Translations under genes and position numbers: made by a program | Origin: Massilicoli timonensis | GTDB lineage: Bacteria > Bacillota_I > Bacilli_A > Erysipelotrichales > Erysipelotrichaceae | Length of the DNA stretch: 32,000 nucleotides | NCBI RefSeq assembly: GCF_900199515.1 | Contig: NZ_LT963434.1 | Coordinates: 1,502,180 to 1,534,179 of the forward strand | Reading direction: 5' to 3' | Shown: positions 1 to 32,000 of the stretch, one piece after another | How the letters are laid out: the number at the start of each line of letters is the position of its first letter | Numbering within the stretch: the first letter of the stretch is position 1 | Notes under the pieces: model-generated | The model's input: only the letters and a program-made list of their open reading frames with translations | The model's database searches: none | Told to the model about the DNA's origin: nothing

Positions 1-21
1 GATTAAGAGGAGGGATCAAAT

Positions 22-915
22 ATGGAAAAGATCGTAGAAATTAAGGGATTATGCAAAAAATTCGGTAAGACTGAGGTACTGCATGACGTATCATTTGATA
101 TTTATGAAGATGAGATCGTCGGATTTATCGGACCAAACGGAGCCGGTAAAAGTACGACAATGAAATGTATGTGCAATCTGATCTTTCCAAGCGCAGGTAC
201 GATAAAGATATGCGGCTATGACATCGTAAAAGAAAGAGAAAAAGCATTGGCAAAACAGTCCTCGTTGATCGAAACTCCGGGATTGTTTCCAAATTTGACC
301 GGAAAAGAAAACATCGAATATTTTGCCTCTTATAAAAAAATACCGCAGTCTAAAATAGAAGAGATCATTCAATTCATGAATTTAGGCGATGGTCTTTACA
401 GACGAACCGCAAAATATTCACTGGGAATGAAACAGCGATTGGCGTTAGGGATCGCCTTGTTATCCGACCCGAAATTGTTGATCTTGGATGAACCGACCAA
501 CGGGCTGGATCCGGCAGGTGTATTTGACCTTAGAAATCAGTTAAAAACACTGGCAAAAGAAAAGCATGTATCCATACTGGTATCCTCTCATCAGTTAGGA
601 GAATTAGAGAAAATATCCGACCGCTATATTTGCATCAACAAAGGAAAGATCGTAGAAAATCCAAAGCAGATGAAAAATGACAGCTGCTATCACATTACAA
701 TGAAAAAAACAGAGCAAGTGGAAAAGTTGATGGAACAGGCAGCATCTGTCTACTCTTACACTTATCAGGAAAACGGATATGTCATACTGGTAAAAGAAAA
801 TCACAAAATACAGGATATTTTGCATTTATTTCAAAAAGAACAGATCGAATATGAGGACATCACGAAAAAAGTCATTGATATTGAAACCATGTATAGTGAA
901 CTATATGAGGCATGA
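22..915 (+). CDS. ABC transporter ATP-binding protein (ABC-2/CcmA-type NBD with C-terminal extension)
   Basis: 297-aa ORF. Walker A GPNGAGKST, signature SLGMKQRL, Walker B LLILDEPT, H-loop SSHQL. AGGAGGG lies upstream of the ATG. The stop overlaps the next start (ATGA at 912-915). Confidence 0.9.
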   Translation: MEKIVEIKGLCKKFGKTEVLHDVSFDIYEDEIVGFIGPNGAGKSTTMKCMCNLIFPSAGTIKICGYDIVKEREKALAKQSSLIETPGLFPNLTGKENIEYFASYKKIPQSKIEEIIQFMNLGDGLYRRTAKYSLGMKQRLALGIALLSDPKLLILDEPTNGLDPAGVFDLRNQLKTLAKEKHVSILVSSHQLGELEKISDRYICINKGKIVENPKQMKNDSCYHITMKKTEQVEKLMEQAASVYSYTYQENGYVILVKENHKIQDILHLFQKEQIEYEDITKKVIDIETMYSELYEA

Positions 916-2054
916 TCATGTTAAAGTTAGAATTGAAACGACTGTTTAAGAGTCCGAAAAATATAGGGGTCGTCTTCTGTATGATCGTGTTTTCGTTTTT
1001 TATCCTGTACCAGTTGAATGAAAAAAGAGTCGAATATGATGAAGTGCAGTTAAAGGAACTGTATGCGGCGAGTGCGATTGCCAAACAAGAAAAAGAACAA
1101 CTGAAATATGTAGAAGAAACGCCGGAAGTGGCAGAAGCAAATGAGTATTGGGATTTCGAGGGCAGATATGCCAGTTATCTGCGCGGAAAATTTAATCCTC
1201 TAAGCGATAAAGATATTTTTACGAAAGAAGAACGAACTACCCTTGAAAAAGATCGTTATCGGCACATATTAGATGCGTGGGATAAAGAATACAATAAGGC
1301 ATATTTGGAACTTGCCAAGACACAGAAGGAATTGAAAAAAGAAATCATATTGCGAGAGTATTTGTTGGGACATAAGATCGAGCAGTATGATACGCCGTAT
1401 GAAGTAAATACGATGAACTATTTAGTGAATTTCTTTCAATCACCGAATGTATTTGTCTTTCTGATTTTAATCGCATTTGCTTCGATCGATGTCATTACCA
1501 AGGATTTTGACTGTGATAGTTATAAACCGTTATATACGATGCCGGTTGCCAGAAAGAAAATTATTCGATCAAAGGTCGAAGCGGTATTGTTGTTTGCGCT
1601 GTTTGCGATTAGTGTTGCCATTCTCCTGCCGTCAGTTGCGGCCGCATGGATCGGTGGAACAGGAACTTTGGAATATCCGCAAGTGATGGAAGATTTCAGT
1701 ATATGGATCGCATTTGATTATGTGCTGAAATGTATGTTGATCTTGCTGGTATTGATTTTGTTTACGATTTCTGTCATTACTTTGGTATCTGTTTCTTTAA
1801 GAAACGGTACATCGGCAATGATGGCGATCGGTTCCTATTTCATTATTTTATATTGCATGAGTGAATTAGAACTTCGCTTCCCCAATGTTTTATACTATAT
1901 TCCGCTTTTCTCTGTTGATGTTGCTTATACCGTTAATGTCAAATACTTTTCGATCCTGCTGTTCAGTGTTTGTTCGCTGTTTATGATTATATTAAGCATC
2001 TGGGCGTCAGAAAGAGTAATTGAAACTGCGGATTTATCAGGAGGGGATGCGTAG
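912..2054 (+). CDS. polytopic membrane protein, probable ABC-2-type permease partner
   Basis: 380 aa. One N-terminal hydrophobic helix, a ~150-aa charged soluble segment, then about five hydrophobic helices. Translationally coupled to the NBD gene. An alternative ATG is at 918. Confidence 0.6.
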   Translation: MIMLKLELKRLFKSPKNIGVVFCMIVFSFFILYQLNEKRVEYDEVQLKELYAASAIAKQEKEQLKYVEETPEVAEANEYWDFEGRYASYLRGKFNPLSDKDIFTKEERTTLEKDRYRHILDAWDKEYNKAYLELAKTQKELKKEIILREYLLGHKIEQYDTPYEVNTMNYLVNFFQSPNVFVFLILIAFASIDVITKDFDCDSYKPLYTMPVARKKIIRSKVEAVLLFALFAISVAILLPSVAAAWIGGTGTLEYPQVMEDFSIWIAFDYVLKCMLILLVLILFTISVITLVSVSLRNGTSAMMAIGSYFIILYCMSELELRFPNVLYYIPLFSVDVAYTVNVKYFSILLFSVCSLFMIILSIWASERVIETADLSGGDA

Positions 2055-3424
2055 TGTTGAAAAGGATCAAATTAGGGATCTTATCATCATTACGCAGTAA
2101 AACAACGAAGATCGCCATGATCTGTGTTTTGATCTGTGAACTGCTGATGGTCTTTCATTTGGAGGAACGTGTAAGAGAAGAAAAGAAGGAGTATTATCAA
2201 AAGTATGTGAGTTTATATACTAAATTTTACAGAGATTTTTGGTATAAGGACCTGTATTATAGAAATGCGATACGTTTTTTAGGATTTGATGAACACGACA
2301 TCAGAAGAATGGATGAGGCGTTTGATTATTTATGTGAAGCAACTTCCAAAGCCGCTAAAGCAATAGAAGATGAAGATTATACGACCTTTTATCGAGAAAA
2401 TATCAAAGCCAATGTCCTATTGACAGATTCTATGGTTGCACAGGATCAGGAGATGTATTTGGAAACTGATGAGGACTTCTTTAAGAATATCGAGATCGTA
2501 GAAAAGATAAAGAAAGATTGGAACTTGCCTTATCATGATGTTCACCTTGGCTTAGGGGTATTCGATAAATTCTGGGCTCCTCAGTACATCTCCCAAACCC
2601 AATATTCCTATGAGATGTTAGAGAGAGGGATCGATGAACTATACACTCCAAGTTATCTGAACGGGAATACCGCGCTCTATCAATTCATCTATCATCTGTT
2701 TCCGATCCTTGTCTTATTGATCACCGTACTGCTCTACTATGATCAGTTTGCGAAAGAAAAGAGACAGGGAACGATCAAGAATCGGCTGACGCAGCCAAAT
2801 AAACGAATACGCTATCTCATGGAGAAGATCATCACGAATACAGCGACCATGCTCATCGTATTGCTTCTTCCCAGTTTATTATGTAATTTATTTGTGATCT
2901 GCTTAAATGGATTTGAGTTTCAAAACATACCGATCCTGGCATATCCAAAAGGGATCACAAGCTTCACATCATTACCGAATAATCTAACGGGAGAATACAC
3001 ACCGTTCTTACAGACGATGGGATTAACGCTTTATTCAGGGTTTCCGACATTGGAATACAATGCGCCGCACATAGCGATGGAGCTGATGGATTTTCATGTA
3101 TTCATGGGATATGTGAGTATGATGACAGTATTGTTCATCATCTTTCAGGTATTATTGAATCAGATGATCACGACCATGATAAATAATCCCTATTTAGGGA
3201 TGATCGTGAATTTAGGGATAGGGGGAATTTGTTATATCAATGCGGGGATAACGAATGTCAGTGAGATAGGGATGTGGAATCCATATTCCTATGCGAATCC
3301 GATCTTGAACTTAGCGGGGACATCCTATTACACATATGCAGAAGGGATCGTTATATTAGGAATCTACTGCATGATACTTTTTGGTGTGACTACACTGATC
3401 TTAAAGAAGAAAGATGTGATATAA
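2054..3424 (+). CDS. 456-aa polytopic membrane protein, tandem copy 1 (permease-like; one TM, ~190-aa soluble domain, ~6 TM)
   Basis: The GTG start overlaps the TAG of the upstream gene by 1 nt (taGTG). The 5' end carries more synonymous differences than copies 2-4. Its variable-cassette allele is KFYRDFWYKDLYYRNAIRF. Confidence 0.75.
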   Translation: MLKRIKLGILSSLRSKTTKIAMICVLICELLMVFHLEERVREEKKEYYQKYVSLYTKFYRDFWYKDLYYRNAIRFLGFDEHDIRRMDEAFDYLCEATSKAAKAIEDEDYTTFYRENIKANVLLTDSMVAQDQEMYLETDEDFFKNIEIVEKIKKDWNLPYHDVHLGLGVFDKFWAPQYISQTQYSYEMLERGIDELYTPSYLNGNTALYQFIYHLFPILVLLITVLLYYDQFAKEKRQGTIKNRLTQPNKRIRYLMEKIITNTATMLIVLLLPSLLCNLFVICLNGFEFQNIPILAYPKGITSFTSLPNNLTGEYTPFLQTMGLTLYSGFPTLEYNAPHIAMELMDFHVFMGYVSMMTVLFIIFQVLLNQMITTMINNPYLGMIVNLGIGGICYINAGITNVSEIGMWNPYSYANPILNLAGTSYYTYAEGIVILGIYCMILFGVTTLILKKKDVI

Positions 3425-3447
3425 AGACAGAAAGGAGGCGATCGAAG

Positions 3448-4818
3448 ATGTTGAAGAGAATTAAGCTAGGGATCTTATCCTCATTACGCAGTAAAACAAC
3501 GAAGATCGCCATGATCTGTGTTTTGATCTGTGAACTATTGATGGTCTTTCATTTGGAGGAACGTGCAAGAGAGGAAAAGAAGGAGTATTACCAAAAGTAT
3601 GTAAACTTATATACGAATTTTTATAGAAATTTCTGGTATAGGAAGTTGGATTATGACTATGCTACGAAGTTTTTAGGCTTTGATGAACACGACATCAGAA
3701 GAATGGATGAGGCGTTTGATTATTTATGTGAAGCAACTTCCAAAGCCGCTAAAGCAATAGAAGATGAAGATTATACGACCTTTTATCGAGAAAATATCAA
3801 AGCCAATGTCCTATTGACAGATTCTATGGTTGCACAGGATCAGGAGATGTATTTGGAAACTGATGAGGACTTCTTTAAGAATATCGAGATCGTAGAAAAG
3901 ATAAAGAAAGATTGGAACTTGCCTTATCATGATGTTCACCTTGGCTTAGGGGTATTCGATAAATTCTGGGCTCCTCAGTACATCTCCCAAACCCAATATT
4001 CCTATGAGATGTTAGAGAGAGGGATCGATGAACTATACACTCCAAGTTATCTGAACGGGAATACCGCGCTCTATCAATTCATCTATCATCTGTTTCCGAT
4101 CCTTGTCTTATTGATCACCGTACTGCTCTACTATGATCAGTTTGCGAAAGAAAAGAGACAGGGGACGATCAAGAATCGATTGATACAGCCAAAGAAACGA
4201 ATACGCTATCTCATGGAGAAGATCATCACGAATACGGCGACCATGATCATCGTATTGCTTCTTCCCAGTTTATTATGTAATTTATTTGTGATCTGCTTAA
4301 ATGGATTTGAGTTTCAAAACATCCCGATCCTGGCATATCCAAAAGGGATCACAAGCTTCACATCATTACCGAATAATCTAACGGGAGAATACACACCGTT
4401 CTTACAGACGATGGGATTAACGCTTTATTCAGGGTTTCCGACATTGGAATACAATGCGCCGCACATAGCGATGGAGCTGATGGATTTTCATGTATTCATG
4501 GGATATGTGAGTATGATGACAGTATTGTTCATCATCTTTCAGGTATTATTGAATCAGATGATCACGACCATGATAAATAATCCCTATTTAGGGATGATCG
4601 TGAATTTAGGGGTAGGGGGAATATGTTATATCAATGCGGGGATAACGAATGTTAGTGAGATAGGGATGTGGAATCCATATTCCTATGCGAATCCGATCTT
4701 GAACTTAGCGGGGACATCCTATTACACATATGCGGAAGGGATCGTCATATTAGGAATCTATTGCATGATACTTTTTGGTGTGACTACACTGATCTTAAAG
4801 AAGAAAGATGTGATATAA
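3448..4818 (+). CDS. 456-aa polytopic membrane protein, tandem copy 2
   Basis: ATG at 3448 preceded by AAAGGAGG (3431-3438). The 514-aa track ORF from 3274 is an alternate-frame run through the previous copy. Cassette allele NFYRNFWYRKLDYDYATKF. Confidence 0.8.
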   Translation: MLKRIKLGILSSLRSKTTKIAMICVLICELLMVFHLEERAREEKKEYYQKYVNLYTNFYRNFWYRKLDYDYATKFLGFDEHDIRRMDEAFDYLCEATSKAAKAIEDEDYTTFYRENIKANVLLTDSMVAQDQEMYLETDEDFFKNIEIVEKIKKDWNLPYHDVHLGLGVFDKFWAPQYISQTQYSYEMLERGIDELYTPSYLNGNTALYQFIYHLFPILVLLITVLLYYDQFAKEKRQGTIKNRLIQPKKRIRYLMEKIITNTATMIIVLLLPSLLCNLFVICLNGFEFQNIPILAYPKGITSFTSLPNNLTGEYTPFLQTMGLTLYSGFPTLEYNAPHIAMELMDFHVFMGYVSMMTVLFIIFQVLLNQMITTMINNPYLGMIVNLGVGGICYINAGITNVSEIGMWNPYSYANPILNLAGTSYYTYAEGIVILGIYCMILFGVTTLILKKKDVI

Positions 4819-4841
4819 AGACAGAAAGGAGGCGATCGAAG

Positions 4842-6212
4842 ATGTTGAAGAGAATTAAGCTAGGGATCTTATCCTCATTACGCAGTAAAACAACGAAGAT
4901 CGCCATGATCTGTGTCTTGATCTGTGAACTGCTGATGGTCTTTCATTTAGAGGAACGTGCAAGAGAGGAAAAGAAGGAGTATTATCAAAAGTATGTGAAC
5001 TTATATACGAATTACTACAGGGACTTTTGGTATAAAGATTCCTATTATAAACACGCTGTAGAATATCTGGGTTTCAATGAGGATGATATTAAGGTAATGG
5101 ATGAGGCGTTTGATTATTTATGTGAAGCAACTTCCAAAGCAGCTAAAGCAATAGAAGATGAAGACTATACGACCTTTTATCGAGAAAATATCAAAGCCAA
5201 TGTCCTATTGACAGATTCTATGGTTGCACAGGATCAGGAGATGTATTTGGAAACCGATGAGGACTTCTTTAAGAATATCGAGATCGTAGAAAAGATAAAA
5301 AAGGATTGGAACTTGCCTTATCATGATGTCCACCTAGGACTGTTAGTACTCGATAAATTCTGGGCGCCACAATACATCTCCCAAACCCAATATTCTTATG
5401 AGATGTTGGAAAGAGGGATCGATGAACTATACACTCCAAGTTATCTGAACGGGAATACCGCGCTCTATCAATTCATCTATCATCTGTTTCCGATCCTTGT
5501 CTTATTGATCACCGTACTGCTCTACTATGATCAGTTTGCGAAAGAAAAGAGACAGGGAACGATCAAGAATCGGCTGACGCAGCCAAATAAACGAATACGC
5601 TATCTCATGGAGAAGATCATCACGAATACAGCGACCATGCTCATCGTATTGCTTCTTCCCAGTTTATTATGTAATTTATTTGTGATCTGCTTAAATGGAT
5701 TTGAGTTTCAAAACATACCGATCCTGGCATATCCAAAAGGGATCACAAGCTTCACATCATTACCGAATAATCTAACGGGAGAATACACACCGTTCTTACA
5801 GACGATGGGATTAACGCTTTATTCAGGGTTTCCGACATTGGAATACAATGCGCCGCACATAGCGATGGAGCTGATGGATTTTCATGTATTCATGGGATAT
5901 GTGAGTATGATGACAGTATTGTTCATCATCTTTCAGGTATTATTGAATCAGATGATCACGACCATGATAAATAATCCCTATTTAGGGATGATCGTGAATT
6001 TAGGGGTAGGGGGAATATGTTATATCAATGCGGGGATAACGAATGTTAGTGAGATAGGGATGTGGAATCCATATTCCTATGCGAATCCGATCTTGAACTT
6101 AGCGGGGACATCCTATTACACATATGCGGAAGGGATCGTCATATTAGGAATCTATTGCATGATACTTTTTGGTGTGACTACACTGATCTTAAAGAAGAAA
6201 GATGTGATATAA
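4842..6212 (+). CDS. 456-aa polytopic membrane protein, tandem copy 3
   Basis: ATG at 4842 with the same 23-nt spacer and RBS. Cassette allele NYYRDFWYKDSYYKHAVEY, and GLLVLDKFW in place of GLGVFDKFW. Confidence 0.8.
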   Translation: MLKRIKLGILSSLRSKTTKIAMICVLICELLMVFHLEERAREEKKEYYQKYVNLYTNYYRDFWYKDSYYKHAVEYLGFNEDDIKVMDEAFDYLCEATSKAAKAIEDEDYTTFYRENIKANVLLTDSMVAQDQEMYLETDEDFFKNIEIVEKIKKDWNLPYHDVHLGLLVLDKFWAPQYISQTQYSYEMLERGIDELYTPSYLNGNTALYQFIYHLFPILVLLITVLLYYDQFAKEKRQGTIKNRLTQPNKRIRYLMEKIITNTATMLIVLLLPSLLCNLFVICLNGFEFQNIPILAYPKGITSFTSLPNNLTGEYTPFLQTMGLTLYSGFPTLEYNAPHIAMELMDFHVFMGYVSMMTVLFIIFQVLLNQMITTMINNPYLGMIVNLGVGGICYINAGITNVSEIGMWNPYSYANPILNLAGTSYYTYAEGIVILGIYCMILFGVTTLILKKKDVI

Positions 6213-6235
6213 AGACAGAAAGGAGGCGATCGAAG

Positions 6236-7606
6236 ATGTTGAAGAGAATTAAGCTAGGGATCTTATCCTCATTACGCAGTAAAACAACGAAGATCGCCAT
6301 GATCTGTGTTTTGATCTGTGAACTATTGATGGTCTTTCATTTGGAGGAACGTGCAAGAGAGGAAAAGAAGGAGTATTACCAAAAGTATGTAAACTTATAT
6401 ACGAATTTTTATAGAAATTTCTGGTATAGGAAGTTGGATTATGACTATGCTACGAAGTTTTTAGGCTTTGATGAACACGACATCAGAAGAATGGATGAGG
6501 CGTTTGATTATTTATGTGAAGCAACTTCCAAAGCCGCTAAAGCAATAGAAGATGAAGATTATACGACCTTTTATCGAGAAAATATCAAAGCCAATGTCCT
6601 ATTGACAGATTCTATGGTTGCACAGGATCAGGAGATGTATTTGGAAACTGATGAGGACTTCTTTAAGAATATCGAGATCGTAGAAAAGATAAAGAAAGAT
6701 TGGAACTTGCCTTATCATGATGTTCACCTTGGCTTAGGGGTATTCGATAAATTCTGGGCTCCTCAGTACATCTCCCAAACCCAATATTCCTATGAGATGT
6801 TAGAGAGAGGGATCGATGAACTATACACTCCAAGTTATCTGAACGGGAATACCGCGCTCTATCAATTCATCTATCATCTGTTTCCGATCCTTGTCTTATT
6901 GATCACCGTACTGCTCTACTATGATCAGTTTGCGAAAGAAAAGAGACAGGGAACGATCAAGAATCGGCTGACGCAGCCAAATAAACGAATACGCTATCTC
7001 ATGGAGAAGATCATCACGAATACAGCGACCATGCTCATCGTATTGCTTCTTCCCAGTTTATTATGTAATTTATTTGTGATCTGCTTAAATGGATTTGAGT
7101 TTCAAAACATACCGATCCTGGCATATCCAAAAGGGATCACAAGCTTCACATCATTACCGAATAATCTAACGGGAGAATACACACCGTTCTTACAGACGAT
7201 GGGATTAACGCTTTATTCAGGCTTTCCGACATTGGAATACAATGCGCCGCACATAGCGATGGAGCTGATGGATTTTCATGTATTCATGGGATATGTGAGT
7301 ATGATGACAGTATTGTTCATCATCTTTCAGGTATTATTGAATCAGATGATCACGACCATGATAAACAATCCCTATTTAGGGATGATCGTGAATTTAGGGA
7401 TAGGGGGAATTTGTTATATCAATGCGGGGATAACGAATGTCAGTGAGATAGGGATGTGGAATCCATATTCCTATGCGAATCCGATCTTGAACTTAGCGGG
7501 GACATCCTATTACACATATGCAGAAGGGATCGTCATATTAGGGGTCTACTGCATAATACTTTTTGGTGTAACTACACTGATCTTGAGAAAGAAAGATGTG
7601 GTGTAG
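6236..7606 (+). CDS. 456-aa polytopic membrane protein, tandem copy 4
   Basis: ATG at 6236 with the same spacer and RBS. The cassette is identical to copy 2. The C-terminal tail is unique (GVYCIILFGVTTLILRKKDVV). Confidence 0.8.
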   Translation: MLKRIKLGILSSLRSKTTKIAMICVLICELLMVFHLEERAREEKKEYYQKYVNLYTNFYRNFWYRKLDYDYATKFLGFDEHDIRRMDEAFDYLCEATSKAAKAIEDEDYTTFYRENIKANVLLTDSMVAQDQEMYLETDEDFFKNIEIVEKIKKDWNLPYHDVHLGLGVFDKFWAPQYISQTQYSYEMLERGIDELYTPSYLNGNTALYQFIYHLFPILVLLITVLLYYDQFAKEKRQGTIKNRLTQPNKRIRYLMEKIITNTATMLIVLLLPSLLCNLFVICLNGFEFQNIPILAYPKGITSFTSLPNNLTGEYTPFLQTMGLTLYSGFPTLEYNAPHIAMELMDFHVFMGYVSMMTVLFIIFQVLLNQMITTMINNPYLGMIVNLGIGGICYINAGITNVSEIGMWNPYSYANPILNLAGTSYYTYAEGIVILGVYCIILFGVTTLILRKKDVV

Positions 7607-7607
7607 C

Positions 7608-9371
7608 ATGAAAGGAATAACAGTTGTAAAAAATCTCCGGTTCGCGATGCGCTTCATCCTTGACACTTCTAAAAAAATTGTATGCTTTCGTATCATCTAT
7701 GCGATACTACAAGGCTTCTATACCGTTTATTCCCTTTTCGTATTAAGAATGATTTTACAGTTGATCTTTCAAGAAGCGAACTTAAAGCGATTAGCCATGA
7801 TCTTGCTTGTCCTGTTATTGATCAGCTTCCTGCTGGAATCCTTGTGTGATTATCTCATGACCTATCGCATTCCTCAGGAAGAACTAAAGGTCAGCAAAGC
7901 GATCGAAATCAAATTGTATGAGGCAATGTCGAAAAAACGGGCACAGGATCTGGAAGATCCCCATCAATACAATCATTTCTTTTTTGTGATCCAAAACGGG
8001 AAAGACAGTATTTTACAGTTATTGAACAGTTTTGCCGATTTGATTGCCGCAGTTGTTGCCATTACGGGGCTGAGTGCGCTGCTTGCCTCAAGCGATCTGA
8101 TGATCATCTGTTTCGTATTGATTTATCTGGCTGTTTCTTTACTGATCGATCTGCTTATTTCAAGAAACACCTATCAGAAAAATCATGCCCTGATCAAACC
8201 GAACCGCCGTTTAGATTATGTGAACCGCATCTTCTACTTGAAGCAGTACCATCTTGAATTAAAAGTGTTCCCGCTCTTACAGGCGTTAAAAGAACAGCTG
8301 CATCACTGGTATGAGGAAAAAAGCGCAATTCAAGATCAATATCATCGCAAAGCAGTCTGCTATCATATGATGAAAATTTTGATCAGTTTGTTCTTTCAGC
8401 TGAGCACGATTCTGTATATCGCCTATCTCGTATTGCGGGAAGTGATTGCGAAAAGCGATTTTTTGGTGCTTTATAATGGGACAAGCGAATTGAGCGACAA
8501 CTTAAAGCTGCTCTTTCAATATATACCGGTTTTTTATGAGAACGGTCTTTACATAGGTGAAATCAAAGATTTTCTTGCGCCTGTTGCGAAAAAACAAAAG
8601 TATCGAGAAGCGATCCGTGAAATCGAATTGCAAGATGTCAGCTTTACTTATCCATTATGTGAAACGCCGGCGCTGCATGCGATCAATTACCGGTTTCATC
8701 AAAACAGTTATGCGATCGTAGGGATGAATGGATCGGGAAAAACGACTTTGGCAAAAGTGATCGGGATGGTGTTTGACGAGGCAAAAGGAAAAAGGATCGT
8801 CAATGGGAGAATGCTTGATGAAGCAATATATTTAGATCAGGTCAGTTATATTTTTCAGGATTATCAGGTTTATGCGCTTACGATCGCGGAAAATATTTTG
8901 ATGCGCCCGCTTCAAAACAATGATGATGTGCGAAAGGTGGAGGAAATCCTGAAAAAAGTCAATCTGTACGATAAAGTCATGGGCTTGCCGCATACGATCT
9001 ACACGGAAATGACGACCGAGTTTCAGGAAGAGGCGACAATGTTTTCGGGCGGGGAATTGCAAAAACTGGCGCTTGGCAGGGCGATCGCCAAAGACTGTAC
9101 GGTTCTGATCTTAGATGAGCCATCCAGTGCTTTGGATACCACCGCTGAATATGAGTTTATGAAGCTGGTAAAGGAACTGGGGAAAGATAAGATCCTAATT
9201 TATATCACACATAAATTAGATAAATTGATGCTGTTTGATCAAGTGCTCTGCATGAAAGAGGGAACGATCATAGAAAGCGGCGCTTATGAGGATCTGATTC
9301 AGAAAAAAGGCTATCTCTATTCGCTAACTGCCGCTTCCAAGGGGTTGCAGGAAATCACTAAAAATCAGTAA
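7608..9371 (+). CDS. fused ABC transporter permease/ATP-binding protein (exporter-type half transporter)
   Basis: N-terminal ~330-aa hydrophobic TMD, then an NBD with Walker A GMNGSGKTT, signature FSGGELQKLALGRA and Walker B VLILDEPSSALD. ATG at 7608 lies 1 nt after the copy-4 stop. An alternative ATG at 7596 has no clear SD. Confidence 0.85.
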   Translation: MKGITVVKNLRFAMRFILDTSKKIVCFRIIYAILQGFYTVYSLFVLRMILQLIFQEANLKRLAMILLVLLLISFLLESLCDYLMTYRIPQEELKVSKAIEIKLYEAMSKKRAQDLEDPHQYNHFFFVIQNGKDSILQLLNSFADLIAAVVAITGLSALLASSDLMIICFVLIYLAVSLLIDLLISRNTYQKNHALIKPNRRLDYVNRIFYLKQYHLELKVFPLLQALKEQLHHWYEEKSAIQDQYHRKAVCYHMMKILISLFFQLSTILYIAYLVLREVIAKSDFLVLYNGTSELSDNLKLLFQYIPVFYENGLYIGEIKDFLAPVAKKQKYREAIREIELQDVSFTYPLCETPALHAINYRFHQNSYAIVGMNGSGKTTLAKVIGMVFDEAKGKRIVNGRMLDEAIYLDQVSYIFQDYQVYALTIAENILMRPLQNNDDVRKVEEILKKVNLYDKVMGLPHTIYTEMTTEFQEEATMFSGGELQKLALGRAIAKDCTVLILDEPSSALDTTAEYEFMKLVKELGKDKILIYITHKLDKLMLFDQVLCMKEGTIIESGAYEDLIQKKGYLYSLTAASKGLQEITKNQ

Positions 9372-9383
9372 AAAATGAGAACA

Positions 9384-9409
9384 GGAGGGTATCGGCGATA
9401 CGCTCCTTT
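9384..9409 (+). terminator. possible intrinsic terminator after the fused ABC gene
   Basis: GGAGGGTATC-ggc-GATACGCTCC hairpin (10 bp, 1 mismatch) followed by only TTT. The weak U-tract lowers confidence. Confidence 0.4.
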
Positions 9410-9548
9410 CAAACTGTCAGTCGCTGTTCAAAAAAAGAGTTTCCATTGCTTTTATTCCATAAAGGCAACAATTTTTTAGAAAATCGCAGCATCTGCTAAA
9501 AAAAGTGCCGGTTTGTTCCACAAAGCGAAGAAAGATCATGATTTGTAA

Positions 9549-9577
9549 TTGTAAGAAGAAAAAAAGTAGTTTACAAT
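9549..9577 (+). promoter_or_regulatory. candidate sigma-A promoter for fhs
   Basis: TTGTAA (9549-9554), 17-nt spacer, TACAAT (9572-9577), about 50 nt upstream of the fhs ATG. Confidence 0.35.
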
Positions 9578-9625
9578 AGACTTGTATGAAAACATGTGAT
9601 AAGCAGGAGGAAAAGGAGGCTGGCT

Positions 9626-11296
9626 ATGTTTAAGACAGATTTGGAAATCGCGCAGGAATGCGTGATGGAACCGATCACGGAAATTGCGAAAAAAGCAGGC
9701 ATATCCGAAGAAGATCTGGAAGTGTATGGAAAGTATAAGGCAAAGGTTTCATTAGATGTCCTGAAAAAAAGAGCAGAAGAACCGGATGGGAAACTGATCT
9801 TAGTAACGGCGATCAATCCGACCAAGGCCGGAGAAGGGAAATCAACGACAACGGTCGGTTTGGCAGATGGATTCAGAAGACTGGGAAAAAAAGCAATGGT
9901 TGCTTTGCGTGAACCGTCCCTAGGACCGGTTTTCGGCTTAAAAGGCGGTGCGGCAGGCGGCGGCTATGCGCAGGTCGTGCCGATGGAGGATATCAACTTA
10001 CATTTTACCGGGGATATGCATGCGATCACGACTTGCAATAATCTGATCAGCGCTTGCTTAGACAATCATATCCATCAGGGAAATGCGTTAGATATTGATG
10101 TGAATGCGGTCGTTTGGAAACGTGTGCTGGATATGAACGATCGCAGTCTGCGCCAGATCGAGATCGGTTTAGGACCGAAGGCAAATGGCGTGGAACGCAA
10201 AGACGGATTTAATATTACGGTTGCCAGTGAAGTAATGGCGATCTTATGTCTTTCTCATTCTTTGATGGATCTAAAAGAAAGACTGGGCAATATCCTGATC
10301 GCCTATAATACGAAAAAAGAGCCGATCTATGCAAAAGATCTGGGAATTGCCGGTGCCCTTGCGATGATCATGAAAGATGCGATCAAGCCGAATTTGGTGC
10401 AGACGCTGGAACATACGCCGGTGCTGATTCACGGCGGACCGTTTGCCAATATCGCGCATGGCTGTAATTCTGTTTTAGCGACCAAGACTTGTCTGAAGCT
10501 GGCTGATTATGTGATTACGGAAGCGGGCTTCGGCGCTGATTTAGGCGCGGAAAAGTTTTTAGATATCAAATGCCGTTTAGCGGATCTGCATCCAAGCGCA
10601 GTGGTCATCGTGGCGACCATTCGGGCATTGAAGCAGCATGGCGGGGTCAGCTTTGAAGAACTGAAGGAAGAAAATGTCGATGCGATGATAGCGGGATGTG
10701 CCAATCTGGCAAAACACATTGAGACCATTCAGGCATTTGGCTTGCCATATGTAGTAGCGATCAATGAATTTGCGACGGATACGCCGGCAGAAGTGGCAGC
10801 GTTAGAAAACTGGTGCAAAGAGCATGGGCATCCGATGGCGTTGTCACAAGTTTGGGCAAAAGGCGGCGCCGGAGCGGAAATGCTTGCGCAGGAAGTGCTG
10901 CGGCTATGTGAGGAAGAAAACCACTATCATCCGATTTACGATGTGGAAGAAAGTATCGAAGATAAGATCTTTAAGATCGCTTCCACTTGTTATGGCGCAG
11001 GCAGTGTCGTTTACAGCGAGGAGGCAAAGGAACAGATTGCGATGTATCAAAAGCGCGGCTGGGATAAACTGCCGATCTGTATGGCAAAGGTTCCGACTTC
11101 TTTAAGCGATCAAGCGACGCTTTACGGTGCACCGAAAGATTTTGCGATCACGGTCCGAGAATTTCGTCCATCGCTTGGCGCGGGCTTTATCGTAGCTTTG
11201 ACCGGCAGTGTGATGACGATGCCGGGTCTTCCGAAGCATCCGGCGGCCAATAATATGGATATTGATGAAGATGGTCATATCGTAGGATTATTCTAA
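9626..11296 (+). CDS. fhs: formate--tetrahydrofolate ligase
   Basis: 556 aa starting [12 protein letters not shown]-loop-like [14 protein letters not shown] and family-typical [25 protein letters not shown] and [20 protein letters not shown] is 7 nt upstream of the ATG at 9626. The track ORF start at 9596 is rejected. Confidence 0.95.
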
Positions 11297-11319
11297 AAGG
11301 TGAGCGATCACCTTTTTTT
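11297..11319 (+). terminator. intrinsic terminator of fhs
   Basis: AAGGTGA-gcga-TCACCTT hairpin immediately after the TAA, followed by a T-run. Confidence 0.8.
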
Positions 11320-11354
11320 CTTTCTTTCGACAATCGGTATCACATAATTTAACA

Positions 11355-11382
11355 TACACAATCAGATAAAGTATAGTATAAT
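11355..11382 (+). promoter_or_regulatory. candidate promoter for the RDD-PHP gene
   Basis: TACACA, 16-nt spacer, TATAAT (11377-11382). Confidence 0.3.
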
Positions 11383-11430
11383 AAAATGGAACGTAAGATA
11401 AATTGAAAAAGCGTGAGAGAGGGTGAAGGC

Positions 11431-12936
11431 ATGGAAACGGTAAATGGTAAACGGTACAGTCATTTCCAGCTCTTTAAGATATTTTTTAAGCAGCGTTCAC
11501 GCAGCTATGAAAAAGAACGACACATTCGCAAAGCCGATTACAGCGACATGATCTATCGAGTGATCGCTTTATTGGCCGATACGGTGATCTTGCTTTCGCC
11601 GATGTATCTTTGGATGGTGCTGTTTCTGCTTGTATGTGGCGATCTTTTGCCGGTAGATGCTTTGAAATACGGCAATTATGTCATCTTAGGACTGATGATT
11701 TTGACCTTTGCCTTAGTGCAGCCGTATTTTGCTTCTGTCACATATGGACAGTCGCTGGGCAAATATATGTGCCGTTTTAAGGTCGTAGGCATGAATGGGG
11801 CGCAGGTTTCCACTAAAGTGCTGTTTGTACGGGAACTGCTTCGTGATCTGCCGATCTTGTTGCTGCAGATCTTTGTCGGCGCATTGCCGACGTTTATCTA
11901 TCTCGGTCTTAATTTCCTCATGATGCTGCTGGATCCCAAGCATCGGATCTTGCCCGATCTGATCACCAAAACAAGAGTGGTCGTCCTGCTGAGCGGGAAA
12001 AAGGCAAAGGTGAATGCAGTAGAAACACATGCTGCGGAAGTTATGCCAAAGCGTGGACAGATCGACTTGCAGATTTATTCCGATTTCAGCGCATATGGCG
12101 CTTTAAGCGTGGAGGAGATCTTTCAGCTGGCAAAGAAACAGGGCATGCGCTATATCTCGATTACCGATCATAACTGTGCCAAAGCCAACGTGATTGCCAG
12201 ACAAATGAGTGAATTGTATCATGTCGGTTATATCAGCGGCATTGAGATCGACTGCAACTATAAAGGGAAAGAAGTCAGTGTCTATGGATATCATATTGAT
12301 GAACGCAAGGAAGCCTTTAAGAAGATCGAAAATGATTATTTAAGCCGGGAGCAGACGGTATCGAAAAAGCGGGTCGCGCTTTTTGAAGAGATCAGCGGCA
12401 TGAAGATCCCGACACAGGAACTGTTGAAGCAGAATCGCTTTCATACGATCACACCGCAGATGATCGGCGCTTATGTGCTGAAGCAGGAAGCTTATCGGGA
12501 ATCAGCGCTTTTATACCCTTATGTATATGGAGATCATCGGCATGATCCGCTGCGTTATTTTGAAAAGGATTTTTTCTATAAAGGAAAACCGTGCTATGTG
12601 GAAAGAACATTGCCGGATCTGCGGGTCATTGTTGAAGTGCTGCACCGCTGCGGCGGCGTTGCGATCTTAGCGGAACCGCTTTGGCATGAAGAAGACTTGT
12701 CTTTCATTCGTTCCTGTCTGTCAGCGGGCTTAGATGGTATTCAGGTATTCAGCAGTATGCACACCAAAGCGCAATGTGCACAGCTTATGAAACTGGCAAA
12801 GGAAGAAAAGTGTCTGGTGTCATCCGGCAGCGGCTTTATGGGCATCCATCGAGGTGTATCGCTGGGAGAATGCGGATGTCCGCAGGAAGCAGAGAAAGTC
12901 ATGACAAAACTGATTCAATATCGGCAAGGGAACTGA
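11431..12936 (+). CDS. RDD-family membrane domain fused to a PHP (polymerase/histidinol-phosphatase-like) domain
   Basis: The N-terminal ~190 aa has three or four hydrophobic helices with RDD-like spacing. The C-terminal ~290 aa has PHP-like landmarks (ISITDHN, ISGIEID, DGIQVFSSMH). ATG at 11431 is preferred over GTG at 11413. Confidence 0.7.
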   Translation: METVNGKRYSHFQLFKIFFKQRSRSYEKERHIRKADYSDMIYRVIALLADTVILLSPMYLWMVLFLLVCGDLLPVDALKYGNYVILGLMILTFALVQPYFASVTYGQSLGKYMCRFKVVGMNGAQVSTKVLFVRELLRDLPILLLQIFVGALPTFIYLGLNFLMMLLDPKHRILPDLITKTRVVVLLSGKKAKVNAVETHAAEVMPKRGQIDLQIYSDFSAYGALSVEEIFQLAKKQGMRYISITDHNCAKANVIARQMSELYHVGYISGIEIDCNYKGKEVSVYGYHIDERKEAFKKIENDYLSREQTVSKKRVALFEEISGMKIPTQELLKQNRFHTITPQMIGAYVLKQEAYRESALLYPYVYGDHRHDPLRYFEKDFFYKGKPCYVERTLPDLRVIVEVLHRCGGVAILAEPLWHEEDLSFIRSCLSAGLDGIQVFSSMHTKAQCAQLMKLAKEEKCLVSSGSGFMGIHRGVSLGECGCPQEAEKVMTKLIQYRQGN

Positions 12937-12963
12937 TGTTTATAAAGAACATCGGTTTTTTTT
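12933..12963 (+). terminator. intrinsic terminator of the RDD-PHP gene
   Basis: CTGATGTT-tataaag-AACATCGG hairpin overlapping the stop codon, followed by T8. Confidence 0.6.
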
Positions 12964-12978
12964 GTGAAAAGCAGGCAG

Positions 12979-13004
12979 AAAAAAAGTGTACGGTTTCTGT
13001 ACAC
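12979..13004 (-). terminator. intrinsic terminator of corA (minus strand)
   Basis: On the minus strand, GTGTACAG-aaa-CCGTACAC followed by T7. It lies just downstream of the corA stop. Confidence 0.6.
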
Positions 13005-13018
13005 ATCTTTTCCAAAAT

Positions 13019-13966
13019 CTAATGGAACATATCTTTTTTCTTAAAAATATAAGTAGCGATCAGACAGGCGATGATAGCTAATGCACTTGGGAACAGCCAA
13101 TGCGCGCCCGGCAGTCCATCGACATTCATGCCATAGAAACTGAAAATAATATTCGGGATCGCCATGACGATCGTAATGACCGTCAGCACTTTCATGACGA
13201 TATTTAAGTTATTGGAAATGACAGAGGCAAACGCATCCATCGTGCCGGATAAGATATTAGAATAAATATTACACATTTCGATTGCCTGATGCACTTCGAT
13301 CAACACGTCCTCCAGCAAGTCTTGGTCATCTTCATAAAGCTTGATCAGCTTGCCTCGCATGATCTTATTCAGTGTGATCTCATCGGTCTTTAATGAGGTG
13401 GAAAAATAAACGAGTGATTTTTCTAAGCCCAGCATCTGGATCAATTCCTCATTGCGCATGGACTGATGCAGTTTTTGTTCCGTACGGGAAGATAATCGAT
13501 CGATCTGGCGCAGATAAATGAGAAAACGCTGTGAGATGCGAAGCAGGATAAACAACAAAAAGCGGGTCTTCATAGCCGTATTGATGCCTTTGATCCGTCC
13601 CTTCTCCATGTCCTCGATCGTTAGATTTTCATACAGACAGATCGTTACGATATATCCTTTCATAATGATGATGCCAAGGGGCAGTGTGGTATACTGCAGG
13701 GTTGTTTCGGTAATGGCTTCTTCGCTTTCCTCTGCGCTTGGATAATCGACGATGATCAGCGTTTGATTTGCTTCATCATCAAAATCGATATGCGAGCTTT
13801 CTTCTTCATCGAGCGATGCTTTGACAAATTCCGGCAATACGCCGACTTCCTGCATCAAATAGTTTTTTTCTTCTTCCGTGGGTGCAACGGCGCTGATCCA
13901 GCAGTCTTTTTCCAAAGCAGCCAGTTCATGGGTAACGCCGTCAATCGTTTTATAAAATTTTAACAT
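13019..13966 (-). CDS. corA: CorA-family magnesium/cobalt transporter
   Basis: 315 aa from MLKFYKTIDG. The C-terminus has two TM helices with the YGMN signature (FSFYGMNVDG). AAAGGAG is 6 nt upstream of the ATG at 13966. The longer track ORF to 14017 has no RBS. Confidence 0.9.
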   Translation of the reverse strand: MLKFYKTIDGVTHELAALEKDCWISAVAPTEEEKNYLMQEVGVLPEFVKASLDEEESSHIDFDDEANQTLIIVDYPSAEESEEAITETTLQYTTLPLGIIIMKGYIVTICLYENLTIEDMEKGRIKGINTAMKTRFLLFILLRISQRFLIYLRQIDRLSSRTEQKLHQSMRNEELIQMLGLEKSLVYFSTSLKTDEITLNKIMRGKLIKLYEDDQDLLEDVLIEVHQAIEMCNIYSNILSGTMDAFASVISNNLNIVMKVLTVITIVMAIPNIIFSFYGMNVDGLPGAHWLFPSALAIIACLIATYIFKKKDMFH

Positions 13967-14088
13967 GACAGACTCCTTTCTTACAGGAGCGATCGTTTGT
14001 ATCTCCTCCTGCAACAATATTTTATTTTCTTAATAAGCGCCTCGGGGACAGGGGACATACAAACACCTTCTTTCTATCAAACGAAACT

Positions 14089-14118
14089 ATTATAACACAG
14101 GGAAGAACCGTGCGACAA
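14089..14118 (-). promoter_or_regulatory. candidate corA promoter with extended -10
   Basis: Minus strand reads TTGTCG, 18-nt spacer, TGtTATAAT. It implies a ~115-nt leader before the corA ATG. Confidence 0.5.
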
Positions 14119-14218
14119 AGTTTATTTTCGCATTTTTTATCAAAGTGCAGCAGTGATTTCCAACTGGAATTATCAGAACGCACATGATAGAATAAATAAT
14201 AAGAAAGCAGGTGGACGC

Positions 14219-14737
14219 ATGGGGCGGTTTTTCGGCCATTTGAAGACAATTACGCTGCATAAGATCCGGGTGACGAAACTGTGTTTTCGCTGTGGCCTGT
14301 ATAAGCAGGGAATCTTGCACGATCTATCAAAATATACGCCGGTGGAGTTTCTGTCCGGTGTAAAGTATTACCAAGGTGATCGCAGTCCGATCAATCGGGA
14401 AAAAGAGGTCATTGGCTATTCGCTTGGCTGGCTGCACCATAAAGGCAGAAATAAGCATCACTGGGAATATTGGCTGGATAACGGAGATCCGATCAAAGCG
14501 ATCGAAATGCCGGTCAATTATGTCATTGAAATGTTTTGTGATCGGGTCGCGGCTTGTCAGACTTATCAGAAAGAAGCCTATCGGGATGATTCGGCGCTGC
14601 GTTACTATCTGAATGGGAAAAGTCGCTGTCTGATGCATGAAAATACCCATGCGCTGTTAGAAGAGCTGCTTACTTATTTAAGTGAACACGGCTTAGATGA
14701 AACCATTGCTTATATCCGTAAACACTATCGTAAATAA
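14219..14737 (+). CDS. conserved hypothetical protein, DUF5662-like (family assignment from memory)
   Basis: 172 aa from MGRFFGHLKT. Motifs GILHDLSKY, YYQGDRSPI and GWLHHKGRNKHHWEYW. TGaTAGAAT extended -10 at 14185-14193. Confidence 0.55.
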   Translation: MGRFFGHLKTITLHKIRVTKLCFRCGLYKQGILHDLSKYTPVEFLSGVKYYQGDRSPINREKEVIGYSLGWLHHKGRNKHHWEYWLDNGDPIKAIEMPVNYVIEMFCDRVAACQTYQKEAYRDDSALRYYLNGKSRCLMHENTHALLEELLTYLSEHGLDETIAYIRKHYRK

Positions 14738-14973
14738 AAAATACATCTTTTGCTTAGGTTTCTTTACAAAGGCATAATCATAAATCACAACAAAAACCGA
14801 GCCAACCTACACTAAAACGTCGCTTTTTTCGAGGAAAAGGCGGCGTTTTTTCATGGCCCGGTTTTGGAAAGGAGTGGTGCTGACTTTATACTAAAACGAA
14901 AGGGGGAATTTTTTTAGCTGGCCGGGCCGGGAGGTCTGGCCTTTTTTCATCTCACGAAAAAGGAGGTTAGCCA

Positions 14974-16515
14974 ATGGCAGATGAAAAAGTAAACGTGAGC
15001 CCGGAGGAAAAGAAAGCCCCGGAAGCTCCGGCCCCGTCCGGGCCGGGCGATCCGCCTGCGCCGAAGCACACCGAGGGGCCCGCTGTCCCTGGTGGAGATC
15101 AGACGGCCCCCGCTCATGTGGAGCCCGCCATGCCGGAAAAAACGGAGGGGCCCATCAAGCCAGAGCAGTCTGTTATCCCTGGTATGGGTGAGGACACTCC
15201 CGCACCGTCCAGCAAGGTGATCAACCTCTCGGACATCCAGGCCGCTGATAAGGGCGGTAAGGAGGCTTCTACTCCCACTCTGGAAAAGAAAGCGCCGGAG
15301 GCGGATAAGCCGCCGAAGCGCCGGGGCCGTCCGCCGAAGGAGCAGGCCGGGCCGACTGTGGAGAAAAAGTCGAAAGCGGCGGAGCCCCGCACAGGCCGCC
15401 CGTCTAAGGTTGACAAGGCGGCCCGTGAGGAGGCTCCGCCCTCTGTTCGGGACAAAGTGTCCAGAGGTAAGAAAGCCGACAAGGGCAAGGAAACGGGTTC
15501 CGGCGGTGCGCCTGCGTCTAAATCCGCTAAGACGGTAAAGCCGGGCAAGGCCGCTCCCGTCAAGGAGGCGGCAGTCCCGCCGCCGGAGATTAAACTGCCG
15601 CCCACGCCGGAGGTGCCGCCCCGCCCGGTGGAAGAGGGAAAAATCGTCTATTTGAAGATGTCGGAGCTCCATCCGTTCCACACGTTCCGGGAACACCCCT
15701 ACAAGGTGCAGGACGATAAGGCGATGGACGATCTGGTGGGGACGATCAAGGAACACGGCATTATGACCCCCGCCACCGTCCGCCCGGAAAAGGACGGCAA
15801 GGGCTATGAGATTATCGCGGGCCACCGCCGCCATCATGGTGGTGCGCGGGCCGGGCTGGAGGAAATGCCCTGTATCGTCCGGGAGATGACTGACCTTGAA
15901 GCTGTCCGGGAAATGCGGAACAGCAACAAACAGCGCGGCGATCCGCTCCCCAGCGAGCTGGCAAAGCTCCTGGATTTGGAGGTGGAGGCCATCAAACGCC
16001 AGGGGGCCCGCCCGAAAACGGAGAAAGAGGCCGAGGCCCTTGGTAAGCTCTCGGTGGAGATCGTTGGCAAGGATCACGACATGAACTATAAAAAGGTCAT
16101 GCGGTATATCCGGCTCAACTCCTTGGTGCCGGAGCTTCTGGACAAGGTGGACGCAAAGCAGATGGGCTTTATGCCTGCGGTGGAGATCTCGTATATCAGG
16201 CCGGAAAACCAGCGGCTGATTGCCGTTTCCATTGACGGGGAGCAGTCCTCCCCCTCGGTGGCCCAGGCGAAGCGGCTCCACGAGCTGGACAAGGAGGGCA
16301 AGCTCAACGGCGATGTGATTGACGGTATTTTGAGCGAAGAAAAAAAGGAGGATCGCGGTGTGATTATTTCGACTGCTGAACTGTCTAAGTATTTCGGCAA
16401 GGAGGTCACTCCTGCCAAAATGAAGGAGCAGATCATGGCTCTGCTGGACGAGTGGAAAGAGAAACAGCCGCCCGAACTGGCGAAGCCGGACAAGAAAAAG
16501 GACTTGGAGAAGTAA
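14974..16515 (+). CDS. ParB/Srx-like nuclease-domain protein with a long Pro/Lys/Ala-rich N-terminal extension
   Basis: 513 aa. AGGAGG is 7 nt upstream. ParB N-terminal domain motifs LHPFHTFREHPYKV and YEIIAGHRRHHG. The first ~210 aa are low complexity. Confidence 0.85.
   Translation: MADEKVNVSPEEKKAPEAPAPSGPGDPPAPKHTEGPAVPGGDQTAPAHVEPAMPEKTEGPIKPEQSVIPGMGEDTPAPSSKVINLSDIQAADKGGKEASTPTLEKKAPEADKPPKRRGRPPKEQAGPTVEKKSKAAEPRTGRPSKVDKAAREEAPPSVRDKVSRGKKADKGKETGSGGAPASKSAKTVKPGKAAPVKEAAVPPPEIKLPPTPEVPPRPVEEGKIVYLKMSELHPFHTFREHPYKVQDDKAMDDLVGTIKEHGIMTPATVRPEKDGKGYEIIAGHRRHHGGARAGLEEMPCIVREMTDLEAVREMRNSNKQRGDPLPSELAKLLDLEVEAIKRQGARPKTEKEAEALGKLSVEIVGKDHDMNYKKVMRYIRLNSLVPELLDKVDAKQMGFMPAVEISYIRPENQRLIAVSIDGEQSSPSVAQAKRLHELDKEGKLNGDVIDGILSEEKKEDRGVIISTAELSKYFGKEVTPAKMKEQIMALLDEWKEKQPPELAKPDKKKDLEK
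15447..15467. repeat. palindrome GGACA-aag-TGTCCAGAGG (copy inside the parB-like gene)
   Basis: Shares GTCCAGAGGTAAG (13 nt) with the 16540-16552 copy. The central triplet is the complement of that in the other copies. Confidence 0.6.
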
Positions 16516-16525
16516 CCCGGCCCCG

Positions 16526-16548
16526 CTTCTGGACACTTTGTCCAGAGG
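16526..16548. repeat. 23-bp element CTTCTGGACACTTTGTCCAGAGG (10-bp stem, CTT loop), copy 1
   Basis: Identical 23-mer at 17873-17895. It starts 11 nt after the parB-like stop and has no U-tract. Confidence 0.8.
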
Positions 16549-16581
16549 TAAGCGCCCCGCGCTTGGGATGGGCTCTGTGGT

Positions 16582-16724
16582 GATATATCCCCCGTCGCCG
16601 CCTATATTCCTGCACAGCCGGGAGTGGGCCGTCAAGGGTGCAACGCACCGCCGCTCGCGGCGGCTTGCCCTTGACGGTCTGCCCCGGCTGTGCTACTTCC
16701 AGCGGCGCGGCGGGGGTATATATC
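16582..16724. promoter_or_regulatory. ~145-nt nested imperfect palindrome (candidate oriT, ssDNA promoter or structured RNA)
   Basis: Concentric stems: 16648-16653/16658-16663 (6 bp), 16629-16638/16668-16677 (10 bp), 16612-16622/16683-16693 (11 bp) and ~16582-16602/~16701-16724 (bulged). An internal bubble sets TATATTCC opposite TACTTCC. Confidence 0.6.
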
Positions 16725-16810
16725 CTCCAGAGCCGCCCCCTTTCCCTGGATAGGGAAAGGGCGGGGGGATAGGGTCGAACTACCTATTATAAATATCGGA
16801 GGTGTTGAAG

Positions 16811-17152
16811 ATGAAACGATCCCTTGCTTATATTACCGCCGCATGGCGCGGCGATCCTGCGGTGGACATGGAACAGGCGGCGCATTTCTGCCGTGTGGTC
16901 TACGATGCGGGCTATTCCCCCATCTGCCCCATGCTCTATCTGCCGCTGTTCCTCAATGACGCGGTGCCGGAGGAGCACAAGAACGGCATCGACATGGGCC
17001 GTGACCTGCTCCGGCGTTCCCGTGTGCTGGTGGTGTGCGGCCATACCATCACCGAGTCCATGAAAAATGATATTGCCGTGGCCCAGCGGCTGGGGATCAC
17101 CGCTACCACCCTTGAGGGCATCCTGACCGTCAAAGGCCAGGGCCGCCGCTGA
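16811..17152 (+). CDS. DUF4406-like (nucleoside 2-deoxyribosyltransferase-like fold) protein; family assignment from memory
   Basis: 113 aa from MKRSLAYITAAWRGD. GGAGG is 8 nt upstream of the ATG at 16811. The stop lies 1 nt before the ardA ATG. Confidence 0.55.
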   Translation: MKRSLAYITAAWRGDPAVDMEQAAHFCRVVYDAGYSPICPMLYLPLFLNDAVPEEHKNGIDMGRDLLRRSRVLVVCGHTITESMKNDIAVAQRLGITATTLEGILTVKGQGRR

Positions 17153-17153
17153 T

Positions 17154-17867
17154 ATGGCGTCCCTGTTTGAAGCCTACATCACCAACCTGGGAAAATACAA
17201 CGAGGGCGAGCTGGTCGGTGAAACCTTGAAATTCCCCACTACCACGGAGGAGGTGCAGGGACTTCTGAAACGCATCGGCGTGGACGGGGTGCGGTATGAG
17301 GAATTTTTCATCACCAGCTTTGACGGTGATGTGCTGGGGCTCTATGACTATCTCACGGAATATGAAAACCTGGACGAGCTCAATCATCTGGCCTGCCTAC
17401 TCTCCGAGCTGGAGCAAAGCGACTTGGAGAAGTTTGAAGCGGTCATTGACAGCGGCGAACATACTTCCAGCGTGGCTGACCTCATCAATCTGGCGCAAAA
17501 CTTGGATTGCTACGAGTTTTATCCCGGTGTGGAGGACGATGAAACCCTGGGCCGCATTTATGTGGAGGATATGGAGGCCATTGACATTCCCGATCACCTG
17601 CTCCCTTACTTCGATTATGAAGCATACGGGCGGGACGTGCGGATCAACGAGGACGGCCACTTTGCCCCCGGCGGCTATGTGCTGAACAACGGCGGCAAAT
17701 TCATCGAGCACTACCACGGGATCGAGGACATTCCCGCCGAGCATAAGGTTTTCGCGTTCCCGCAGCTCTCGGTGCGGGAGCAGATGGCGGCCTACAAAGA
17801 AATTATTGACGGCTCCTCTCTGGAGGGCTATCGGAAGATTGCCAAAAAGGAGCACGAGGAGCGATAG
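17154..17867 (+). CDS. ardA: ArdA-family antirestriction protein
   Basis: 237 aa, highly acidic. The N-terminus AYITNLGKYNEGELVGETLKFP is typical of ArdA. Common in leading regions of Firmicutes conjugative elements. Confidence 0.85.
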   Translation: MASLFEAYITNLGKYNEGELVGETLKFPTTTEEVQGLLKRIGVDGVRYEEFFITSFDGDVLGLYDYLTEYENLDELNHLACLLSELEQSDLEKFEAVIDSGEHTSSVADLINLAQNLDCYEFYPGVEDDETLGRIYVEDMEAIDIPDHLLPYFDYEAYGRDVRINEDGHFAPGGYVLNNGGKFIEHYHGIEDIPAEHKVFAFPQLSVREQMAAYKEIIDGSSLEGYRKIAKKEHEER

Positions 17868-17872
17868 CGGCA

Positions 17873-17904
17873 CTTCTGGACACTTTGTCCAGAGGCGCTT
17901 TTTT
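17873..17904 (+). terminator. 23-bp element copy 2 plus T-run (terminator-like)
   Basis: CTTCTGGACA-ctt-TGTCCAGAGG followed by cgc and T6. It starts 6 nt after the ardA stop. Confidence 0.5.
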
Positions 17905-17993
17905 CACGGAAAGGAGGGATACGGCTGATTGATGAGGACGTTTCCAGACGTACCATAGCAGTTTCCATTAAGGCGACAAAGCTCACGGGCCGG

Positions 17994-18401
17994 GTGCTGG
18001 CCCAGGCGTGTCTGGCGGTGGGCCGGAAAATCAAGAAAGCGCACCGGGCCCGCCAGACACCCCACGGCAAACAGACGGTGCGCCAGCTCATGGGCCACGG
18101 GGCCGCCACGAACAGCATCGAGGTGGAGTCCCCAAAGGACTTTGACCGGGTGGCTCGGAAATGGAATGTGGACTATGCCTTTTATAAAACCGGGCCGGAC
18201 AAGTACCTGCTGTTTTTCAAAAGTGGGCAGGCCGATGCCATCACCGCTTGTTTTTCGGAATATTCCCGGCGCGTGATGAAGCGTTCCAAGTCCCGGCGCG
18301 TCCCGATCCGGGAACAGCTCAAACGGGCCGCCGCTGAACTGGCCCGCCAGCCGTCCCACAAGAAAGAACGTGCAAGGGAGGCGGTGCATGAGGACAGATA
18401 G
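17994..18401 (+). CDS. PcfB/DUF3801-like conjugation accessory protein (5' end probably extends to ~17925)
   Basis: 135 aa from GTG 17994. The same frame is open from 17868 and encodes family-like ...TIAVSIKATKLTGRVLAQ upstream. AAGGAGGG sits at 17911-17918 with no canonical start after it. Confidence 0.6.
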   Translation: MLAQACLAVGRKIKKAHRARQTPHGKQTVRQLMGHGAATNSIEVESPKDFDRVARKWNVDYAFYKTGPDKYLLFFKSGQADAITACFSEYSRRVMKRSKSRRVPIREQLKRAAAELARQPSHKKERAREAVHEDR

Positions 18402-19377
18402 CGTCAAGAAATATGTAATACCCAACATCCCGTACCTGTTTATCCTGTGGGCCTGCCTAAAGCTGGGGACGGCCTACCGCCTGGCTCCCGGAGCGGACTT
18501 TGCTCACAAGCTGATGGGCCTGGGCCAGAGCATCGGCCCGGCCTTTGCCGACTTTGCGCCGGGGCTCCATCCCCTTGACTGGCTCATCGGCATTGTGGGC
18601 GCGGTAGGCTTCCGCCTGCTGATCTACTTCAAAAGCAAGAACGCAAAGAAATTCAGACGGGATGAAGAATACGGGTCGGCCCGCTGGGGGACAGAAAAGG
18701 ACATCAAGCCCTTTATCGATCCAAAGTTTGAGAACAACGTCATTTTGACAAAGACGGAGTTTCTCACCATGAACACCCGGCCCAAAAATCCGGCCAACGC
18801 CCGCAATCTCAACGCCTGCATCATCGGCTCGTCCGGTTCGGGCAAAACCCGCTTCTGGCTCACTCCGCAGATTTTGCAGGCCAGCGCGGATAAAAACGGC
18901 GGATGCAGCTATGTGTGCGTCGATCCGAAAGGCGGGGTGCTCTCTCAGGTGGGAGCTTTCCTGCAACGCCGGGGATATAAGGTCAAAGTGTTCAACAGCA
19001 TAGATTTTTCAAAATCCATGCACTACAATCCGCTGTCCTACATCCACAACGAAGCGGACATCCTTAAATTTGTGGACACTCTCATAGCAAATACAAAGGG
19101 CGAGGGCAAGGAGGGCGATCCGTTTTGGACAAAGGCAGAAACGCTCCTTTATTGTGCGTTGATTGCCTATATTATCTTTGAAGCTCCTGCCGAGGATCGG
19201 AACATCAATACCCTGGTGGACATGATTTCCGGCATGGACGTGAAAGAGGATGACGAGTCCTATATGAACGCGGTGGACTATATGTTCAAGGGCCTGGAAA
19301 AGCGCAAGCCGGATTGCTTTGCCGTGAAGCAGTACAAAAAATATAAGCTGGCCAGCGGAGATGTATGCTCTAAGTGA
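18388..19377 (+). pseudogene. VirD4/TraG-type type IV coupling protein, 5' portion only (interrupted by insertion)
   Basis: N-terminal TM helices and Walker A IIGSSGSGKTRF. The family-like sequence ends at ...KQYKKYKLA, then a 7-codon foreign tail (SGDVCSK) and a stop. About 329 aa are present, against the ~600 aa I recall for this family. No 3' half occurs in any frame of the window. Confidence 0.8.
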
Positions 19378-19428
19378 CTTCTTAATCATGGTTTTTGTCA
19401 TGGTTAGTGAAGCAGTCACTTAGAGCAT
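19365..19428. repeat. 14-bp perfect inverted repeat ATGCTCTAAGTGAC / GTCACTTAGAGCAT with a 36-bp spacer
   Basis: Arms at 19365-19378 and 19415-19428. The spacer contains TCATGG twice. It is followed by TTTCATTTC and then the recombinase RBS. Confidence 0.85.
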
Positions 19429-19450
19429 TTTCATTTCAGGAGGTACAGCC

Positions 19451-21331
19451 ATGAGAAACGAGAAAATCACCCCTCTGTATGAGCGTTTGAGCCGCGACGA
19501 TGAGTTACAGGGCGAGAGCAACTCCATAAGCCATCAAAAGCAGATGTTAGAGGAGTTTGCCCGCCGGAATGGGCTGCCGAACCCCACACACTTCACCGAT
19601 GACGGCGTATCGGGAACCCGCTTTGACCGTCCCGGCTTTCTGGCGATGATGGAGGAAGTCGAGGCCGGACGGGTGGAGGCCATTGTTATCAAAGACATGA
19701 GCCGTCTGGGGCGTGACTATCTGAAAGTCGGTCAGGTCATGGAGATTTTGCGGCAGCGCGGTGTCCGGCTGATCGCCATCAACGACGGTGTGGACAGTCT
19801 GAAAGGCGACGATGATTTTACCCCGTTCCGCAATATCATGAACGAGTTTTACGCCCGTGACACCAGCCGGAAAATCCGCTCCGTGTTCAAGTCCAAAGGC
19901 ATGAGCGGCAAGCACCTGACCGGCACCGTTATTTACGGCTATCTGTGGGACGAAAAGCGGGAACACTGGCTTGTGGACGAAGAAGCCGCCGAAGTGGTAC
20001 GCCGCATCTTTTCCCTGACGATGGAGGGCTATGGCCCCTATCAAATCTCCAAGCTGCTGTCCGAGGCAAAGGTTGAAATCCCCGCTGTCCATCTGGCACG
20101 CTTTCACGAGGGCGTAAACAGGTCAAAGCCGGTCAAAGACCCCTACGGCTGGGGATCGTCCACCATTGTGAACATCCTGAAAAAGCGGGAATACCTGGGC
20201 CACACCATCAATTTCAAGACCCGCAAACACTTCAAGGACAAGAAAAGCCATTATGTTGACGAAAGCGAGTGGACGATTTTCGAGAATACCCATGAGGCCA
20301 TCATCGACCAGGAAACCTTTGACAATGTGCAGCGCATCCGGGCGAATGTCCGGCGCTACCCGGACGGCTGGGGCGAGGCCCATCCTCTGACCGGCCTGAT
20401 GTACTGCGCCGACTGCGGCGACAAGATGTATGTCCATCGCGTCAATAACGGCAAGCGTGACCCACAGTTTACTTGCAGTCAGTATAGCAAATACCCTATC
20501 GGCTCCCTTTGCCCCACACAGCACCGCATCCGGGCCGAGGCCGTCCTGACCCTGATAACCGATATGCTCCGGGCCATCGCGGAGTATTCCAAGAATGACA
20601 GGGCTGAGTTTATCCGCACTGTCCAGGAAACACAGGCCGCCCAGCAGACCGCCGACATATCCAAGAAACGGAAACGGCTGGCCGCCGCCCAAAAGCGGGC
20701 CGGGGAACTGGAAAAGCTGATTTGCAAAATCTATGAGGACAACGCCCTGGGCAAGCTGCCGGATGCCCGGTATGAAGCCCTGGACGCACAGTATGCCAAA
20801 GAGCAGGACGCTCTCCATGCGGAAATCGCGGAACTGGAAAAGGCCGTTACCGGCTATGAGCAGAGCCGGAAATCTGCGGAGAAGTTTATTGCCCTGATTG
20901 ACAAGTACGAGAATTTTGACACGCTGACAAATACCATGCTCAACGAGTTTGTGGAGAAAATCCTTGTCCATGAACGCGCCCGCAAAGGCAGCCAGGACAC
21001 CACACAGGAGGTTGAAATCTACTTCAACTTTGTGGGCCGCTATATCCCTCCTGCCTTGCAGCCGGTTCCCCTGACCCCGGAGGAACAGGAAGAACTGCGG
21101 AAGAAGGAGGAACGCAAGGACAGGCTTCACCAGAACTACTTGCGCCGCAAGGCAAACGGCAAGCAGAAGGAATGGGAAGAACGCTACAACGCCAGGCGCA
21201 AGGCCCAGGTGGAGGCAGCAAAGGCCGCGATCCGGGCCGAGGACATGGAAAAGGGCGTTTTTATCCCCGTCAGCCAGTTACCCAGGCAGGAGCCGCGCAA
21301 GGCCACCATATCGGCCAGCGCCGCAGTTTAA
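19451..21331 (+). CDS. large serine recombinase (TnpX-like; resolvase domain, recombinase domain, zinc ribbon, DUF4368-like C-terminus)
   Basis: 626 aa. Catalytic-serine motif YERLSRDD, then VIKDMSRLGRDY, then Cys cluster CADCGDKMY...FTCSQY...C, then LNEFVEKILVHE...EIYFNFVG. AGGAGG is upstream. Confidence 0.9.
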   Translation: MRNEKITPLYERLSRDDELQGESNSISHQKQMLEEFARRNGLPNPTHFTDDGVSGTRFDRPGFLAMMEEVEAGRVEAIVIKDMSRLGRDYLKVGQVMEILRQRGVRLIAINDGVDSLKGDDDFTPFRNIMNEFYARDTSRKIRSVFKSKGMSGKHLTGTVIYGYLWDEKREHWLVDEEAAEVVRRIFSLTMEGYGPYQISKLLSEAKVEIPAVHLARFHEGVNRSKPVKDPYGWGSSTIVNILKKREYLGHTINFKTRKHFKDKKSHYVDESEWTIFENTHEAIIDQETFDNVQRIRANVRRYPDGWGEAHPLTGLMYCADCGDKMYVHRVNNGKRDPQFTCSQYSKYPIGSLCPTQHRIRAEAVLTLITDMLRAIAEYSKNDRAEFIRTVQETQAAQQTADISKKRKRLAAAQKRAGELEKLICKIYEDNALGKLPDARYEALDAQYAKEQDALHAEIAELEKAVTGYEQSRKSAEKFIALIDKYENFDTLTNTMLNEFVEKILVHERARKGSQDTTQEVEIYFNFVGRYIPPALQPVPLTPEEQEELRKKEERKDRLHQNYLRRKANGKQKEWEERYNARRKAQVEAAKAAIRAEDMEKGVFIPVSQLPRQEPRKATISASAAV

Positions 21332-21357
21332 CCGTCACAGTGCAAAGGAGGACGAAC

Positions 21358-21711
21358 ATGAACAAATTGACTTACACCCGCTGCGGGGATTACTACATCC
21401 CCGACCTGAAACTTTCCGAGCAGCCGGAGGCCCCCATCGGCAAGTATGGCCGTATGCGGCAACGCTACCTGAAGGAACACCGGCCCGGCCTTTACAGCAG
21501 CTTGGCTTTGAGCGAAAAGCTGTACCCGCACCTGTTGGAGATTGACCGGGCGGCGCGAGAGCGGATAGACGCCATGCTGCCCCGCATGATGGAGGCGGCA
21601 GGCGTCACCGAGGAACTGAAAGCCCATGACCCTATGCGCTGGGTGGGGCTGATGAACACGCTGAAAGCGCAGGTGGAGGAAATTATTTTTCAAGAACTTA
21701 TATTTGTTTGA
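21358..21711 (+). CDS. tnpV: TnpV-like transposon protein
   Basis: 117 aa from MNKLTYTRCGDYYIPDL. IGKYGRMRQRYLKEHRP and HLLEIDR resemble TnpV of Tn4451/Tn4453 (from memory). AAAGGAGGA is upstream of the ATG at 21358. Confidence 0.7.
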   Translation: MNKLTYTRCGDYYIPDLKLSEQPEAPIGKYGRMRQRYLKEHRPGLYSSLALSEKLYPHLLEIDRAARERIDAMLPRMMEAAGVTEELKAHDPMRWVGLMNTLKAQVEEIIFQELIFV

Positions 21712-21714
21712 TTT

Positions 21715-21750
21715 AAGAATGAACGTCAGAAAAATCTGGCGTTCATTCTT
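21715..21750. terminator. bidirectional terminator hairpin between tnpV and the convergent araC-family gene
   Basis: AAGAATGAACGTCAG-aaaaat-CTGGCGTTCATTCTT (15 bp including one G-U pair). The right arm overlaps the last codons of the AraC gene. Confidence 0.7.
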
Positions 21751-22714
21751 TGTTTATCAATTTTCTATACTCTCGTGGTAATAATCCAGTAACACGCTGG
21801 AATTGTTTTGCAAAACTTTCAGACCTATCATATCCAACCGCTTGTGCGATCTCTGCGATGCTTAATTCTGTTCCCATAAGGAGGTGCTGGGCCTGTCCAA
21901 TCCTTTTCTGCAAAATATAATCATAGAGCGTACAGCCGAAACATTCCTTAAAGGCAGCTTTTAACTTCGTCTGCCCCATAAAAGAAATGCGACACAACCT
22001 CTCAATCGGAACAGAAAAGGCATAATGGTTATCCAGATAAGCCGCAACTGCGGAAAGGTTCTCCTGATCCTGCTCTGTCAGATGCAGCTTCTTTTTCTTC
22101 TCCTGGTTGCTTTTAGCCCGCTCCATAATTAAAGAAACCGCTTCTAATATTTTGCCTTCATAAAACATCTTTGCCGTAAGACCTGTTCCCCGGTATCCTT
22201 CGATTTGCTTTAGCAGAGCAATCAATTCAGGGAAATCCGTTCCGATCTGCATTTTACGAAATGCTTCGCTGGGATCAATGTATTCTCCTGGAAATTTCTG
22301 CTGCAAATACCGTTGATAAAACTCCGGCATGATCGTAAAACTGATACTCTGCAAAGGAATATTCTTATGATAAATCGCCTGATACACCCTGCCTGCCTGC
22401 CCGATTTGTGCTTGTAAACTGTTAGGAGAAAGCTGGCGGTAAGGATGAAATTCTTCACCTGACACGGAGGTGTAATAAGTAACAGACAAAAATTCCGGTT
22501 CTGGACACTCTAACATAATGTCATCAAGAAAAAGAAAATCTCTGATGGTGATTTCAAACATATTTTCATAAAAATATACCCAAAAATGCCCTTGCCCCTT
22601 ATCTGCCTGTAAAGTGTAACAGGTAAATTCATTATAAGGCTGCCTGTGTTCGTTATCTAAAAAGAATCCTCCATCAGAAAGCATGGAATGATACATTTCT
22701 TTTATATGTTTCAT
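21743..22714 (-). CDS. AraC/XylS-family transcriptional regulator
   Basis: 323 aa from the ATG at 22714, with AGGTGA 6 nt upstream. The C-terminal double HTH runs ...IERLCRISFMGQTKLKAAFKE...SIAEIAQAVGYDRSESFAKQFQRVTGLLPREYRK. The N-terminal ~200 aa is a putative ligand domain. Confidence 0.85.
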   Translation of the reverse strand: MKHIKEMYHSMLSDGGFFLDNEHRQPYNEFTCYTLQADKGQGHFWVYFYENMFEITIRDFLFLDDIMLECPEPEFLSVTYYTSVSGEEFHPYRQLSPNSLQAQIGQAGRVYQAIYHKNIPLQSISFTIMPEFYQRYLQQKFPGEYIDPSEAFRKMQIGTDFPELIALLKQIEGYRGTGLTAKMFYEGKILEAVSLIMERAKSNQEKKKKLHLTEQDQENLSAVAAYLDNHYAFSVPIERLCRISFMGQTKLKAAFKECFGCTLYDYILQKRIGQAQHLLMGTELSIAEIAQAVGYDRSESFAKQFQRVTGLLPREYRKLINKE

Positions 22715-22729
22715 TGTTGTCACCTATAA

Positions 22730-22766
22730 ATACGCCGTTTGGACGAACTTATACGCCGATACGACG
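22730..22766. promoter_or_regulatory. direct repeats ATACGCCG (22730, 22751) and ATACGACG (22759); candidate AraC-type sites
   Basis: Two perfect 8-mers are spaced 21 bp apart start to start, about two helical turns. They lie in the divergent araC/ecfT intergenic region. Confidence 0.3.
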
Positions 22767-22821
22767 CTCCTTTCCAAAATCCATTGTGAAAGCAAAAGTC
22801 TCGTACTATACTTAGAAACGG

Positions 22822-22843
22822 TGATTAGTTAGAGCTAACCACT
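22822..22843. promoter_or_regulatory. DtxR/IdeR-box-like palindrome tgatta-GTTAG-ag-CTAAC-cact
   Basis: The core GTTAG..CTAAC matches the core of the remembered DtxR consensus TTAGGTTAGCCTAACCTAA, but with a 2-nt centre instead of 1 nt. It lies between the candidate promoter TTGTGA-17-TATACT (22784-22812) and the ecfT RBS. Confidence 0.3.
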
Positions 22844-22894
22844 TGATATTGTAGCACATACCTGTTGTTTTCACAAGGTAAAGGAGGTGAAAAT

Positions 22895-23617
22895 ATGCGG
22901 ATGAGTTTTAAGGCATCAATGCCGGACCCCCGCATTTTAATTATACAGATTGTCGTGGTGGCGGTATTGGCATCGGTATTTCGGAATCTGCTCGCATTAT
23001 TTCTTTTAGTGCTGATTGTAGATTTCCTGCTGTTACTTCAATGCGGGTGGGCGGTTTTCTGGAAAAACCTTCTGTCCTATGCAGCTATGCTGCTGATACT
23101 GTTTGCGCTGCAAGAGATATACATTCCGATTGTTTCGGATTTGTTTCCGCTTTTCCTTTTGTTGATGGCGAGGCTATATCCGGCGTATTTGGCAGTGAGG
23201 GTTCTGATTGAAAAAGCGCCAATGGATGAACTGCTTTTTTCATTGGAAATCTGGCGTTTTCCAAAATTAGTGTTGATCCCGTTGGCAGTTATTTATCGTT
23301 ACATACCAACGATATTGAAAGAGATCGGATACATTCGGGAAAGCCTTAAAATGCGGAATCTCCATTCCTCTATGTGGGATAAGGTATGCCATCCAATGCA
23401 AAATGTAGAAAACTTTTTTGTCCCACTTTTATATCGCAGTGAAAAAATTTCGGAAGAATTGTCTGCCGCTTCAATCTGCAAAGGGCTTAGCACAAAAAGA
23501 AAACGAACGTGCTGCACGAAAGTGAAACTAGGGGTAACAGATCTTATCTACTTGCTTTGTGTTGCGCTCCTTGCGGCAGGTTTAGCATTTATCAACTATC
23601 ATGTGATTTTACTTTAG
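22895..23617 (+). CDS. ecfT: ECF transporter transmembrane (T) component, CbiQ/EcfT family
   Basis: 240 aa from the ATG at 22895, with AAGGAGG upstream. About five TM helices and a cytoplasmic coupling-helix-like segment EIGYIRESLKMRNL. Confidence 0.65.
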   Translation: MRMSFKASMPDPRILIIQIVVVAVLASVFRNLLALFLLVLIVDFLLLLQCGWAVFWKNLLSYAAMLLILFALQEIYIPIVSDLFPLFLLLMARLYPAYLAVRVLIEKAPMDELLFSLEIWRFPKLVLIPLAVIYRYIPTILKEIGYIRESLKMRNLHSSMWDKVCHPMQNVENFFVPLLYRSEKISEELSAASICKGLSTKRKRTCCTKVKLGVTDLIYLLCVALLAAGLAFINYHVILL

Positions 23618-23636
23618 ATGGGAAGGAGGCATGAGA

Positions 23637-25118
23637 ATGAACCAGCCTGTCATTGAATTTTCAAACTTTAGTTTTACCTATCATAATGCTGACTCAGAAA
23701 GTCTGACAGGGATTGATTTAATCATTCGTAAGGGTGAATTTATCCTTTTGACAGGACATAGCGGCTGTGGCAAGACCACATTGACCCGCTGCATAAATGG
23801 GCTTATCCCGGATTTTTTCGAGGGGGACCTTTCAGGGAAATGCCGCGTTTGCGGTATGGATATTGCAGAACATGAAACAGGTGAGTTTTCACCGTTGGTC
23901 GGTTCGGTATTTCAAGACCCACGTTCTCAGTTTTTTACACTTCATGTCAAAACGGAAATTCCGTTTCCAAGCGAAAACCTGGGAACACCTATGGATAAAA
24001 TGCAGGAGCAATATGAAAAAGCGGTGGACGTTTTACAAATTCAGGGCTTACTTGGAAAGAGCATTTTCGACCTTTCCAGCGGCGAAAAGCAGAAGGTAGC
24101 CATTGCGTCAATTTATATGGTGGGAGTCGGAATTTATGTCTTGGACGAACCATCGGCCAATCTGGATTCGGAGGGTACAGAGCAGCTTCGTCAAGTATTA
24201 AAATCCCTCAAAGAGCAGGGTAACACCATCATCATTTCGGAGCATAAGCTCTACTACCTCAACGGGCTTACGGATCGTGTTCTGATTATGAAGGACGGAA
24301 AAATTGATAAAGAGATGGAAGGCAGGGTTTTCGACCGGCAGACAGCAGAATGGTTTACAAGGCATGGCCTGCGAAAATCCGATCTCGCACTTATTACACC
24401 AAAATCCTACCATCCTGTTAAGGGAGATGTCTCCATTCAAATAAAGAATTTGTCCTTTGGTTATCCGGGAAAACCGCTGTTATGGCACGATGTTACCTTT
24501 TCCGCTCATGGTGGAGAGATCATCGGTATCATTGGAAAGAACGGAGCCGGAAAAAGCACATTGATCCGAACACTTATGGGGCTTGAAAAGCCAAAGACCG
24601 GGAAAATTTCTATCAACGGAAGTTACTCCGGCAAGCAGCAGCGGCGAAAAAAATCTTTCTATGTCATGCAGGATGTAGATTATCAGCTATTTGCTCCGAA
24701 TGTATTGGAGGAAATGCTGATGGGTACGAAAAAGACAGAGATAGAAAAAGAACAGGCCATTTGTAAGCTGGAGAATTTGGGATTGGGAAAATTCCTGAAA
24801 AGGCACCCCACAGCTTTATCCGGTGGACAAAAGCAGCGGCTTTCTATTGCATTGGCAGAAATGAACCGTTTACCGCTTCTCTACCTTGATGAACCGACCA
24901 GCGGACTGGACGCAGAGAATATGAAGATTGTCCAGACTGAAATAAAAAAGCTGGCTGAAGGTGGCGCGTGTGTGTTTGTCATTACCCACGATTATGAATT
25001 TGCCGCAGAGCTTTTTTCTTCCCTTCTTCTTTTACAGGAGGATGGTACGATACAGTATCTTTCCCCTGATAAGTACAAGCCGGAAAACCTGGCTCAATAT
25101 TTTCAAATTTCATTCTAA
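23637..25118 (+). CDS. ECF-type duplicated ATPase (fused A-A' components)
   Basis: Two NBDs. The first has GHSGCGKTT, LSSGEKQKVAIA and IYVLDEPSANLD. The second has GKNGAGKST, LSGGQKQRLSIA and LLYLDEPTSGLD. ATG 23637 has better SD spacing than ATG 23631. Confidence 0.9.
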   Translation: MNQPVIEFSNFSFTYHNADSESLTGIDLIIRKGEFILLTGHSGCGKTTLTRCINGLIPDFFEGDLSGKCRVCGMDIAEHETGEFSPLVGSVFQDPRSQFFTLHVKTEIPFPSENLGTPMDKMQEQYEKAVDVLQIQGLLGKSIFDLSSGEKQKVAIASIYMVGVGIYVLDEPSANLDSEGTEQLRQVLKSLKEQGNTIIISEHKLYYLNGLTDRVLIMKDGKIDKEMEGRVFDRQTAEWFTRHGLRKSDLALITPKSYHPVKGDVSIQIKNLSFGYPGKPLLWHDVTFSAHGGEIIGIIGKNGAGKSTLIRTLMGLEKPKTGKISINGSYSGKQQRRKKSFYVMQDVDYQLFAPNVLEEMLMGTKKTEIEKEQAICKLENLGLGKFLKRHPTALSGGQKQRLSIALAEMNRLPLLYLDEPTSGLDAENMKIVQTEIKKLAEGGACVFVITHDYEFAAELFSSLLLLQEDGTIQYLSPDKYKPENLAQYFQISF

Positions 25119-25135
25119 AAAAGGAGTGTGTCGCT

Positions 25136-25735
25136 ATGAGAAATCAAACAAAAGAAAGTCGTAGATTGAAGGATTTAATCCGAATTGGCGTTTTCAGTGC
25201 GCTGTGGGTTGTGATTGGCTTCCTGGTGGCCTTTACGATTGGATTTTTCCCACCAATTTTATTGGTTCTTCCCTGTGTCCTCGGAATTATCGGTGGGATT
25301 GTCTATGTTGTCATGTTATCAAAGCTGACAATCCCAGGTGGTATTTTAATCAGTTCATTTCTGCTGGGTATCTGCCTGTTTACGATGGCTCCTTATGGCA
25401 TGATGTTCTTCTGCACTGTGGCTGGCGGTGTGATCGGAGAAATCCTTTATAGTGTTTTGGGGAGGCGTACAACCAAAGCAACGATGGTAGGTTCCTCCTT
25501 CGCTTTGGTAGGGCTGGCTCTCGGTGAATACATACCGTTCATCTGGATGCAGGACGCCTATCGTTCCATGCTGGTGAATGATGATTCCGGCCTTCTGGAA
25601 ATTGCTGAATGGTGCATGAATATCGTTTCTGTTCCGGTCATGATTGTGCTGTGCGTGGCAACGGTTACTCTCACCTGTCTGGGTGTGCTTTGGGGAAATA
25701 AAATCGTAAAAAAACGCCTTTCCAATGCGGAATAG
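25136..25735 (+). CDS. MptD/Trep_Strep-family putative ECF substrate-capture (S) component
   Basis: 199 aa, six hydrophobic helices and a basic C-terminal tail (KIVKKRLSNAE). The N-terminus LKDLIRIGVFSALWVVIGF is typical of the family (from memory). AAGGAG is 9 nt upstream. Confidence 0.55.
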   Translation: MRNQTKESRRLKDLIRIGVFSALWVVIGFLVAFTIGFFPPILLVLPCVLGIIGGIVYVVMLSKLTIPGGILISSFLLGICLFTMAPYGMMFFCTVAGGVIGEILYSVLGRRTTKATMVGSSFALVGLALGEYIPFIWMQDAYRSMLVNDDSGLLEIAEWCMNIVSVPVMIVLCVATVTLTCLGVLWGNKIVKKRLSNAE

Positions 25736-25757
25736 GCGGTAAAAGGAGTTGAAAATT

Positions 25758-27572
25758 ATGAGCAAAGAAAAAAAGCAAAAGACAGGCATCCCGCGTTTGC
25801 TGGAGATGGCCGGACAACGAAAAACTCTGATGATTGTCGGTGCTTCGCTTTCAACGATTGCGGCTTTGTTTCAGTTAGCTCCCTATCTGGCAGTTTATAA
25901 GGTTATGACGGAGCTTCTGCGTAATGCCGCAGATATTAGTCAGGTGGACACTTCCTATATGACTTTTTGGGCTTTATTCGGAATTGTCGGGTTGGTGATC
26001 TGCTATGTGTTTATGTATGTGGGTGGCATGATCGGTCATATCGAGGCTTATCGTACCCTCTATGGAATCCGTGTAAAGCTGTCCGAACATATCAGCGGAT
26101 TGCCTTTGGGGTGGTTCAGCCGCAACTCTATCGGTAAGGTAAAGCAGATTGCGGAGCAGGATGTGGAACAGATTGAACTTTTCATTGCCCATCAGTTCCC
26201 GGATATGATTAGTACCATTGCTGTGATAGTATTTATGGTCATTGTGATGTTCAGCCTGAATATCTGGCTGGCCCTTGCCTGCATCCTACCGATTATTGTC
26301 GGGTTTGTTGTGCAGTTCTCCTTTATGTTCGGCTCTAAGGCCAAAGAAGGACTCAAGGAATACTACGATGCAATGGAAAATATCAACACATCATCGGTTC
26401 AATATGTGCGGGGTATGCCCTCAATCAAAATTTTTGGTCAGACTGTGCGCTCTTTCCGAAAATTCTATGATGATATTATTGCCTACCGTGATATGACAAC
26501 GAAATATGCGGATAACTATGAACCTTGTTATGTCCTGTTCCGTGTATTTGTACTTTCACTTTCCGCATTTATCATCCCTGTGGGTATGCTGTTTCTTACC
26601 GGCAATCCGCAGAATATGGCATTTGCTATGACGCTGCTGTTCGTGTTAATCTTCGCGCCGGGAATTGCTACACCTGTGTTTAAGTTTAATAATTTTGGTT
26701 CCAGCTTCAACAATATCAATGAAGGGGTACGGCGCATTGACGAAGTGTTAAGCACAAGTGAGGTAACAGAGCCGCAGAACAGCAAAAAGCCCGCCGGATA
26801 TACCATTGAATTTCACGATGTATCCTTTTCTTATGAGGATGGTCCAAAGGTGTTGGATCATGTGAGTTTTACCGCTGAGCAGGGAAAGATAACAGCGCTT
26901 GTAGGACCTTCCGGATCTGGTAAATCAACGATTGCACAGCTTATTCCACGGTTTTGGGATGTACAGGAAGGCAGCATAACGATTGGCGGCATAGACATCC
27001 GGGATATGAGAACGGAAGATTTAATGAATACCATGTCTTTCGTATTTCAGGACTGTTTCCTGTTCTCTGATACGCTCTATAACAACATTGCTGTGGGAAA
27101 ACCCGGTGCTACAAGAGAAGAAGTTTATGCAGCGGCAAGGGCAGCGCAATGCCATGAGTTCATTGAGAAGCTGCCCCAGGGTTACGATACCTTAATCGGG
27201 GAAGGCGGTGTTTATCTATCAGGAGGCGAGGAACAACGTGTTTCTGTGGCAAGAGCGATCTTGAAAAATGCTCCGATCCTGATTCTTGATGAAGCAACCG
27301 CCTATGCTGATCCAGAGAATGAATTTCAAATGCAGTTGGCATTACAAGAACTGATTAAAAACAAGACAGTATTGATTATTGCTCACCGGCTGATGACCAT
27401 TCGGAACGCCAATAAGATTATGGTCATCAAACATGGAAAAATCGAAGAAACAGGAACCCATGACCAACTTCTGGCAAATGAAAGAACCTATCATAAGATG
27501 TGGGCGGCCTACACAGCTTCGTCCGATTGGGAACTGAAAAAAGGAACAGATAAGGAGGTGGCAAAGGCATGA
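25758..27572 (+). CDS. ABC transporter permease/ATP-binding protein (type IV exporter fold), heterodimer subunit 1
   Basis: 604 aa. Six-helix TMD plus an NBD with GPSGSGKST, LSGGEEQRVSVARA, ILILDEATAYAD and IAHRL. The stop overlaps the next start (ATGA at 27569-27572). Confidence 0.9.
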   Translation: MSKEKKQKTGIPRLLEMAGQRKTLMIVGASLSTIAALFQLAPYLAVYKVMTELLRNAADISQVDTSYMTFWALFGIVGLVICYVFMYVGGMIGHIEAYRTLYGIRVKLSEHISGLPLGWFSRNSIGKVKQIAEQDVEQIELFIAHQFPDMISTIAVIVFMVIVMFSLNIWLALACILPIIVGFVVQFSFMFGSKAKEGLKEYYDAMENINTSSVQYVRGMPSIKIFGQTVRSFRKFYDDIIAYRDMTTKYADNYEPCYVLFRVFVLSLSAFIIPVGMLFLTGNPQNMAFAMTLLFVLIFAPGIATPVFKFNNFGSSFNNINEGVRRIDEVLSTSEVTEPQNSKKPAGYTIEFHDVSFSYEDGPKVLDHVSFTAEQGKITALVGPSGSGKSTIAQLIPRFWDVQEGSITIGGIDIRDMRTEDLMNTMSFVFQDCFLFSDTLYNNIAVGKPGATREEVYAAARAAQCHEFIEKLPQGYDTLIGEGGVYLSGGEEQRVSVARAILKNAPILILDEATAYADPENEFQMQLALQELIKNKTVLIIAHRLMTIRNANKIMVIKHGKIEETGTHDQLLANERTYHKMWAAYTASSDWELKKGTDKEVAKA

Positions 27573-29308
27573 AAAAGACAAATCCTATTTATCAGGTGAC
27601 GGCGGGAAATCCAAAGAAACTGAAAAAGCCGGTGATCTGGACGGTTGTTACCAATATAAATCTGTTTTCTTTTATGTTCCTGGCACTGTTTGTTATCACG
27701 ATATATTCCTTCTTTGCCGGGGATGCCGGTTCGCTGGATATTAAGACCTTATGGCTTTCATGGGGAGGCATTTTAGCGACTTCCGTTGTGGTATATATTT
27801 TGGAGCGCAAGGCTACTCATGCTACCTTCCATGACGGTTACGCAACGAGTGCGGACGGTCGTATCCGCCTCGCAGAGCATATCCGCAAATTGCCTTTAGG
27901 TTTTCTGATGAGCAAGGACTCCGGCGAATTGGGAAATACCATGATGAATGATTTTAGCCAGATTGAGGAAGGCGTTACCCACATTTTGCCGCAGCTTATC
28001 AGTGGTATCATCGTCGCATTTCTGGCTTTGTTCGGAATGGCTTTTGCTGATTGGCGTATGGCACTGGCTATGTTTGCCGGACTTCCTGTGACCTTCTTAA
28101 TCCTTTGGGGTGTCCGTGTGATTGACCGCAAGCGCGGTGCTGCACATACAAAAGCCAGAATTGAACAAACGAACCGCTTGCAGGAATATCTGACCGGAAT
28201 GAAGGTAATAAAAGCATATAACCTGCGGGGGGCGAATTTCAAAAAGCTGGAGCGGGCGTTCTACAATTTTATGAAAGAAAGCATTAAGCTGGAAGGTGTG
28301 TCTGGCCCGTTTTATCTGATAGCAGTTGCGTTCTTACAGATTGGACTTTCAATGATTACGATGGTCGGCACTTATCTGCTTCTTGGAGGAACACTGGAGC
28401 TGCCAATGTTTATTATCTTTCTTTTAGTCGGTTCCCGTGTATTTGATCCGTTGGTAAGTGCGATTACTCAACTCCCTGTGTTTACTTATCAGGCTGCTGC
28501 GGGAAAGCGCATTGTAGATTTACTGGAAGAACCAACAATGCAGGGTGACGGAGAAGCCCCGAAGGATCACGATGTTATCTTTGAAAATGTCACCTTCGGT
28601 TATGGGGAGGATGTTGTCCTTCACAATGTCAATGCGAGTTTCCCGAAAGGAACTATGACAGCGATTGTCGGACCTTCTGGCAGCGGAAAAAGTACAATGC
28701 TACGGCTGATTGCCCGGTTCTATGATCCACAGAATGGTATTGTTCGTTTTGGAGGTGTTGACGAAAAGACGGTTGATCCGGAAAAACTGATGTCTAAAAT
28801 ATCTGTGGTCTTTCAGGATGTATATTTGTTCCAGGATACCATCGGCAACAACATCCGCTATGGCCGGGAAAATGCCACGCAGGAAGAAATTGAAGCAGCC
28901 GCAAAACTGGCTCATTGTCACGACTTCATCATGGCTCTGCCGGATGGCTATGACACAATGGTTGGAGAAGGCGGCTCCACGTTGTCAGGTGGTGAGAAAC
29001 AGCGAATTTCTATCGCCCGCGCAATTTTGAAAGACGCCCCTGTACTGCTGTTAGATGAAGCAACTTCCTCCCTTGATCCGGAAAATGAAGTGGAGGTTCA
29101 GCAAGCCATCGAAGAACTCGTGAAAGACCGTACTGTGGTAATGATCGCCCATAAATTGAAAACGATTGCCGGGGCCGATCAAATCATTGTATTGGATCAG
29201 GGCGAGGTAAAAGAAGTGGGTACACATAAGGAACTGATGGATAATCATGGTCTATACCGGCATTTGTGGGATATTCAGCAGACTACAGCCGGTTGGCAAA
29301 TCAATTAG
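27569..29308 (+). CDS. ABC transporter permease/ATP-binding protein, heterodimer subunit 2
   Basis: 579 aa. NBD with GPSGSGKST, LSGGEKQRISIARA, LLLLDEATSSLD and IAHKL. Translationally coupled to subunit 1. Confidence 0.9.
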   Translation: MKKTNPIYQVTAGNPKKLKKPVIWTVVTNINLFSFMFLALFVITIYSFFAGDAGSLDIKTLWLSWGGILATSVVVYILERKATHATFHDGYATSADGRIRLAEHIRKLPLGFLMSKDSGELGNTMMNDFSQIEEGVTHILPQLISGIIVAFLALFGMAFADWRMALAMFAGLPVTFLILWGVRVIDRKRGAAHTKARIEQTNRLQEYLTGMKVIKAYNLRGANFKKLERAFYNFMKESIKLEGVSGPFYLIAVAFLQIGLSMITMVGTYLLLGGTLELPMFIIFLLVGSRVFDPLVSAITQLPVFTYQAAAGKRIVDLLEEPTMQGDGEAPKDHDVIFENVTFGYGEDVVLHNVNASFPKGTMTAIVGPSGSGKSTMLRLIARFYDPQNGIVRFGGVDEKTVDPEKLMSKISVVFQDVYLFQDTIGNNIRYGRENATQEEIEAAAKLAHCHDFIMALPDGYDTMVGEGGSTLSGGEKQRISIARAILKDAPVLLLDEATSSLDPENEVEVQQAIEELVKDRTVVMIAHKLKTIAGADQIIVLDQGEVKEVGTHKELMDNHGLYRHLWDIQQTTAGWQIN

Positions 29309-29319
29309 GAGAAATATTT

Positions 29320-29691
29320 ATGAAACTTCATGCGTCCGGGGAGGACTACCTGGAAACCATCCTTGTTCTCCAAAAGAAACTCGGTATGGTACGCTCCGTA
29401 GATGTGGCCCGGCACATGGAGGTGTCAAAACCCAGCGTGTGCCATGCAGTGGCTACCTTGCGGGACGGCGGCTTTCTCACAATGGACGAAGATCACTTTC
29501 TTCATCTGACCGATGTGGGCCGCGAGGTTGCCGAAAAAATCTATGAGCGCCATTGCTTTTTTACCGAGCAGCTTATCGCCGCAGGCGTTGACCCAAAAAC
29601 TGCGGAGGCCGATGCCTGCCGGATTGAACACATCATCAGCGATGAAAGCTTTTCACGGTTGAAAGAGGCAGCCGCACAAGACCAAGAATAA
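29320..29691 (+). CDS. DtxR/MntR-family metal-dependent transcriptional regulator (two-domain form, no SH3-like domain)
   Basis: 123 aa from the ATG at 29320, with AGGAG 8 nt upstream. SGEDYLETILVL, wHTH VDVARHMEVSKPSVCHAVATL, and dimerization/metal region ERHCFFTEQL...ACRIEHIIS. Confidence 0.8.
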   Translation: MKLHASGEDYLETILVLQKKLGMVRSVDVARHMEVSKPSVCHAVATLRDGGFLTMDEDHFLHLTDVGREVAEKIYERHCFFTEQLIAAGVDPKTAEADACRIEHIISDESFSRLKEAAAQDQE

Positions 29692-30127
29692 ACCAAATAA
29701 GACAAGCTATCCTGCCCCGCTAAACGGGGAAAGAAAAAAACCGTTGCAGGGCAGACAGCTTCGTGCGCCTATAATGGATTTTCAGGGTACTGCGGCGGTT
29801 TTGAGTAACATCAAGGCCGCCGTTCCTTATGCCCTCGACAAAGGAGTGACGCCTATACGCTGACACGGCGGCTTTAGGAGGGAGCCGCCATGAAGCACAC
29901 TGACCGCCGACAAATTCAGACGATATTTGAACTATCGTCAAAAAAAGCCCGGCCACCGAACAGCCCCCGTCCGGCAGCCAGTGCGAAAATTGTCACAATG
30001 TAACTGAATACCGTATTTTTTGCGCTCGAATAGCTTTCTGCTGTCCGGGCGTTTTTTCATACCTGTGGGGCCGGAACATCGGGCCAACATGGCCCGAACC
30101 TTGCCCCCGGTGCCGTTCCCCGCCGCC

Positions 30128-30160
30128 CCGTTCAGATTTTCCCGCAAAAAATCTGAACGG
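30128..30160 (+). promoter_or_regulatory. perfect 13-bp hairpin/palindrome abutting the SD of the first sigma-like gene
   Basis: CCGTTCAGATTTT-cccgcaa-AAAATCTGAACGG. The 3' arm overlaps the first bases of GGAGG (30158-30162). Confidence 0.6.
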
Positions 30161-30171
30161 AGGAAAGGCAG

Positions 30172-30585
30172 ATGGAAGTCACCATCCATTACAACGGACA
30201 AGCTGTGGCCGTAGAGGTCACGCTGGAAGTCTATGAATTTCTTGACCGGGCTGACCACAAAGCCGAGAACCTGTCCCATGAGCAGCGGCGGCATTGGGAT
30301 GGCCGGGAGTTTGACGAATACATAGTTGCCACCGAGGGCGTGGGTATCTACGGCGAAACGCCGGAGGAATACCTTTGCCGCATGGAAACACTGGGCGAGC
30401 TGATGGCCGTCCTGGACACCTGCACCGAGGCCCAGCGCCGCCGGTTCCTGCTCTATGCCCTGGACGGGCTGACCCTTGCGGAGATCGGGACGGTGTGCGG
30501 CTGCTCCAAAGTATCCGTCCATGAGAGCATTGACGCGGTTCGGAAAAAATTTTTGAAATTCTTTGCGAACTACCCTAACGAATGA
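30172..30585 (+). CDS. small sigma-70 region-4-like HTH protein (paralog 1, most divergent)
   Basis: 137 aa. C-terminal CTEAQRRRFLLYALDGLTLAEIGTVCGCSKVSVHESIDAVRKKF resembles sigma region 4 / LuxR-type HTH. Confidence 0.65.
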   Translation: MEVTIHYNGQAVAVEVTLEVYEFLDRADHKAENLSHEQRRHWDGREFDEYIVATEGVGIYGETPEEYLCRMETLGELMAVLDTCTEAQRRRFLLYALDGLTLAEIGTVCGCSKVSVHESIDAVRKKFLKFFANYPNE

Positions 30586-30633
30586 CCCCTTTTCGGGCTA
30601 CCAAGTGAAAGGGATTGTTTCCCTTATCCCAGC

Positions 30634-30674
30634 GGGAGGCGGACAGCGGACAAGCTGCCCGCCTCTCCCATTTT
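30634..30674 (+). terminator. terminator/attenuator-like hairpin between sigma-like genes 1 and 2
   Basis: GGGAGGCGG...CCGCCTCTCCC stem with an inner CAGC/GCTG extension, followed by ATTTT. It ends directly before the RBS of the next gene. Confidence 0.45.
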
Positions 30675-30688
30675 CAGGAGGTAAGCCT

Positions 30689-31141
30689 ATGAAAACAATC
30701 AATCTGCGGTGGATTTATCCCCACTACCGGCATGACGAGTTTGTGGAGGTCAGCGATGAAGTTTGGGAGGTCATGCGGCAGGCCCAGCGCGAAATGAACA
30801 ACTATGAGCGCCGGAAGGTCTACCACCGCGCCTACTACTCTCTGGACGCATATAGCTGGACGGAGAACTACGCGCTGGAACACAGCAGATCGCCGGAGGA
30901 AATCCTTTTGGAGCGTGAGGAACGGGCCGTCCGCCTGCGGCTGATTGCCGCCTTGCCGGAGGCCCTGTCTCATGCCACCCCAACACAGGCCCGCCGCGTC
31001 CGGGCCTACTACATCGCCGGTATCAACCAGCCCAAAATTGCCCGGATGGAGGGCGTACACAGCAGCAAGGTCAGCGTTGCCATCCGGCGGGGCCTGCGGA
31101 ATATGCACCGCTGCTATGACGGCCTTTTCCCGTCAGAGTGA
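30689..31141 (+). CDS. small sigma-70 region-4-like HTH protein (paralog 2)
   Basis: 150 aa from MKTINLRWIYPHY. AGGAGG is upstream. Motifs FVEVSDEV, YYSLD, SPEEILLERE and the HTH PTQARRVRAYYIAGINQPKIARMEGVHSSKVSVAIRRG. The track ORF start at 30563 is rejected. Confidence 0.75.
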   Translation: MKTINLRWIYPHYRHDEFVEVSDEVWEVMRQAQREMNNYERRKVYHRAYYSLDAYSWTENYALEHSRSPEEILLEREERAVRLRLIAALPEALSHATPTQARRVRAYYIAGINQPKIARMEGVHSSKVSVAIRRGLRNMHRCYDGLFPSE

Positions 31142-31151
31142 GGGTGGGCCT

Positions 31152-31613
31152 ATGCAGACGATCAATCTCAAACAGTATTACCCGTTCTGCACCGAGGACA
31201 CCTTTGTGGAGGTGTCGGATGAAATTGTCGAGGCGTTCCTGCTGGACAAGCGGGCCGAGGCCGCCAGGGAGCGCAAGATGTACCGCTACAAGGCGTTTTA
31301 CTCCCTTGACTGCAATGATGGGATTGAGAACGCCGCCATTGGCGGGGCGCAGCCATCGCCGGAGGATTTCCTGATGGAAAAGGAGGCGCAGGCCGAATAT
31401 GCCGAACTGCTCCGGCGGCTCTATGAGGCCCTTTCCTCTTTGCCCCCAACGCAGGCCCGCCGTGTCCATGCCCGGTATATGCTGGGGATGAAAGTGAAGG
31501 ACATTGCCGCGATGGAAGGTATCACCCCATCCCAGGCAGGAAAGTCCATCCATGCGGCGCTCCGGCGGCTGCGCCGGTACTTCATACGCCGGAAATGGAC
31601 AAGCGGCCTATGA
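31152..31613 (+). CDS. small sigma-70 region-4-like HTH protein (paralog 3)
   Basis: 153 aa from MQTINLKQYYPF, with the same motif set (FVEVSDEI, FYSLD, SPEDFLMEKE, PTQARRVHARYMLGMKVKDIAAMEG). The upstream in-frame run from 30945 overlaps paralog 2 and is rejected. Confidence 0.75.
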   Translation: MQTINLKQYYPFCTEDTFVEVSDEIVEAFLLDKRAEAARERKMYRYKAFYSLDCNDGIENAAIGGAQPSPEDFLMEKEAQAEYAELLRRLYEALSSLPPTQARRVHARYMLGMKVKDIAAMEGITPSQAGKSIHAALRRLRRYFIRRKWTSGL

Positions 31614-32000
31614 AAACAATCAACCTGAAAAAATACTACTACCCGATTTGTAAGAAAGACACCTTTGTGGAAGTGCCGGACGAGGTGGCAGACGCCATTG
31701 TAGAGGAAAGCCGCGCAGAGGACGCCAATGACGCCAAGCAGCACTATCACTGTTACTCTCTGGACGCATCCCCCGGCATGGAAAACCATTTCCCGGAGCA
31801 GGCCGTTTCCCCGGAGGATATTCTGATGGAGAAGGAAACGGAACGGGAACAGGAGGCCGCCCGCGCCCTGATGATGGAACGGCTCCAGGAGGCCCTTGCC
31901 ACCCTGACACCCCGGCAGGCGAGTTGCCTATACGCCCGGTTTTGGGAGGGAAAGCCCTTCAAGGAGATTGCCGAGGCCGAGGGCTTTACCACATCGGCGG
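31610..32000 (+). CDS. small sigma-70 region-4-like HTH protein (paralog 4, 3'-truncated by window end)
   Basis: Hand translation gives MKTINLKKYYYPICKKDTFVEVPDEV...CYSLD...SPEDILMEKE...LTPRQASCLYARFWEGKPFKEIAEAEG. The start overlaps the preceding stop (ATGA at 31610-31613). It is absent from the ORF track because no stop lies in the window. Confidence 0.7.
   Translation, partial: MKTINLKKYYYPICKKDTFVEVPDEVADAIVEESRAEDANDAKQHYHCYSLDASPGMENHFPEQAVSPEDILMEKETEREQEAARALMMERLQEALATLTPRQASCLYARFWEGKPFKEIAEAEGFTTSA

What the first reader, a model, noticed from the sequence alone, without database searches (positions are those of the whole stretch)
2054..7606. Four head-to-tail near-identical copies (exact 1394-bp period) of a 456-aa membrane-protein gene inside an ABC-transporter operon
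Starts at 2054, 3448, 4842 and 6236 are exactly 1394 nt apart. Each unit is a 1371-nt gene plus a 23-nt spacer carrying AAAGGAGG. Copy 1 differs at its 5' edge: its GTG start overlaps the upstream stop, it lacks the spacer, and it has extra synonymous changes. Copy 4 alone has a distinct 3' tail. This suggests that two older flanking copies bracket a recent expansion by unequal crossover. The 3' ~800 nt of each unit is almost identical at the nucleotide level, which implies a very recent amplification or ongoing gene conversion. A 4x amplified permease-like subunit next to a single NBD gene is an unusual stoichiometry. It could be a dosage or variation mechanism such as amplification under selection.
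Basis: seen in the sequence. Interest (0 to 1): 0.7.

Follow-up and report, generated by a model that had tools for sequence, protein, structure and literature searches.

The report
Shuffled tandem array of transporter subunits
A gut bacterium carries one to four tandem copies of a transporter membrane-subunit gene beside an antimicrobial-peptide gene cluster; the copies are kept nearly identical by recombination except for a short, ancient, swappable segment on the protein's outer face, so the array is probably a repertoire of alternative subunits rather than a recent amplification.

Summary
Four intact 1371-nt genes for a 456-aa ABC-2 permease sit at an exact 1394-nt period (2054-7606) in Massilicoli timonensis.

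The reading as a very recent amplification is only partly right. Across about 20 independent contigs the same locus holds 1 to 4 copies. An 87-nt cassette (codons 56-85) occurs as five exact peptide types (A, B, B', C, D). These types are shared between strains but appear in a different order and number. Synonymous divergence between cassette types is saturated (dS about 1 or more). The rest of the gene shows only strain-level divergence (dS 0.02-0.09) and is most similar to the other copies in the same genome. This is concerted evolution around an old, conserved variable cassette.

The cassette lies in a helical extracytoplasmic domain. The operon sits in a low-GC island directly after a sactipeptide-like radical-SAM cluster. 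The candidate peptide of that cluster also has four sharply distinct types.

I infer that the copies are alternative subunits of a peptide immunity/export transporter; this function is not shown.

The assembly was built from short reads. Copy 4's 5' half is identical to copy 2 over 796 nt, and an orphan contig carries a type-D copy, so copy 4 may be mis-threaded.

The parts
22..915 (+). ABC ATPase (297 aa), first gene of the ABC-2 module
   Evidence: PF00005 E 5.9e-33. The best NCBIfam match is the lantibiotic-protection ABC ATPase TIGR03740, at 199.7 bits, below its cutoff of 309.75; PmtC scores 162.9 bits. The closest solved NBDs are ABCA3/7/1, PmtC and NosF.
912..2054 (+). Permease 1 (380 aa), ABC-2 type, single copy
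   Evidence: PF12679 E 1.2e-14. BLASTP finds no similarity to the 456-aa protein. dS between strains is 0-0.04. Distant relatives keep it as the middle gene of the triad.
2054..3424 (+). Permease-2 copy 1 (456 aa), cassette type A; its GTG start overlaps the upstream stop
3448..4818 (+). Permease-2 copy 2, cassette type B; private variants at nt 717-876
4842..6212 (+). Permease-2 copy 3, cassette type C; nearly the same allele as copy 1 of contig L002 (15 nt differences)
6236..7606 (+). Permease-2 copy 4, cassette type B as assembled, with the terminal tail; its 5' 716 nt are identical to copy 2, which may be mis-threading
   Evidence: The tail at nt 1301-1371 is identical to the type-D copy of L002. 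An orphan contig carries a type-D N-terminal half.
3425..3447 (+). 23-nt spacer with a Shine-Dalgarno sequence (AAAGGAGG); identical spacers lie at 4819-4841 and 6213-6235. It is the founding duplication junction, a hybrid of the downstream and upstream flanks joined near AGGA
   Evidence: sequences; the hybrid origin is my inference from aligning the spacer to the two flanks.
2221..2307 (+). Ectodomain cassette core (gene nt 168-254, codons 56-85) of copy 1. The equivalent cassettes are at 3615-3701, 5009-5095 and 6403-6489
   Evidence: Type-diagnostic sites for A, B* and C occur only at nt 168-254. Diversity is 0.4-0.7% within types A and C (5.0% within the pooled B*, which mixes B and B') and 17-34% between types. 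dS is saturated. The position in the model is the end of helix 16-63, helix 66-76 and the start of helix 80-105.
7596..9371 (+). Fused TMD-NBD ABC exporter (591 aa from the ATG at 7596, or 587 aa from the ATG at 7608); it overlaps or abuts the last array copy
   Evidence: PF00005 hit; NCBIfam MsbA/CydC/bacteriocin-ABC-like matches, all below cutoff. Junctions.

Best explanation
**What it is (shown).** The window holds an old tandem array of paralogous 'permease-2' genes whose copy number varies between strains. Permease-2 is the third gene of a three-gene type V (ABC-2) transporter module: ATPase, permease 1, permease 2.

**How it evolves (shown).**
- The array behaves as a concerted-evolution unit. 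Unequal crossing-over changes copy number between 1 and 4 and reshuffles the order.
- Gene conversion, together with recombination between strains, keeps the transmembrane body almost identical among the copies in one genome.
- An 87-nt cassette (codons 56-85) escapes homogenisation. It persists as five discrete types (A, B, B', C, D), each strictly conserved and deeply diverged from the others. Type D also has a second variable patch at aa 122-170.
- All 27 full copies examined are intact ORFs.

**What it does (inferred).**
- Each internal copy has its own Shine-Dalgarno sequence, and I found no terminator on the coding strand inside the array. The copies are therefore probably co-expressed.
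- Each permease-2 variant probably pairs with the single permease 1 and the ATPase dimer. This would give a set of transporter isoforms that differ only at the membrane-distal part of a helical extracytoplasmic domain.
- The module lies in the same low-GC island as a sactipeptide-like radical-SAM peptide cluster, directly downstream of its candidate precursor gene. That peptide's C-terminal 25 residues also occur as four sharply distinct types.
- I therefore propose that the transporter is the producer's peptide immunity/export pump, working like LanFEG or PmtCD. The cassette would contribute to which peptide variants are recognised, and the array would set the breadth of that recognition.
For: **Array and copy-number variation.** Window. 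The orthologous locus, with the same flanking genes, holds:
- 3 copies in isolate GCA_024462795.1 (L003)
- 3 copies in L001
- 2 copies in L002
- at least 3 copies in L010 and L011
- 1 copy in L005 and in L018

**Cassette types.** All 27 full copies carry one of five exact 34-aa peptides. Orders seen are A-B-C-B, A-C-B', B'-B'-B', C-D, ?-C-A, A alone and C alone.

**Age contrast.** Cassette dS is >= 0.95 or undefined, with dN 0.16-0.25. TMD dS is 0.02-0.09. Flanking single-copy genes have dS 0.00-0.08 between strains.

**Concerted evolution.** In body segments the nearest relative of each window copy is another window copy (0 differences). In the cassette the nearest relative is in another strain (0 differences). 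Outside the cassette, between-type diversity equals within-type diversity. 33 of 91 pairs show significant conversion-like tracts. Recombinant P0018 joins cassette D to the common downstream segment.

**Integrity.** 27 of 27 copies are intact, and body dN/dS is 0.05-0.19.

**Fold.**
- PF12679 scores above its gathering threshold.
- The AF2 model has pLDDT 85.7 and pTM 0.88. The TM1 helix continues to residue 63 and is followed by a helical domain up to TM2 at about residue 207.
- Best structural matches are NosY and ABCH/ABCG.
- Best sequence matches among solved chains are NosY and PmtD.

**Triad.** Relatives at about 20-30% identity have a single ATPase + ~380-aa + ~450-470-aa gene set.

**Peptide context.**
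- The upstream genes best match CcpM TIGR04068 (E 2e-124), TIGR04066 (3e-33) and, weakly, TIGR04069.
- There is a 55-aa Cys-containing ORF.
- The island is 34-44% GC against 43-50% for most flanking genes.
- 27 of the 30 differences between L003 and L004 over 4.2 kb fall in the last ~75 nt of the precursor gene.
- There are four peptide types.
- Sactipeptide clusters commonly include ABC transporters, and their donor Cys residues lie upstream of the acceptor residues (PMC8172795).
Against: - Function is entirely inferred. I have no expression, transport or immunity data.
- Peptide type and cassette content show no one-to-one relation in the five loci where both are known: P3 with A-B-C-B; P1 with B'-B'-B'; P1 with A; P1 with A-?; P2 with A-C-B'.
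- Distant relatives of the triad occur without any radical-SAM cluster. The module is therefore not obligatorily tied to a RiPP.
- The heterodimer of permease 1 and permease 2 is assumed from gene order and start/stop overlap; it was not tested.
- I judged the cassette's position at the membrane-distal tip from helix lengths in the model, not from coordinates. pLDDT there is only 66-74.
- Cassette dN/dS is below 1 with saturated dS, so positive selection cannot be demonstrated.
- The single-copy and low-copy contigs come from short-read metagenomes and could be collapsed.
- The window's copy 4 may be mis-assembled.
Confidence: 0.6

Rival explanations
1. Recent amplification for dosage. An ancestral one- or two-copy locus was expanded very recently by unequal crossover, under selection for more permease. 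The copies would be functionally equivalent.
For: Copies 2 and 4 are 100% identical over 796 nt. The three copies in L001 differ at only 13-21 sites and share one cassette type. Copy number differs between strains.
Against: Three of the four window copies carry different cassettes with saturated dS. Those cassettes are shared exactly with other strains. Multi-copy arrays with different cassettes occur in two isolates and several metagenomes. Extra copies of one TMD without extra ATPase or permease 1 would not obviously raise transporter dosage (inference). The identity of copies 2 and 4 may be an artefact.
Confidence: 0.1
2. Assembly error in this window. The array is real, but the assembled order A-B-C-B is wrong. 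The true fourth copy may be type D, or there may be five copies. Its 5' half would have been filled in from copy 2 during scaffolding or gap closing. This is compatible with the best explanation.
For: The assembly used short reads with GapCloser. Identical tracts of 796 and 755 nt exceed read length. A three-haplotype model explains every variant site (my reasoning). P0017 (WP_146003285.1, partial) is the N-terminal 211 aa of a type-D copy on an 835-bp NCBI M. timonensis contig. It has only a RefSeq accession, like the type-strain proteins, and its number predates the 2022 isolate. The right side of the window array resembles L002's C-D-exporter: the copy-4 tail is identical to the tail of L002's D copy, and exporter dS is 0.005.
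Against: I could not establish which assembly the 835-bp contig belongs to. Mate-pair data may have resolved the array correctly. A natural conversion of copy 4 by copy 2 would look the same.
Confidence: 0.35
3. Neutral relic. The cassette types are leftovers of old paralogs or of DNA imported from diverged lineages. They persist only because high divergence blocks homologous conversion across them. They would have no specialised function, and the extra copies would be redundant.
For: Sequence divergence of 17-34% is itself a barrier to recombination (established knowledge). Cassette dN/dS is below 1. There is no peptide-to-cassette correlation in five loci.
Against: Each type is conserved at 0 of 34 amino-acid differences, with only 0.4-0.7% nucleotide diversity within types A and C across strains. 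The adjacent nt 1-140 show 4-6% within-type diversity. All 27 copies are intact. Aromatic and hydrophobic positions are kept while the positions between them vary. A second sharp divergence island lies in the peptide gene of the same locus.
Confidence: 0.2
4. Receptor evasion. The exposed ectodomain is used as a receptor by a phage or by a foreign bacteriocin. Cassette diversity and copy shuffling would then serve to escape recognition rather than to recognise the cell's own peptide.
For: The variable patch lies on an extracytoplasmic domain. The variants are discrete and old, which is typical of balancing selection at surface receptors (general knowledge).
Against: Carrying several variants at once does not remove a receptor. 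I found no phage or defence context. The parallel diversification of the adjacent peptide gene points to a link with that peptide.
Confidence: 0.08

Closest known systems
LanFEG-type lantibiotic self-protection ABC transporters (NisFEG, SpaFEG and similar)
   Same: An ABC-2 ATPase plus two different permease genes, encoded inside a RiPP cluster next to a separate exporter. The ATPase's best NCBIfam match is the lantibiotic-protection ATPase family. The proposed role, expelling the cell's own peptide, is the same.
   Different: The ATPase scores below that family's cutoff (199.7 against 309.75). From my own knowledge, LanE and LanG are about 250 aa and lack a large ectodomain; here the permeases are 380 and 456 aa, with a loop of about 170 aa between TM1 and TM2. 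I know of no LanFEG system with a copy-number-variable array of one permease.
PmtABCD / PmtCD phenol-soluble-modulin exporter of Staphylococcus
   Same: It is a type V ABC-2 exporter of peptides that also protects the producer (my own knowledge). PmtD is among the closest solved chains to the permease profile (E 0.0017-0.0023). PmtC matches the ATPase (1.6e-37; 162.9 bits).
   Different: The similarity is confined to about 70 residues of the TMD. The scores are below the NCBIfam cutoff. Pmt has no ectodomain, no paralog array and no radical-SAM peptide.
NosFY (NosDFY) and the ABCA/ABCG/ABCH type V ABC transporters
   Same: The best structural matches share the TMD fold (NosY TM-score 0.52-0.59 normalised by target length). 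The ATPase is most similar to ABCA NBDs. A large extracytoplasmic domain between TM1 and TM2 is also the ABCA layout (my own knowledge).
   Different: Foldseek E-values are only 0.045 or weaker. The helical ectodomain has no solved counterpart. The substrates and partner proteins are unrelated.
CcpM-type Cys-rich peptide radical-SAM maturation systems (TIGR04068/04066/04069) and RumMC-type sactipeptide clusters
   Same: The genes upstream of the module best match these families. The candidate precursor has a C-x-C-x3-C motif upstream of a possible acceptor region, similar to RumC's Cys22/Cys24 hairpin donors (PMC8172795).
   Different: All scores are below the equivalog cutoffs (416 against 500; 115 against 200; 18.6 against 70). 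The 55-aa ORF matched no NCBIfam model at E <= 0.01. The peptide chemistry is unknown.
Discrete specificity-group polymorphisms and immunity arrays (staphylococcal agr groups, pneumococcal blp/com pherotypes, orphan immunity arrays of CDI/Rhs/colicin loci); comparison from my own knowledge
   Same: A short, deeply diverged segment with a few discrete types is embedded in conserved flanks. It is paired with a polymorphic secreted peptide in the same locus, and gene content varies between strains.
   Different: In those systems the variable partner is a receptor kinase or a small dedicated immunity protein. Here it is an ectodomain cassette of an ABC permease multiplied in tandem. No cognate pairing has been demonstrated.

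Membership tests
ABC-2 / type V ABC transporter permease (Pfam PF12679 ABC2_membrane_2) | Profile match above the Pfam gathering score | tested here: met
   42.1-45.6 bits against a cutoff of 27.2 for all four copies.
ABC-2 / type V ABC transporter permease (Pfam PF12679 ABC2_membrane_2) | Type V TMD fold (N-terminal cytoplasmic helix, six TM helices, similarity to NosY/ABCG/Wzm-like structures) | tested here: met
   AF2 model with pLDDT 85.7. The top PDB matches are all NosY, then ABCH/ABCG, with Foldseek probability up to 1.00, target-normalised TM-score 0.52-0.59 and E 0.045. The match is moderate, not strong.
ABC-2 / type V ABC transporter permease (Pfam PF12679 ABC2_membrane_2) | Cognate ABC ATPase encoded in the same operon | tested here: met
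   ATPase at 22-915, same strand, adjoining permease 1. The triad is conserved in relatives.
LanFEG lantibiotic-protection ABC transporter | ATPase reaches the TIGR03740 cutoff | tested here: not met
   199.7 bits against a cutoff of 309.75.
LanFEG lantibiotic-protection ABC transporter | Confers immunity to the cluster's own peptide | not testable with these tools
   This needs genetics or heterologous expression.
PmtABCD PSM exporter | ATPase reaches the PmtC/PmtA equivalog cutoffs | tested here: not met
   162.9 against 375 (PmtC); 106 against 350 (PmtA).
CcpM Cys-rich-peptide maturation system (neighbouring genes, seen in L001/L003/L004/L005) | Radical-SAM maturase, TIGR04066 protein and ACP-like protein reach the equivalog cutoffs; precursor matches the family peptide model | tested here: not met
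   416 against 500, 115.2 against 200 and 18.6 against 70; the 55-aa ORF matched no model at E <= 0.01. These are the best matches, so the cluster is a relative, not a member.
Tandem gene array under concerted evolution (a process, not a protein family) | Paralogs within a genome are more alike than orthologous positions between genomes; conversion tracts are present; copy number is variable | tested here: met
   body segments; 33 of 91 pairs significant; 1-4 copies.
Recent selected gene amplification | Copies essentially identical; amplification private to one strain | tested here: not met
   There are three distinct old cassettes in the window. Arrays occur in many strains.
Diversity-generating retroelement target | Nearby reverse transcriptase and template repeat; variation restricted to template adenines | tested here: not met
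   No RT domain appears among the window proteins or the locus gene calls. Many variable sites have no A in any copy, for example sites 144, 186, 199, 226 and 243. The types are discrete and shared between strains.

The most novel reading that the evidence does not exclude
The array is a modular cross-immunity repertoire. Each ectodomain cassette (A, B/B', C, D) tunes a shared ATPase and permease-1 chassis to one or a subset of the species' four sactipeptide-like peptide types (P1-P4). Unequal crossing-over would let strains gain, lose and reorder specificities. This would be a bacteriocin-immunity arms race carried out through alternative subunits of one ABC transporter rather than through dedicated immunity proteins.
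Probability: 0.25. Interest if true: 0.8.

Novelty: new variant of a known kind. Interest (0 to 1): 0.58.

Why it matters
How ABC-2 immunity and export pumps recognise their peptide substrates is poorly understood. This locus offers a natural experiment. The transporter subunits are otherwise near-identical and differ in one 30-residue exposed segment. They occur in strains that make four variants of one peptide. If the link holds, it would pinpoint a specificity determinant. It would also show a new way for bacteria to build an immunity repertoire, through tandem alternative subunits shuffled by recombination.

The case is also a caution for genome scans. High identity between tandem copies was read as recency, but here it reflects homogenisation of an old array, and possibly in part an assembly error.

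Tried and rejected
- **Diversity-generating retroelement or programmed cassette switching.** Rejected. There is no RT, the substitutions are not adenine-specific, and the types are shared between strains. The large serine recombinase at 19451-21331 belongs to a strain-specific mobile element about 12 kb away, next to TnpV, ArdA and ParB-like genes. That element is absent from the other strains, so I do not link it to the array.
- **Plasmid or phage origin.** tblastn found no match in 72,556 plasmids or 50,697 phage records.
- **Species-representative genomes.** Three scans or attempts gave nothing (errors, 65). I could not test whether other species have such arrays. The three distant loci I examined (L007-L009) have single copies.
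- **Word-indexed homolog search.** It found only two 90% clusters. Exhaustive HMMER found 136 cluster representatives, all at or below 32% identity outside the species.
- **Exact-protein look-ups of the window's own copies and of P0017.** These returned 'not on record'. The assembly that the orphan type-D contig comes from is therefore unresolved.
- **Literature.** Searches for tandem or concerted-evolution permease arrays in bacteriocin loci found no precedent. The library is incomplete, so this is weak evidence of novelty.
- **Permease 1 as a distant paralog of permease 2.** BLASTP shows no similarity.
- **The 514-aa ORFs listed at 3274, 4668 and 6062.** These are read-through artefacts of upstream in-frame GTG codons inside the preceding copy, not genes.
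- **My guess that the 435-aa database members were all first-position copies.** This was wrong. They are gene-caller truncations at Met22, found at several array positions.

Full report
**1. The observation**

ORF listing, repeat finding and direct comparison confirm four head-to-tail genes of 1371 nt (456 aa). They start at 2054, 3448, 4842 and 6236, exactly 1394 nt apart.

- The three internal spacers are identical 23-mers containing AAAGGAGG.
- Copy 1 starts with a GTG that shares a base with the stop of the upstream gene. It has 7 private changes in its first 33 nt: the start-codon base plus 6 synonymous changes.
- Copy 4 has a private tail from nt 1308 and overlaps the start of the next gene.
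- Of the 125 variable sites in the 1394-nt unit, 81 lie in nt 1-570, 16 in nt 571-1307 and 28 in the tail/spacer.
- The variation is a mosaic. Copy 3 is the odd one out at 75-570. Copy 2 is the odd one out at 717-876. Copies 1 and 4 group against 2 and 3 at 1165-1314. Copies 2 and 4 are identical over nt 1-716.

**2. What the genes are**

All four copies match Pfam ABC2_membrane_2 above threshold. Gene order in the operon is:

| Coordinates | Product |
|---|---|
| 22-915 | ABC ATPase |
| 912-2054 | a different 380-aa ABC-2 permease |
| 2054-7606 | the four copies |
| 7596-9371 | a fused TMD-NBD exporter |
| 9596-11296 | formate-tetrahydrofolate ligase |

The organism is Massilicoli timonensis, and the proteins come from a 2,090,366-bp contig.

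An AlphaFold model built on 59 sequences is confident (pLDDT 85.7, pTM 0.88). It shows an N-terminal helix, then a TM1 helix that continues out of the membrane to residue 63. A helical domain of about 170 residues follows, then the remaining TM helices. The N-terminus is rich in Lys and Arg, so by the positive-inside rule it is cytoplasmic and the helical domain is extracytoplasmic (inference).

The nearest solved folds are NosY and ABCH/ABCG, that is, type V ABC transporters. The helical domain has no solved counterpart. By sequence, the nearest solved chains are NosY and the peptide-toxin exporter subunit PmtD. For the ATPase the nearest are ABCA NBDs, PmtC and NosF.

**3. Related loci**

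The family is narrow. The word-indexed search found only two 90% clusters. Exhaustive HMMER found nothing above 32% identity outside the species. Three distant loci carry one ATPase, one ~380-aa permease and one ~450-470-aa permease. The triad is therefore the ancestral unit, and only its third gene is multiplied in M. timonensis.

Within the species, the orthologous locus (same flanking genes) looks like this:

| Locus | Source | Array |
|---|---|---|
| Window | type strain | 4 copies, A-B-C-B |
| L003 | isolate GCA_024462795.1 | 3 copies, A-C-B' |
| L001 | metagenome | 3 copies, B'-B'-B' |
| L010, L011 | metagenome | at least 3 copies, ?-C-A |
| L002 | metagenome | 2 copies, C-D |
| L012, L015, L017, L019 | metagenome | at least 2 copies |
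| L005 | metagenome | 1 copy, A |
| L018 | metagenome | 1 copy, C |

**4. The cassette**

Aligning the copies shows that amino-acid variation is concentrated at residues 53-85 and falls into discrete types. All 27 full copies carry one of five exact 34-residue peptides: A in 12 copies, C in 8, B' in 4, B in 2 and D in 1.

- Sites diagnostic for types A, B* and C occur only at gene nt 168-254.
- In the window nt 141-260, nucleotide diversity is 0.4-0.7% within types A and C and 17-34% between types.
- In nt 1-140 and 717-1300, between-type diversity equals within-type diversity.
- Nei-Gojobori estimates give a saturated cassette dS (>= 0.95 or undefined) with dN 0.16-0.25. The transmembrane body has dS 0.02-0.09. 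That is the same as the between-strain baseline in the ATPase, permease 1, exporter and fhs genes, 0.00-0.08.
- Nearest-neighbour analysis by segment shows the expected switch. In the cassette, each window copy is identical to a copy in another strain. In the body, it is identical to other window copies.
- A GENECONV-style permutation test gives the minimum p value for 33 of 91 pairs.
- Type D has a second variable patch at aa 122-170, and a recombinant (P0018) separates the two patches.
- Aromatic and hydrophobic positions are conserved across types, while the positions between them vary.
- All 27 copies are intact.

The array is therefore old. Gene conversion and unequal crossing-over homogenise it and change its size, but a short segment is kept in a few conserved forms.

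The spacer looks like a hybrid of the downstream flank (…GTAGCATGAAAGGA…) and the upstream flank (AGGAGGGGATGCGTAGTG…). This suggests a founding duplication at an AGGA microhomology. That junction region has since diverged by about 10 of 30 nt (sequences; the alignment is mine).

**5. Context**

In L001, L003, L004 and L005 the genes just upstream of the ATPase are:

- a radical-SAM/SPASM enzyme whose best match is CcpM (E 2e-124) and which also matches RumMC and PapB maturases
- a TIGR04066-like protein
- a weak ACP-like protein
- a 55-aa ORF, MLKKVNKATLMTTEIAPKATCYCKATCFGP…

All family scores are below the equivalog cutoffs, so this cluster is a relative of the CcpM system, not a member.

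The whole block, from an upstream ABC exporter to the downstream one, is 34-44% GC. Most flanking genes are 43-50% GC. No terminator-like site was found on the coding strand inside the array.

Between L003 and L004, 27 of the 30 differences over 4.2 kb lie in the last ~75 nt of the 55-aa ORF. Database relatives show four peptide types. They share an identical leader and Cys motif and differ at 6-11 positions between residues 32 and 53. The type encoded on the 2.09-Mb contig is distinct from those in the other loci.

Sactipeptide clusters typically include ABC transporters, and their donor cysteines precede the acceptor residues (PMC8172795). That fits this peptide's layout (inference).

**6. 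Interpretation**

- **Shown:** the array, its copy-number and order polymorphism, the concerted evolution of the gene body, the discrete ancient cassette, its location in the TM1-TM2 domain, and the adjacent polymorphic peptide gene.
- **Inferred:** the copies are co-expressed. Each pairs with permease 1 and the ATPase. The transporter protects against or exports the neighbouring peptide, as LanFEG and PmtCD do for theirs. The cassette influences which peptide variant is handled.
- **Against a simple cognate code:** the five loci where both features are known show no one-to-one pairing, and distant triads occur without radical-SAM clusters.

**7. Assembly caveat**

The type-strain genome was built from MiSeq paired-end and mate-pair reads with Velvet, SPAdes, SOAPdenovo and GapCloser (PMC6796691). 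Identical tracts between copies reach 796 nt.

Three haplotypes at each end of the gene guarantee at least three copies. The fourth copy rests on linkage that I cannot check.

A partial type-D copy (WP_146003285.1) sits on an 835-bp NCBI M. timonensis contig. The right side of the window array otherwise resembles the C-D-exporter arrangement of L002. I therefore give about a one-in-three chance that copy 4's type-B half is mis-threaded and that the true array is A-B-C-D or longer. This would not change the main conclusion. It would remove the strongest hint of a very recent duplication.

Single-copy metagenome contigs could likewise be collapsed assemblies.

**8. Verdict**

The array is best described as a new variant of known kinds: an ABC-2 peptide immunity/export module combined with a concerted-evolution tandem array that preserves discrete specificity-like cassettes. 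I found no precedent in the searchable literature.

Noticed in passing
L001:6298-6465 (also L003:6295-6462, L004:7328-7495, L005:7327-7494); just upstream of window position 1: The candidate 55-aa precursor of the radical-SAM cluster has four discrete types. They differ only at residues 32-53. Between L003 and L004, 27 of the 30 differences over 4.2 kb fall in its last ~75 nt. A 49-aa variant (P0159) lacks the six residues CYCKAT.
   Followed up: partly
window:14947-21711: A strain-specific mobile-element fragment: a ParB_N-domain protein, ArdA antirestriction protein, a 335-aa T4SS coupling-protein fragment, a 626-aa large serine recombinase (19451-21331) and TnpV. Other strains have VanZ or a histidine kinase after DUF5662 instead.
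   Followed up: partly
L001:11372-11441 (also before the last copy in L010, L011, L012, L015, L017): A variant 70-nt spacer replaces the 23-nt spacer before the last array copy and gives a 1441-nt spacing. It keeps the same final ~18 nt with the Shine-Dalgarno sequence.
   Followed up: no
P0017 / WP_146003285.1, an 835-bp NCBI M. timonensis contig (not in the window): An orphan contig encodes the N-terminal 211 aa of a type-D permease copy. It may come from the same assembly as the window, which would mean the assembled array is incomplete.
   Followed up: partly
L001:1874-3319 (minus strand): A 45-aa ORF with a signal-peptide-like N-terminus (MKKVVLAALSCFIFTIAFTSTTVFANDGDPVPAPYCTGPNCHYID) lies next to a 414-aa protein that matched no NCBIfam model. 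Both are divergently oriented from the radical-SAM gene. This may be a second secreted peptide.
   Followed up: no
L001:6466-6574: The precursor ORF is followed by a GC-rich hairpin (TAGGGGGAG…CTCCCCCTA) without a T-run, about 70 nt before the ATPase start. It may be an attenuator or an RNA-stabilising element between the peptide gene and the transporter genes.
   Followed up: no
window:3192-3230 and 7374-7412: Tandem Repeats Finder reports an 18-nt unit present 2.2 times (ATTTAGGGATGAGCGGGA) inside copies 1 and 4 only. Copies 2 and 3 differ at two sites there and fall below the score threshold.
   Followed up: no
L007:1309-6567: In a distant relative (29% identity by the HMMER search), the ATPase-permease-permease triad also lies next to the formate-tetrahydrofolate ligase gene, but on its other side and without a radical-SAM cluster.
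   Followed up: no
PMC6796691 compared with the window: The species description gives a genome of 3,118,584 bp and 53.0% GC. The proteins here map to a 2,090,366-bp contig, and the window is 38-50% GC. The published figures may not belong to this genome.
   Followed up: no
window:22865-29691: Further transporters lie downstream: an ECF-type module (CbiQ-like T component, duplicated ATPase, Trep_Strep membrane protein), a pair of ABC_membrane/ABC_tran half-transporters (607 and 579 aa) and a DtxR-family repressor.
   Followed up: no

What the first reader, a model, noticed from the sequence alone, without database searches (positions are those of the whole stretch)
16580..16768. ~145-nt nested imperfect palindrome upstream of the DUF4406-like/ardA genes, as a candidate oriT or single-strand (Frpo-like) promoter
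Four concentric stems (6, 10, 11 and ~18 bp) are centred on 16655/16656 and can fold either strand into one long hairpin. A separate GC-rich 10-bp hairpin follows at 16737-16762. The paired 10-bp stem contains TTGACG (16671-16676). Exactly 17 nt downstream lies the only sizeable internal mismatch bubble, TATATTCC (16603-16610) opposite TACTTCC (16694-16700). As I recall them, the ssDNA promoters of plasmid leading regions (Frpo/ssi of F and ColIb-P9) place the -35 element and spacer in duplex and the -10 in a bubble. Those promoters drive early expression of ardA, psiB and ssb in the recipient. The hexamer match on the plus strand (TACTTC) is poor, so this is a geometric resemblance only. A conventional promoter candidate GTGATA-17-TATATT (16580-16608) also exists. 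Alternatively, large inverted repeats next to antirestriction genes are typical of oriT.
Basis: partly seen in the sequence, partly recalled or inferred. Interest (0 to 1): 0.65.

Follow-up and report, generated by a model that had tools for sequence, protein, structure and literature searches.

The report
Conserved single-strand hairpin in conjugative elements
The palindrome is real: it is a conserved, portable ~250-nt cassette of gut Clostridia conjugative elements that folds on the gene-sense strand, so it cannot be the single-stranded promoter for ardA that was proposed and is more likely a signal for priming second-strand DNA synthesis.

Summary
Window 16571-16734 folds into one long branched hairpin, followed by a second hairpin at 16735-16766.

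The element is not chance and not MITE-like. It occurs once per locus. It was found in 68 of 81 related ArdA loci and in about 110 metagenome contigs, all from Tn1549-family ICEs/IMEs of gut Clostridia. It stays about 80% identical where the neighbouring ParB protein is only about 45% identical. The stems show compensatory changes.

The key result is strand asymmetry. Stem variation gives G·T wobbles on the + (gene-sense) strand 332 times in the central stem, against 20 A·C. The folding strand is therefore the + strand. An Frpo-type promoter for ardA needs the − strand to fold. The −10 position is also not conserved.

It is not the Tn1549-type oriT, which lies upstream of mobC and is unrelated. 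The nic-like 3' foot covaries as a stem.

The cassette also occurs in other backbones, upstream of IME mobC and beside RepA_N/NikA genes, directly after terminators. It is cleanly absent from 8 relatives.

Best reading (about 0.35): a strand-specific single-strand initiation signal of the sso/ssi type. Rivals are a sense-RNA leader element and an accessory relaxosome site. Which strand is transferred remains unresolved.

The parts
14974..16515 (+). ParB_N-domain gene. It is the first gene of the ICE/IME (left end about 14748). The cassette always follows its stop codon in the ICE context.
   Evidence: Pfam PF02195. L006 aligns with window 14748-19358 at 97%. ParB lies immediately upstream of the cassette in all ICE-type loci.
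16526..16548 (+). H0, a small terminator-type hairpin (CTTCTGGACACTTTGTCCAGAGG). It forms the left border of the cassette. An identical copy lies after ardA at 17874-17895, followed by a T-run.
   Evidence: In relatives it is followed by a T-run (L058, L072, L077) and is also present in the IME/plasmid contexts.
16571..16582 (+). 5' half of the outermost stem. It pairs with 16724-16734.
   Evidence: Fold. Compensatory change from GGCTCTG..GG/CC.CCAGAGCC to GCTCAAAGGA/TCCTTTGAGC in the divergent group.
16583..16601 (+). Outer left arm, containing the near-invariant ATCCCCCGTCGCCG. It pairs with 16702-16723.
   Evidence: Invariant columns. Information content 1.76 bits per position. C-G to T-A compensation in the divergent group.
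16602..16611 (+). Left side of the internal loop. It is hypervariable and mostly A/T-rich.
   Evidence: 0.56 bits per position. Alignments.
16612..16628 (+). Left half of the middle stem. It pairs with 16678-16693 and is the wobble-rich segment.
   Evidence: G·T variants are common at 16613-16618 and 16624-16628, and A·C is almost absent.
16629..16638 (+). Left half of the invariant 10-bp stem (CCGTCAAGGG).
   Evidence: GTCAAGGG is invariant in all 54 sequences and in the divergent group.
16639..16647 (+). Asymmetric 3-bp side hairpin (TGC AAC GCA).
   Evidence: All 3 pairs change on both sides. It lies on the 3' side in IME-type copies because the apex is inverted there.
16648..16663 (+). Apical hairpin CCGCCG-CTCG-CGGCGG.
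   Evidence: helix 5, 100% paired.
16668..16677 (+). Right half of the invariant stem. It contains the -35-like TTGACG (16671-16676).
   Evidence: An uncompensated TTGAC to TTTAC change occurs in 10 sequences.
16678..16693 (+). Right half of the middle stem. It includes the conserved GGCTRTGC (a TRTG motif).
   Evidence: 1.55 bits per position.
16694..16701 (+). Right side of the internal loop (TACTTCCA). It is T-rich and semi-conserved (TWYTTS).
   Evidence: 1.08 bits per position, against 0.56 on the left side. It is not a -10 consensus.
16702..16734 (+). Outer right arm plus foot (GGCGCGGCGGGGGTATATATCCTCCAGAGCC). It pairs with 16571-16601.
16735..16766 (+). H2, the second conserved GC-rich hairpin (CCCCCTTTCCC / GGGAAAGGGCGGGG).
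   Evidence: repeat I4. Helix 6 is 98.6% paired, with 2 pairs changed on both sides.
16767..16780 (+). Conserved G-rich tail (GGATAGGGTYGAAC). It forms the right border of the cassette.
16799..17152 (+). RBS (GGAGG at 16799-16803) and DUF7768 gene (ATG at 16812).
17154..17867 (+). ardA antirestriction gene.
   Evidence: Pfam PF07275, E 5e-44.
17873..17905 (+). Intrinsic-terminator-like site after ardA (a copy of H0 followed by a T-run).

Best explanation
The palindrome is the core of a portable cis-acting cassette of about 250 nt. It comprises a small hairpin H0, a 164-nt branched hairpin, a hairpin H2 and a G-rich tail. It belongs to Tn1549-family ICEs and IMEs and works as a folded single strand, and the strand under selection for folding is the + strand, which is the sense strand of parB, DUF7768 and ardA.

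The most likely function is a single-strand initiation signal (sso/ssi type). When the + strand is single-stranded, as a transferred strand in the recipient or a displaced strand during rolling-circle replication of the excised element, the hairpin forms. It then recruits host RNA polymerase or a primase. For RNA polymerase, the relevant features would be the invariant duplex TTGAC, a 17-18-nt duplex spacer with TRTG, and a pre-melted T-rich loop. The recruited enzyme would make a primer, and complementary-strand synthesis would proceed leftwards, towards the 5' end of the + strand.

The element therefore resembles Frpo in architecture and in Frpo's primer-forming role. It cannot template ardA mRNA.

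Shown: the structure, its conservation and covariation, the strand asymmetry, the cassette-like distribution, and its absence from some relatives. Inferred: that the folded species is DNA and not RNA, that the + strand is the transferred strand, and that priming is the activity.
For: 1. The structure is under selection. 92.8% of pair cells are standard pairs, against 41-51% when partners are slid, and helices 3-6 show changes on both sides. In the divergent group whole stem segments are replaced by compensating sequence.

2. The selection is strand-specific. In 53 sequences there are 214 G·T against 63 A·C. In 136 distinct sequences the central stem has 332 G·T against 20 A·C, and the + strand is the more stable in 127 of 136. 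Earlier it was more stable in 51 of 53. The alifold consensus energy is -44.2 for the + strand against -28.0 for the - strand. A one-arm side hairpin covaries, which excludes a purely double-stranded palindrome.

3. The distribution is cassette-like, as is known for sso elements. The same module, at about 80% identity, sits in unrelated backbones: after parB in ICEs, upstream of an IME-type mobC in L104/L115/L150, beside RepA_N and NikA-like genes in L198, and next to a weak RepL-like hit in L151.

4. It is dispensable. It is cleanly absent from 8 collinear relatives, where the parB terminator abuts the next RBS.

5. In the IME and plasmid contexts a canonical terminator and H0 lie directly upstream, and no promoter-like site lies between them and the hairpin. 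A read-through RNA role is therefore unlikely there.

6. The 8-bp duplex GTCAAGGG/CCCTTGAC is invariant throughout, and the 3'-arm side of the loop is more conserved than the 5'-arm side (1.08 against 0.56 bits). This is as expected if one strand of the loop is read by a protein.

7. There is precedent. ICEBs1 carries a functional, orientation-specific sso predicted to form stem-loops (PMC4595007). [quoted passage not shown]
Against: - No priming or ssDNA data exist for this element.
- The strand nicked at the Tn1549-type oriT could not be determined here. The core is palindromic, and the relative orientation of the module and oriT-like sequences is not constant. It is therefore unproven that the + strand is ever the transferred strand.
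- In the ICE the cassette lies far from the presumed 3' end of the transferred strand, which is not the ideal place for an sso.
- The -10-like position is not a -10, so recruitment of RNA polymerase is conjectural.
- G·T/G·U-rich stems, including a tandem wobble and one pair that is G·T or T·G in every sequence of the main group, are as typical of RNA as of ssDNA. In the ICE context the region must be transcribed in the sense direction for ardA to be expressed.
- No comparison with ssoA/T/U/W reference sequences was possible.
Confidence: 0.35

Rival explanations
1. It is a cis-acting structured RNA in the sense transcript, either the leader or the intercistronic region of parB-DUF7768-ardA. 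The long hairpin would act as an RNase III-type processing or stabilising site, or as a processive antiterminator in the manner of Tn916 canT or pLS20 conAn2. That would let transcription pass the in-line terminators.
For: - The folding strand is the sense strand.
- Wobble-rich stems, a tandem wobble, and one pair that is always G·T or T·G in the main group are typical of RNA.
- The + RNA fold averages -112 kcal/mol against -100 for the antisense.
- The cassette is always co-oriented with its flanking genes.
- No conserved sigma-70-type promoter lies between the cassette and the DUF7768 RBS, so ardA transcripts must cross it or start inside it.
- The operon has in-line terminators: upstream of parB at 14920-14947, H0, and after ardA.
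- An RNA antiterminator is known in Tn916 (PMC11658703).
Against: - In many relatives and in all IME/plasmid contexts, a terminator with a T-run lies immediately upstream of the hairpin with no promoter in between. Little full-length RNA would be made there.
- Long stretches of stem are sequence-invariant, which structure alone does not require.
- There is no Rfam match.
- Portability into unrelated backbones next to mob and rep genes fits a DNA-level element better.
Confidence: 0.22
2. It is an accessory or second origin of transfer, or a relaxosome or coupling-protein loading site, on the + strand. The long inverted repeat lies 5' of a nick region, so that DUF7768/ardA (or mobC in IMEs) enter the recipient first.
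For: - The + strand folds, as expected for the nicked strand.
- The foot ATATATCCTCCAG resembles, from my memory, MOBP nick cores: RP4 YATCCTG|Y and the T-DNA border bottom strand ATATATCCTG|CCA.
- In L104, L115 and L150 the cassette lies 100-170 nt upstream of an IME-type mobC.
- A published survey mentions a putative oriT upstream of mobC in MOBP7 IMEs (PMC12084326). Identity with this cassette could not be checked.
Against: - The mapped oriT region of Tn1549 is a different sequence (TAGCAAGCA-IR-...TTGCTTGTTGGGGAAATCCCCAAACCCC). It recurs upstream of mobC/nikA-like genes in relatives.
- The covariance model finds no copy of the cassette in Tn1549.
- The foot is not an invariant unpaired core. 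It changes to TCCTTTGAGCC with compensating changes in the far-left arm.
- Eight relatives lack the cassette.
- It associates with at least three different mobC/relaxase types.
Confidence: 0.12
3. It is a double-stranded promoter cassette, read by host sigma-A or the element's own sigma factor. It would supply transcription to the gene downstream of a terminator, with the palindrome acting as an operator or as a 5'-UTR hairpin.
For: - The cassette always lies between a terminator and a co-oriented gene start.
- It has an invariant TTGAC, a 17-nt spacer with TRTG, and then TAYTTC.
- The empty-site relatives have no room for a promoter.
Against: - The -10 position is not conserved and lacks the A and T that define a -10.
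- A dsDNA promoter explains none of the 75 conserved pairs, the covariation, the side hairpin or the G·T/A·C asymmetry.
Confidence: 0.08
4. It is, an Frpo-like single-stranded promoter. The transferred strand would be the - strand, its hairpin would mimic a promoter, and it would drive early DUF7768/ardA expression in the recipient.
For: - The geometry fits: -35 in duplex and a loop about 17 nt downstream.
- The position fits: directly upstream of antirestriction genes that sit behind a terminator.
- The - strand also folds well (-69.4 kcal/mol).
- In some lineages the - strand reads a perfect TTGACA.
- Leading-region anti-defence genes of many plasmids use this arrangement (PMC11541004).
Against: - Selection is for pairing on the + strand. 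The same positions would be C·A mismatches on the - strand, while the milder G·T on the - strand (A·C on the + strand) is almost never seen.
- The - strand side of the loop, the would-be non-template -10, is the least conserved part of the element at 0.56 bits.
- There is no sequence similarity to anything in 20,395 E. coli replicons, which include F-like plasmids.
- A Gram-positive precedent (pLS20) concluded that the transferred strand is the non-template strand of the establishment genes (PMC8708921).
Confidence: 0.07
5. It is a selfish repeat (MITE-like) or a neutral palindrome with no function.
For: Presence/absence polymorphism with a clean indel of about 225 nt. The apical 30 nt is inverted between subfamilies.
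Against: - There is one copy per locus and one in the window.
- It is always at the same kind of site and in the same orientation.
- No target duplication is evident.
- It is far more conserved than the flanking proteins and shows compensatory changes.
Confidence: 0.03

Closest known systems
Frpo / ssi single-stranded promoters of F and ColIb-P9 leading regions
   Same: A long imperfect hairpin formed by one DNA strand. It has a -35-like hexamer in duplex and an internal loop about 17 nt away. It sits among establishment genes (ParB-like, ArdA). Frpo also makes primer RNA.
   Different: - The folding strand here is the sense strand of ardA, so it cannot template ardA mRNA.
- No conserved -10 or UP element is present.
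- There is no sequence similarity.
- The host is a Gram-positive ICE/IME.
- The hairpin is branched and is followed by a second conserved hairpin.
Single-strand origins (sso) of rolling-circle plasmids and ICEBs1 sso1 (PMC4595007)
   Same: A non-coding, strand- and orientation-specific folded element of 150-300 nt. It is dispensable and occurs as a cassette in unrelated backbones next to mob or rep genes.
   Different: No activity data exist. Similarity to the ssoA/T/U/W hallmarks (RS_B, CS-6) was not tested, because no reference sequences were held. Whether the cassette lies on the transferred strand is unproven.
oriT of Tn1549 (orf29-orf30 intergenic region; Tsvetkova et al. 2010, paper not held)
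   Same: It belongs to the same element family, contains inverted repeats, and has an ATCC-type motif at its 3' foot.
   Different: The sequence and location are different. The Tn1549-type sequence is present separately in relatives. The foot here is paired and covaries.
EGeRS1 regions upstream of establishment genes of pLS20-family plasmids (PMC8708921)
   Same: A GC-rich, inverted-repeat-rich conserved non-coding region directly upstream of antirestriction/establishment genes in a Gram-positive conjugative element. Its mechanism is unknown, and the ssDNA-promoter idea was judged unlikely on strand grounds.
   Different: EGeRS1 is 400-600 bp, occurs upstream of several operons per plasmid, and no similarity to it was tested. 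This cassette is about 250 nt and single-copy.
canT processive antiterminator RNA of Tn916 (PMC11658703)
   Same: An orientation-specific cis element in an ICE whose operons contain in-line terminators.
   Different: canT is 341-452 nt with a complex fold, lies downstream of a defined promoter, and its activity has been demonstrated. Here a terminator often directly precedes the element.

Membership tests
Frpo/ssi single-stranded promoter | One DNA strand folds into a long stem-loop. | tested here: met
Frpo/ssi single-stranded promoter | A -35 hexamer lies in the duplex part. | tested here: met
   TTGAC(G/A/C/T) sits within an invariant 8-bp stem.
Frpo/ssi single-stranded promoter | A -10 hexamer (TATAAT-like) is conserved at 16-18 nt, together with an UP element. 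| tested here: not met
   The + arm reads TWYTTS and the other arm is hypervariable. The apex upstream of the -35 is GC-rich.
Frpo/ssi single-stranded promoter | The folding (transferred) strand is the template of the downstream genes. | tested here: not met
   G·T/A·C asymmetry and strand energies show that the sense strand is the one selected to fold. Which strand is transferred was not determined.
Frpo/ssi single-stranded promoter | Sequence similarity to known Frpo/ssi. | tested here: not met
   No match in any complete E. coli genome or plasmid.
Frpo/ssi single-stranded promoter | Transcription from ssDNA. | not testable with these tools
   Requires in vitro transcription or zygotic-induction assays.
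Single-strand origin (sso/ssi priming signal) | A non-coding element whose structure is selected on one strand only. | tested here: met
Single-strand origin (sso/ssi priming signal) | Cassette-like occurrence in unrelated replicons; dispensable. | tested here: met
Single-strand origin (sso/ssi priming signal) | The functional strand is the displaced or transferred strand. | tested here: inconclusive
   The oriT core is palindromic, and the relative orientation of module and oriT varies.
Single-strand origin (sso/ssi priming signal) | Hallmarks of known sso types (RS_B, CS-6 and others). | not tested
Single-strand origin (sso/ssi priming signal) | Orientation-specific priming or reduction of ssDNA. 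| not testable with these tools
   Requires a plasmid-stability/ssDNA assay as in PMC4595007.
Tn1549-type (MOBP7) oriT | Homology to the mapped orf29-orf30 oriT region. | tested here: not met
   The Tn1549 oriT sequence was read. The covariance model of the cassette finds nothing in Tn1549. The oriT profile finds nothing at the cassette.
Tn1549-type (MOBP7) oriT | An inverted repeat followed by a conserved, unpaired nick core. | tested here: not met
   The foot covaries with the far-left arm.
Tn1549-type (MOBP7) oriT | Adjacent to mobC/relaxase. | tested here: inconclusive
   True in L104/L115/L150. Not true in the window or in most ICE loci.
MITE-like repeat | Many dispersed copies and target-site duplication. 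| tested here: not met
   Single copy per locus. No duplication at the filled site when compared with the empty site.
Any Rfam family | A match to a curated covariance model. | tested here: not met
   The only match is a chance mir-103 hit elsewhere (E 0.22), with permissive filters.

The most novel reading that the evidence does not exclude
The cassette is a previously undescribed, widespread class of strand-specific folded-DNA signal of gut Clostridia conjugative and mobilizable elements. It would be a Gram-positive counterpart of Frpo that works on the coding strand, recruiting RNA polymerase or primase to start complementary-strand synthesis next to the anti-restriction genes. If so, it would set the timing of establishment-gene expression in Tn1549-family ICEs and the IMEs that parasitise them.
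Probability: 0.3. Interest if true: 0.65.

Novelty: new variant of a known kind. Interest (0 to 1): 0.5.

Why it matters
Tn1549-family ICEs and their IMEs are the dominant conjugative elements of human-gut Oscillospiraceae and Lachnospiraceae, and they carry resistance genes such as vanB and tet.

How their transferred strand is converted to duplex is unknown. It is also unknown how antirestriction genes are expressed when the transferred strand may be the coding strand. The same puzzle was left open for the EGeRS1 regions of pLS20.

This cassette is a concrete candidate for that step. It is sharply delimited and strand-specific, and natural plus and minus variants exist. It can be tested directly with orientation-swap and deletion constructs.

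The result also illustrates a caution: Frpo-like geometry alone is not enough, because strand-of-selection analysis can contradict it.

Tried and rejected
- Rfam scan of 14000-19500 with permissive filters: nothing relevant.
- BLAST of the cassette against PLSDB plasmids, INPHARED phages and all complete E. coli genomes: only one unannotated Subdoligranulum contig matched.
- An apparent similarity of CTTGCCCTTGAC to CCTGCCCTTAAC upstream of mobC in L083 looked like a MOBQ-type nick core. It is not conserved among mobC-upstream regions and was dropped.
- I tried to obtain Tsvetkova et al. 2010 (Tn1549 oriT) by DOI and by PMC id. It is not held. I read the region from pMG2200 instead.
- I tried to deduce the nicked strand from the oriT sequence. 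Both the ATCC-type and the GCTTG-type cores occur on both strands, because the region is itself palindromic. This was inconclusive.
- Relative orientation of the cassette and Tn1549-type oriT-like sequences was opposite in 7 loci but the same in the L006-type mob modules. Those modules are probably separate inserted IMEs. No firm rule emerged.
- Anti-Shine-Dalgarno idea for CCUCC in the foot: rejected. The foot changes to UCCUUU in the divergent group, and the next gene is 170-390 nt away in other contexts.
- DnaA-box and parS readings of the conserved arms: no convincing match by eye, not pursued.
- Supplementary Fig. S7 of PMC12084326 (putative IME oriT) is not held.
- Alignment A3 mixes both strands of the palindrome. 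It was not used for counting; I rebuilt an oriented alignment.
Full report
**Observation**

The repeat finder returns four stems: the 10-bp stem 16629-16638/16668-16677 and the 11-bp stem 16612-16622/16683-16693 (both 100% complementary), the outer arms 16582-16602/16704-16724 (76%), and the GC-rich hairpin 16733-16747/16752-16766.

Folded as ssDNA, 16570-16780 gives one long hairpin plus the second hairpin on either strand. The + strand gives -73.0 kcal/mol (z -7.4) and the - strand -69.4 kcal/mol (z -8.2), and no shuffle folds as well. TTGACG (16671-16676), the internal loop (16602-16611 opposite 16694-16701) and GTGATA-17-TATATT are all present.

**Setting**

Pfam annotation gives the following order:
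- chromosomal genes (FTHFS, RDD/PHP, CorA, DUF5662);
- a ParB_N-domain gene (14974-16515);
- the palindrome;
- a DUF7768 gene (16812-17152);
- ardA (17154-17867);
- a DUF3801/PcfB-like ORF;
- the N-terminal part of a VirD4 coupling protein, cut at about 19358 by an inserted element carrying a large serine recombinase, TnpV and ABC transporters.

An almost identical relative, L006, aligns with window 14748-19358 at 97%. An intact relative, L007, continues with VirB6-like, methyltransferase, VirB4-like and NlpC/P60 genes. That is the Tn1549-family layout described for Faecalibacterium ICEs (PMC12084326). parB is the first gene of the element here and also in a Subdoligranulum contig.

**Conservation**

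A scan of one genome per species with ArdA found 498 relatives, of which the best 80 were kept. BLAST with the palindrome finds exactly one copy in 68 of these loci, always in the same orientation upstream of ardA.

The copy always begins about 45-55 nt after the parB stop. The gene that follows varies. The element stays 80-100% identical where ParB falls to 45% amino-acid identity and ArdA to 70%.

Fifty-four distinct sequences were aligned (A2). Three blocks are invariant: ATCCCCCGTCGCCG, GTCAAGGG/CCCTT(G/T)AC, and ATATCCTCCAGAG followed by the H2 hairpin.

On the structure taken from the window, 92.8% of cells are standard pairs, against 41-51% with slid partners. Ten pairs change on both sides, including all three pairs of a small side hairpin (16639-16647) that exists on one arm only. 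A purely double-stranded palindrome, such as a dimer binding site, does not explain a covarying one-arm branch.

**The decisive result: which strand folds**

Transitions in a stem give G·T on one strand and A·C on the other. Without strand-specific selection the two should be equally frequent.

- On the + strand, the 53 sequences show 214 G·T cells against 63 A·C.
- With 136 distinct sequences from genomes and metagenomes, the central stem (16612-16638/16668-16693) has 332 G·T against 20 A·C. Most of the remaining A·C cells lie beside the loop or in poorly aligned ends.
- One pair (16626/16680) is G·T or T·G in every main-group sequence.
- The + strand is the more stable one in 51 of 53 and in 127 of 136 homologues.
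- The consensus fold scores -44.2 on the + strand against -28.0 on the - strand.

The alternative is that the - strand needs mismatches at these sites. That does not fit. The sites are polymorphic between Watson-Crick and wobble, while the milder G·T on the - strand is almost never seen. The species selected to fold is therefore the + strand, as DNA or as RNA.

**Consequence for the Frpo idea**

RNA polymerase reads a template 3' to 5', so anything templated by + strand ssDNA is antisense to parB and ardA. An Frpo-type promoter for ardA needs the - strand hairpin, with the complement of the left arm as non-template strand.

That side of the loop is the least conserved part of the whole element, at 0.56 bits per position. 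On the + arm the position 17 nt after TTGAC reads TACTTC, TATTTC, TTTTTC, CATTCC, TTTCAG or TTTTGT, which is not a -10. The conventional promoter GTGATA-17-TATATT is not conserved either. Nothing similar exists in 20,395 E. coli replicons.

**The oriT idea**

I read Tn1549 itself from pMG2200. Its orf29(mobC)-orf30 intergenic region is the one reported to carry oriT. That attribution is from memory of Tsvetkova et al. 2010, because the paper is not held. The region reads TAGCAAGCA-IR-GAAAAA-IR-TTTTGCTTGTTGGGGAAATCCCCAAACCCC.

The same architecture lies upstream of mobC in L029, L040 and L083. It also lies upstream of the nikA-like gene of the L006-type mob module. It is unrelated to the palindrome, and a covariance model of the palindrome finds nothing in Tn1549.

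The foot ATATATCCTCCAG does resemble MOBP nick cores as I remember them. In a divergent group of homologues, however, it becomes ATATTCCTTTGAGCC, while the far-left arm changes from GGCTCTG..GG to GCTCAAAGGA. It is therefore a stem, not a conserved unpaired nick site.

In favour of a relaxosome-related role, three metagenome contigs (L104, L115, L150) have the cassette 100-170 nt upstream of an IME-type mobC.

**Portability and dispensability**

A metagenome scan with a left-arm pattern returned 120 contigs. Most repeat the parB context. The cassette also occurs upstream of mobC (above), after RepA_N and NikA-like genes (L198), and next to a weak RepL-like hit (L151).

In these other contexts the borders are the same: the small hairpin H0 on the left and the G-rich tail after H2 on the right. 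The apical 30 nt is inverted relative to the window. A canonical terminator and H0 lie directly upstream, with no promoter-like site before the hairpin.

Conversely, 8 ArdA loci with parB present lack the cassette. There the parB terminator hairpin and T-run abut the RBS of the next gene. L054 (empty) and L058 (filled) differ by a clean block of about 225 nt between the T-run and the RBS. One variant, L070, has lost the inner half.

**Interpretation**

The cassette is conserved, folds on one specific strand, is non-coding, single-copy and dispensable, and moves between unrelated conjugative, mobilizable and replicative backbones. The closest known kind with this behaviour is the single-strand origin/initiation signal. 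ICEBs1 carries a functional, orientation-specific sso predicted to form stem-loops (PMC4595007). [quoted passage not shown]

I therefore rank an sso/ssi-type priming signal on the + strand first, at about 0.35. On that reading the TTGAC duplex and the loop recruit RNA polymerase or a primase, and synthesis runs leftwards.

The main rival, at about 0.22, is a sense-RNA element acting in processing, stabilisation or antitermination, as for Tn916 canT. It is favoured by the wobble-rich stems and by the in-line terminators of the parB-ardA operon. It is weakened by the terminators that directly precede the cassette in many contexts.

An accessory oriT or relaxosome site (0.12), a dsDNA promoter cassette (0.08), the original Frpo-for-ardA reading (0.07) and a selfish repeat (0.03) follow.

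**Main gap**

The transferred strand of these elements is unknown. The oriT core is palindromic, and the orientation of the cassette relative to oriT-like sequences is not constant in the loci I could see. The pLS20 EGeRS1 regions (PMC8708921) are a close conceptual parallel: conserved inverted-repeat regions upstream of establishment genes, for which an ssDNA promoter was rejected on strand grounds and no mechanism is known.

**Novelty**

There is no Rfam family, no annotated homologue in the plasmid or phage collections, and no description that I could find. I class the cassette as a new variant of a known kind. It is ordinary in principle, being a folded single-strand cis signal of a conjugative element. 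It is uncharacterised, abundant in gut Clostridia and experimentally tractable.

Noticed in passing
window 16527-16548 and 17874-17895: An identical 22-nt hairpin (TTCTGGACACTTTGTCCAGAGG) follows both the parB stop and the ardA stop. Only the second copy has a T-run. Related hairpins with T-runs follow parB in relatives and precede the cassette in IME contexts.
   Followed up: partly
window 2039-7606: Four tandem copies (period exactly 1394 nt, 82-86% identical) of an ABC-2-type permease gene lie between two ABC ATPase genes. This is an unusual recent gene amplification.
   Followed up: partly
window about 19358-29700+: An element with a large serine recombinase (DUF4368), TnpV, an AraC regulator and ECF/ABC transporters is inserted inside virD4. 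Many related loci also have virD4 interrupted (split VirD4 hits in L009, L023, L045, L059 and others), which suggests virD4 is a preferred insertion target.
   Followed up: partly
window 14864-14947: Upstream of parB lie a promoter-like site (TTGGAA-17-TATACT), then a strong terminator-like hairpin with a T-run, then the RBS. This promoter-terminator leader at the element's left end recalls the insulator terminator T1 of Tn916.
   Followed up: no
L204 (Tn1549 in pMG2200) 27515-27630 and 18042-18139: The mapped Tn1549 oriT sequence has a second good copy (62 bits) just upstream of the YodL polyvalent-protein gene, and a weak third copy. Inverted copies also lie downstream of IME relaxases (L018, L152). 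The 'oriT' sequence is therefore a repeated module.
   Followed up: partly
L104, L115, L150, L198 (for example L150 5939-6159): In IME/plasmid-type copies the 30 nt between GTCAAGGG and CCCTTGAC is the reverse complement of the window's version. This is a flip of the hairpin apex between the inverted arms.
   Followed up: partly
window 16752-16776: The 3' arm of H2 plus the tail reads GGGAAAGGGCGGGGGGATAGGG. That gives four G-tracts that could form a G-quadruplex on the + strand, in competition with H2. The tract is conserved in the divergent group as GGGAAGGGGCGGAGGGGTTGGG.
   Followed up: no
L070 7879-8012: A natural variant of the cassette lacks the inner half of the hairpin (model positions about 45-124) but keeps the outer arms, foot and H2.
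   Followed up: no
L006 13965-19994 (and L034, L031, L012, L056, L073, L166, L063): A recurrent block comprises a tet-type ribosomal-protection gene, a sigma-70 region 4 protein, HTH_16, a NikA-like protein and a PF03432 relaxase, with a Tn1549-like oriT upstream of the nikA-like gene. It follows virD4 in several loci and follows ardA directly in L063. It is probably a separate IME nested in these elements.
   Followed up: partly

What the first reader, a model, noticed from the sequence alone, without database searches (positions are those of the whole stretch)
18388..21331. The conjugative coupling-protein gene is split by a serine-recombinase element, a possible excision-dependent switch for ICE transfer
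The T4CP ORF has intact TM helices and a Walker A motif but ends at ...KQYKKYKLA plus a 7-codon foreign tail. By my recollection of homologs, which continue ...KLAAGKT..., this is roughly the midpoint of the protein. A TnpX-like large serine recombinase gene starts 74 nt later. Large serine recombinases excise precisely, so excision could restore an intact T4CP. The arrangement resembles recombinase-controlled gene reconstitution as in the skin/sigK element. The alternative is that the ICE is simply inactivated. The missing 3' half is nowhere in the remaining 12.6 kb, so the insert is at least that long or the distal part has been deleted.
Basis: partly seen in the sequence, partly recalled or inferred. 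Interest (0 to 1): 0.7.

Follow-up and report, generated by a model that had tools for sequence, protein, structure and literature searches.

The report
Mobilizable element inserted in conjugation gene
A mobile DNA element that cannot transfer on its own has inserted into the coupling-protein gene of a larger conjugative element; this arrangement is already described (Tn6104 of C. difficile), and the proposed "transfer switch" is a published but untested hypothesis.

Summary
ORF 18388-19377 is the N-terminal 324 residues of a CD1115-family VirD4-like coupling protein, whose intact relatives are 574-601 aa. Homology to intact alleles stops at the GG at 19357-19358. It is followed by 5 foreign codons, not 7, and then by a 626-aa TnpX-like large serine recombinase and TnpV.

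The insert is the left 12.6 kb of an 18-25 kb Tn6104-type integrative mobilizable element (IME). The IME has its own MobA/MobL relaxase and replication genes but no coupling protein or secretion system. That length explains why the 3' half is not in the window.

The site is a preferred attB. 146 of 238 left ends of this element family from metagenomes and species genomes lie at this same codon. Copies at least 99.8% identical to the window's sit in three other coupling-protein alleles and at two non-T4CP sites.

On one sibling contig, both halves flank the element, and removing it in silico at GG rebuilds a 587-aa gene.

Insertion in the VirD4 gene, PCR-proven Tn6104 excision and the excision-restores-transfer idea are all published (Brouwer 2011; Coluzzi 2017; Guédon 2017). 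I rate it a new member of a known kind. A regulated switch remains unproven, and the window's own right junction was not seen.

The parts
14753..19358 (+). Left arm of a Tn1549/CTn4-type ICE, running from its left junction with the chromosome to the IME insertion point.
   Evidence: Homology to ICE-free relatives ends at 14755. Homology to intact ICEs L007/L008 starts at 14753 and ends at 19358. Gene order is ParB, DUF7768, ArdA, DUF3801, T4CP, as in L007/L288.
14974..16515 (+). ParB-like protein of the ICE.
   Evidence: Pfam ParB_N, E = 1e-17.
17154..17867 (+). ArdA antirestriction protein of the ICE.
   Evidence: Pfam ArdA, E = 5e-44.
17994..18401 (+). DUF3801 protein. It immediately precedes the T4CP gene, as in intact ICEs.
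   Evidence: Pfam DUF3801, E = 3e-25. Same position in L007, L008 and L288.
18388..19377 (+). Truncated coupling-protein (VirD4-like, CD1115 family) gene: 324 native residues, then DVCSK and a stop codon supplied by the IME.
   Evidence: It is 100% identical to the N-half of the intact alleles P0001 and P0003.
19357..19358 (+). GG crossover dinucleotide of attL.
   Evidence: attB (L288, L007) is AGC[GG]CAAGACC. attL is AGC[GG]AGATGTA. attR (L003, L005, L006) is TTTCG[GG]CAAGACC. GG precedes 231 of 238 left ends.
19359..32000 (+). Left 12.6 kb of a Tn6104-type integrative mobilizable element. It continues beyond the window.
   Evidence: Copies at least 99.8% identical elsewhere (L268-L276). The full structure comes from L001/L249 and from L005/L278.
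19365..19427 (+). Perfect 15-bp inverted repeat (19365-19379 and 19413-19427) that forms a long hairpin between the truncated T4CP stop and the recombinase RBS. Its outer arm is also the left terminal repeat of the element.
   Evidence: Fold energy -38.2 kcal/mol, z = -6.5. Conserved in 65 distinct left ends. The role is inferred: recombinase binding arm and/or a transcriptional insulator.
19451..21331 (+). 626-aa TnpX-like large serine recombinase, with the catalytic-serine motif YERLSRDD near its N-terminus.
   Evidence: Pfam Resolvase, Recombinase, Zn_ribbon_recom and DUF4368.
21358..21711 (+). TnpV homolog.
   Evidence: Pfam TnpV, E = 4e-43, full length.
21743..29691 (.). Low-GC cargo cassette: AraC regulator (minus strand), ECF transporter (CbiQ, double ATPase, S component), two ABC exporters, and a DtxR/MntR-like repressor.
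   Evidence: Pfam hits on the gene calls of L001/L268. GC is 40-47%, against 55-60% for the core.
30172..32000 (+). Array of sigma-70 region-4-like small proteins. The fourth runs off the window end. Tn6104 has the same kind of array.
   Evidence: Pfam Sigma70_r4_2. Brouwer 2011 describes three tandem sigma-like ORFs in Tn6104.

Best explanation
The window shows the left junction of a Tn6104-family integrative mobilizable element (IME).

**What is shown**
- The IME's TnpX-like large serine recombinase has integrated it at a preferred attB, a GG inside the Gly324 codon of the VirD4-like coupling-protein gene of a Tn1549/CTn4-type ICE.
- The IME encodes its own relaxase (MobA/MobL), a replisome organizer with a DnaC-like loader, TnpV, TnpW and a toxin-antitoxin pair. 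It has no coupling protein and no secretion system, so it must borrow those of an ICE.
- While integrated, it leaves the ICE with a coupling protein that lacks Walker B and the C-terminal domain, which should be non-functional.

**What is inferred**
- Serine-recombinase excision at the 2-bp crossover is conservative. Excision should therefore rebuild the intact gene and release a circular IME that the repaired ICE can mobilize.
- After transfer, the IME would re-enter the same site in whatever ICE of this family it finds.
- Joining the element's ends creates a TTGACA-17 nt-TATGCT promoter 81 nt upstream of the recombinase gene. The integrated form lacks the -35 box. Recombinase expression is therefore probably highest on the circle, favouring re-integration, as shown for Tn4451.
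- Whether excision is triggered by ICE induction, which would make it a true switch, is not shown.
For: - **Truncation and breakpoint:**
- **att sites and 2-bp GG core:**
- **Preferred site:** 146 of 238 left ends lie at the same T4CP codon, 86 of 119 in metagenome contigs and 60 of 119 in GTDB species genomes. They span many T4CP alleles (KKYKLAAG, RKFKMAAG, KVFKQAAG and others). Among the 120 closest T4CP clusters, 34 diverge exactly after ...LASG.
- **Recent mobility:** the window's IME is 99.8-99.97% identical over 9.9 kb to copies in three other T4CP alleles (L274-L276), in a yesN-like regulator gene (L268, L270) and at another site (L269).
- **Both halves flank the IME on one contig:** in-silico excision gives a 587-aa ORF aligned end to end with intact T4CPs.
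- **Empty-site alleles of the same ICE lineage exist:** P0001 and P0003 are 100% identical in the N-half, and L288 is intact.
- **IME gene content lacks T4CP and T4SS genes:**
- **Circle-specific promoter:** read directly from the sequence.
- **Literature:** Tn6104 has the same gene set, a 2-bp repeat, a circular form and a regenerated target site shown by PCR (PMC3158075). Tn6104 is listed as inserted at an 'internal site of traG (VirD4 CP)' (PMC5704250). TnpX alone suffices for excision and insertion (Lyras 2004, cited).
Against: - The window's own right junction and 3' T4CP half were not seen. The window's exact proteins are not on record in the look-up collection.
- The near-identical contig I could walk along (L001/L249/L268) proved to be a copy at a different site.
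- No attP junction was found in JGI metagenome contigs, in IMG/VR, or among 238 left ends. There is thus no direct evidence here of ongoing excision.
- Tn6103, which carries Tn6104, did not transfer detectably (PMC3158075).
- A strong hairpin followed by a U-rich tract sits between the T4CP stop and the recombinase gene. It may block read-through from the ICE operon, which argues against simple coupling of excision to ICE induction.
- Some copies carry a frameshifted recombinase (L274) or nested insertions (L001). Part of the population is therefore decaying.
Confidence: 0.85

Rival explanations
1. Dead-end inactivation. The IME landed in the coupling-protein gene and the ICE is now a decaying, non-transferable remnant. 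The site is preferred only because hitting an ICE gene costs the host nothing. Excision is too rare, or the 3' part is lost, so no functional reconstitution ever happens.
For: [quoted passage not shown]
- Hosted IMEs in S. suis did not excise, and many defective derivatives exist (PMC7168690).
- No attP was found.
- Some T4CP clusters diverge at the same codon into unrelated sequence, for example P0075 fused to NlpC/P60. This suggests deletions that start at the site.
- The window's 3' half was not seen.
Against: - Near-identical IME copies at no fewer than six different junctions show the element is currently mobile.
- Empty-site alleles of the same ICE lineage coexist.
- The recombinase ORF in the window is intact.
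- On contig_196 the two T4CP halves are both intact and in frame.
- Tn6104 excises and regenerates its target.
Confidence: 0.3
2. A true regulated switch. IME excision is induced by the same signal that induces ICE conjugation, so the IME gates ICE transfer in the way skin gates sigK.
For: - The IME is always co-oriented with the T4CP gene, with the recombinase gene 73 nt downstream of the truncated ORF.
- In a sister lineage the T4CP N-half reads in frame into the recombinase, giving 971-976 aa ORFs in L272 and L273 (P0011 and P0076). That implies transcription and translation can enter from the ICE operon.
- The IME needs the T4CP it disrupts.
- The hypothesis was set out by Coluzzi 2017.
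Against: - No expression or excision data exist.
- A -38 kcal/mol hairpin with a U-tract lies between the T4CP stop and the recombinase in this lineage.
- Co-orientation is forced by the asymmetric GG core, so it is not independent evidence.
- 39% of left ends are at non-T4CP sites, where no such logic applies.
Confidence: 0.25
3. Assembly artefact or chimera. The junction between the T4CP gene and the recombinase element would be a mis-join across a repeated element.
For: The IME is a multi-copy repeat in gut metagenomes, and short-read contigs often break at its ends.
Against: The same junction, at the same GG, recurs in 146 independent contigs and genomes with many different T4CP alleles. 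It also occurs in long-read contigs where both halves flank the element.
Confidence: 0.02

Closest known systems
Tn6104 of Clostridioides difficile R20291, inside the ICE Tn6103 (Brouwer et al. 2011, PMC3158075; Guédon et al. 2017, PMC5704250)
   Same: - TnpX-like large serine recombinase at the left end, followed by TnpV.
- A regulator and ABC-transporter cargo.
- Tandem sigma-like ORFs.
- MobA/MobL relaxase, toxin-antitoxin pair, replisome organizer and DnaC-like loader.
- Inserted at an internal site of the ICE's VirD4 coupling-protein gene.
- 2-bp repeat at the junctions.
- 15.6 kb, against 18-25 kb here.
   Different: - Different host (a gut Lachnospiraceae-like chromosome) and a different host ICE (CD1115/CTn4-type T4CP, versus the CTn5-like Tn6103).
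- Different cargo: ECF and ABC transporters with a DtxR-like repressor, instead of a two-component system and lantibiotic-type ABC transporter.
- Sequence identity to Tn6104 itself could not be measured, because R20291 is not in the available collections.
Tn4451/Tn4453 (C. perfringens / C. difficile), the prototype TnpX elements
   Same: - Large serine recombinase with a DUF4368 tail, TnpV and TnpW.
- 2-bp crossover.
- A circular intermediate whose joint forms a promoter for the recombinase. Here the predicted joint promoter is TTGACA-17-TATGCT.
- Mobilizable, not conjugative.
   Different: - Tn4451 is 6.3 kb and uses a GA core and many target sites. This family uses GG and strongly prefers one codon of a T4CP gene.
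- The relaxase here is MobA/MobL rather than TnpZ (Mob/Pre type).
Streptococcal IMEs integrated in traG, maff2 or snf2 of Tn5252/Tn1549-type ICEs (Coluzzi 2017, PMC5357655; Libante 2019, PMC7168690)
   Same: - Serine-integrase IMEs that disrupt ICE conjugation genes, including the coupling-protein gene.
- Replisome-organizer genes.
- The published hypothesis that excision restores conjugation.
   Different: Different bacterial class, different integrase clades and different positions within traG.
Recombinase-controlled gene reconstitution: skin/sigK (B. subtilis), the fdxN element with XisF (Anabaena), and comK-phage 'active lysogeny' (Listeria)
   Same: A large serine recombinase element interrupts a gene, and precise excision rebuilds it. 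The best NCBIfam hit of the recombinase is XisF, but it scores below the cut-off.
   Different: In those systems excision is developmentally or environmentally programmed, and this has been shown experimentally. Here no trigger is known, and the interrupted gene belongs to another mobile element rather than to the host.

Membership tests
VirD4-like coupling protein, CD1115 family (NF045973) | Full-length match to the equivalog profile above the cut-off of 250 bits. | tested here: not met
   The window ORF scores 224 bits and covers profile positions 1-208 of 442. The intact P0033 scores 533 bits over 1-442. The window ORF is therefore a truncated member of the family.
VirD4-like coupling protein, CD1115 family (NF045973) | N-terminal TM segments with Walker A and Walker B NTPase motifs. 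| tested here: not met
   Walker A (GSSGSGKT) is present. Walker B (hhhhDE: VLWDEAAN in P0033) lies in the absent half. The TM helices were not formally predicted.
Large serine recombinase, TnpX/TndX type | Resolvase catalytic domain, Recombinase domain, zinc ribbon and the C-terminal DUF4368 extension. | tested here: met
   All four Pfam domains are above their gathering scores. The N-terminal motif YERLSRDD carries the candidate catalytic serine.
Large serine recombinase, TnpX/TndX type | Conservative recombination at a 2-bp core shared by attB, attL and attR. | tested here: met
   Only GG is shared by attB, attL and attR. In-silico excision is in frame.
Tn6104-type IME | Gene set: serine recombinase, TnpV, cargo, tandem sigma-like ORFs, MobA/MobL relaxase, TA pair, replisome organizer, DnaC-like loader; no T4CP or T4SS genes. 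| tested here: met
   The window holds the left part. The remainder comes from 99.9-100% identical copies L001/L249. The set matches the description in PMC3158075 and the Table in PMC5704250.
Tn6104-type IME | Integration at an internal site of an ICE VirD4 gene. | tested here: met
Tn6104-type IME | Sequence similarity to Tn6104 proteins (R20291 ORFs 1744-1764). | not testable with these tools
   The R20291 sequence is not held in any accessible collection. Only the published description was compared.
Tn6104-type IME | Experimental excision to a circle with a regenerated target site. | not testable with these tools
   Shown by PCR for Tn6104. Here no attP was found in silico. Mobility is inferred from identical copies at several sites.
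Programmed gene-reconstitution switch (skin/sigK type) | Both gene halves flank the element in the same genome. | tested here: inconclusive
   Met on sibling contig_196. The window's own right junction is unreachable.
Programmed gene-reconstitution switch (skin/sigK type) | Excision triggered by a defined signal and required for the function of the rebuilt gene. | not testable with these tools
   Only a published hypothesis exists.

The most novel reading that the evidence does not exclude
The IME acts as a gatekeeper of its helper ICE. It holds the ICE's coupling-protein gene hostage, and its excision is coupled to ICE induction by transcription, and in the sister lineage translation, running from the T4CP N-half into the recombinase gene. 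No ICE transfer could then occur without simultaneous release of the IME. A promoter formed only on the circle would drive re-integration into the same codon in the recipient. Because 61% of sampled copies across more than 100 gut Clostridia species sit at this codon, this would be a widespread control layer on conjugation in the gut microbiome.
Probability: 0.2. Interest if true: 0.6.

Novelty: new member of a known kind. Interest (0 to 1): 0.3.

Why it matters
Elements of this family carry transporter and resistance-type cargo. By sitting in the coupling-protein gene, they decide whether a large class of Tn1549/CTn4-type ICEs can transfer at all. That bears on predicting gene flow, including vanB-type and other resistance ICEs, from genome sequence. 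An ICE annotated as 'T4CP pseudogene, defective' may become transfer-proficient after a single excision event. The biology itself is already described and hypothesised. What is still missing is an experiment, not a discovery.

Tried and rejected
1. **Walking off the window's right end.** L001 and L249 matched the window at 99.99-100%. They led to a right flank in a response-regulator gene, which I first read as a rearrangement that had removed the T4CP 3' half. One search showed that the left flank of that contig is the other half of the same yesN-like regulator. It is therefore a separate, simple insertion of the same IME in another genome, and it says nothing about the window. I dropped the rearrangement idea.

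2. **Exact look-ups of the window's own proteins.** The T4CP fragment (329 and 335 aa), the recombinase and the 194-aa ORF are not on record. The source contig could not be identified.

3. **attP search.** The exact junction pattern was not found in JGI metagenome contigs or in IMG/VR. None of the 238 left ends has an IME right end upstream.

4. **Covariation test of the left-end hairpin.** I abandoned this. The 5' arm was fixed by the search pattern, and the 65 variants are too similar to be informative.

5. **First in-silico excision.** It was off by one base and gave a frameshift. It was corrected after re-reading attR as TTTCG[GG]CAAG.

6. **Two tail types as convergent recombinases.** I considered that the D[VI]CSK* and VVCSK.. 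tails might be unrelated recombinases converging on one site. Their left ends are homologous, differing by TGA versus CGA, and L272 shows about 75% nucleotide identity. They are lineages of one family.
Full report
**1. Observation**

ORF 18388-19377 encodes 329 aa. It matches Pfam T4SS-DNA_transf only at profile positions 47-196 of 468. It matches the NCBIfam equivalog 'VirD4-like conjugal transfer protein, CD1115 family' only at positions 1-208 of 442 (224 bits, cut-off 250). The intact homolog P0033 covers positions 1-442 with 533 bits.

A search of 5.8 billion proteins returned intact relatives of 574-601 aa that read ...KQYKKYKLASG-KTAKSILISCG.... The window reads ...KLASG-DVCSK-stop. Ser-Gly therefore belong to the coupling protein, and the foreign tail is five codons, not seven.

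Walker A (GSSGSGKT) is retained. Walker B (VLWDEAAN) and the TraG-D_C domain lie in the missing half.

Nucleotide homology to the closest intact ICE (L288, 96.8%) and to L007/L008 (88.5%) stops exactly at 19358.

Seventy-three nucleotides after the stop codon begins a 626-aa protein with Resolvase, Recombinase, Zn_ribbon_recom and DUF4368 domains. A full-length TnpV follows it. tblastn with intact T4CPs finds no 3' half anywhere in the window.

**2. What the insert is**

Exact-protein look-ups retrieved contigs that carry the same element. Its conserved backbone, in order:
- recombinase
- TnpV
- a variable low-GC cargo cassette that always ends with a DtxR/MntR-like repressor
- four small sigma-70-region-4-like proteins
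- DUF3847
- a MobA/MobL relaxase
- a ParE/RelB pair (in some copies)
- a Cys-rich protein
- a phage-type replisome organizer
- a DnaC/IstB-like loader
- TnpW
- a 121-aa ORF

The right end reads ...CTTGACAACTCGTTTCG-GG.

No copy encodes a coupling protein or any secretion-system gene. The element is therefore an integrative mobilizable element (IME), not a conjugative one.

It is 18,085 bp on ERZ21549408 contig_196. It is about 25.3 kb in the copies that are 99.99-100% identical to the window (L001, L249). Those copies carry a 6.7-kb nested insertion of three tyrosine recombinases plus an rve/AAA_22 transposon.

The window holds only the left 12.6 kb. The absence of the T4CP 3' half from the window is therefore expected.

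**3. att sites**

- attB in intact ICEs: AAGCTGGC(C/A)AGC-GG-CAAGACCGC (L288, L007).
- attL in the window: AAGCTGGCCAGC-GG-AGATGTATGCTC.
- attR in L003, L005 and L006: CTCGTTTCG-GG-CAAGACC (or the equivalent in other T4CP alleles).

The only identity shared by all three is GG, at window positions 19357-19358. This is the 2-bp crossover typical of serine recombinases.

The two element ends carry imperfect inverted repeats 12-30 bp from the core: GATTAAAAAGTCCTTGA and CTAAGTGACTTCTTAATC (read directly from the sequence).

**4. The site is a preferred target**

Among the 120 closest T4CP clusters:
- 81 read through the site.
- 13 end in D[VI]CSK*. One of these clusters alone has 1,273 member sequences.
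- About 15 carry a homologous second tail (VVCSKRLLNQ..) that runs into a sister-lineage recombinase.
- 6 diverge at the same codon into other sequences (P0024, P0030, P0075, P0081, P0082, P0097).

Of 238 informative left ends:
- 146 (61%) lie at this codon of a T4CP gene, across many alleles (KKYKLAAG, KKYKLASG, RKYKLAAG, RKFKMAAG, KVFKQAAG and others).
- 231 are preceded by GG.

The hosts span Oscillospiraceae, Lachnospiraceae, Erysipelotrichaceae and others.

**5. The element is currently mobile**

The window's first 9.9 kb of IME is 99.8-99.97% identical to copies at other junctions:
- in three other T4CP alleles so divergent that megablast does not align them to the window's T4CP (L274, L275, L276)
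- in a yesN-like response-regulator gene of a Fusicatenibacter-like chromosome (L268, L270; right flank in L249/L250)
- at a further site (L269)

Empty-site alleles of the window's own ICE lineage also exist. P0001 and P0003 are 100% identical over the N-half, and L288 is intact.

**6. Would excision repair the gene?**

On contig_196 the N-half (325 aa) and the C-half (221-aa ORF) flank the IME. Deleting the 18,085 bp at GG gives a 587-aa ORF. It aligns over residues 4-567 with residues 2-569 of an intact 601-aa T4CP.

Joining the window's N-half to L288 downstream of GG likewise reads straight through the junction in frame (...KLASG-KTAKSILISCG...) and reproduces P0003, the product of L288's T4CP gene.

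For the described relative Tn6104, PCR showed a circular form and a regenerated empty target with a 2-bp repeat (PMC3158075). TnpX alone is sufficient for excision and insertion of Tn4451/3 (Lyras et al. 2004, as cited in PMC5704250).

The window's own right junction could not be examined. The window's exact T4CP fragment and recombinase are not on record.

One caution: I at first followed the identical IME copy in ENA s2.ctg000235l/tig00043873 to a non-T4CP right flank. One search then showed that copy to be a simple insertion elsewhere. It carries no information about this locus.

**7. Mechanistic inferences (not shown experimentally)**

- *The IME needs a helper's coupling protein and pore.* Sitting inside the T4CP gene guarantees co-residence with a helper. 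It also makes mobilization by that helper dependent on prior excision.
- *A circle-specific promoter.* Joining right and left ends gives TTGACA-ACTCGTTTCGGGAGATG-TATGCT, a 10/12 sigma-70-type promoter with a 17-nt spacer, 81 nt upstream of the recombinase ATG. In the integrated state the -35 position reads ATATAA (indices corrected by hand). This parallels the circle-specific tnpX promoter of Tn4451/Tn4453 (Lyras & Rood 2000, reference seen).
- *A conserved hairpin.* A perfect 15-bp inverted repeat (19365-19379 and 19413-19427) folds into a -38 kcal/mol hairpin (z = -6.5) followed by UUUUCAUUU. It is conserved across 65 distinct left ends. It could insulate the recombinase gene from read-through out of the T4CP operon. 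A transcript from the joint promoter would start inside the 5' arm and so escape the hairpin. This is speculation.
- *A different arrangement in the sister lineage.* There the stop codon is replaced (TGA to CGA) and the T4CP N-half reads in frame into the recombinase, giving 971-976 aa ORFs in L272 and L273. That is the opposite arrangement and would favour coupling to ICE expression.

**8. Comparison with what is known**

The arrangement is that of Tn6104 in C. difficile R20291:
- a 15.6-kb element with a TnpX-related recombinase, TnpV, a regulator, an ABC transporter, three sigma-like ORFs, MobA/MobL, a TA pair and a phage-type replication protein
- inserted in the conjugation module of the ICE Tn6103
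- tabulated by Guédon et al. 2017 as integrated at an 'internal site of traG (VirD4 CP)', with 'replisome organizer, DnaC, TA'

Serine-integrase IMEs inside traG, maff2 or snf2 of streptococcal ICEs are catalogued in Coluzzi 2017 and Libante 2019.

To my searches it has not been tested.

Evidence against easy reversibility also exists. Tn6103 transfer was undetectable, and hosted S. suis IMEs did not excise in the laboratory.

**9. Verdict**

The finding is a correct reading of a real and biologically coherent structure. It is a further member of a described kind, and its proposed function is an existing, still untested hypothesis.

What this analysis adds:
- the exact GG core
- the in-silico repair
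- a census showing how dominant this one codon is as a target across gut Clostridia
- the predicted circle-specific promoter

Scores: interest 0.3; novelty, new member of a known kind.

Noticed in passing
L272:528-3458 (-), L273:1564-4479 (-); proteins P0011, P0076: In a sister lineage of the element, the left end has CGA instead of the TGA stop. The T4CP N-half is then read in frame straight into the recombinase, giving predicted 971-976 aa fusion ORFs.
   Followed up: partly
Proteins P0075, P0024, P0030, P0081/P0082, P0097: Other T4CP clusters diverge at exactly the same Gly codon into unrelated sequence. P0075 continues into the ICE's own NlpC/P60 hydrolase, which suggests a recombinase-mediated deletion from attB to a pseudo-site. 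The others may be further elements.
   Followed up: no
L001:11250-18000 (= L249:3050-9900), about 400 bp beyond the window end in window-equivalent coordinates: The near-identical IME copy carries a 6.7-kb nested insertion between DUF3847 and the relaxase gene. It holds three adjacent tyrosine recombinases, DUF6618, AAA_22, an rve transposase and DUF6431, and it is bounded by 90-bp inverted repeats. Whether the window's copy has it is unknown.
   Followed up: partly
L268:7130-8094 and L249:15285-16055: The same IME (99.97% identical) splits a yesN-like response regulator into a receiver half of 256 aa and an AraC-HTH half of 304 aa in a Fusicatenibacter-like chromosome. The junction ORF is present on 31 contigs, so the insertion is fixed in a lineage.
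   Followed up: yes
window 19359-19450 joined to the IME right end (L249:15230-15311): Joining the element ends would create a TTGACA-17 nt-TATGCT promoter 81 nt upstream of the recombinase ATG. The integrated form has ATATAA at the -35 position.
   Followed up: partly
window 14753-14755: The left junction of the ICE with the chromosome lies 18 nt after the stop of a DUF5662 gene. ICE-free relatives carry a convergent HisKA/OmpR-type two-component pair there.
   Followed up: partly
window 21743-29691 versus L005:346-8541 and L002:602-8540: Cargo cassettes differ between otherwise near-identical IMEs. Here the cargo is an ECF transporter plus two ABC exporters. L005 has ABC exporters, MntP and FeoAB. 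L002 has TetR, an ECF transporter and ABC exporters. All end in the same DtxR/MntR-like repressor. Cargo GC is 40-47%, against 55-60% for the backbone. This suggests swapping of metal-related cassettes.
   Followed up: no
window 2054-7606: Four tandem ABC-2-type permease paralogues have a 1394-nt period, and their maximal ORFs overlap by 150 nt. A related chromosome (L258) shows three copies, so copy number varies.
   Followed up: no
window 19451-21331: The best NCBIfam hit of the recombinase is XisF, the fdxN-element excision recombinase of Anabaena heterocysts. It scores 115 bits, far below the 375-bit cut-off, so this is a family resemblance only.
   Followed up: no

Follow-up and report, generated by a model that had tools for sequence, protein, structure and literature searches.

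A putative metal-regulated ECF and ABC transporter cassette carried by a Tn6104/Tn4451-like transposon in Massilicoli timonensis

The window analyzed here is a stretch of 32,000 nucleotides from contig NZ_LT963434.1 of Massilicoli timonensis. It contains part of a mobilisable transposon, whose cargo we read, with a probability of about 55%, as a self-contained module for uptake under metal control, with a metal chelate (a metallophore or xenosiderophore) as the most likely substrate. The original prediction, made from the same DNA, had likewise argued for a metal or metallophore acquisition module, and this reading is supported by the match of one protein to the MptD family, the likeness of the ABC transporter to siderophore importers, a conserved operator-like box, the mobility of the block and the metal-starvation response of its studied relatives. 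Direct observations comprise the genes present and their family assignments, the mobility of the element, the polymorphism of the cassettes and the conservation of operator and repeats.

The Carrier Transposon

The cargo travels on a mobilisable transposon of about 18 kb that resembles Tn6104/Tn4451 and is inserted in the VirD4 gene of an ICE. Its features in the window are as follows.

18370..19357, + strand: 5′ half of VirD4 (CD1115 family), which encodes the coupling protein of the ICE and is interrupted by the transposon
19357..19428, + strand: left end of the TnpX element, GGAGATGTATGC..., defined by junction alignment
19451..21331, + strand: tnpX-like large serine recombinase of 626 aa (Pfam Resolvase, Recombinase, Zn_ribbon_recom and DUF4368)
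21358..21711, + strand: tnpV, 117 aa (PF14198 TnpV, 144 bits), the constant left flank of the cassette slot
29692..32000, + strand: transposon backbone, continued, 94–97% identical to the backbone of a related locus, L017

The VirD4 fragment matches Pfam T4SS-DNA_transf and, over model positions 1–208 of 442 only, NCBIfam NF045973. Sequence shared with other copies of the element starts at 19350–19357. When the window and nine other loci were aligned at the junction (n = 10), the flanks were unrelated through GGAGA and identical thereafter, and four unrelated left flanks shared the join GGAGATG, which fits an element with a fixed end and GA as its 2-bp crossover. The left end also contains a 19-nt inverted repeat with arms at 19365–19383 and 19410–19428. 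The GC-rich DNA on the right (29.7–32 kb), which had been taken for part of the surrounding ICE, belongs instead to the TnpX element. It contains tandem sigma70_r4-like reading frames (30172–30585, 30689–31141, 31152–31613 and 31610 onwards), and the transposon runs past base 32000, that is, past the window. In related loci, the right part encodes DUF3847, MobA/MobL, Rep, IstB-like and TnpW proteins; MobA_MobL, Phage_rep_org_N, IstB-like and TnpW genes are seen in near-identical copies elsewhere and here lie beyond base 32000.

The TnpX element is common in human-gut Firmicutes. Its host genera include Acetatifactor, Eisenbergiella and Christensenella, and an S component identical to that of the window is found on at least 1000 contigs (WP_087225116.1, MULTISPECIES [Clostridia]). 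Copies of the element lie in at least four different flanks, from Lachnospiraceae, Oscillospiraceae, Christensenella and probably Massilicoli. The earlier proposal that the block moves between hosts as transposon cargo is thus borne out by these different insertion contexts.

Compared to known transposons, the element most resembles Tn6104 of C. difficile R20291, of the Tn4451/Tn4453 family, which has a TnpX-related recombinase and TnpV at its left end, followed by accessory genes and then three sigma-factor-like genes, MobA/MobL, a toxin–antitoxin pair and a phage-type replication gene, and which uses a 2-bp target and is nested in a conjugative transposon (PMC3158075). However, the cargo of Tn6104 is a two-component system and an ABC transporter and that of Tn4451 is catP, whereas the present element carries an AraC/ECF/ABC cargo followed by a constant dtxR and exists with several exchangeable cassette types.

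The Variable Cassette

The complete set of seven genes that had been predicted between tnpV and the right backbone was recovered by Pfam and NCBIfam profile searches.

21715..21750, no strand: hairpin with a 16-bp stem between the convergent tnpV and araC genes, the left edge of the variable region
21743..22714, − strand: AraC-family regulator, 323 aa, with a C-terminal HTH_18 domain
22895..23617, + strand: EcfT/CbiQ T component, 240 aa (PF02361 CbiQ)
23631..25118, + strand: fused EcfA-A′ ATPase (two ABC_tran domains, both NBDs canonical)
25136..25735, + strand: MptD/Trep_Strep putative ECF S component, 199 aa (PF09605, TIGR02185)
25758..27572, + strand: ABC half-transporter 1, type IV/exporter fold (ABC_membrane and ABC_tran)
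27569..29308, + strand: ABC half-transporter 2 (ABC_membrane and ABC_tran)
29320..29691, + strand: two-domain DtxR/MntR-family regulator, 123 aa, without an SH3 domain (PF01325 and PF02742)

The ecfT start was taken from gene calls in identical loci. A 141-aa dtxR reading frame starting at 29266 was an over-call, and the start was refined to 29320. The description of the whole block as AT-rich and foreign to its carrier holds for the cassette (44.1% GC compared to 56.3% for tnpX–tnpV) but not for dtxR (53.0%), which belongs to the backbone. The right flank has 57.6% GC, and the carrier overall has 56–58% compared to 44% for the cassette. The AT-rich variable block is 21712–29319, and dtxR lies compositionally and evolutionarily in the constant backbone flank. 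At the other edge, identity to L017 falls from 94% to 65% at the tnpV/araC hairpin.

At least five very different cassettes, all with the same gene content, can occupy the tnpV–dtxR slot. Between cassette types, identity is 21–30% for the S components, 21–27% for AraC, 23–29% for EcfT and 33–40% for the ABC proteins. In contrast, dtxR is 97–100% identical across types, with an identical DtxR protein downstream of four other cassette types, and tnpV is 86–94% identical among elements with other cassettes. Every cassette type, and distant loci as well, keep ecfT, ecfAA′ and the S component adjacent, most diverged loci have an araC gene linked to the module, and the synteny of ECF module and ABC pair extends from Clostridia to Propionibacteriaceae, that is, across phyla.

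The polymorphism of the cassettes bears on the possibility that the module takes up haem or another tetrapyrrole (or a corrinoid) under iron control. There are parallels for such a system: the exporter-fold ABC transporter Rv1819c imports cobalamin, and DtxR controls haem uptake in corynebacteria. Moreover, the iron-regulated haem ECF transporter LhaSTA of Staphylococcus lugdunensis provides a precedent for ECF-based metal acquisition under a metal repressor, although it is regulated by Fur and has neither a paired ABC transporter nor an AraC regulator (PMC7299338). However, there are at least five cassette types that diverge strongly and have separate AraC sensors, which argues for many ligands rather than one conserved cofactor and leaves this reading quite improbable.

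The ECF Module

The ecfT, ecfAA′ and S-component genes are co-oriented and separated by gaps of 13–17 nt, the arrangement that defines a group I (dedicated) module. As predicted, the S component is a member of the MptD family: it scores 93.0 bits against TIGR02185 (cutoff 76.45) and 110.3 bits against PF09605 (cutoff 28.7), with 181 of 185 profile positions covered. Proteins of this family are strongly hydrophobic, have about 190 aa and carry a basic motif near the C-terminus, and the S component has all of these traits, with 199 aa, 6–7 membrane helices in an all-helical model and the C-terminal sequence NKIVKKRL. The database description of TIGR02185 counted two members in pneumococcus when the family was first described.

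No sequence match to the S component was found in the PDB. In a Foldseek search with its AlphaFold model (pLDDT 86.9), the top match was 5edl, an ECF S-component that we take to be YkoE, with a probability of 0.99 but a TM score of only 0.47 (E 0.09, 17% identity); RibU gave TM scores of 0.44–0.49, and all others were below 0.3. YkoEDC, the system of the best structural neighbour, is also a group I ECF transporter with a dedicated module and a fused double ATPase. However, it is a thiamine-related vitamin system without metal regulation.

The same module could be viewed as an importer of a bare divalent cation, as in CbiMNQO and NikMNQO, serving free metal-ion homeostasis while the ABC pair moves a different, metal-linked substrate. 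EcfT does match CbiQ, the ATPase scores 252.8 bits for the cbiO subfamily (cutoff 211.8), a DtxR-type regulator would be in control, and the Mn, Fe and Zn content is altered in the mutant of the related pneumococcal system (bioRxiv 10.1101/367086). On the other hand, the S component is not CbiM/NikM-like and no invariant His or Cys was found among type-A homologues. In addition, an ion importer would need no AraC co-activator, and S components that are 21–30% identical, each with its own AraC sensor, are a better fit to diverse organic ligands. We therefore consider free-ion import unlikely compared to the uptake of a metal chelate.

The ABC Half-Transporter Pair

The reading frames of the two half-transporters overlap by 4 nt. 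Both nucleotide-binding domains contain Walker A, LSGGE, the Walker B catalytic Glu and the H-loop His, which gives two consensus ATP sites. In comparisons of the full-length pair with solved structures, YbtP (332 bits) and YbtQ (324 bits) scored above Sav1866 (271–280 bits) and MsbA (269 bits), with YbtQ the closest solved half-transporter to the second subunit. The membrane domain of the first subunit alone is closest to IrtA (68.6 bits), followed by YbtP (46 bits), compared to 30–32 bits or less for exporters. The membrane domain of the second is no closer to importers than to exporters (45.8 bits for the "ABC exporter" 9x4a_B, 45.5 for YbtP and 41.7 for Sav1866), which counts against an uptake function. 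The suggestion that the pair is importer-like is favoured by the full-length proteins and the membrane domain of the first subunit, while that of the second is equivocal.

YbtPQ and IrtAB are under a metal repressor (Fur or IdeR), and Ybt is also under the AraC-type activator YbtA. Like them, the element encodes a heterodimeric ABC transporter of exporter fold, and they supply the best-scoring solved half-transporters for both subunits (PMC7002159, PMC11779899). However, the matches are distant, with full-length E values of about 1e-90 to 1e-98 that are mostly driven by the nucleotide-binding domains, and the element's pair, which occurs in Gram-positive anaerobes without biosynthesis genes, is invariably accompanied by an ECF importer. 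The siderophore-interaction domain of IrtA is absent from the element's pair and from YbtPQ as well.

Two further explanations turn on the direction of the ABC pair. First, it might be an AraC-activated MDR-type exporter of drugs, antimicrobial peptides or toxins that is spread by the transposon, with the ECF module as an unrelated vitamin importer. In NCBIfam, the pair comes closest to MsbA-, Smd- and Tet(46)-like models without reaching any of their cutoffs, the equivocal membrane domain of the second subunit fits this view, Tn4451-family elements classically bear resistance genes, and YbtPQ itself can reduce antimicrobial susceptibility (PMC7876324). However, the strict ECF–ABC synteny across phyla, a putative metal-repressor-type operator before every unit, including separate ABC-pair units, and the lack of an antibiotic phenotype in the SP1434 mutant (bioRxiv 10.1101/367086) all argue against efflux. 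So do the two canonical ATP sites, which resemble those of YbtPQ and IrtAB. Many heterodimeric exporters of Firmicutes have one degenerate site. We regard efflux as having very little likelihood.

Second, the two transporters might form a shuttle, in which the ABC pair exports an apo-chelator or other host-made small molecule and the MptD-type ECF transporter re-imports its metal-loaded form, resembling the logic of staphylopine CntE/CntABCDF. An importer combined with an exporter-fold transporter would account for their invariable pairing, for which the metal-chelate reading offers no reason. Furthermore, the Propionibacteriaceae homologues adjoin AMP-binding/PP-binding and PPTase genes plus an MFS gene, and the mpt cluster of M. 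avium subsp. paratuberculosis (MAP) lies beside a siderophore synthesis cluster (PMC4298942). However, the mobile cassettes have no biosynthetic genes and are spread over families that would need one common product, and the membrane domain of the first subunit is specifically closest to the importer IrtA. Cassette types C and D have a common ABC pair (83–85% identical) but do not share the ECF module, and this swap argues that no matched substrate is needed between the two transporters. A shuttle consequently appears improbable, and uptake by both transporters is preferred.

Regulatory Sites and the DtxR-Family Regulator

The region between araC and ecfT contains the following candidate sites.

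22730..22766, + strand: direct repeat ATACGCCGTTTGGACG / ATACGCCGATACGACG, 21 bp start to start, candidate AraC sites
22784..22812, + strand: promoter-like site TTGTGA-17-TATACT for the transporter operon (consensus match only)
22821..22842, no strand: palindromic 22-bp operator GTGATTAG-TTAGAG-CTAACCAC, proposed binding site of the DtxR-family protein
22876–22848, − strand: promoter-like site TTGTGA-17-TACAAT with TG, which could serve araC (consensus match only)

The operator core TTAGTTAGAGCTAA (TTAG-N6-CTAA) at 22825–22838 is the only occurrence of this pattern in the window. One such match is unsurprising, with 0.37 expected per 32 kb and at least one in 36 of 100 shuffles; what makes it significant is that diverged loci have it at the matching promoter position. 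The GTGGTTAG-N6-CTAACCAC palindrome lies just 3′ of the −10 element of each transcription unit in cassette types A–E and in other Clostridia. TTAG-N6-CTAA is found 46–90 nt from the ecfT or S-component start in nearly all diverged loci and also precedes separate ABC units, as well as araC in types C and D. In 658 kb, there are 47 matches compared to about 13 expected, clustered at these promoters, and none was found in the backbone of the related locus L041. The Propionibacteriaceae homologues have a near-canonical DtxR/IdeR box, TTTAGGTTAGCCTAAGC. The DtxR-like box noted upstream of the operon is therefore real, and GTGGTTAG-N6-CTAACCAC is a candidate DtxR operator, proposed from its sequence and placement. 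Its N6 spacing, which would fit one dimer, is unlike the canonical 19-bp DtxR box and counts against the metal-chelate reading. Repeats of other sequence with the same 21-bp spacing occupy the same position as the candidate AraC sites in L013, L016, L017, L025 and L027. The N-terminal domain of AraC (about 220 aa) gave no family match in Pfam and NCBIfam profile searches.

The regulator itself matches PF01325 (39.6 bits) and PF02742 (44.1 bits), both above cutoff, reached no NCBIfam equivalog cutoff and has E. coli MntR, DtxR and IdeR as its best solved relatives. D9, E12, H78, C100, E103 and H104 could all serve as metal ligands, and they align with M10/C102/E105/H106 and H79 of DtxR and with D8/E11/H77/E99/E102/H103 of MntR. 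These positions are invariant in homologues with 46–48% identity except position 9, which is Asp in the element protein and Asn in Clostridium homologues. The location of dtxR at the 3′ end of an operon that its product would repress counts against the metal-chelate reading.

Comparison With Related Systems

Two studied systems share most of these components. First, the SP1433–SP1438 operon of S. pneumoniae encodes, by its published description, two ABC half-transporters and the S, T and A components of an ECF transporter together with an AraC regulator, and TPEN, acting through this regulator, raises its expression more than 100-fold (bioRxiv 10.1101/367086). In contrast to the element, it is chromosomal, its ABC pair precedes the ECF genes, its published account mentions neither a fused ATPase nor a DtxR gene or box, and it responds to Zn and Co (bioRxiv 10.1101/367086). 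Second, the mptABC/mptDEF genes of MAP (LSP14), the namesake of MptD, lie on a horizontally acquired island (PMC4298942, PMC4132290). The predicted resemblance to mpt-type clusters was confirmed, as an IrtAB-like ABC set adjoins MptD, an ATPase and a T component there and metal starvation induces the genes (PMC4298942). However, mptABC is induced by zinc starvation via Zur (FurB) and not DtxR, there are three ABC genes, and the setting is a genomic island of 38–90 kb with siderophore synthesis genes instead of a serine-recombinase transposon (PMC4298942). Neither study (bioRxiv 10.1101/367086, PMC4298942) names a substrate, in agreement with the earlier statement that none is established for the MptD family. 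Since these two relatives respond to zinc or cobalt and not to iron, via Zur or AraC and not via DtxR, the metal may differ in the present element, which counts against the metal-chelate reading.

Proposed Mechanism and Implications

We infer the binding of DtxR to the operator, the metal sensed, ligand sensing by AraC, the direction of transport and the substrate, which would combine as follows. When metal is plentiful, the element's DtxR-family repressor would bind GTGGTTAG-N6-CTAACCAC, which is predicted to lie where transcription of the transporter operon, and probably also that from the divergent araC promoter, begins, and would shut down both the operon and araC. Metal limitation would lift the repression. 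The cassette-specific AraC protein, bound upstream of the promoter to the two direct repeats with their 21-bp spacing, would then activate transcription upon sensing a small-molecule ligand. A metal repressor, an AraC activator and an importer form the established arrangement of YbtA, PchR and AlcR. Two transporters would be produced: an ECF importer of the dedicated type (group I), in which the MptD-family S component would capture the ligand, and an IrtAB/YbtPQ-like heterodimeric ABC transporter with two presumably active ATP sites. The element has no metallophore biosynthesis genes, lipoprotein receptor or reductase, which counts against the metal-chelate reading.

As the cassette types differ in the AraC sensor domain, the S component and the ABC membrane domain, they would differ in ligand specificity. 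Collectively, the combination of an MptD-type ECF transporter, a siderophore-importer-like ABC pair and an AraC regulator under a conserved DtxR suggests that the element most likely spreads metal-chelate uptake.

Gene Content and Composition of the Block

Pfam and NCBIfam scans located, at the block, all of the genes named in the original prediction. The interpretation attached to these genes was supported overall, with corrections to the limits of the element and to the status of dtxR.

Genes of the block and of its carrier (window positions)
18370–19377: VirD4-type coupling protein, first half only (positions 1–208 of 442 of model NF045973)
19451–21331: large serine recombinase with DUF4368, 626 aa (Pfam)
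21358–21711: TnpV (Pfam)
21743–22714, minus strand: AraC-family regulator (Pfam/NCBIfam)
22895–23617: EcfT/CbiQ (Pfam/NCBIfam)
23631–25118: fused double ECF ATPase, EcfAA′ (Pfam/NCBIfam)
25136–25735: Trep_Strep/MptD-family S component (TIGR02185, 93.0 bits; cutoff 76.45)
25758–27572: half-transporter ABC1, ABC_membrane plus ABC_tran
27569–29308: half-transporter ABC2, ABC_membrane plus ABC_tran, overlapping the ABC1 reading frame by 4 nt
29320 (start ATG): two-domain DtxR/MntR-family regulator with a good ribosome-binding site, 12 nt past the ABC2 stop

The S component scored above the TIGR02185 cutoff, as expected from its proposed membership of the MptD family. Walker A, the signature motif, and Walker B with its glutamate are of consensus sequence in both half-transporters and in both halves of the ECF ATPase. 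A pattern scan recovered the H-loop histidine in both half-transporters and in the second ECF ATPase half but not in the first.

The GC content of the window is ~38–46% up to roughly 14.5 kb, ~51–64% (1-kb windows) both at 14.7–21.7 kb and from 29.7 kb onward, and 40–48% in a block at about 21.7–29.3 kb. By part, it is 44.1% in the cassette, 56.3% in tnpX–tnpV, 53.0% in dtxR, and 57.6% in the right flank. Two other features were observed outside the block. Three or four tandem paralogous ORFs for ABC-2-type membrane proteins lie at 2054–7606 in the low-GC chromosomal part, three of them of 514 aa with 151-nt overlaps as called (PF12679/PF12730, checked for the first one). Downstream of ICE genes, the 23-nt palindrome CTTCTGGACACTTTGTCCAGAGG is found in identical form at 16526–16548 and 17873–17895, with a weaker copy at 15445–15467; it could serve as a repeated terminator or as a protein-binding site.

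Carrier Element, Insertion, and Host Range

The VirD4 ORF lies within an ICE-like region with ParB, ArdA, and DUF3801. Because this ORF is cut to its first half directly before the recombinase genes, the recombinase element is judged from the sequence to be inserted in the VirD4 gene of the ICE. The exact S-component protein was looked up in public assemblies, which yielded ten loci with the gene order TnpX–TnpV–AraC–EcfT–EcfAA′–S–ABC–ABC–DtxR. Past DtxR, these loci continue with three or four sigma70_r4-like ORFs, DUF3847, and MobA/MobL, and then with genes for a Cys-rich protein, a replication protein of phage type, and an IstB-like ATPase; further loci, found by an exact DtxR look-up, also have a RelB/ParE pair and TnpW. 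This architecture is that described for Tn6104 of C. difficile, a mobilisable transposon of the Tn4451/Tn4453 family nested in a conjugative transposon (PMC3158075). The shared gene order in other copies places the GC-rich DNA at 29.7–32 kb, previously taken for ICE, in the same transposon. The attL inverted repeat, whose recurrence would mark the right end, is present only once in the window. The right end lies past base 32000, and the whole transposon is about 18 kb long, judged from L041 (loci L001–L049 are homologous loci in other public assemblies and contigs). When the whole element was searched against a plasmid database with megablast, the recombinase alone was matched, at 74–79% identity, and no annotated relative was found.

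Alignment of the left junctions showed that the sequence is identical from GGAGATGTATGC (window 19357) onward and that the DNA before it is unrelated. Five junctions lie in VirD4 genes (the window, L002, L006, L010, and L017), with identical codon context in differing VirD4 genes, and four in a sugar-ABC/AraC locus (L001, L003, L008, and L009); L005 has its junction in a MobA/MobL gene and L007 at another place. TnpX uses a 2-bp crossover (PMC3158075), with which the GA dinucleotides at the junctions are consistent. The target context in VirD4 encodes K-Y-K-L-A-x-G and reads ...AAGCTGGC....GGAGA (window 19300–19361; ~4170–4230 in L002, L006, L010, and L017), and the VirD4 stretch 5′ of the junction is ~65–71% identical to that of the window in the two loci compared (L010 and L017). 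The junction sequences suggest that ICE coupling-protein genes are a preferred target of the TnpX element. The insertion truncates VirD4 and should block ICE transfer unless the element excises.

Further features of the carriers were also noted. In L001 (17362–20334), three consecutive tyrosine-recombinase genes are inserted at the position that the MobA/MobL relaxase occupies in other copies. At 30172–32000 of the window, tandem paralogous small ORFs resembling sigma70 region 4, with a period of ~460 bp and GCCTATGAAAACAATCAA before each, correspond to the "three sigma factor-like proteins" of Tn6104. L004 and L012 (6426–14531), which lack tnpX, carry the window's cassette (type A) together with a 125-aa DtxR variant and 152 bp of residual tnpV, beside phage-like genes (DUF2800, PDDEXK, and DNA polymerase A). 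This indicates that recombination has also transferred the cassette to an element of another kind.

The identical S component (WP_087225116.1, "MULTISPECIES ... [Clostridia]") is found on at least 1000 contigs. Acetatifactor and Candidatus Eisenbergiella are among the named hosts in which the cassette is identical or nearly so. Recombinase and DtxR clusters bear names from Coprococcus, Faecalibacterium, and Ruthenibacterium, and the chromosomal flank of the window clusters with Massilicoli timonensis (Erysipelotrichaceae).

A Polymorphic Slot between tnpV and dtxR

The exact look-up of the 123-aa DtxR protein placed it 3′ of at least four further cassettes in the same slot. These have the same content (AraC, an MptD-family S component, EcfT, fused EcfAA′, and two ABC half-transporters) in differing order and with differing sequences. 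Among types A–D, identity is 21–30% for the S component, 21–27% for AraC, 23–29% for EcfT, 41–44% for EcfAA′, and 33–40% for the ABC proteins. Nucleotide identity between the window and types B–D ends at the tnpV stop codon and restarts exactly at the dtxR ATG. A fifth type, L017 from Christensenella sp. Marseille-P2438, is 93–97% identical to the window in the backbone and 55–80% in the cassette, with breakpoints at the hairpin after tnpV and within the 3′ end of ABC2. All cassettes have a GC content of 44–48%, compared to 56–58% for the backbone. By these alignments, the variable region of the window is assigned to 21712–29319, for which the description as AT-rich cargo holds. GC composition and identity across cassette types rule out dtxR as part of that cargo, and dtxR is best placed as the constant right flank.

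The ABC pairs of types C and D are 83–85% identical and their AraC proteins 60% identical, and their ECF modules are unrelated (S component 27%), which implies that the two transporters are exchanged as separate modules. In L013 (10001–10591, uncultured Eubacterium), the S component is 56% identical to that of the window, compared to 88% for AraC, 80% for EcfAA′, and 92% for the ABC pair, suggesting that only the S gene was replaced. Type C elements carry additional genes 4–5 kb 3′ of dtxR, namely, a second AraC with an S–EcfT–EcfAA′ set in L044 (12809–16372) and a second AraC in L049 (12576–14011). These second sets have their own TTAG-N6-CTAA site, and methyltransferase and hydrolase genes lie between dtxR and the set.

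Proposed Operator and Regulators

The 180-bp spacer between araC and ecfT contains, in order, a 16-nt direct repeat at 22730 and 22751 (21-bp spacing), a promoter-like site TTGTGA-17-TATACT at 22784–22812, and, 9 nt past it, the palindrome GTGATTAG-TTAGAG-CTAACCAC at 22821–22842. It is this palindrome that had been predicted as a DtxR-like box, and it is kept at the promoters of diverged loci. With a free 6-nt spacer, it lies 46–90 nt 5′ of the first transporter gene in the diverged Clostridial loci L013, L016, L017, L025, L026, L027, and L038, and it is also found 5′ of separately transcribed ABC pairs (L023, L025, L026, and L034), of a DtxR gene (L027), and of araC, the S gene, and ABC1 in cassette types B–D. 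The TTAG-N6-CTAA core occurs once in the window with 0.37 expected, a count not significant by itself; over 658 kb, there are 47 matches against ~13 expected, with the surplus located at these promoters, and none in the L041 backbone. As a canonical 19-bp DtxR box, the palindrome matches at only 12 of 19 positions, and the conserved unit is TTAG-N6-CTAA. The DtxR/IdeR consensus is TTAGGTTAGCCTAACCTAA, and it holds two overlapping TTAG-N6-CTAA units. In Propionibacteriaceae, where the S component is just 32–38% identical, the site reads TTTAGGTTAGCCTAAGC, close to this consensus.

An RNA hairpin was rejected, as the half-sites keep their sequence instead of covarying, with no constraint on the spacer. 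This pattern of conservation argues for a protein-binding site. The upstream direct repeats keep their position and 21-bp spacing, and their sequence varies together with the AraC protein, as expected for candidate sites of an AraC-type activator. Promoter-like sites on opposite strands flank the operator (22784–22876; plus-strand −10 at 22807–22812, minus-strand −10 at 22853–22848), enclosed by a 15-nt inverted repeat (22784–22798/22862–22876). With opposed promoter-like sites across one operator, a single operator could repress both araC and the transporter operon.

The DtxR protein has potential metal ligands D9, E12, H78, C100, E103, and H104, which cover every metal-binding position of DtxR and MntR; position 9 is Asp as in MntR, and position 100 is Cys as in DtxR. 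Clostridium homologues of 46–48% identity keep all of these residues except that at position 9, which varies between D and N. AraC genes recurrently adjoin the ECF and ABC-pair cluster in distant loci. An AlphaFold model of AraC, computed without an alignment, was set aside (pLDDT 52.7, N-terminal domain below 50).

Transporters and Their Relatives

The MptD-type S proteins form a diverse family of modest size: at 50% identity, they make up 713 clusters among 1.84 billion representatives. No relative of the S component was found in the PDB by sequence. Its AlphaFold model (23 homologues; pLDDT 86.9, pTM 0.82) matched 5edl (probability 0.99, TM 0.47) and RibU (TM 0.44–0.49), with all others below 0.3; this supportive but borderline result points to ECF S components as the sole meaningful structural neighbours of the model. 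Among type A homologues, the S component has no invariant His or Cys, which fits a carrier of organic chelates better than one of bare ions. An importer of bare ions, to which a metalloregulator would also be suited, is an improbable reading.

Neither ABC half-transporter reached an NCBIfam equivalog. Compared to solved half-transporters over the full length, ABC1 scored 332 bits with YbtP, 307 with YbtQ, and ~303 with IrtA, above Sav1866 (271) and MsbA (269), and ABC2 scored 324 with YbtQ, 302 with YbtP, and 285 with IrtA, above Sav1866 (280). The membrane domain of ABC1 alone scored 68.6 bits with IrtA and 46 with YbtP versus 30–32 with exporters and is, by these scores, clearly nearest to IrtA and YbtP; that of ABC2 was equivocal between importers and exporters. 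Drug efflux, with which the equivocal ABC2 domain is compatible, is considered unlikely.

The synteny of the ECF transporter and the ABC pair is kept from Clostridia and Tissierella to Propionibacteriaceae. In the latter, the cluster is preceded by the near-canonical DtxR/IdeR box, and a phosphopantetheinyl transferase gene follows ABC2 (L029, L033, L035, and L036, ~14020–14930; L031). L031 (1525–7669) also has an MFS gene and AMP-binding/PP-binding (NRPS-like) genes upstream. These neighbours hint that a synthesised small molecule is involved. A shuttle that both exports and imports such a compound has little probability in our estimate, ABC1 being nearest to importers.

The MptD-family ECF transporter and the IrtAB-like ABC pair are found together in the pathogens M. 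paratuberculosis and pneumococcus, and Treponema denticola is another pathogen with an MptD-family system. The pneumococcal SP1433–1438 operon, with the same gene content as the cassette, is induced more than 100-fold by TPEN, an effect that Zn or Co reverses; induction needs the AraC regulator SP1433, and a mutant differs in its Mn, Fe, and Zn content and shows no antibiotic phenotype (bioRxiv 10.1101/367086). The lack of an antibiotic phenotype in this closest studied relative fits chelate uptake over drug efflux. In M. paratuberculosis, mptABC, which adjoins mptDEF, is induced by zinc starvation via Zur, and mptD is required for survival in macrophages (PMC4298942, PMC4132290). Literature searches (MptD, Trep_Strep, ECF with siderophore, and TnpX with ECF) found no paper on the transposon-borne cassette, its DtxR operator, or its polymorphism.

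A Model and Its Implications

The cassette is best read as a metal-repressed, ligand-activated uptake module, to which we assign a probability of roughly 55%. Metal-loaded DtxR would occupy the operator where transcription starts. Under metal scarcity, the AraC protein specific to the cassette would act from the two upstream repeats to activate both transporters, the ECF importer and the pair resembling IrtAB/YbtPQ. In siderophore systems, Fur or IdeR works with YbtA, PchR, or AlcR, and the proposed control by DtxR and AraC copies this logic. We infer DtxR binding, the metal, the ligand, the direction in which the ABC pair transports, and the reason for the constant pairing of an ECF importer with an exporter-fold transporter. 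The joint diversification of AraC sensors, S components, and ABC membrane domains behind a constant repressor and operator fits varied chelates, and uptake of varied organic metal chelates explains the data better than that of a few bare ions or than drug efflux. Haem or corrinoid uptake is given a low probability.

A further proposal, possible but rather doubtful, is that the Tn6104-like backbone and its invariant dtxR together serve as a platform of broad host range dedicated to cassette exchange. On it, at least five metallophore-uptake cassettes of differing specificity, each with its own AraC, MptD-type S component, and IrtAB-like pair on a common DtxR operator, would be swapped between constant tnpV and dtxR flanks. 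If so, a single transposition step would let gut Firmicutes gain piracy of different foreign metal chelates, and MptD-family ECF transporters would be the first ECF systems for metallophores.

The transporter module itself belongs to a known but uncharacterised family; to our knowledge, no description exists of its placement in an exchangeable slot of a widespread Tn6104-like transposon, under a conserved DtxR operator. The locus offers three openings for testing what MptD-family systems carry. First, the conserved DtxR-type operator before every unit predicts the condition that switches the system on. Second, types A–E are natural specificity variants, with AraC sensors and S components matched, and can be used to fish for ligands. 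Third, the mobile version is very common in human-gut commensals and self-contained and can be transferred to a model host. Siderophore piracy in Gram-positive anaerobes is, as far as we know, little studied. If the cassettes import metal chelates, horizontally exchangeable uptake modules in these organisms would shape the competition for metals in the gut.
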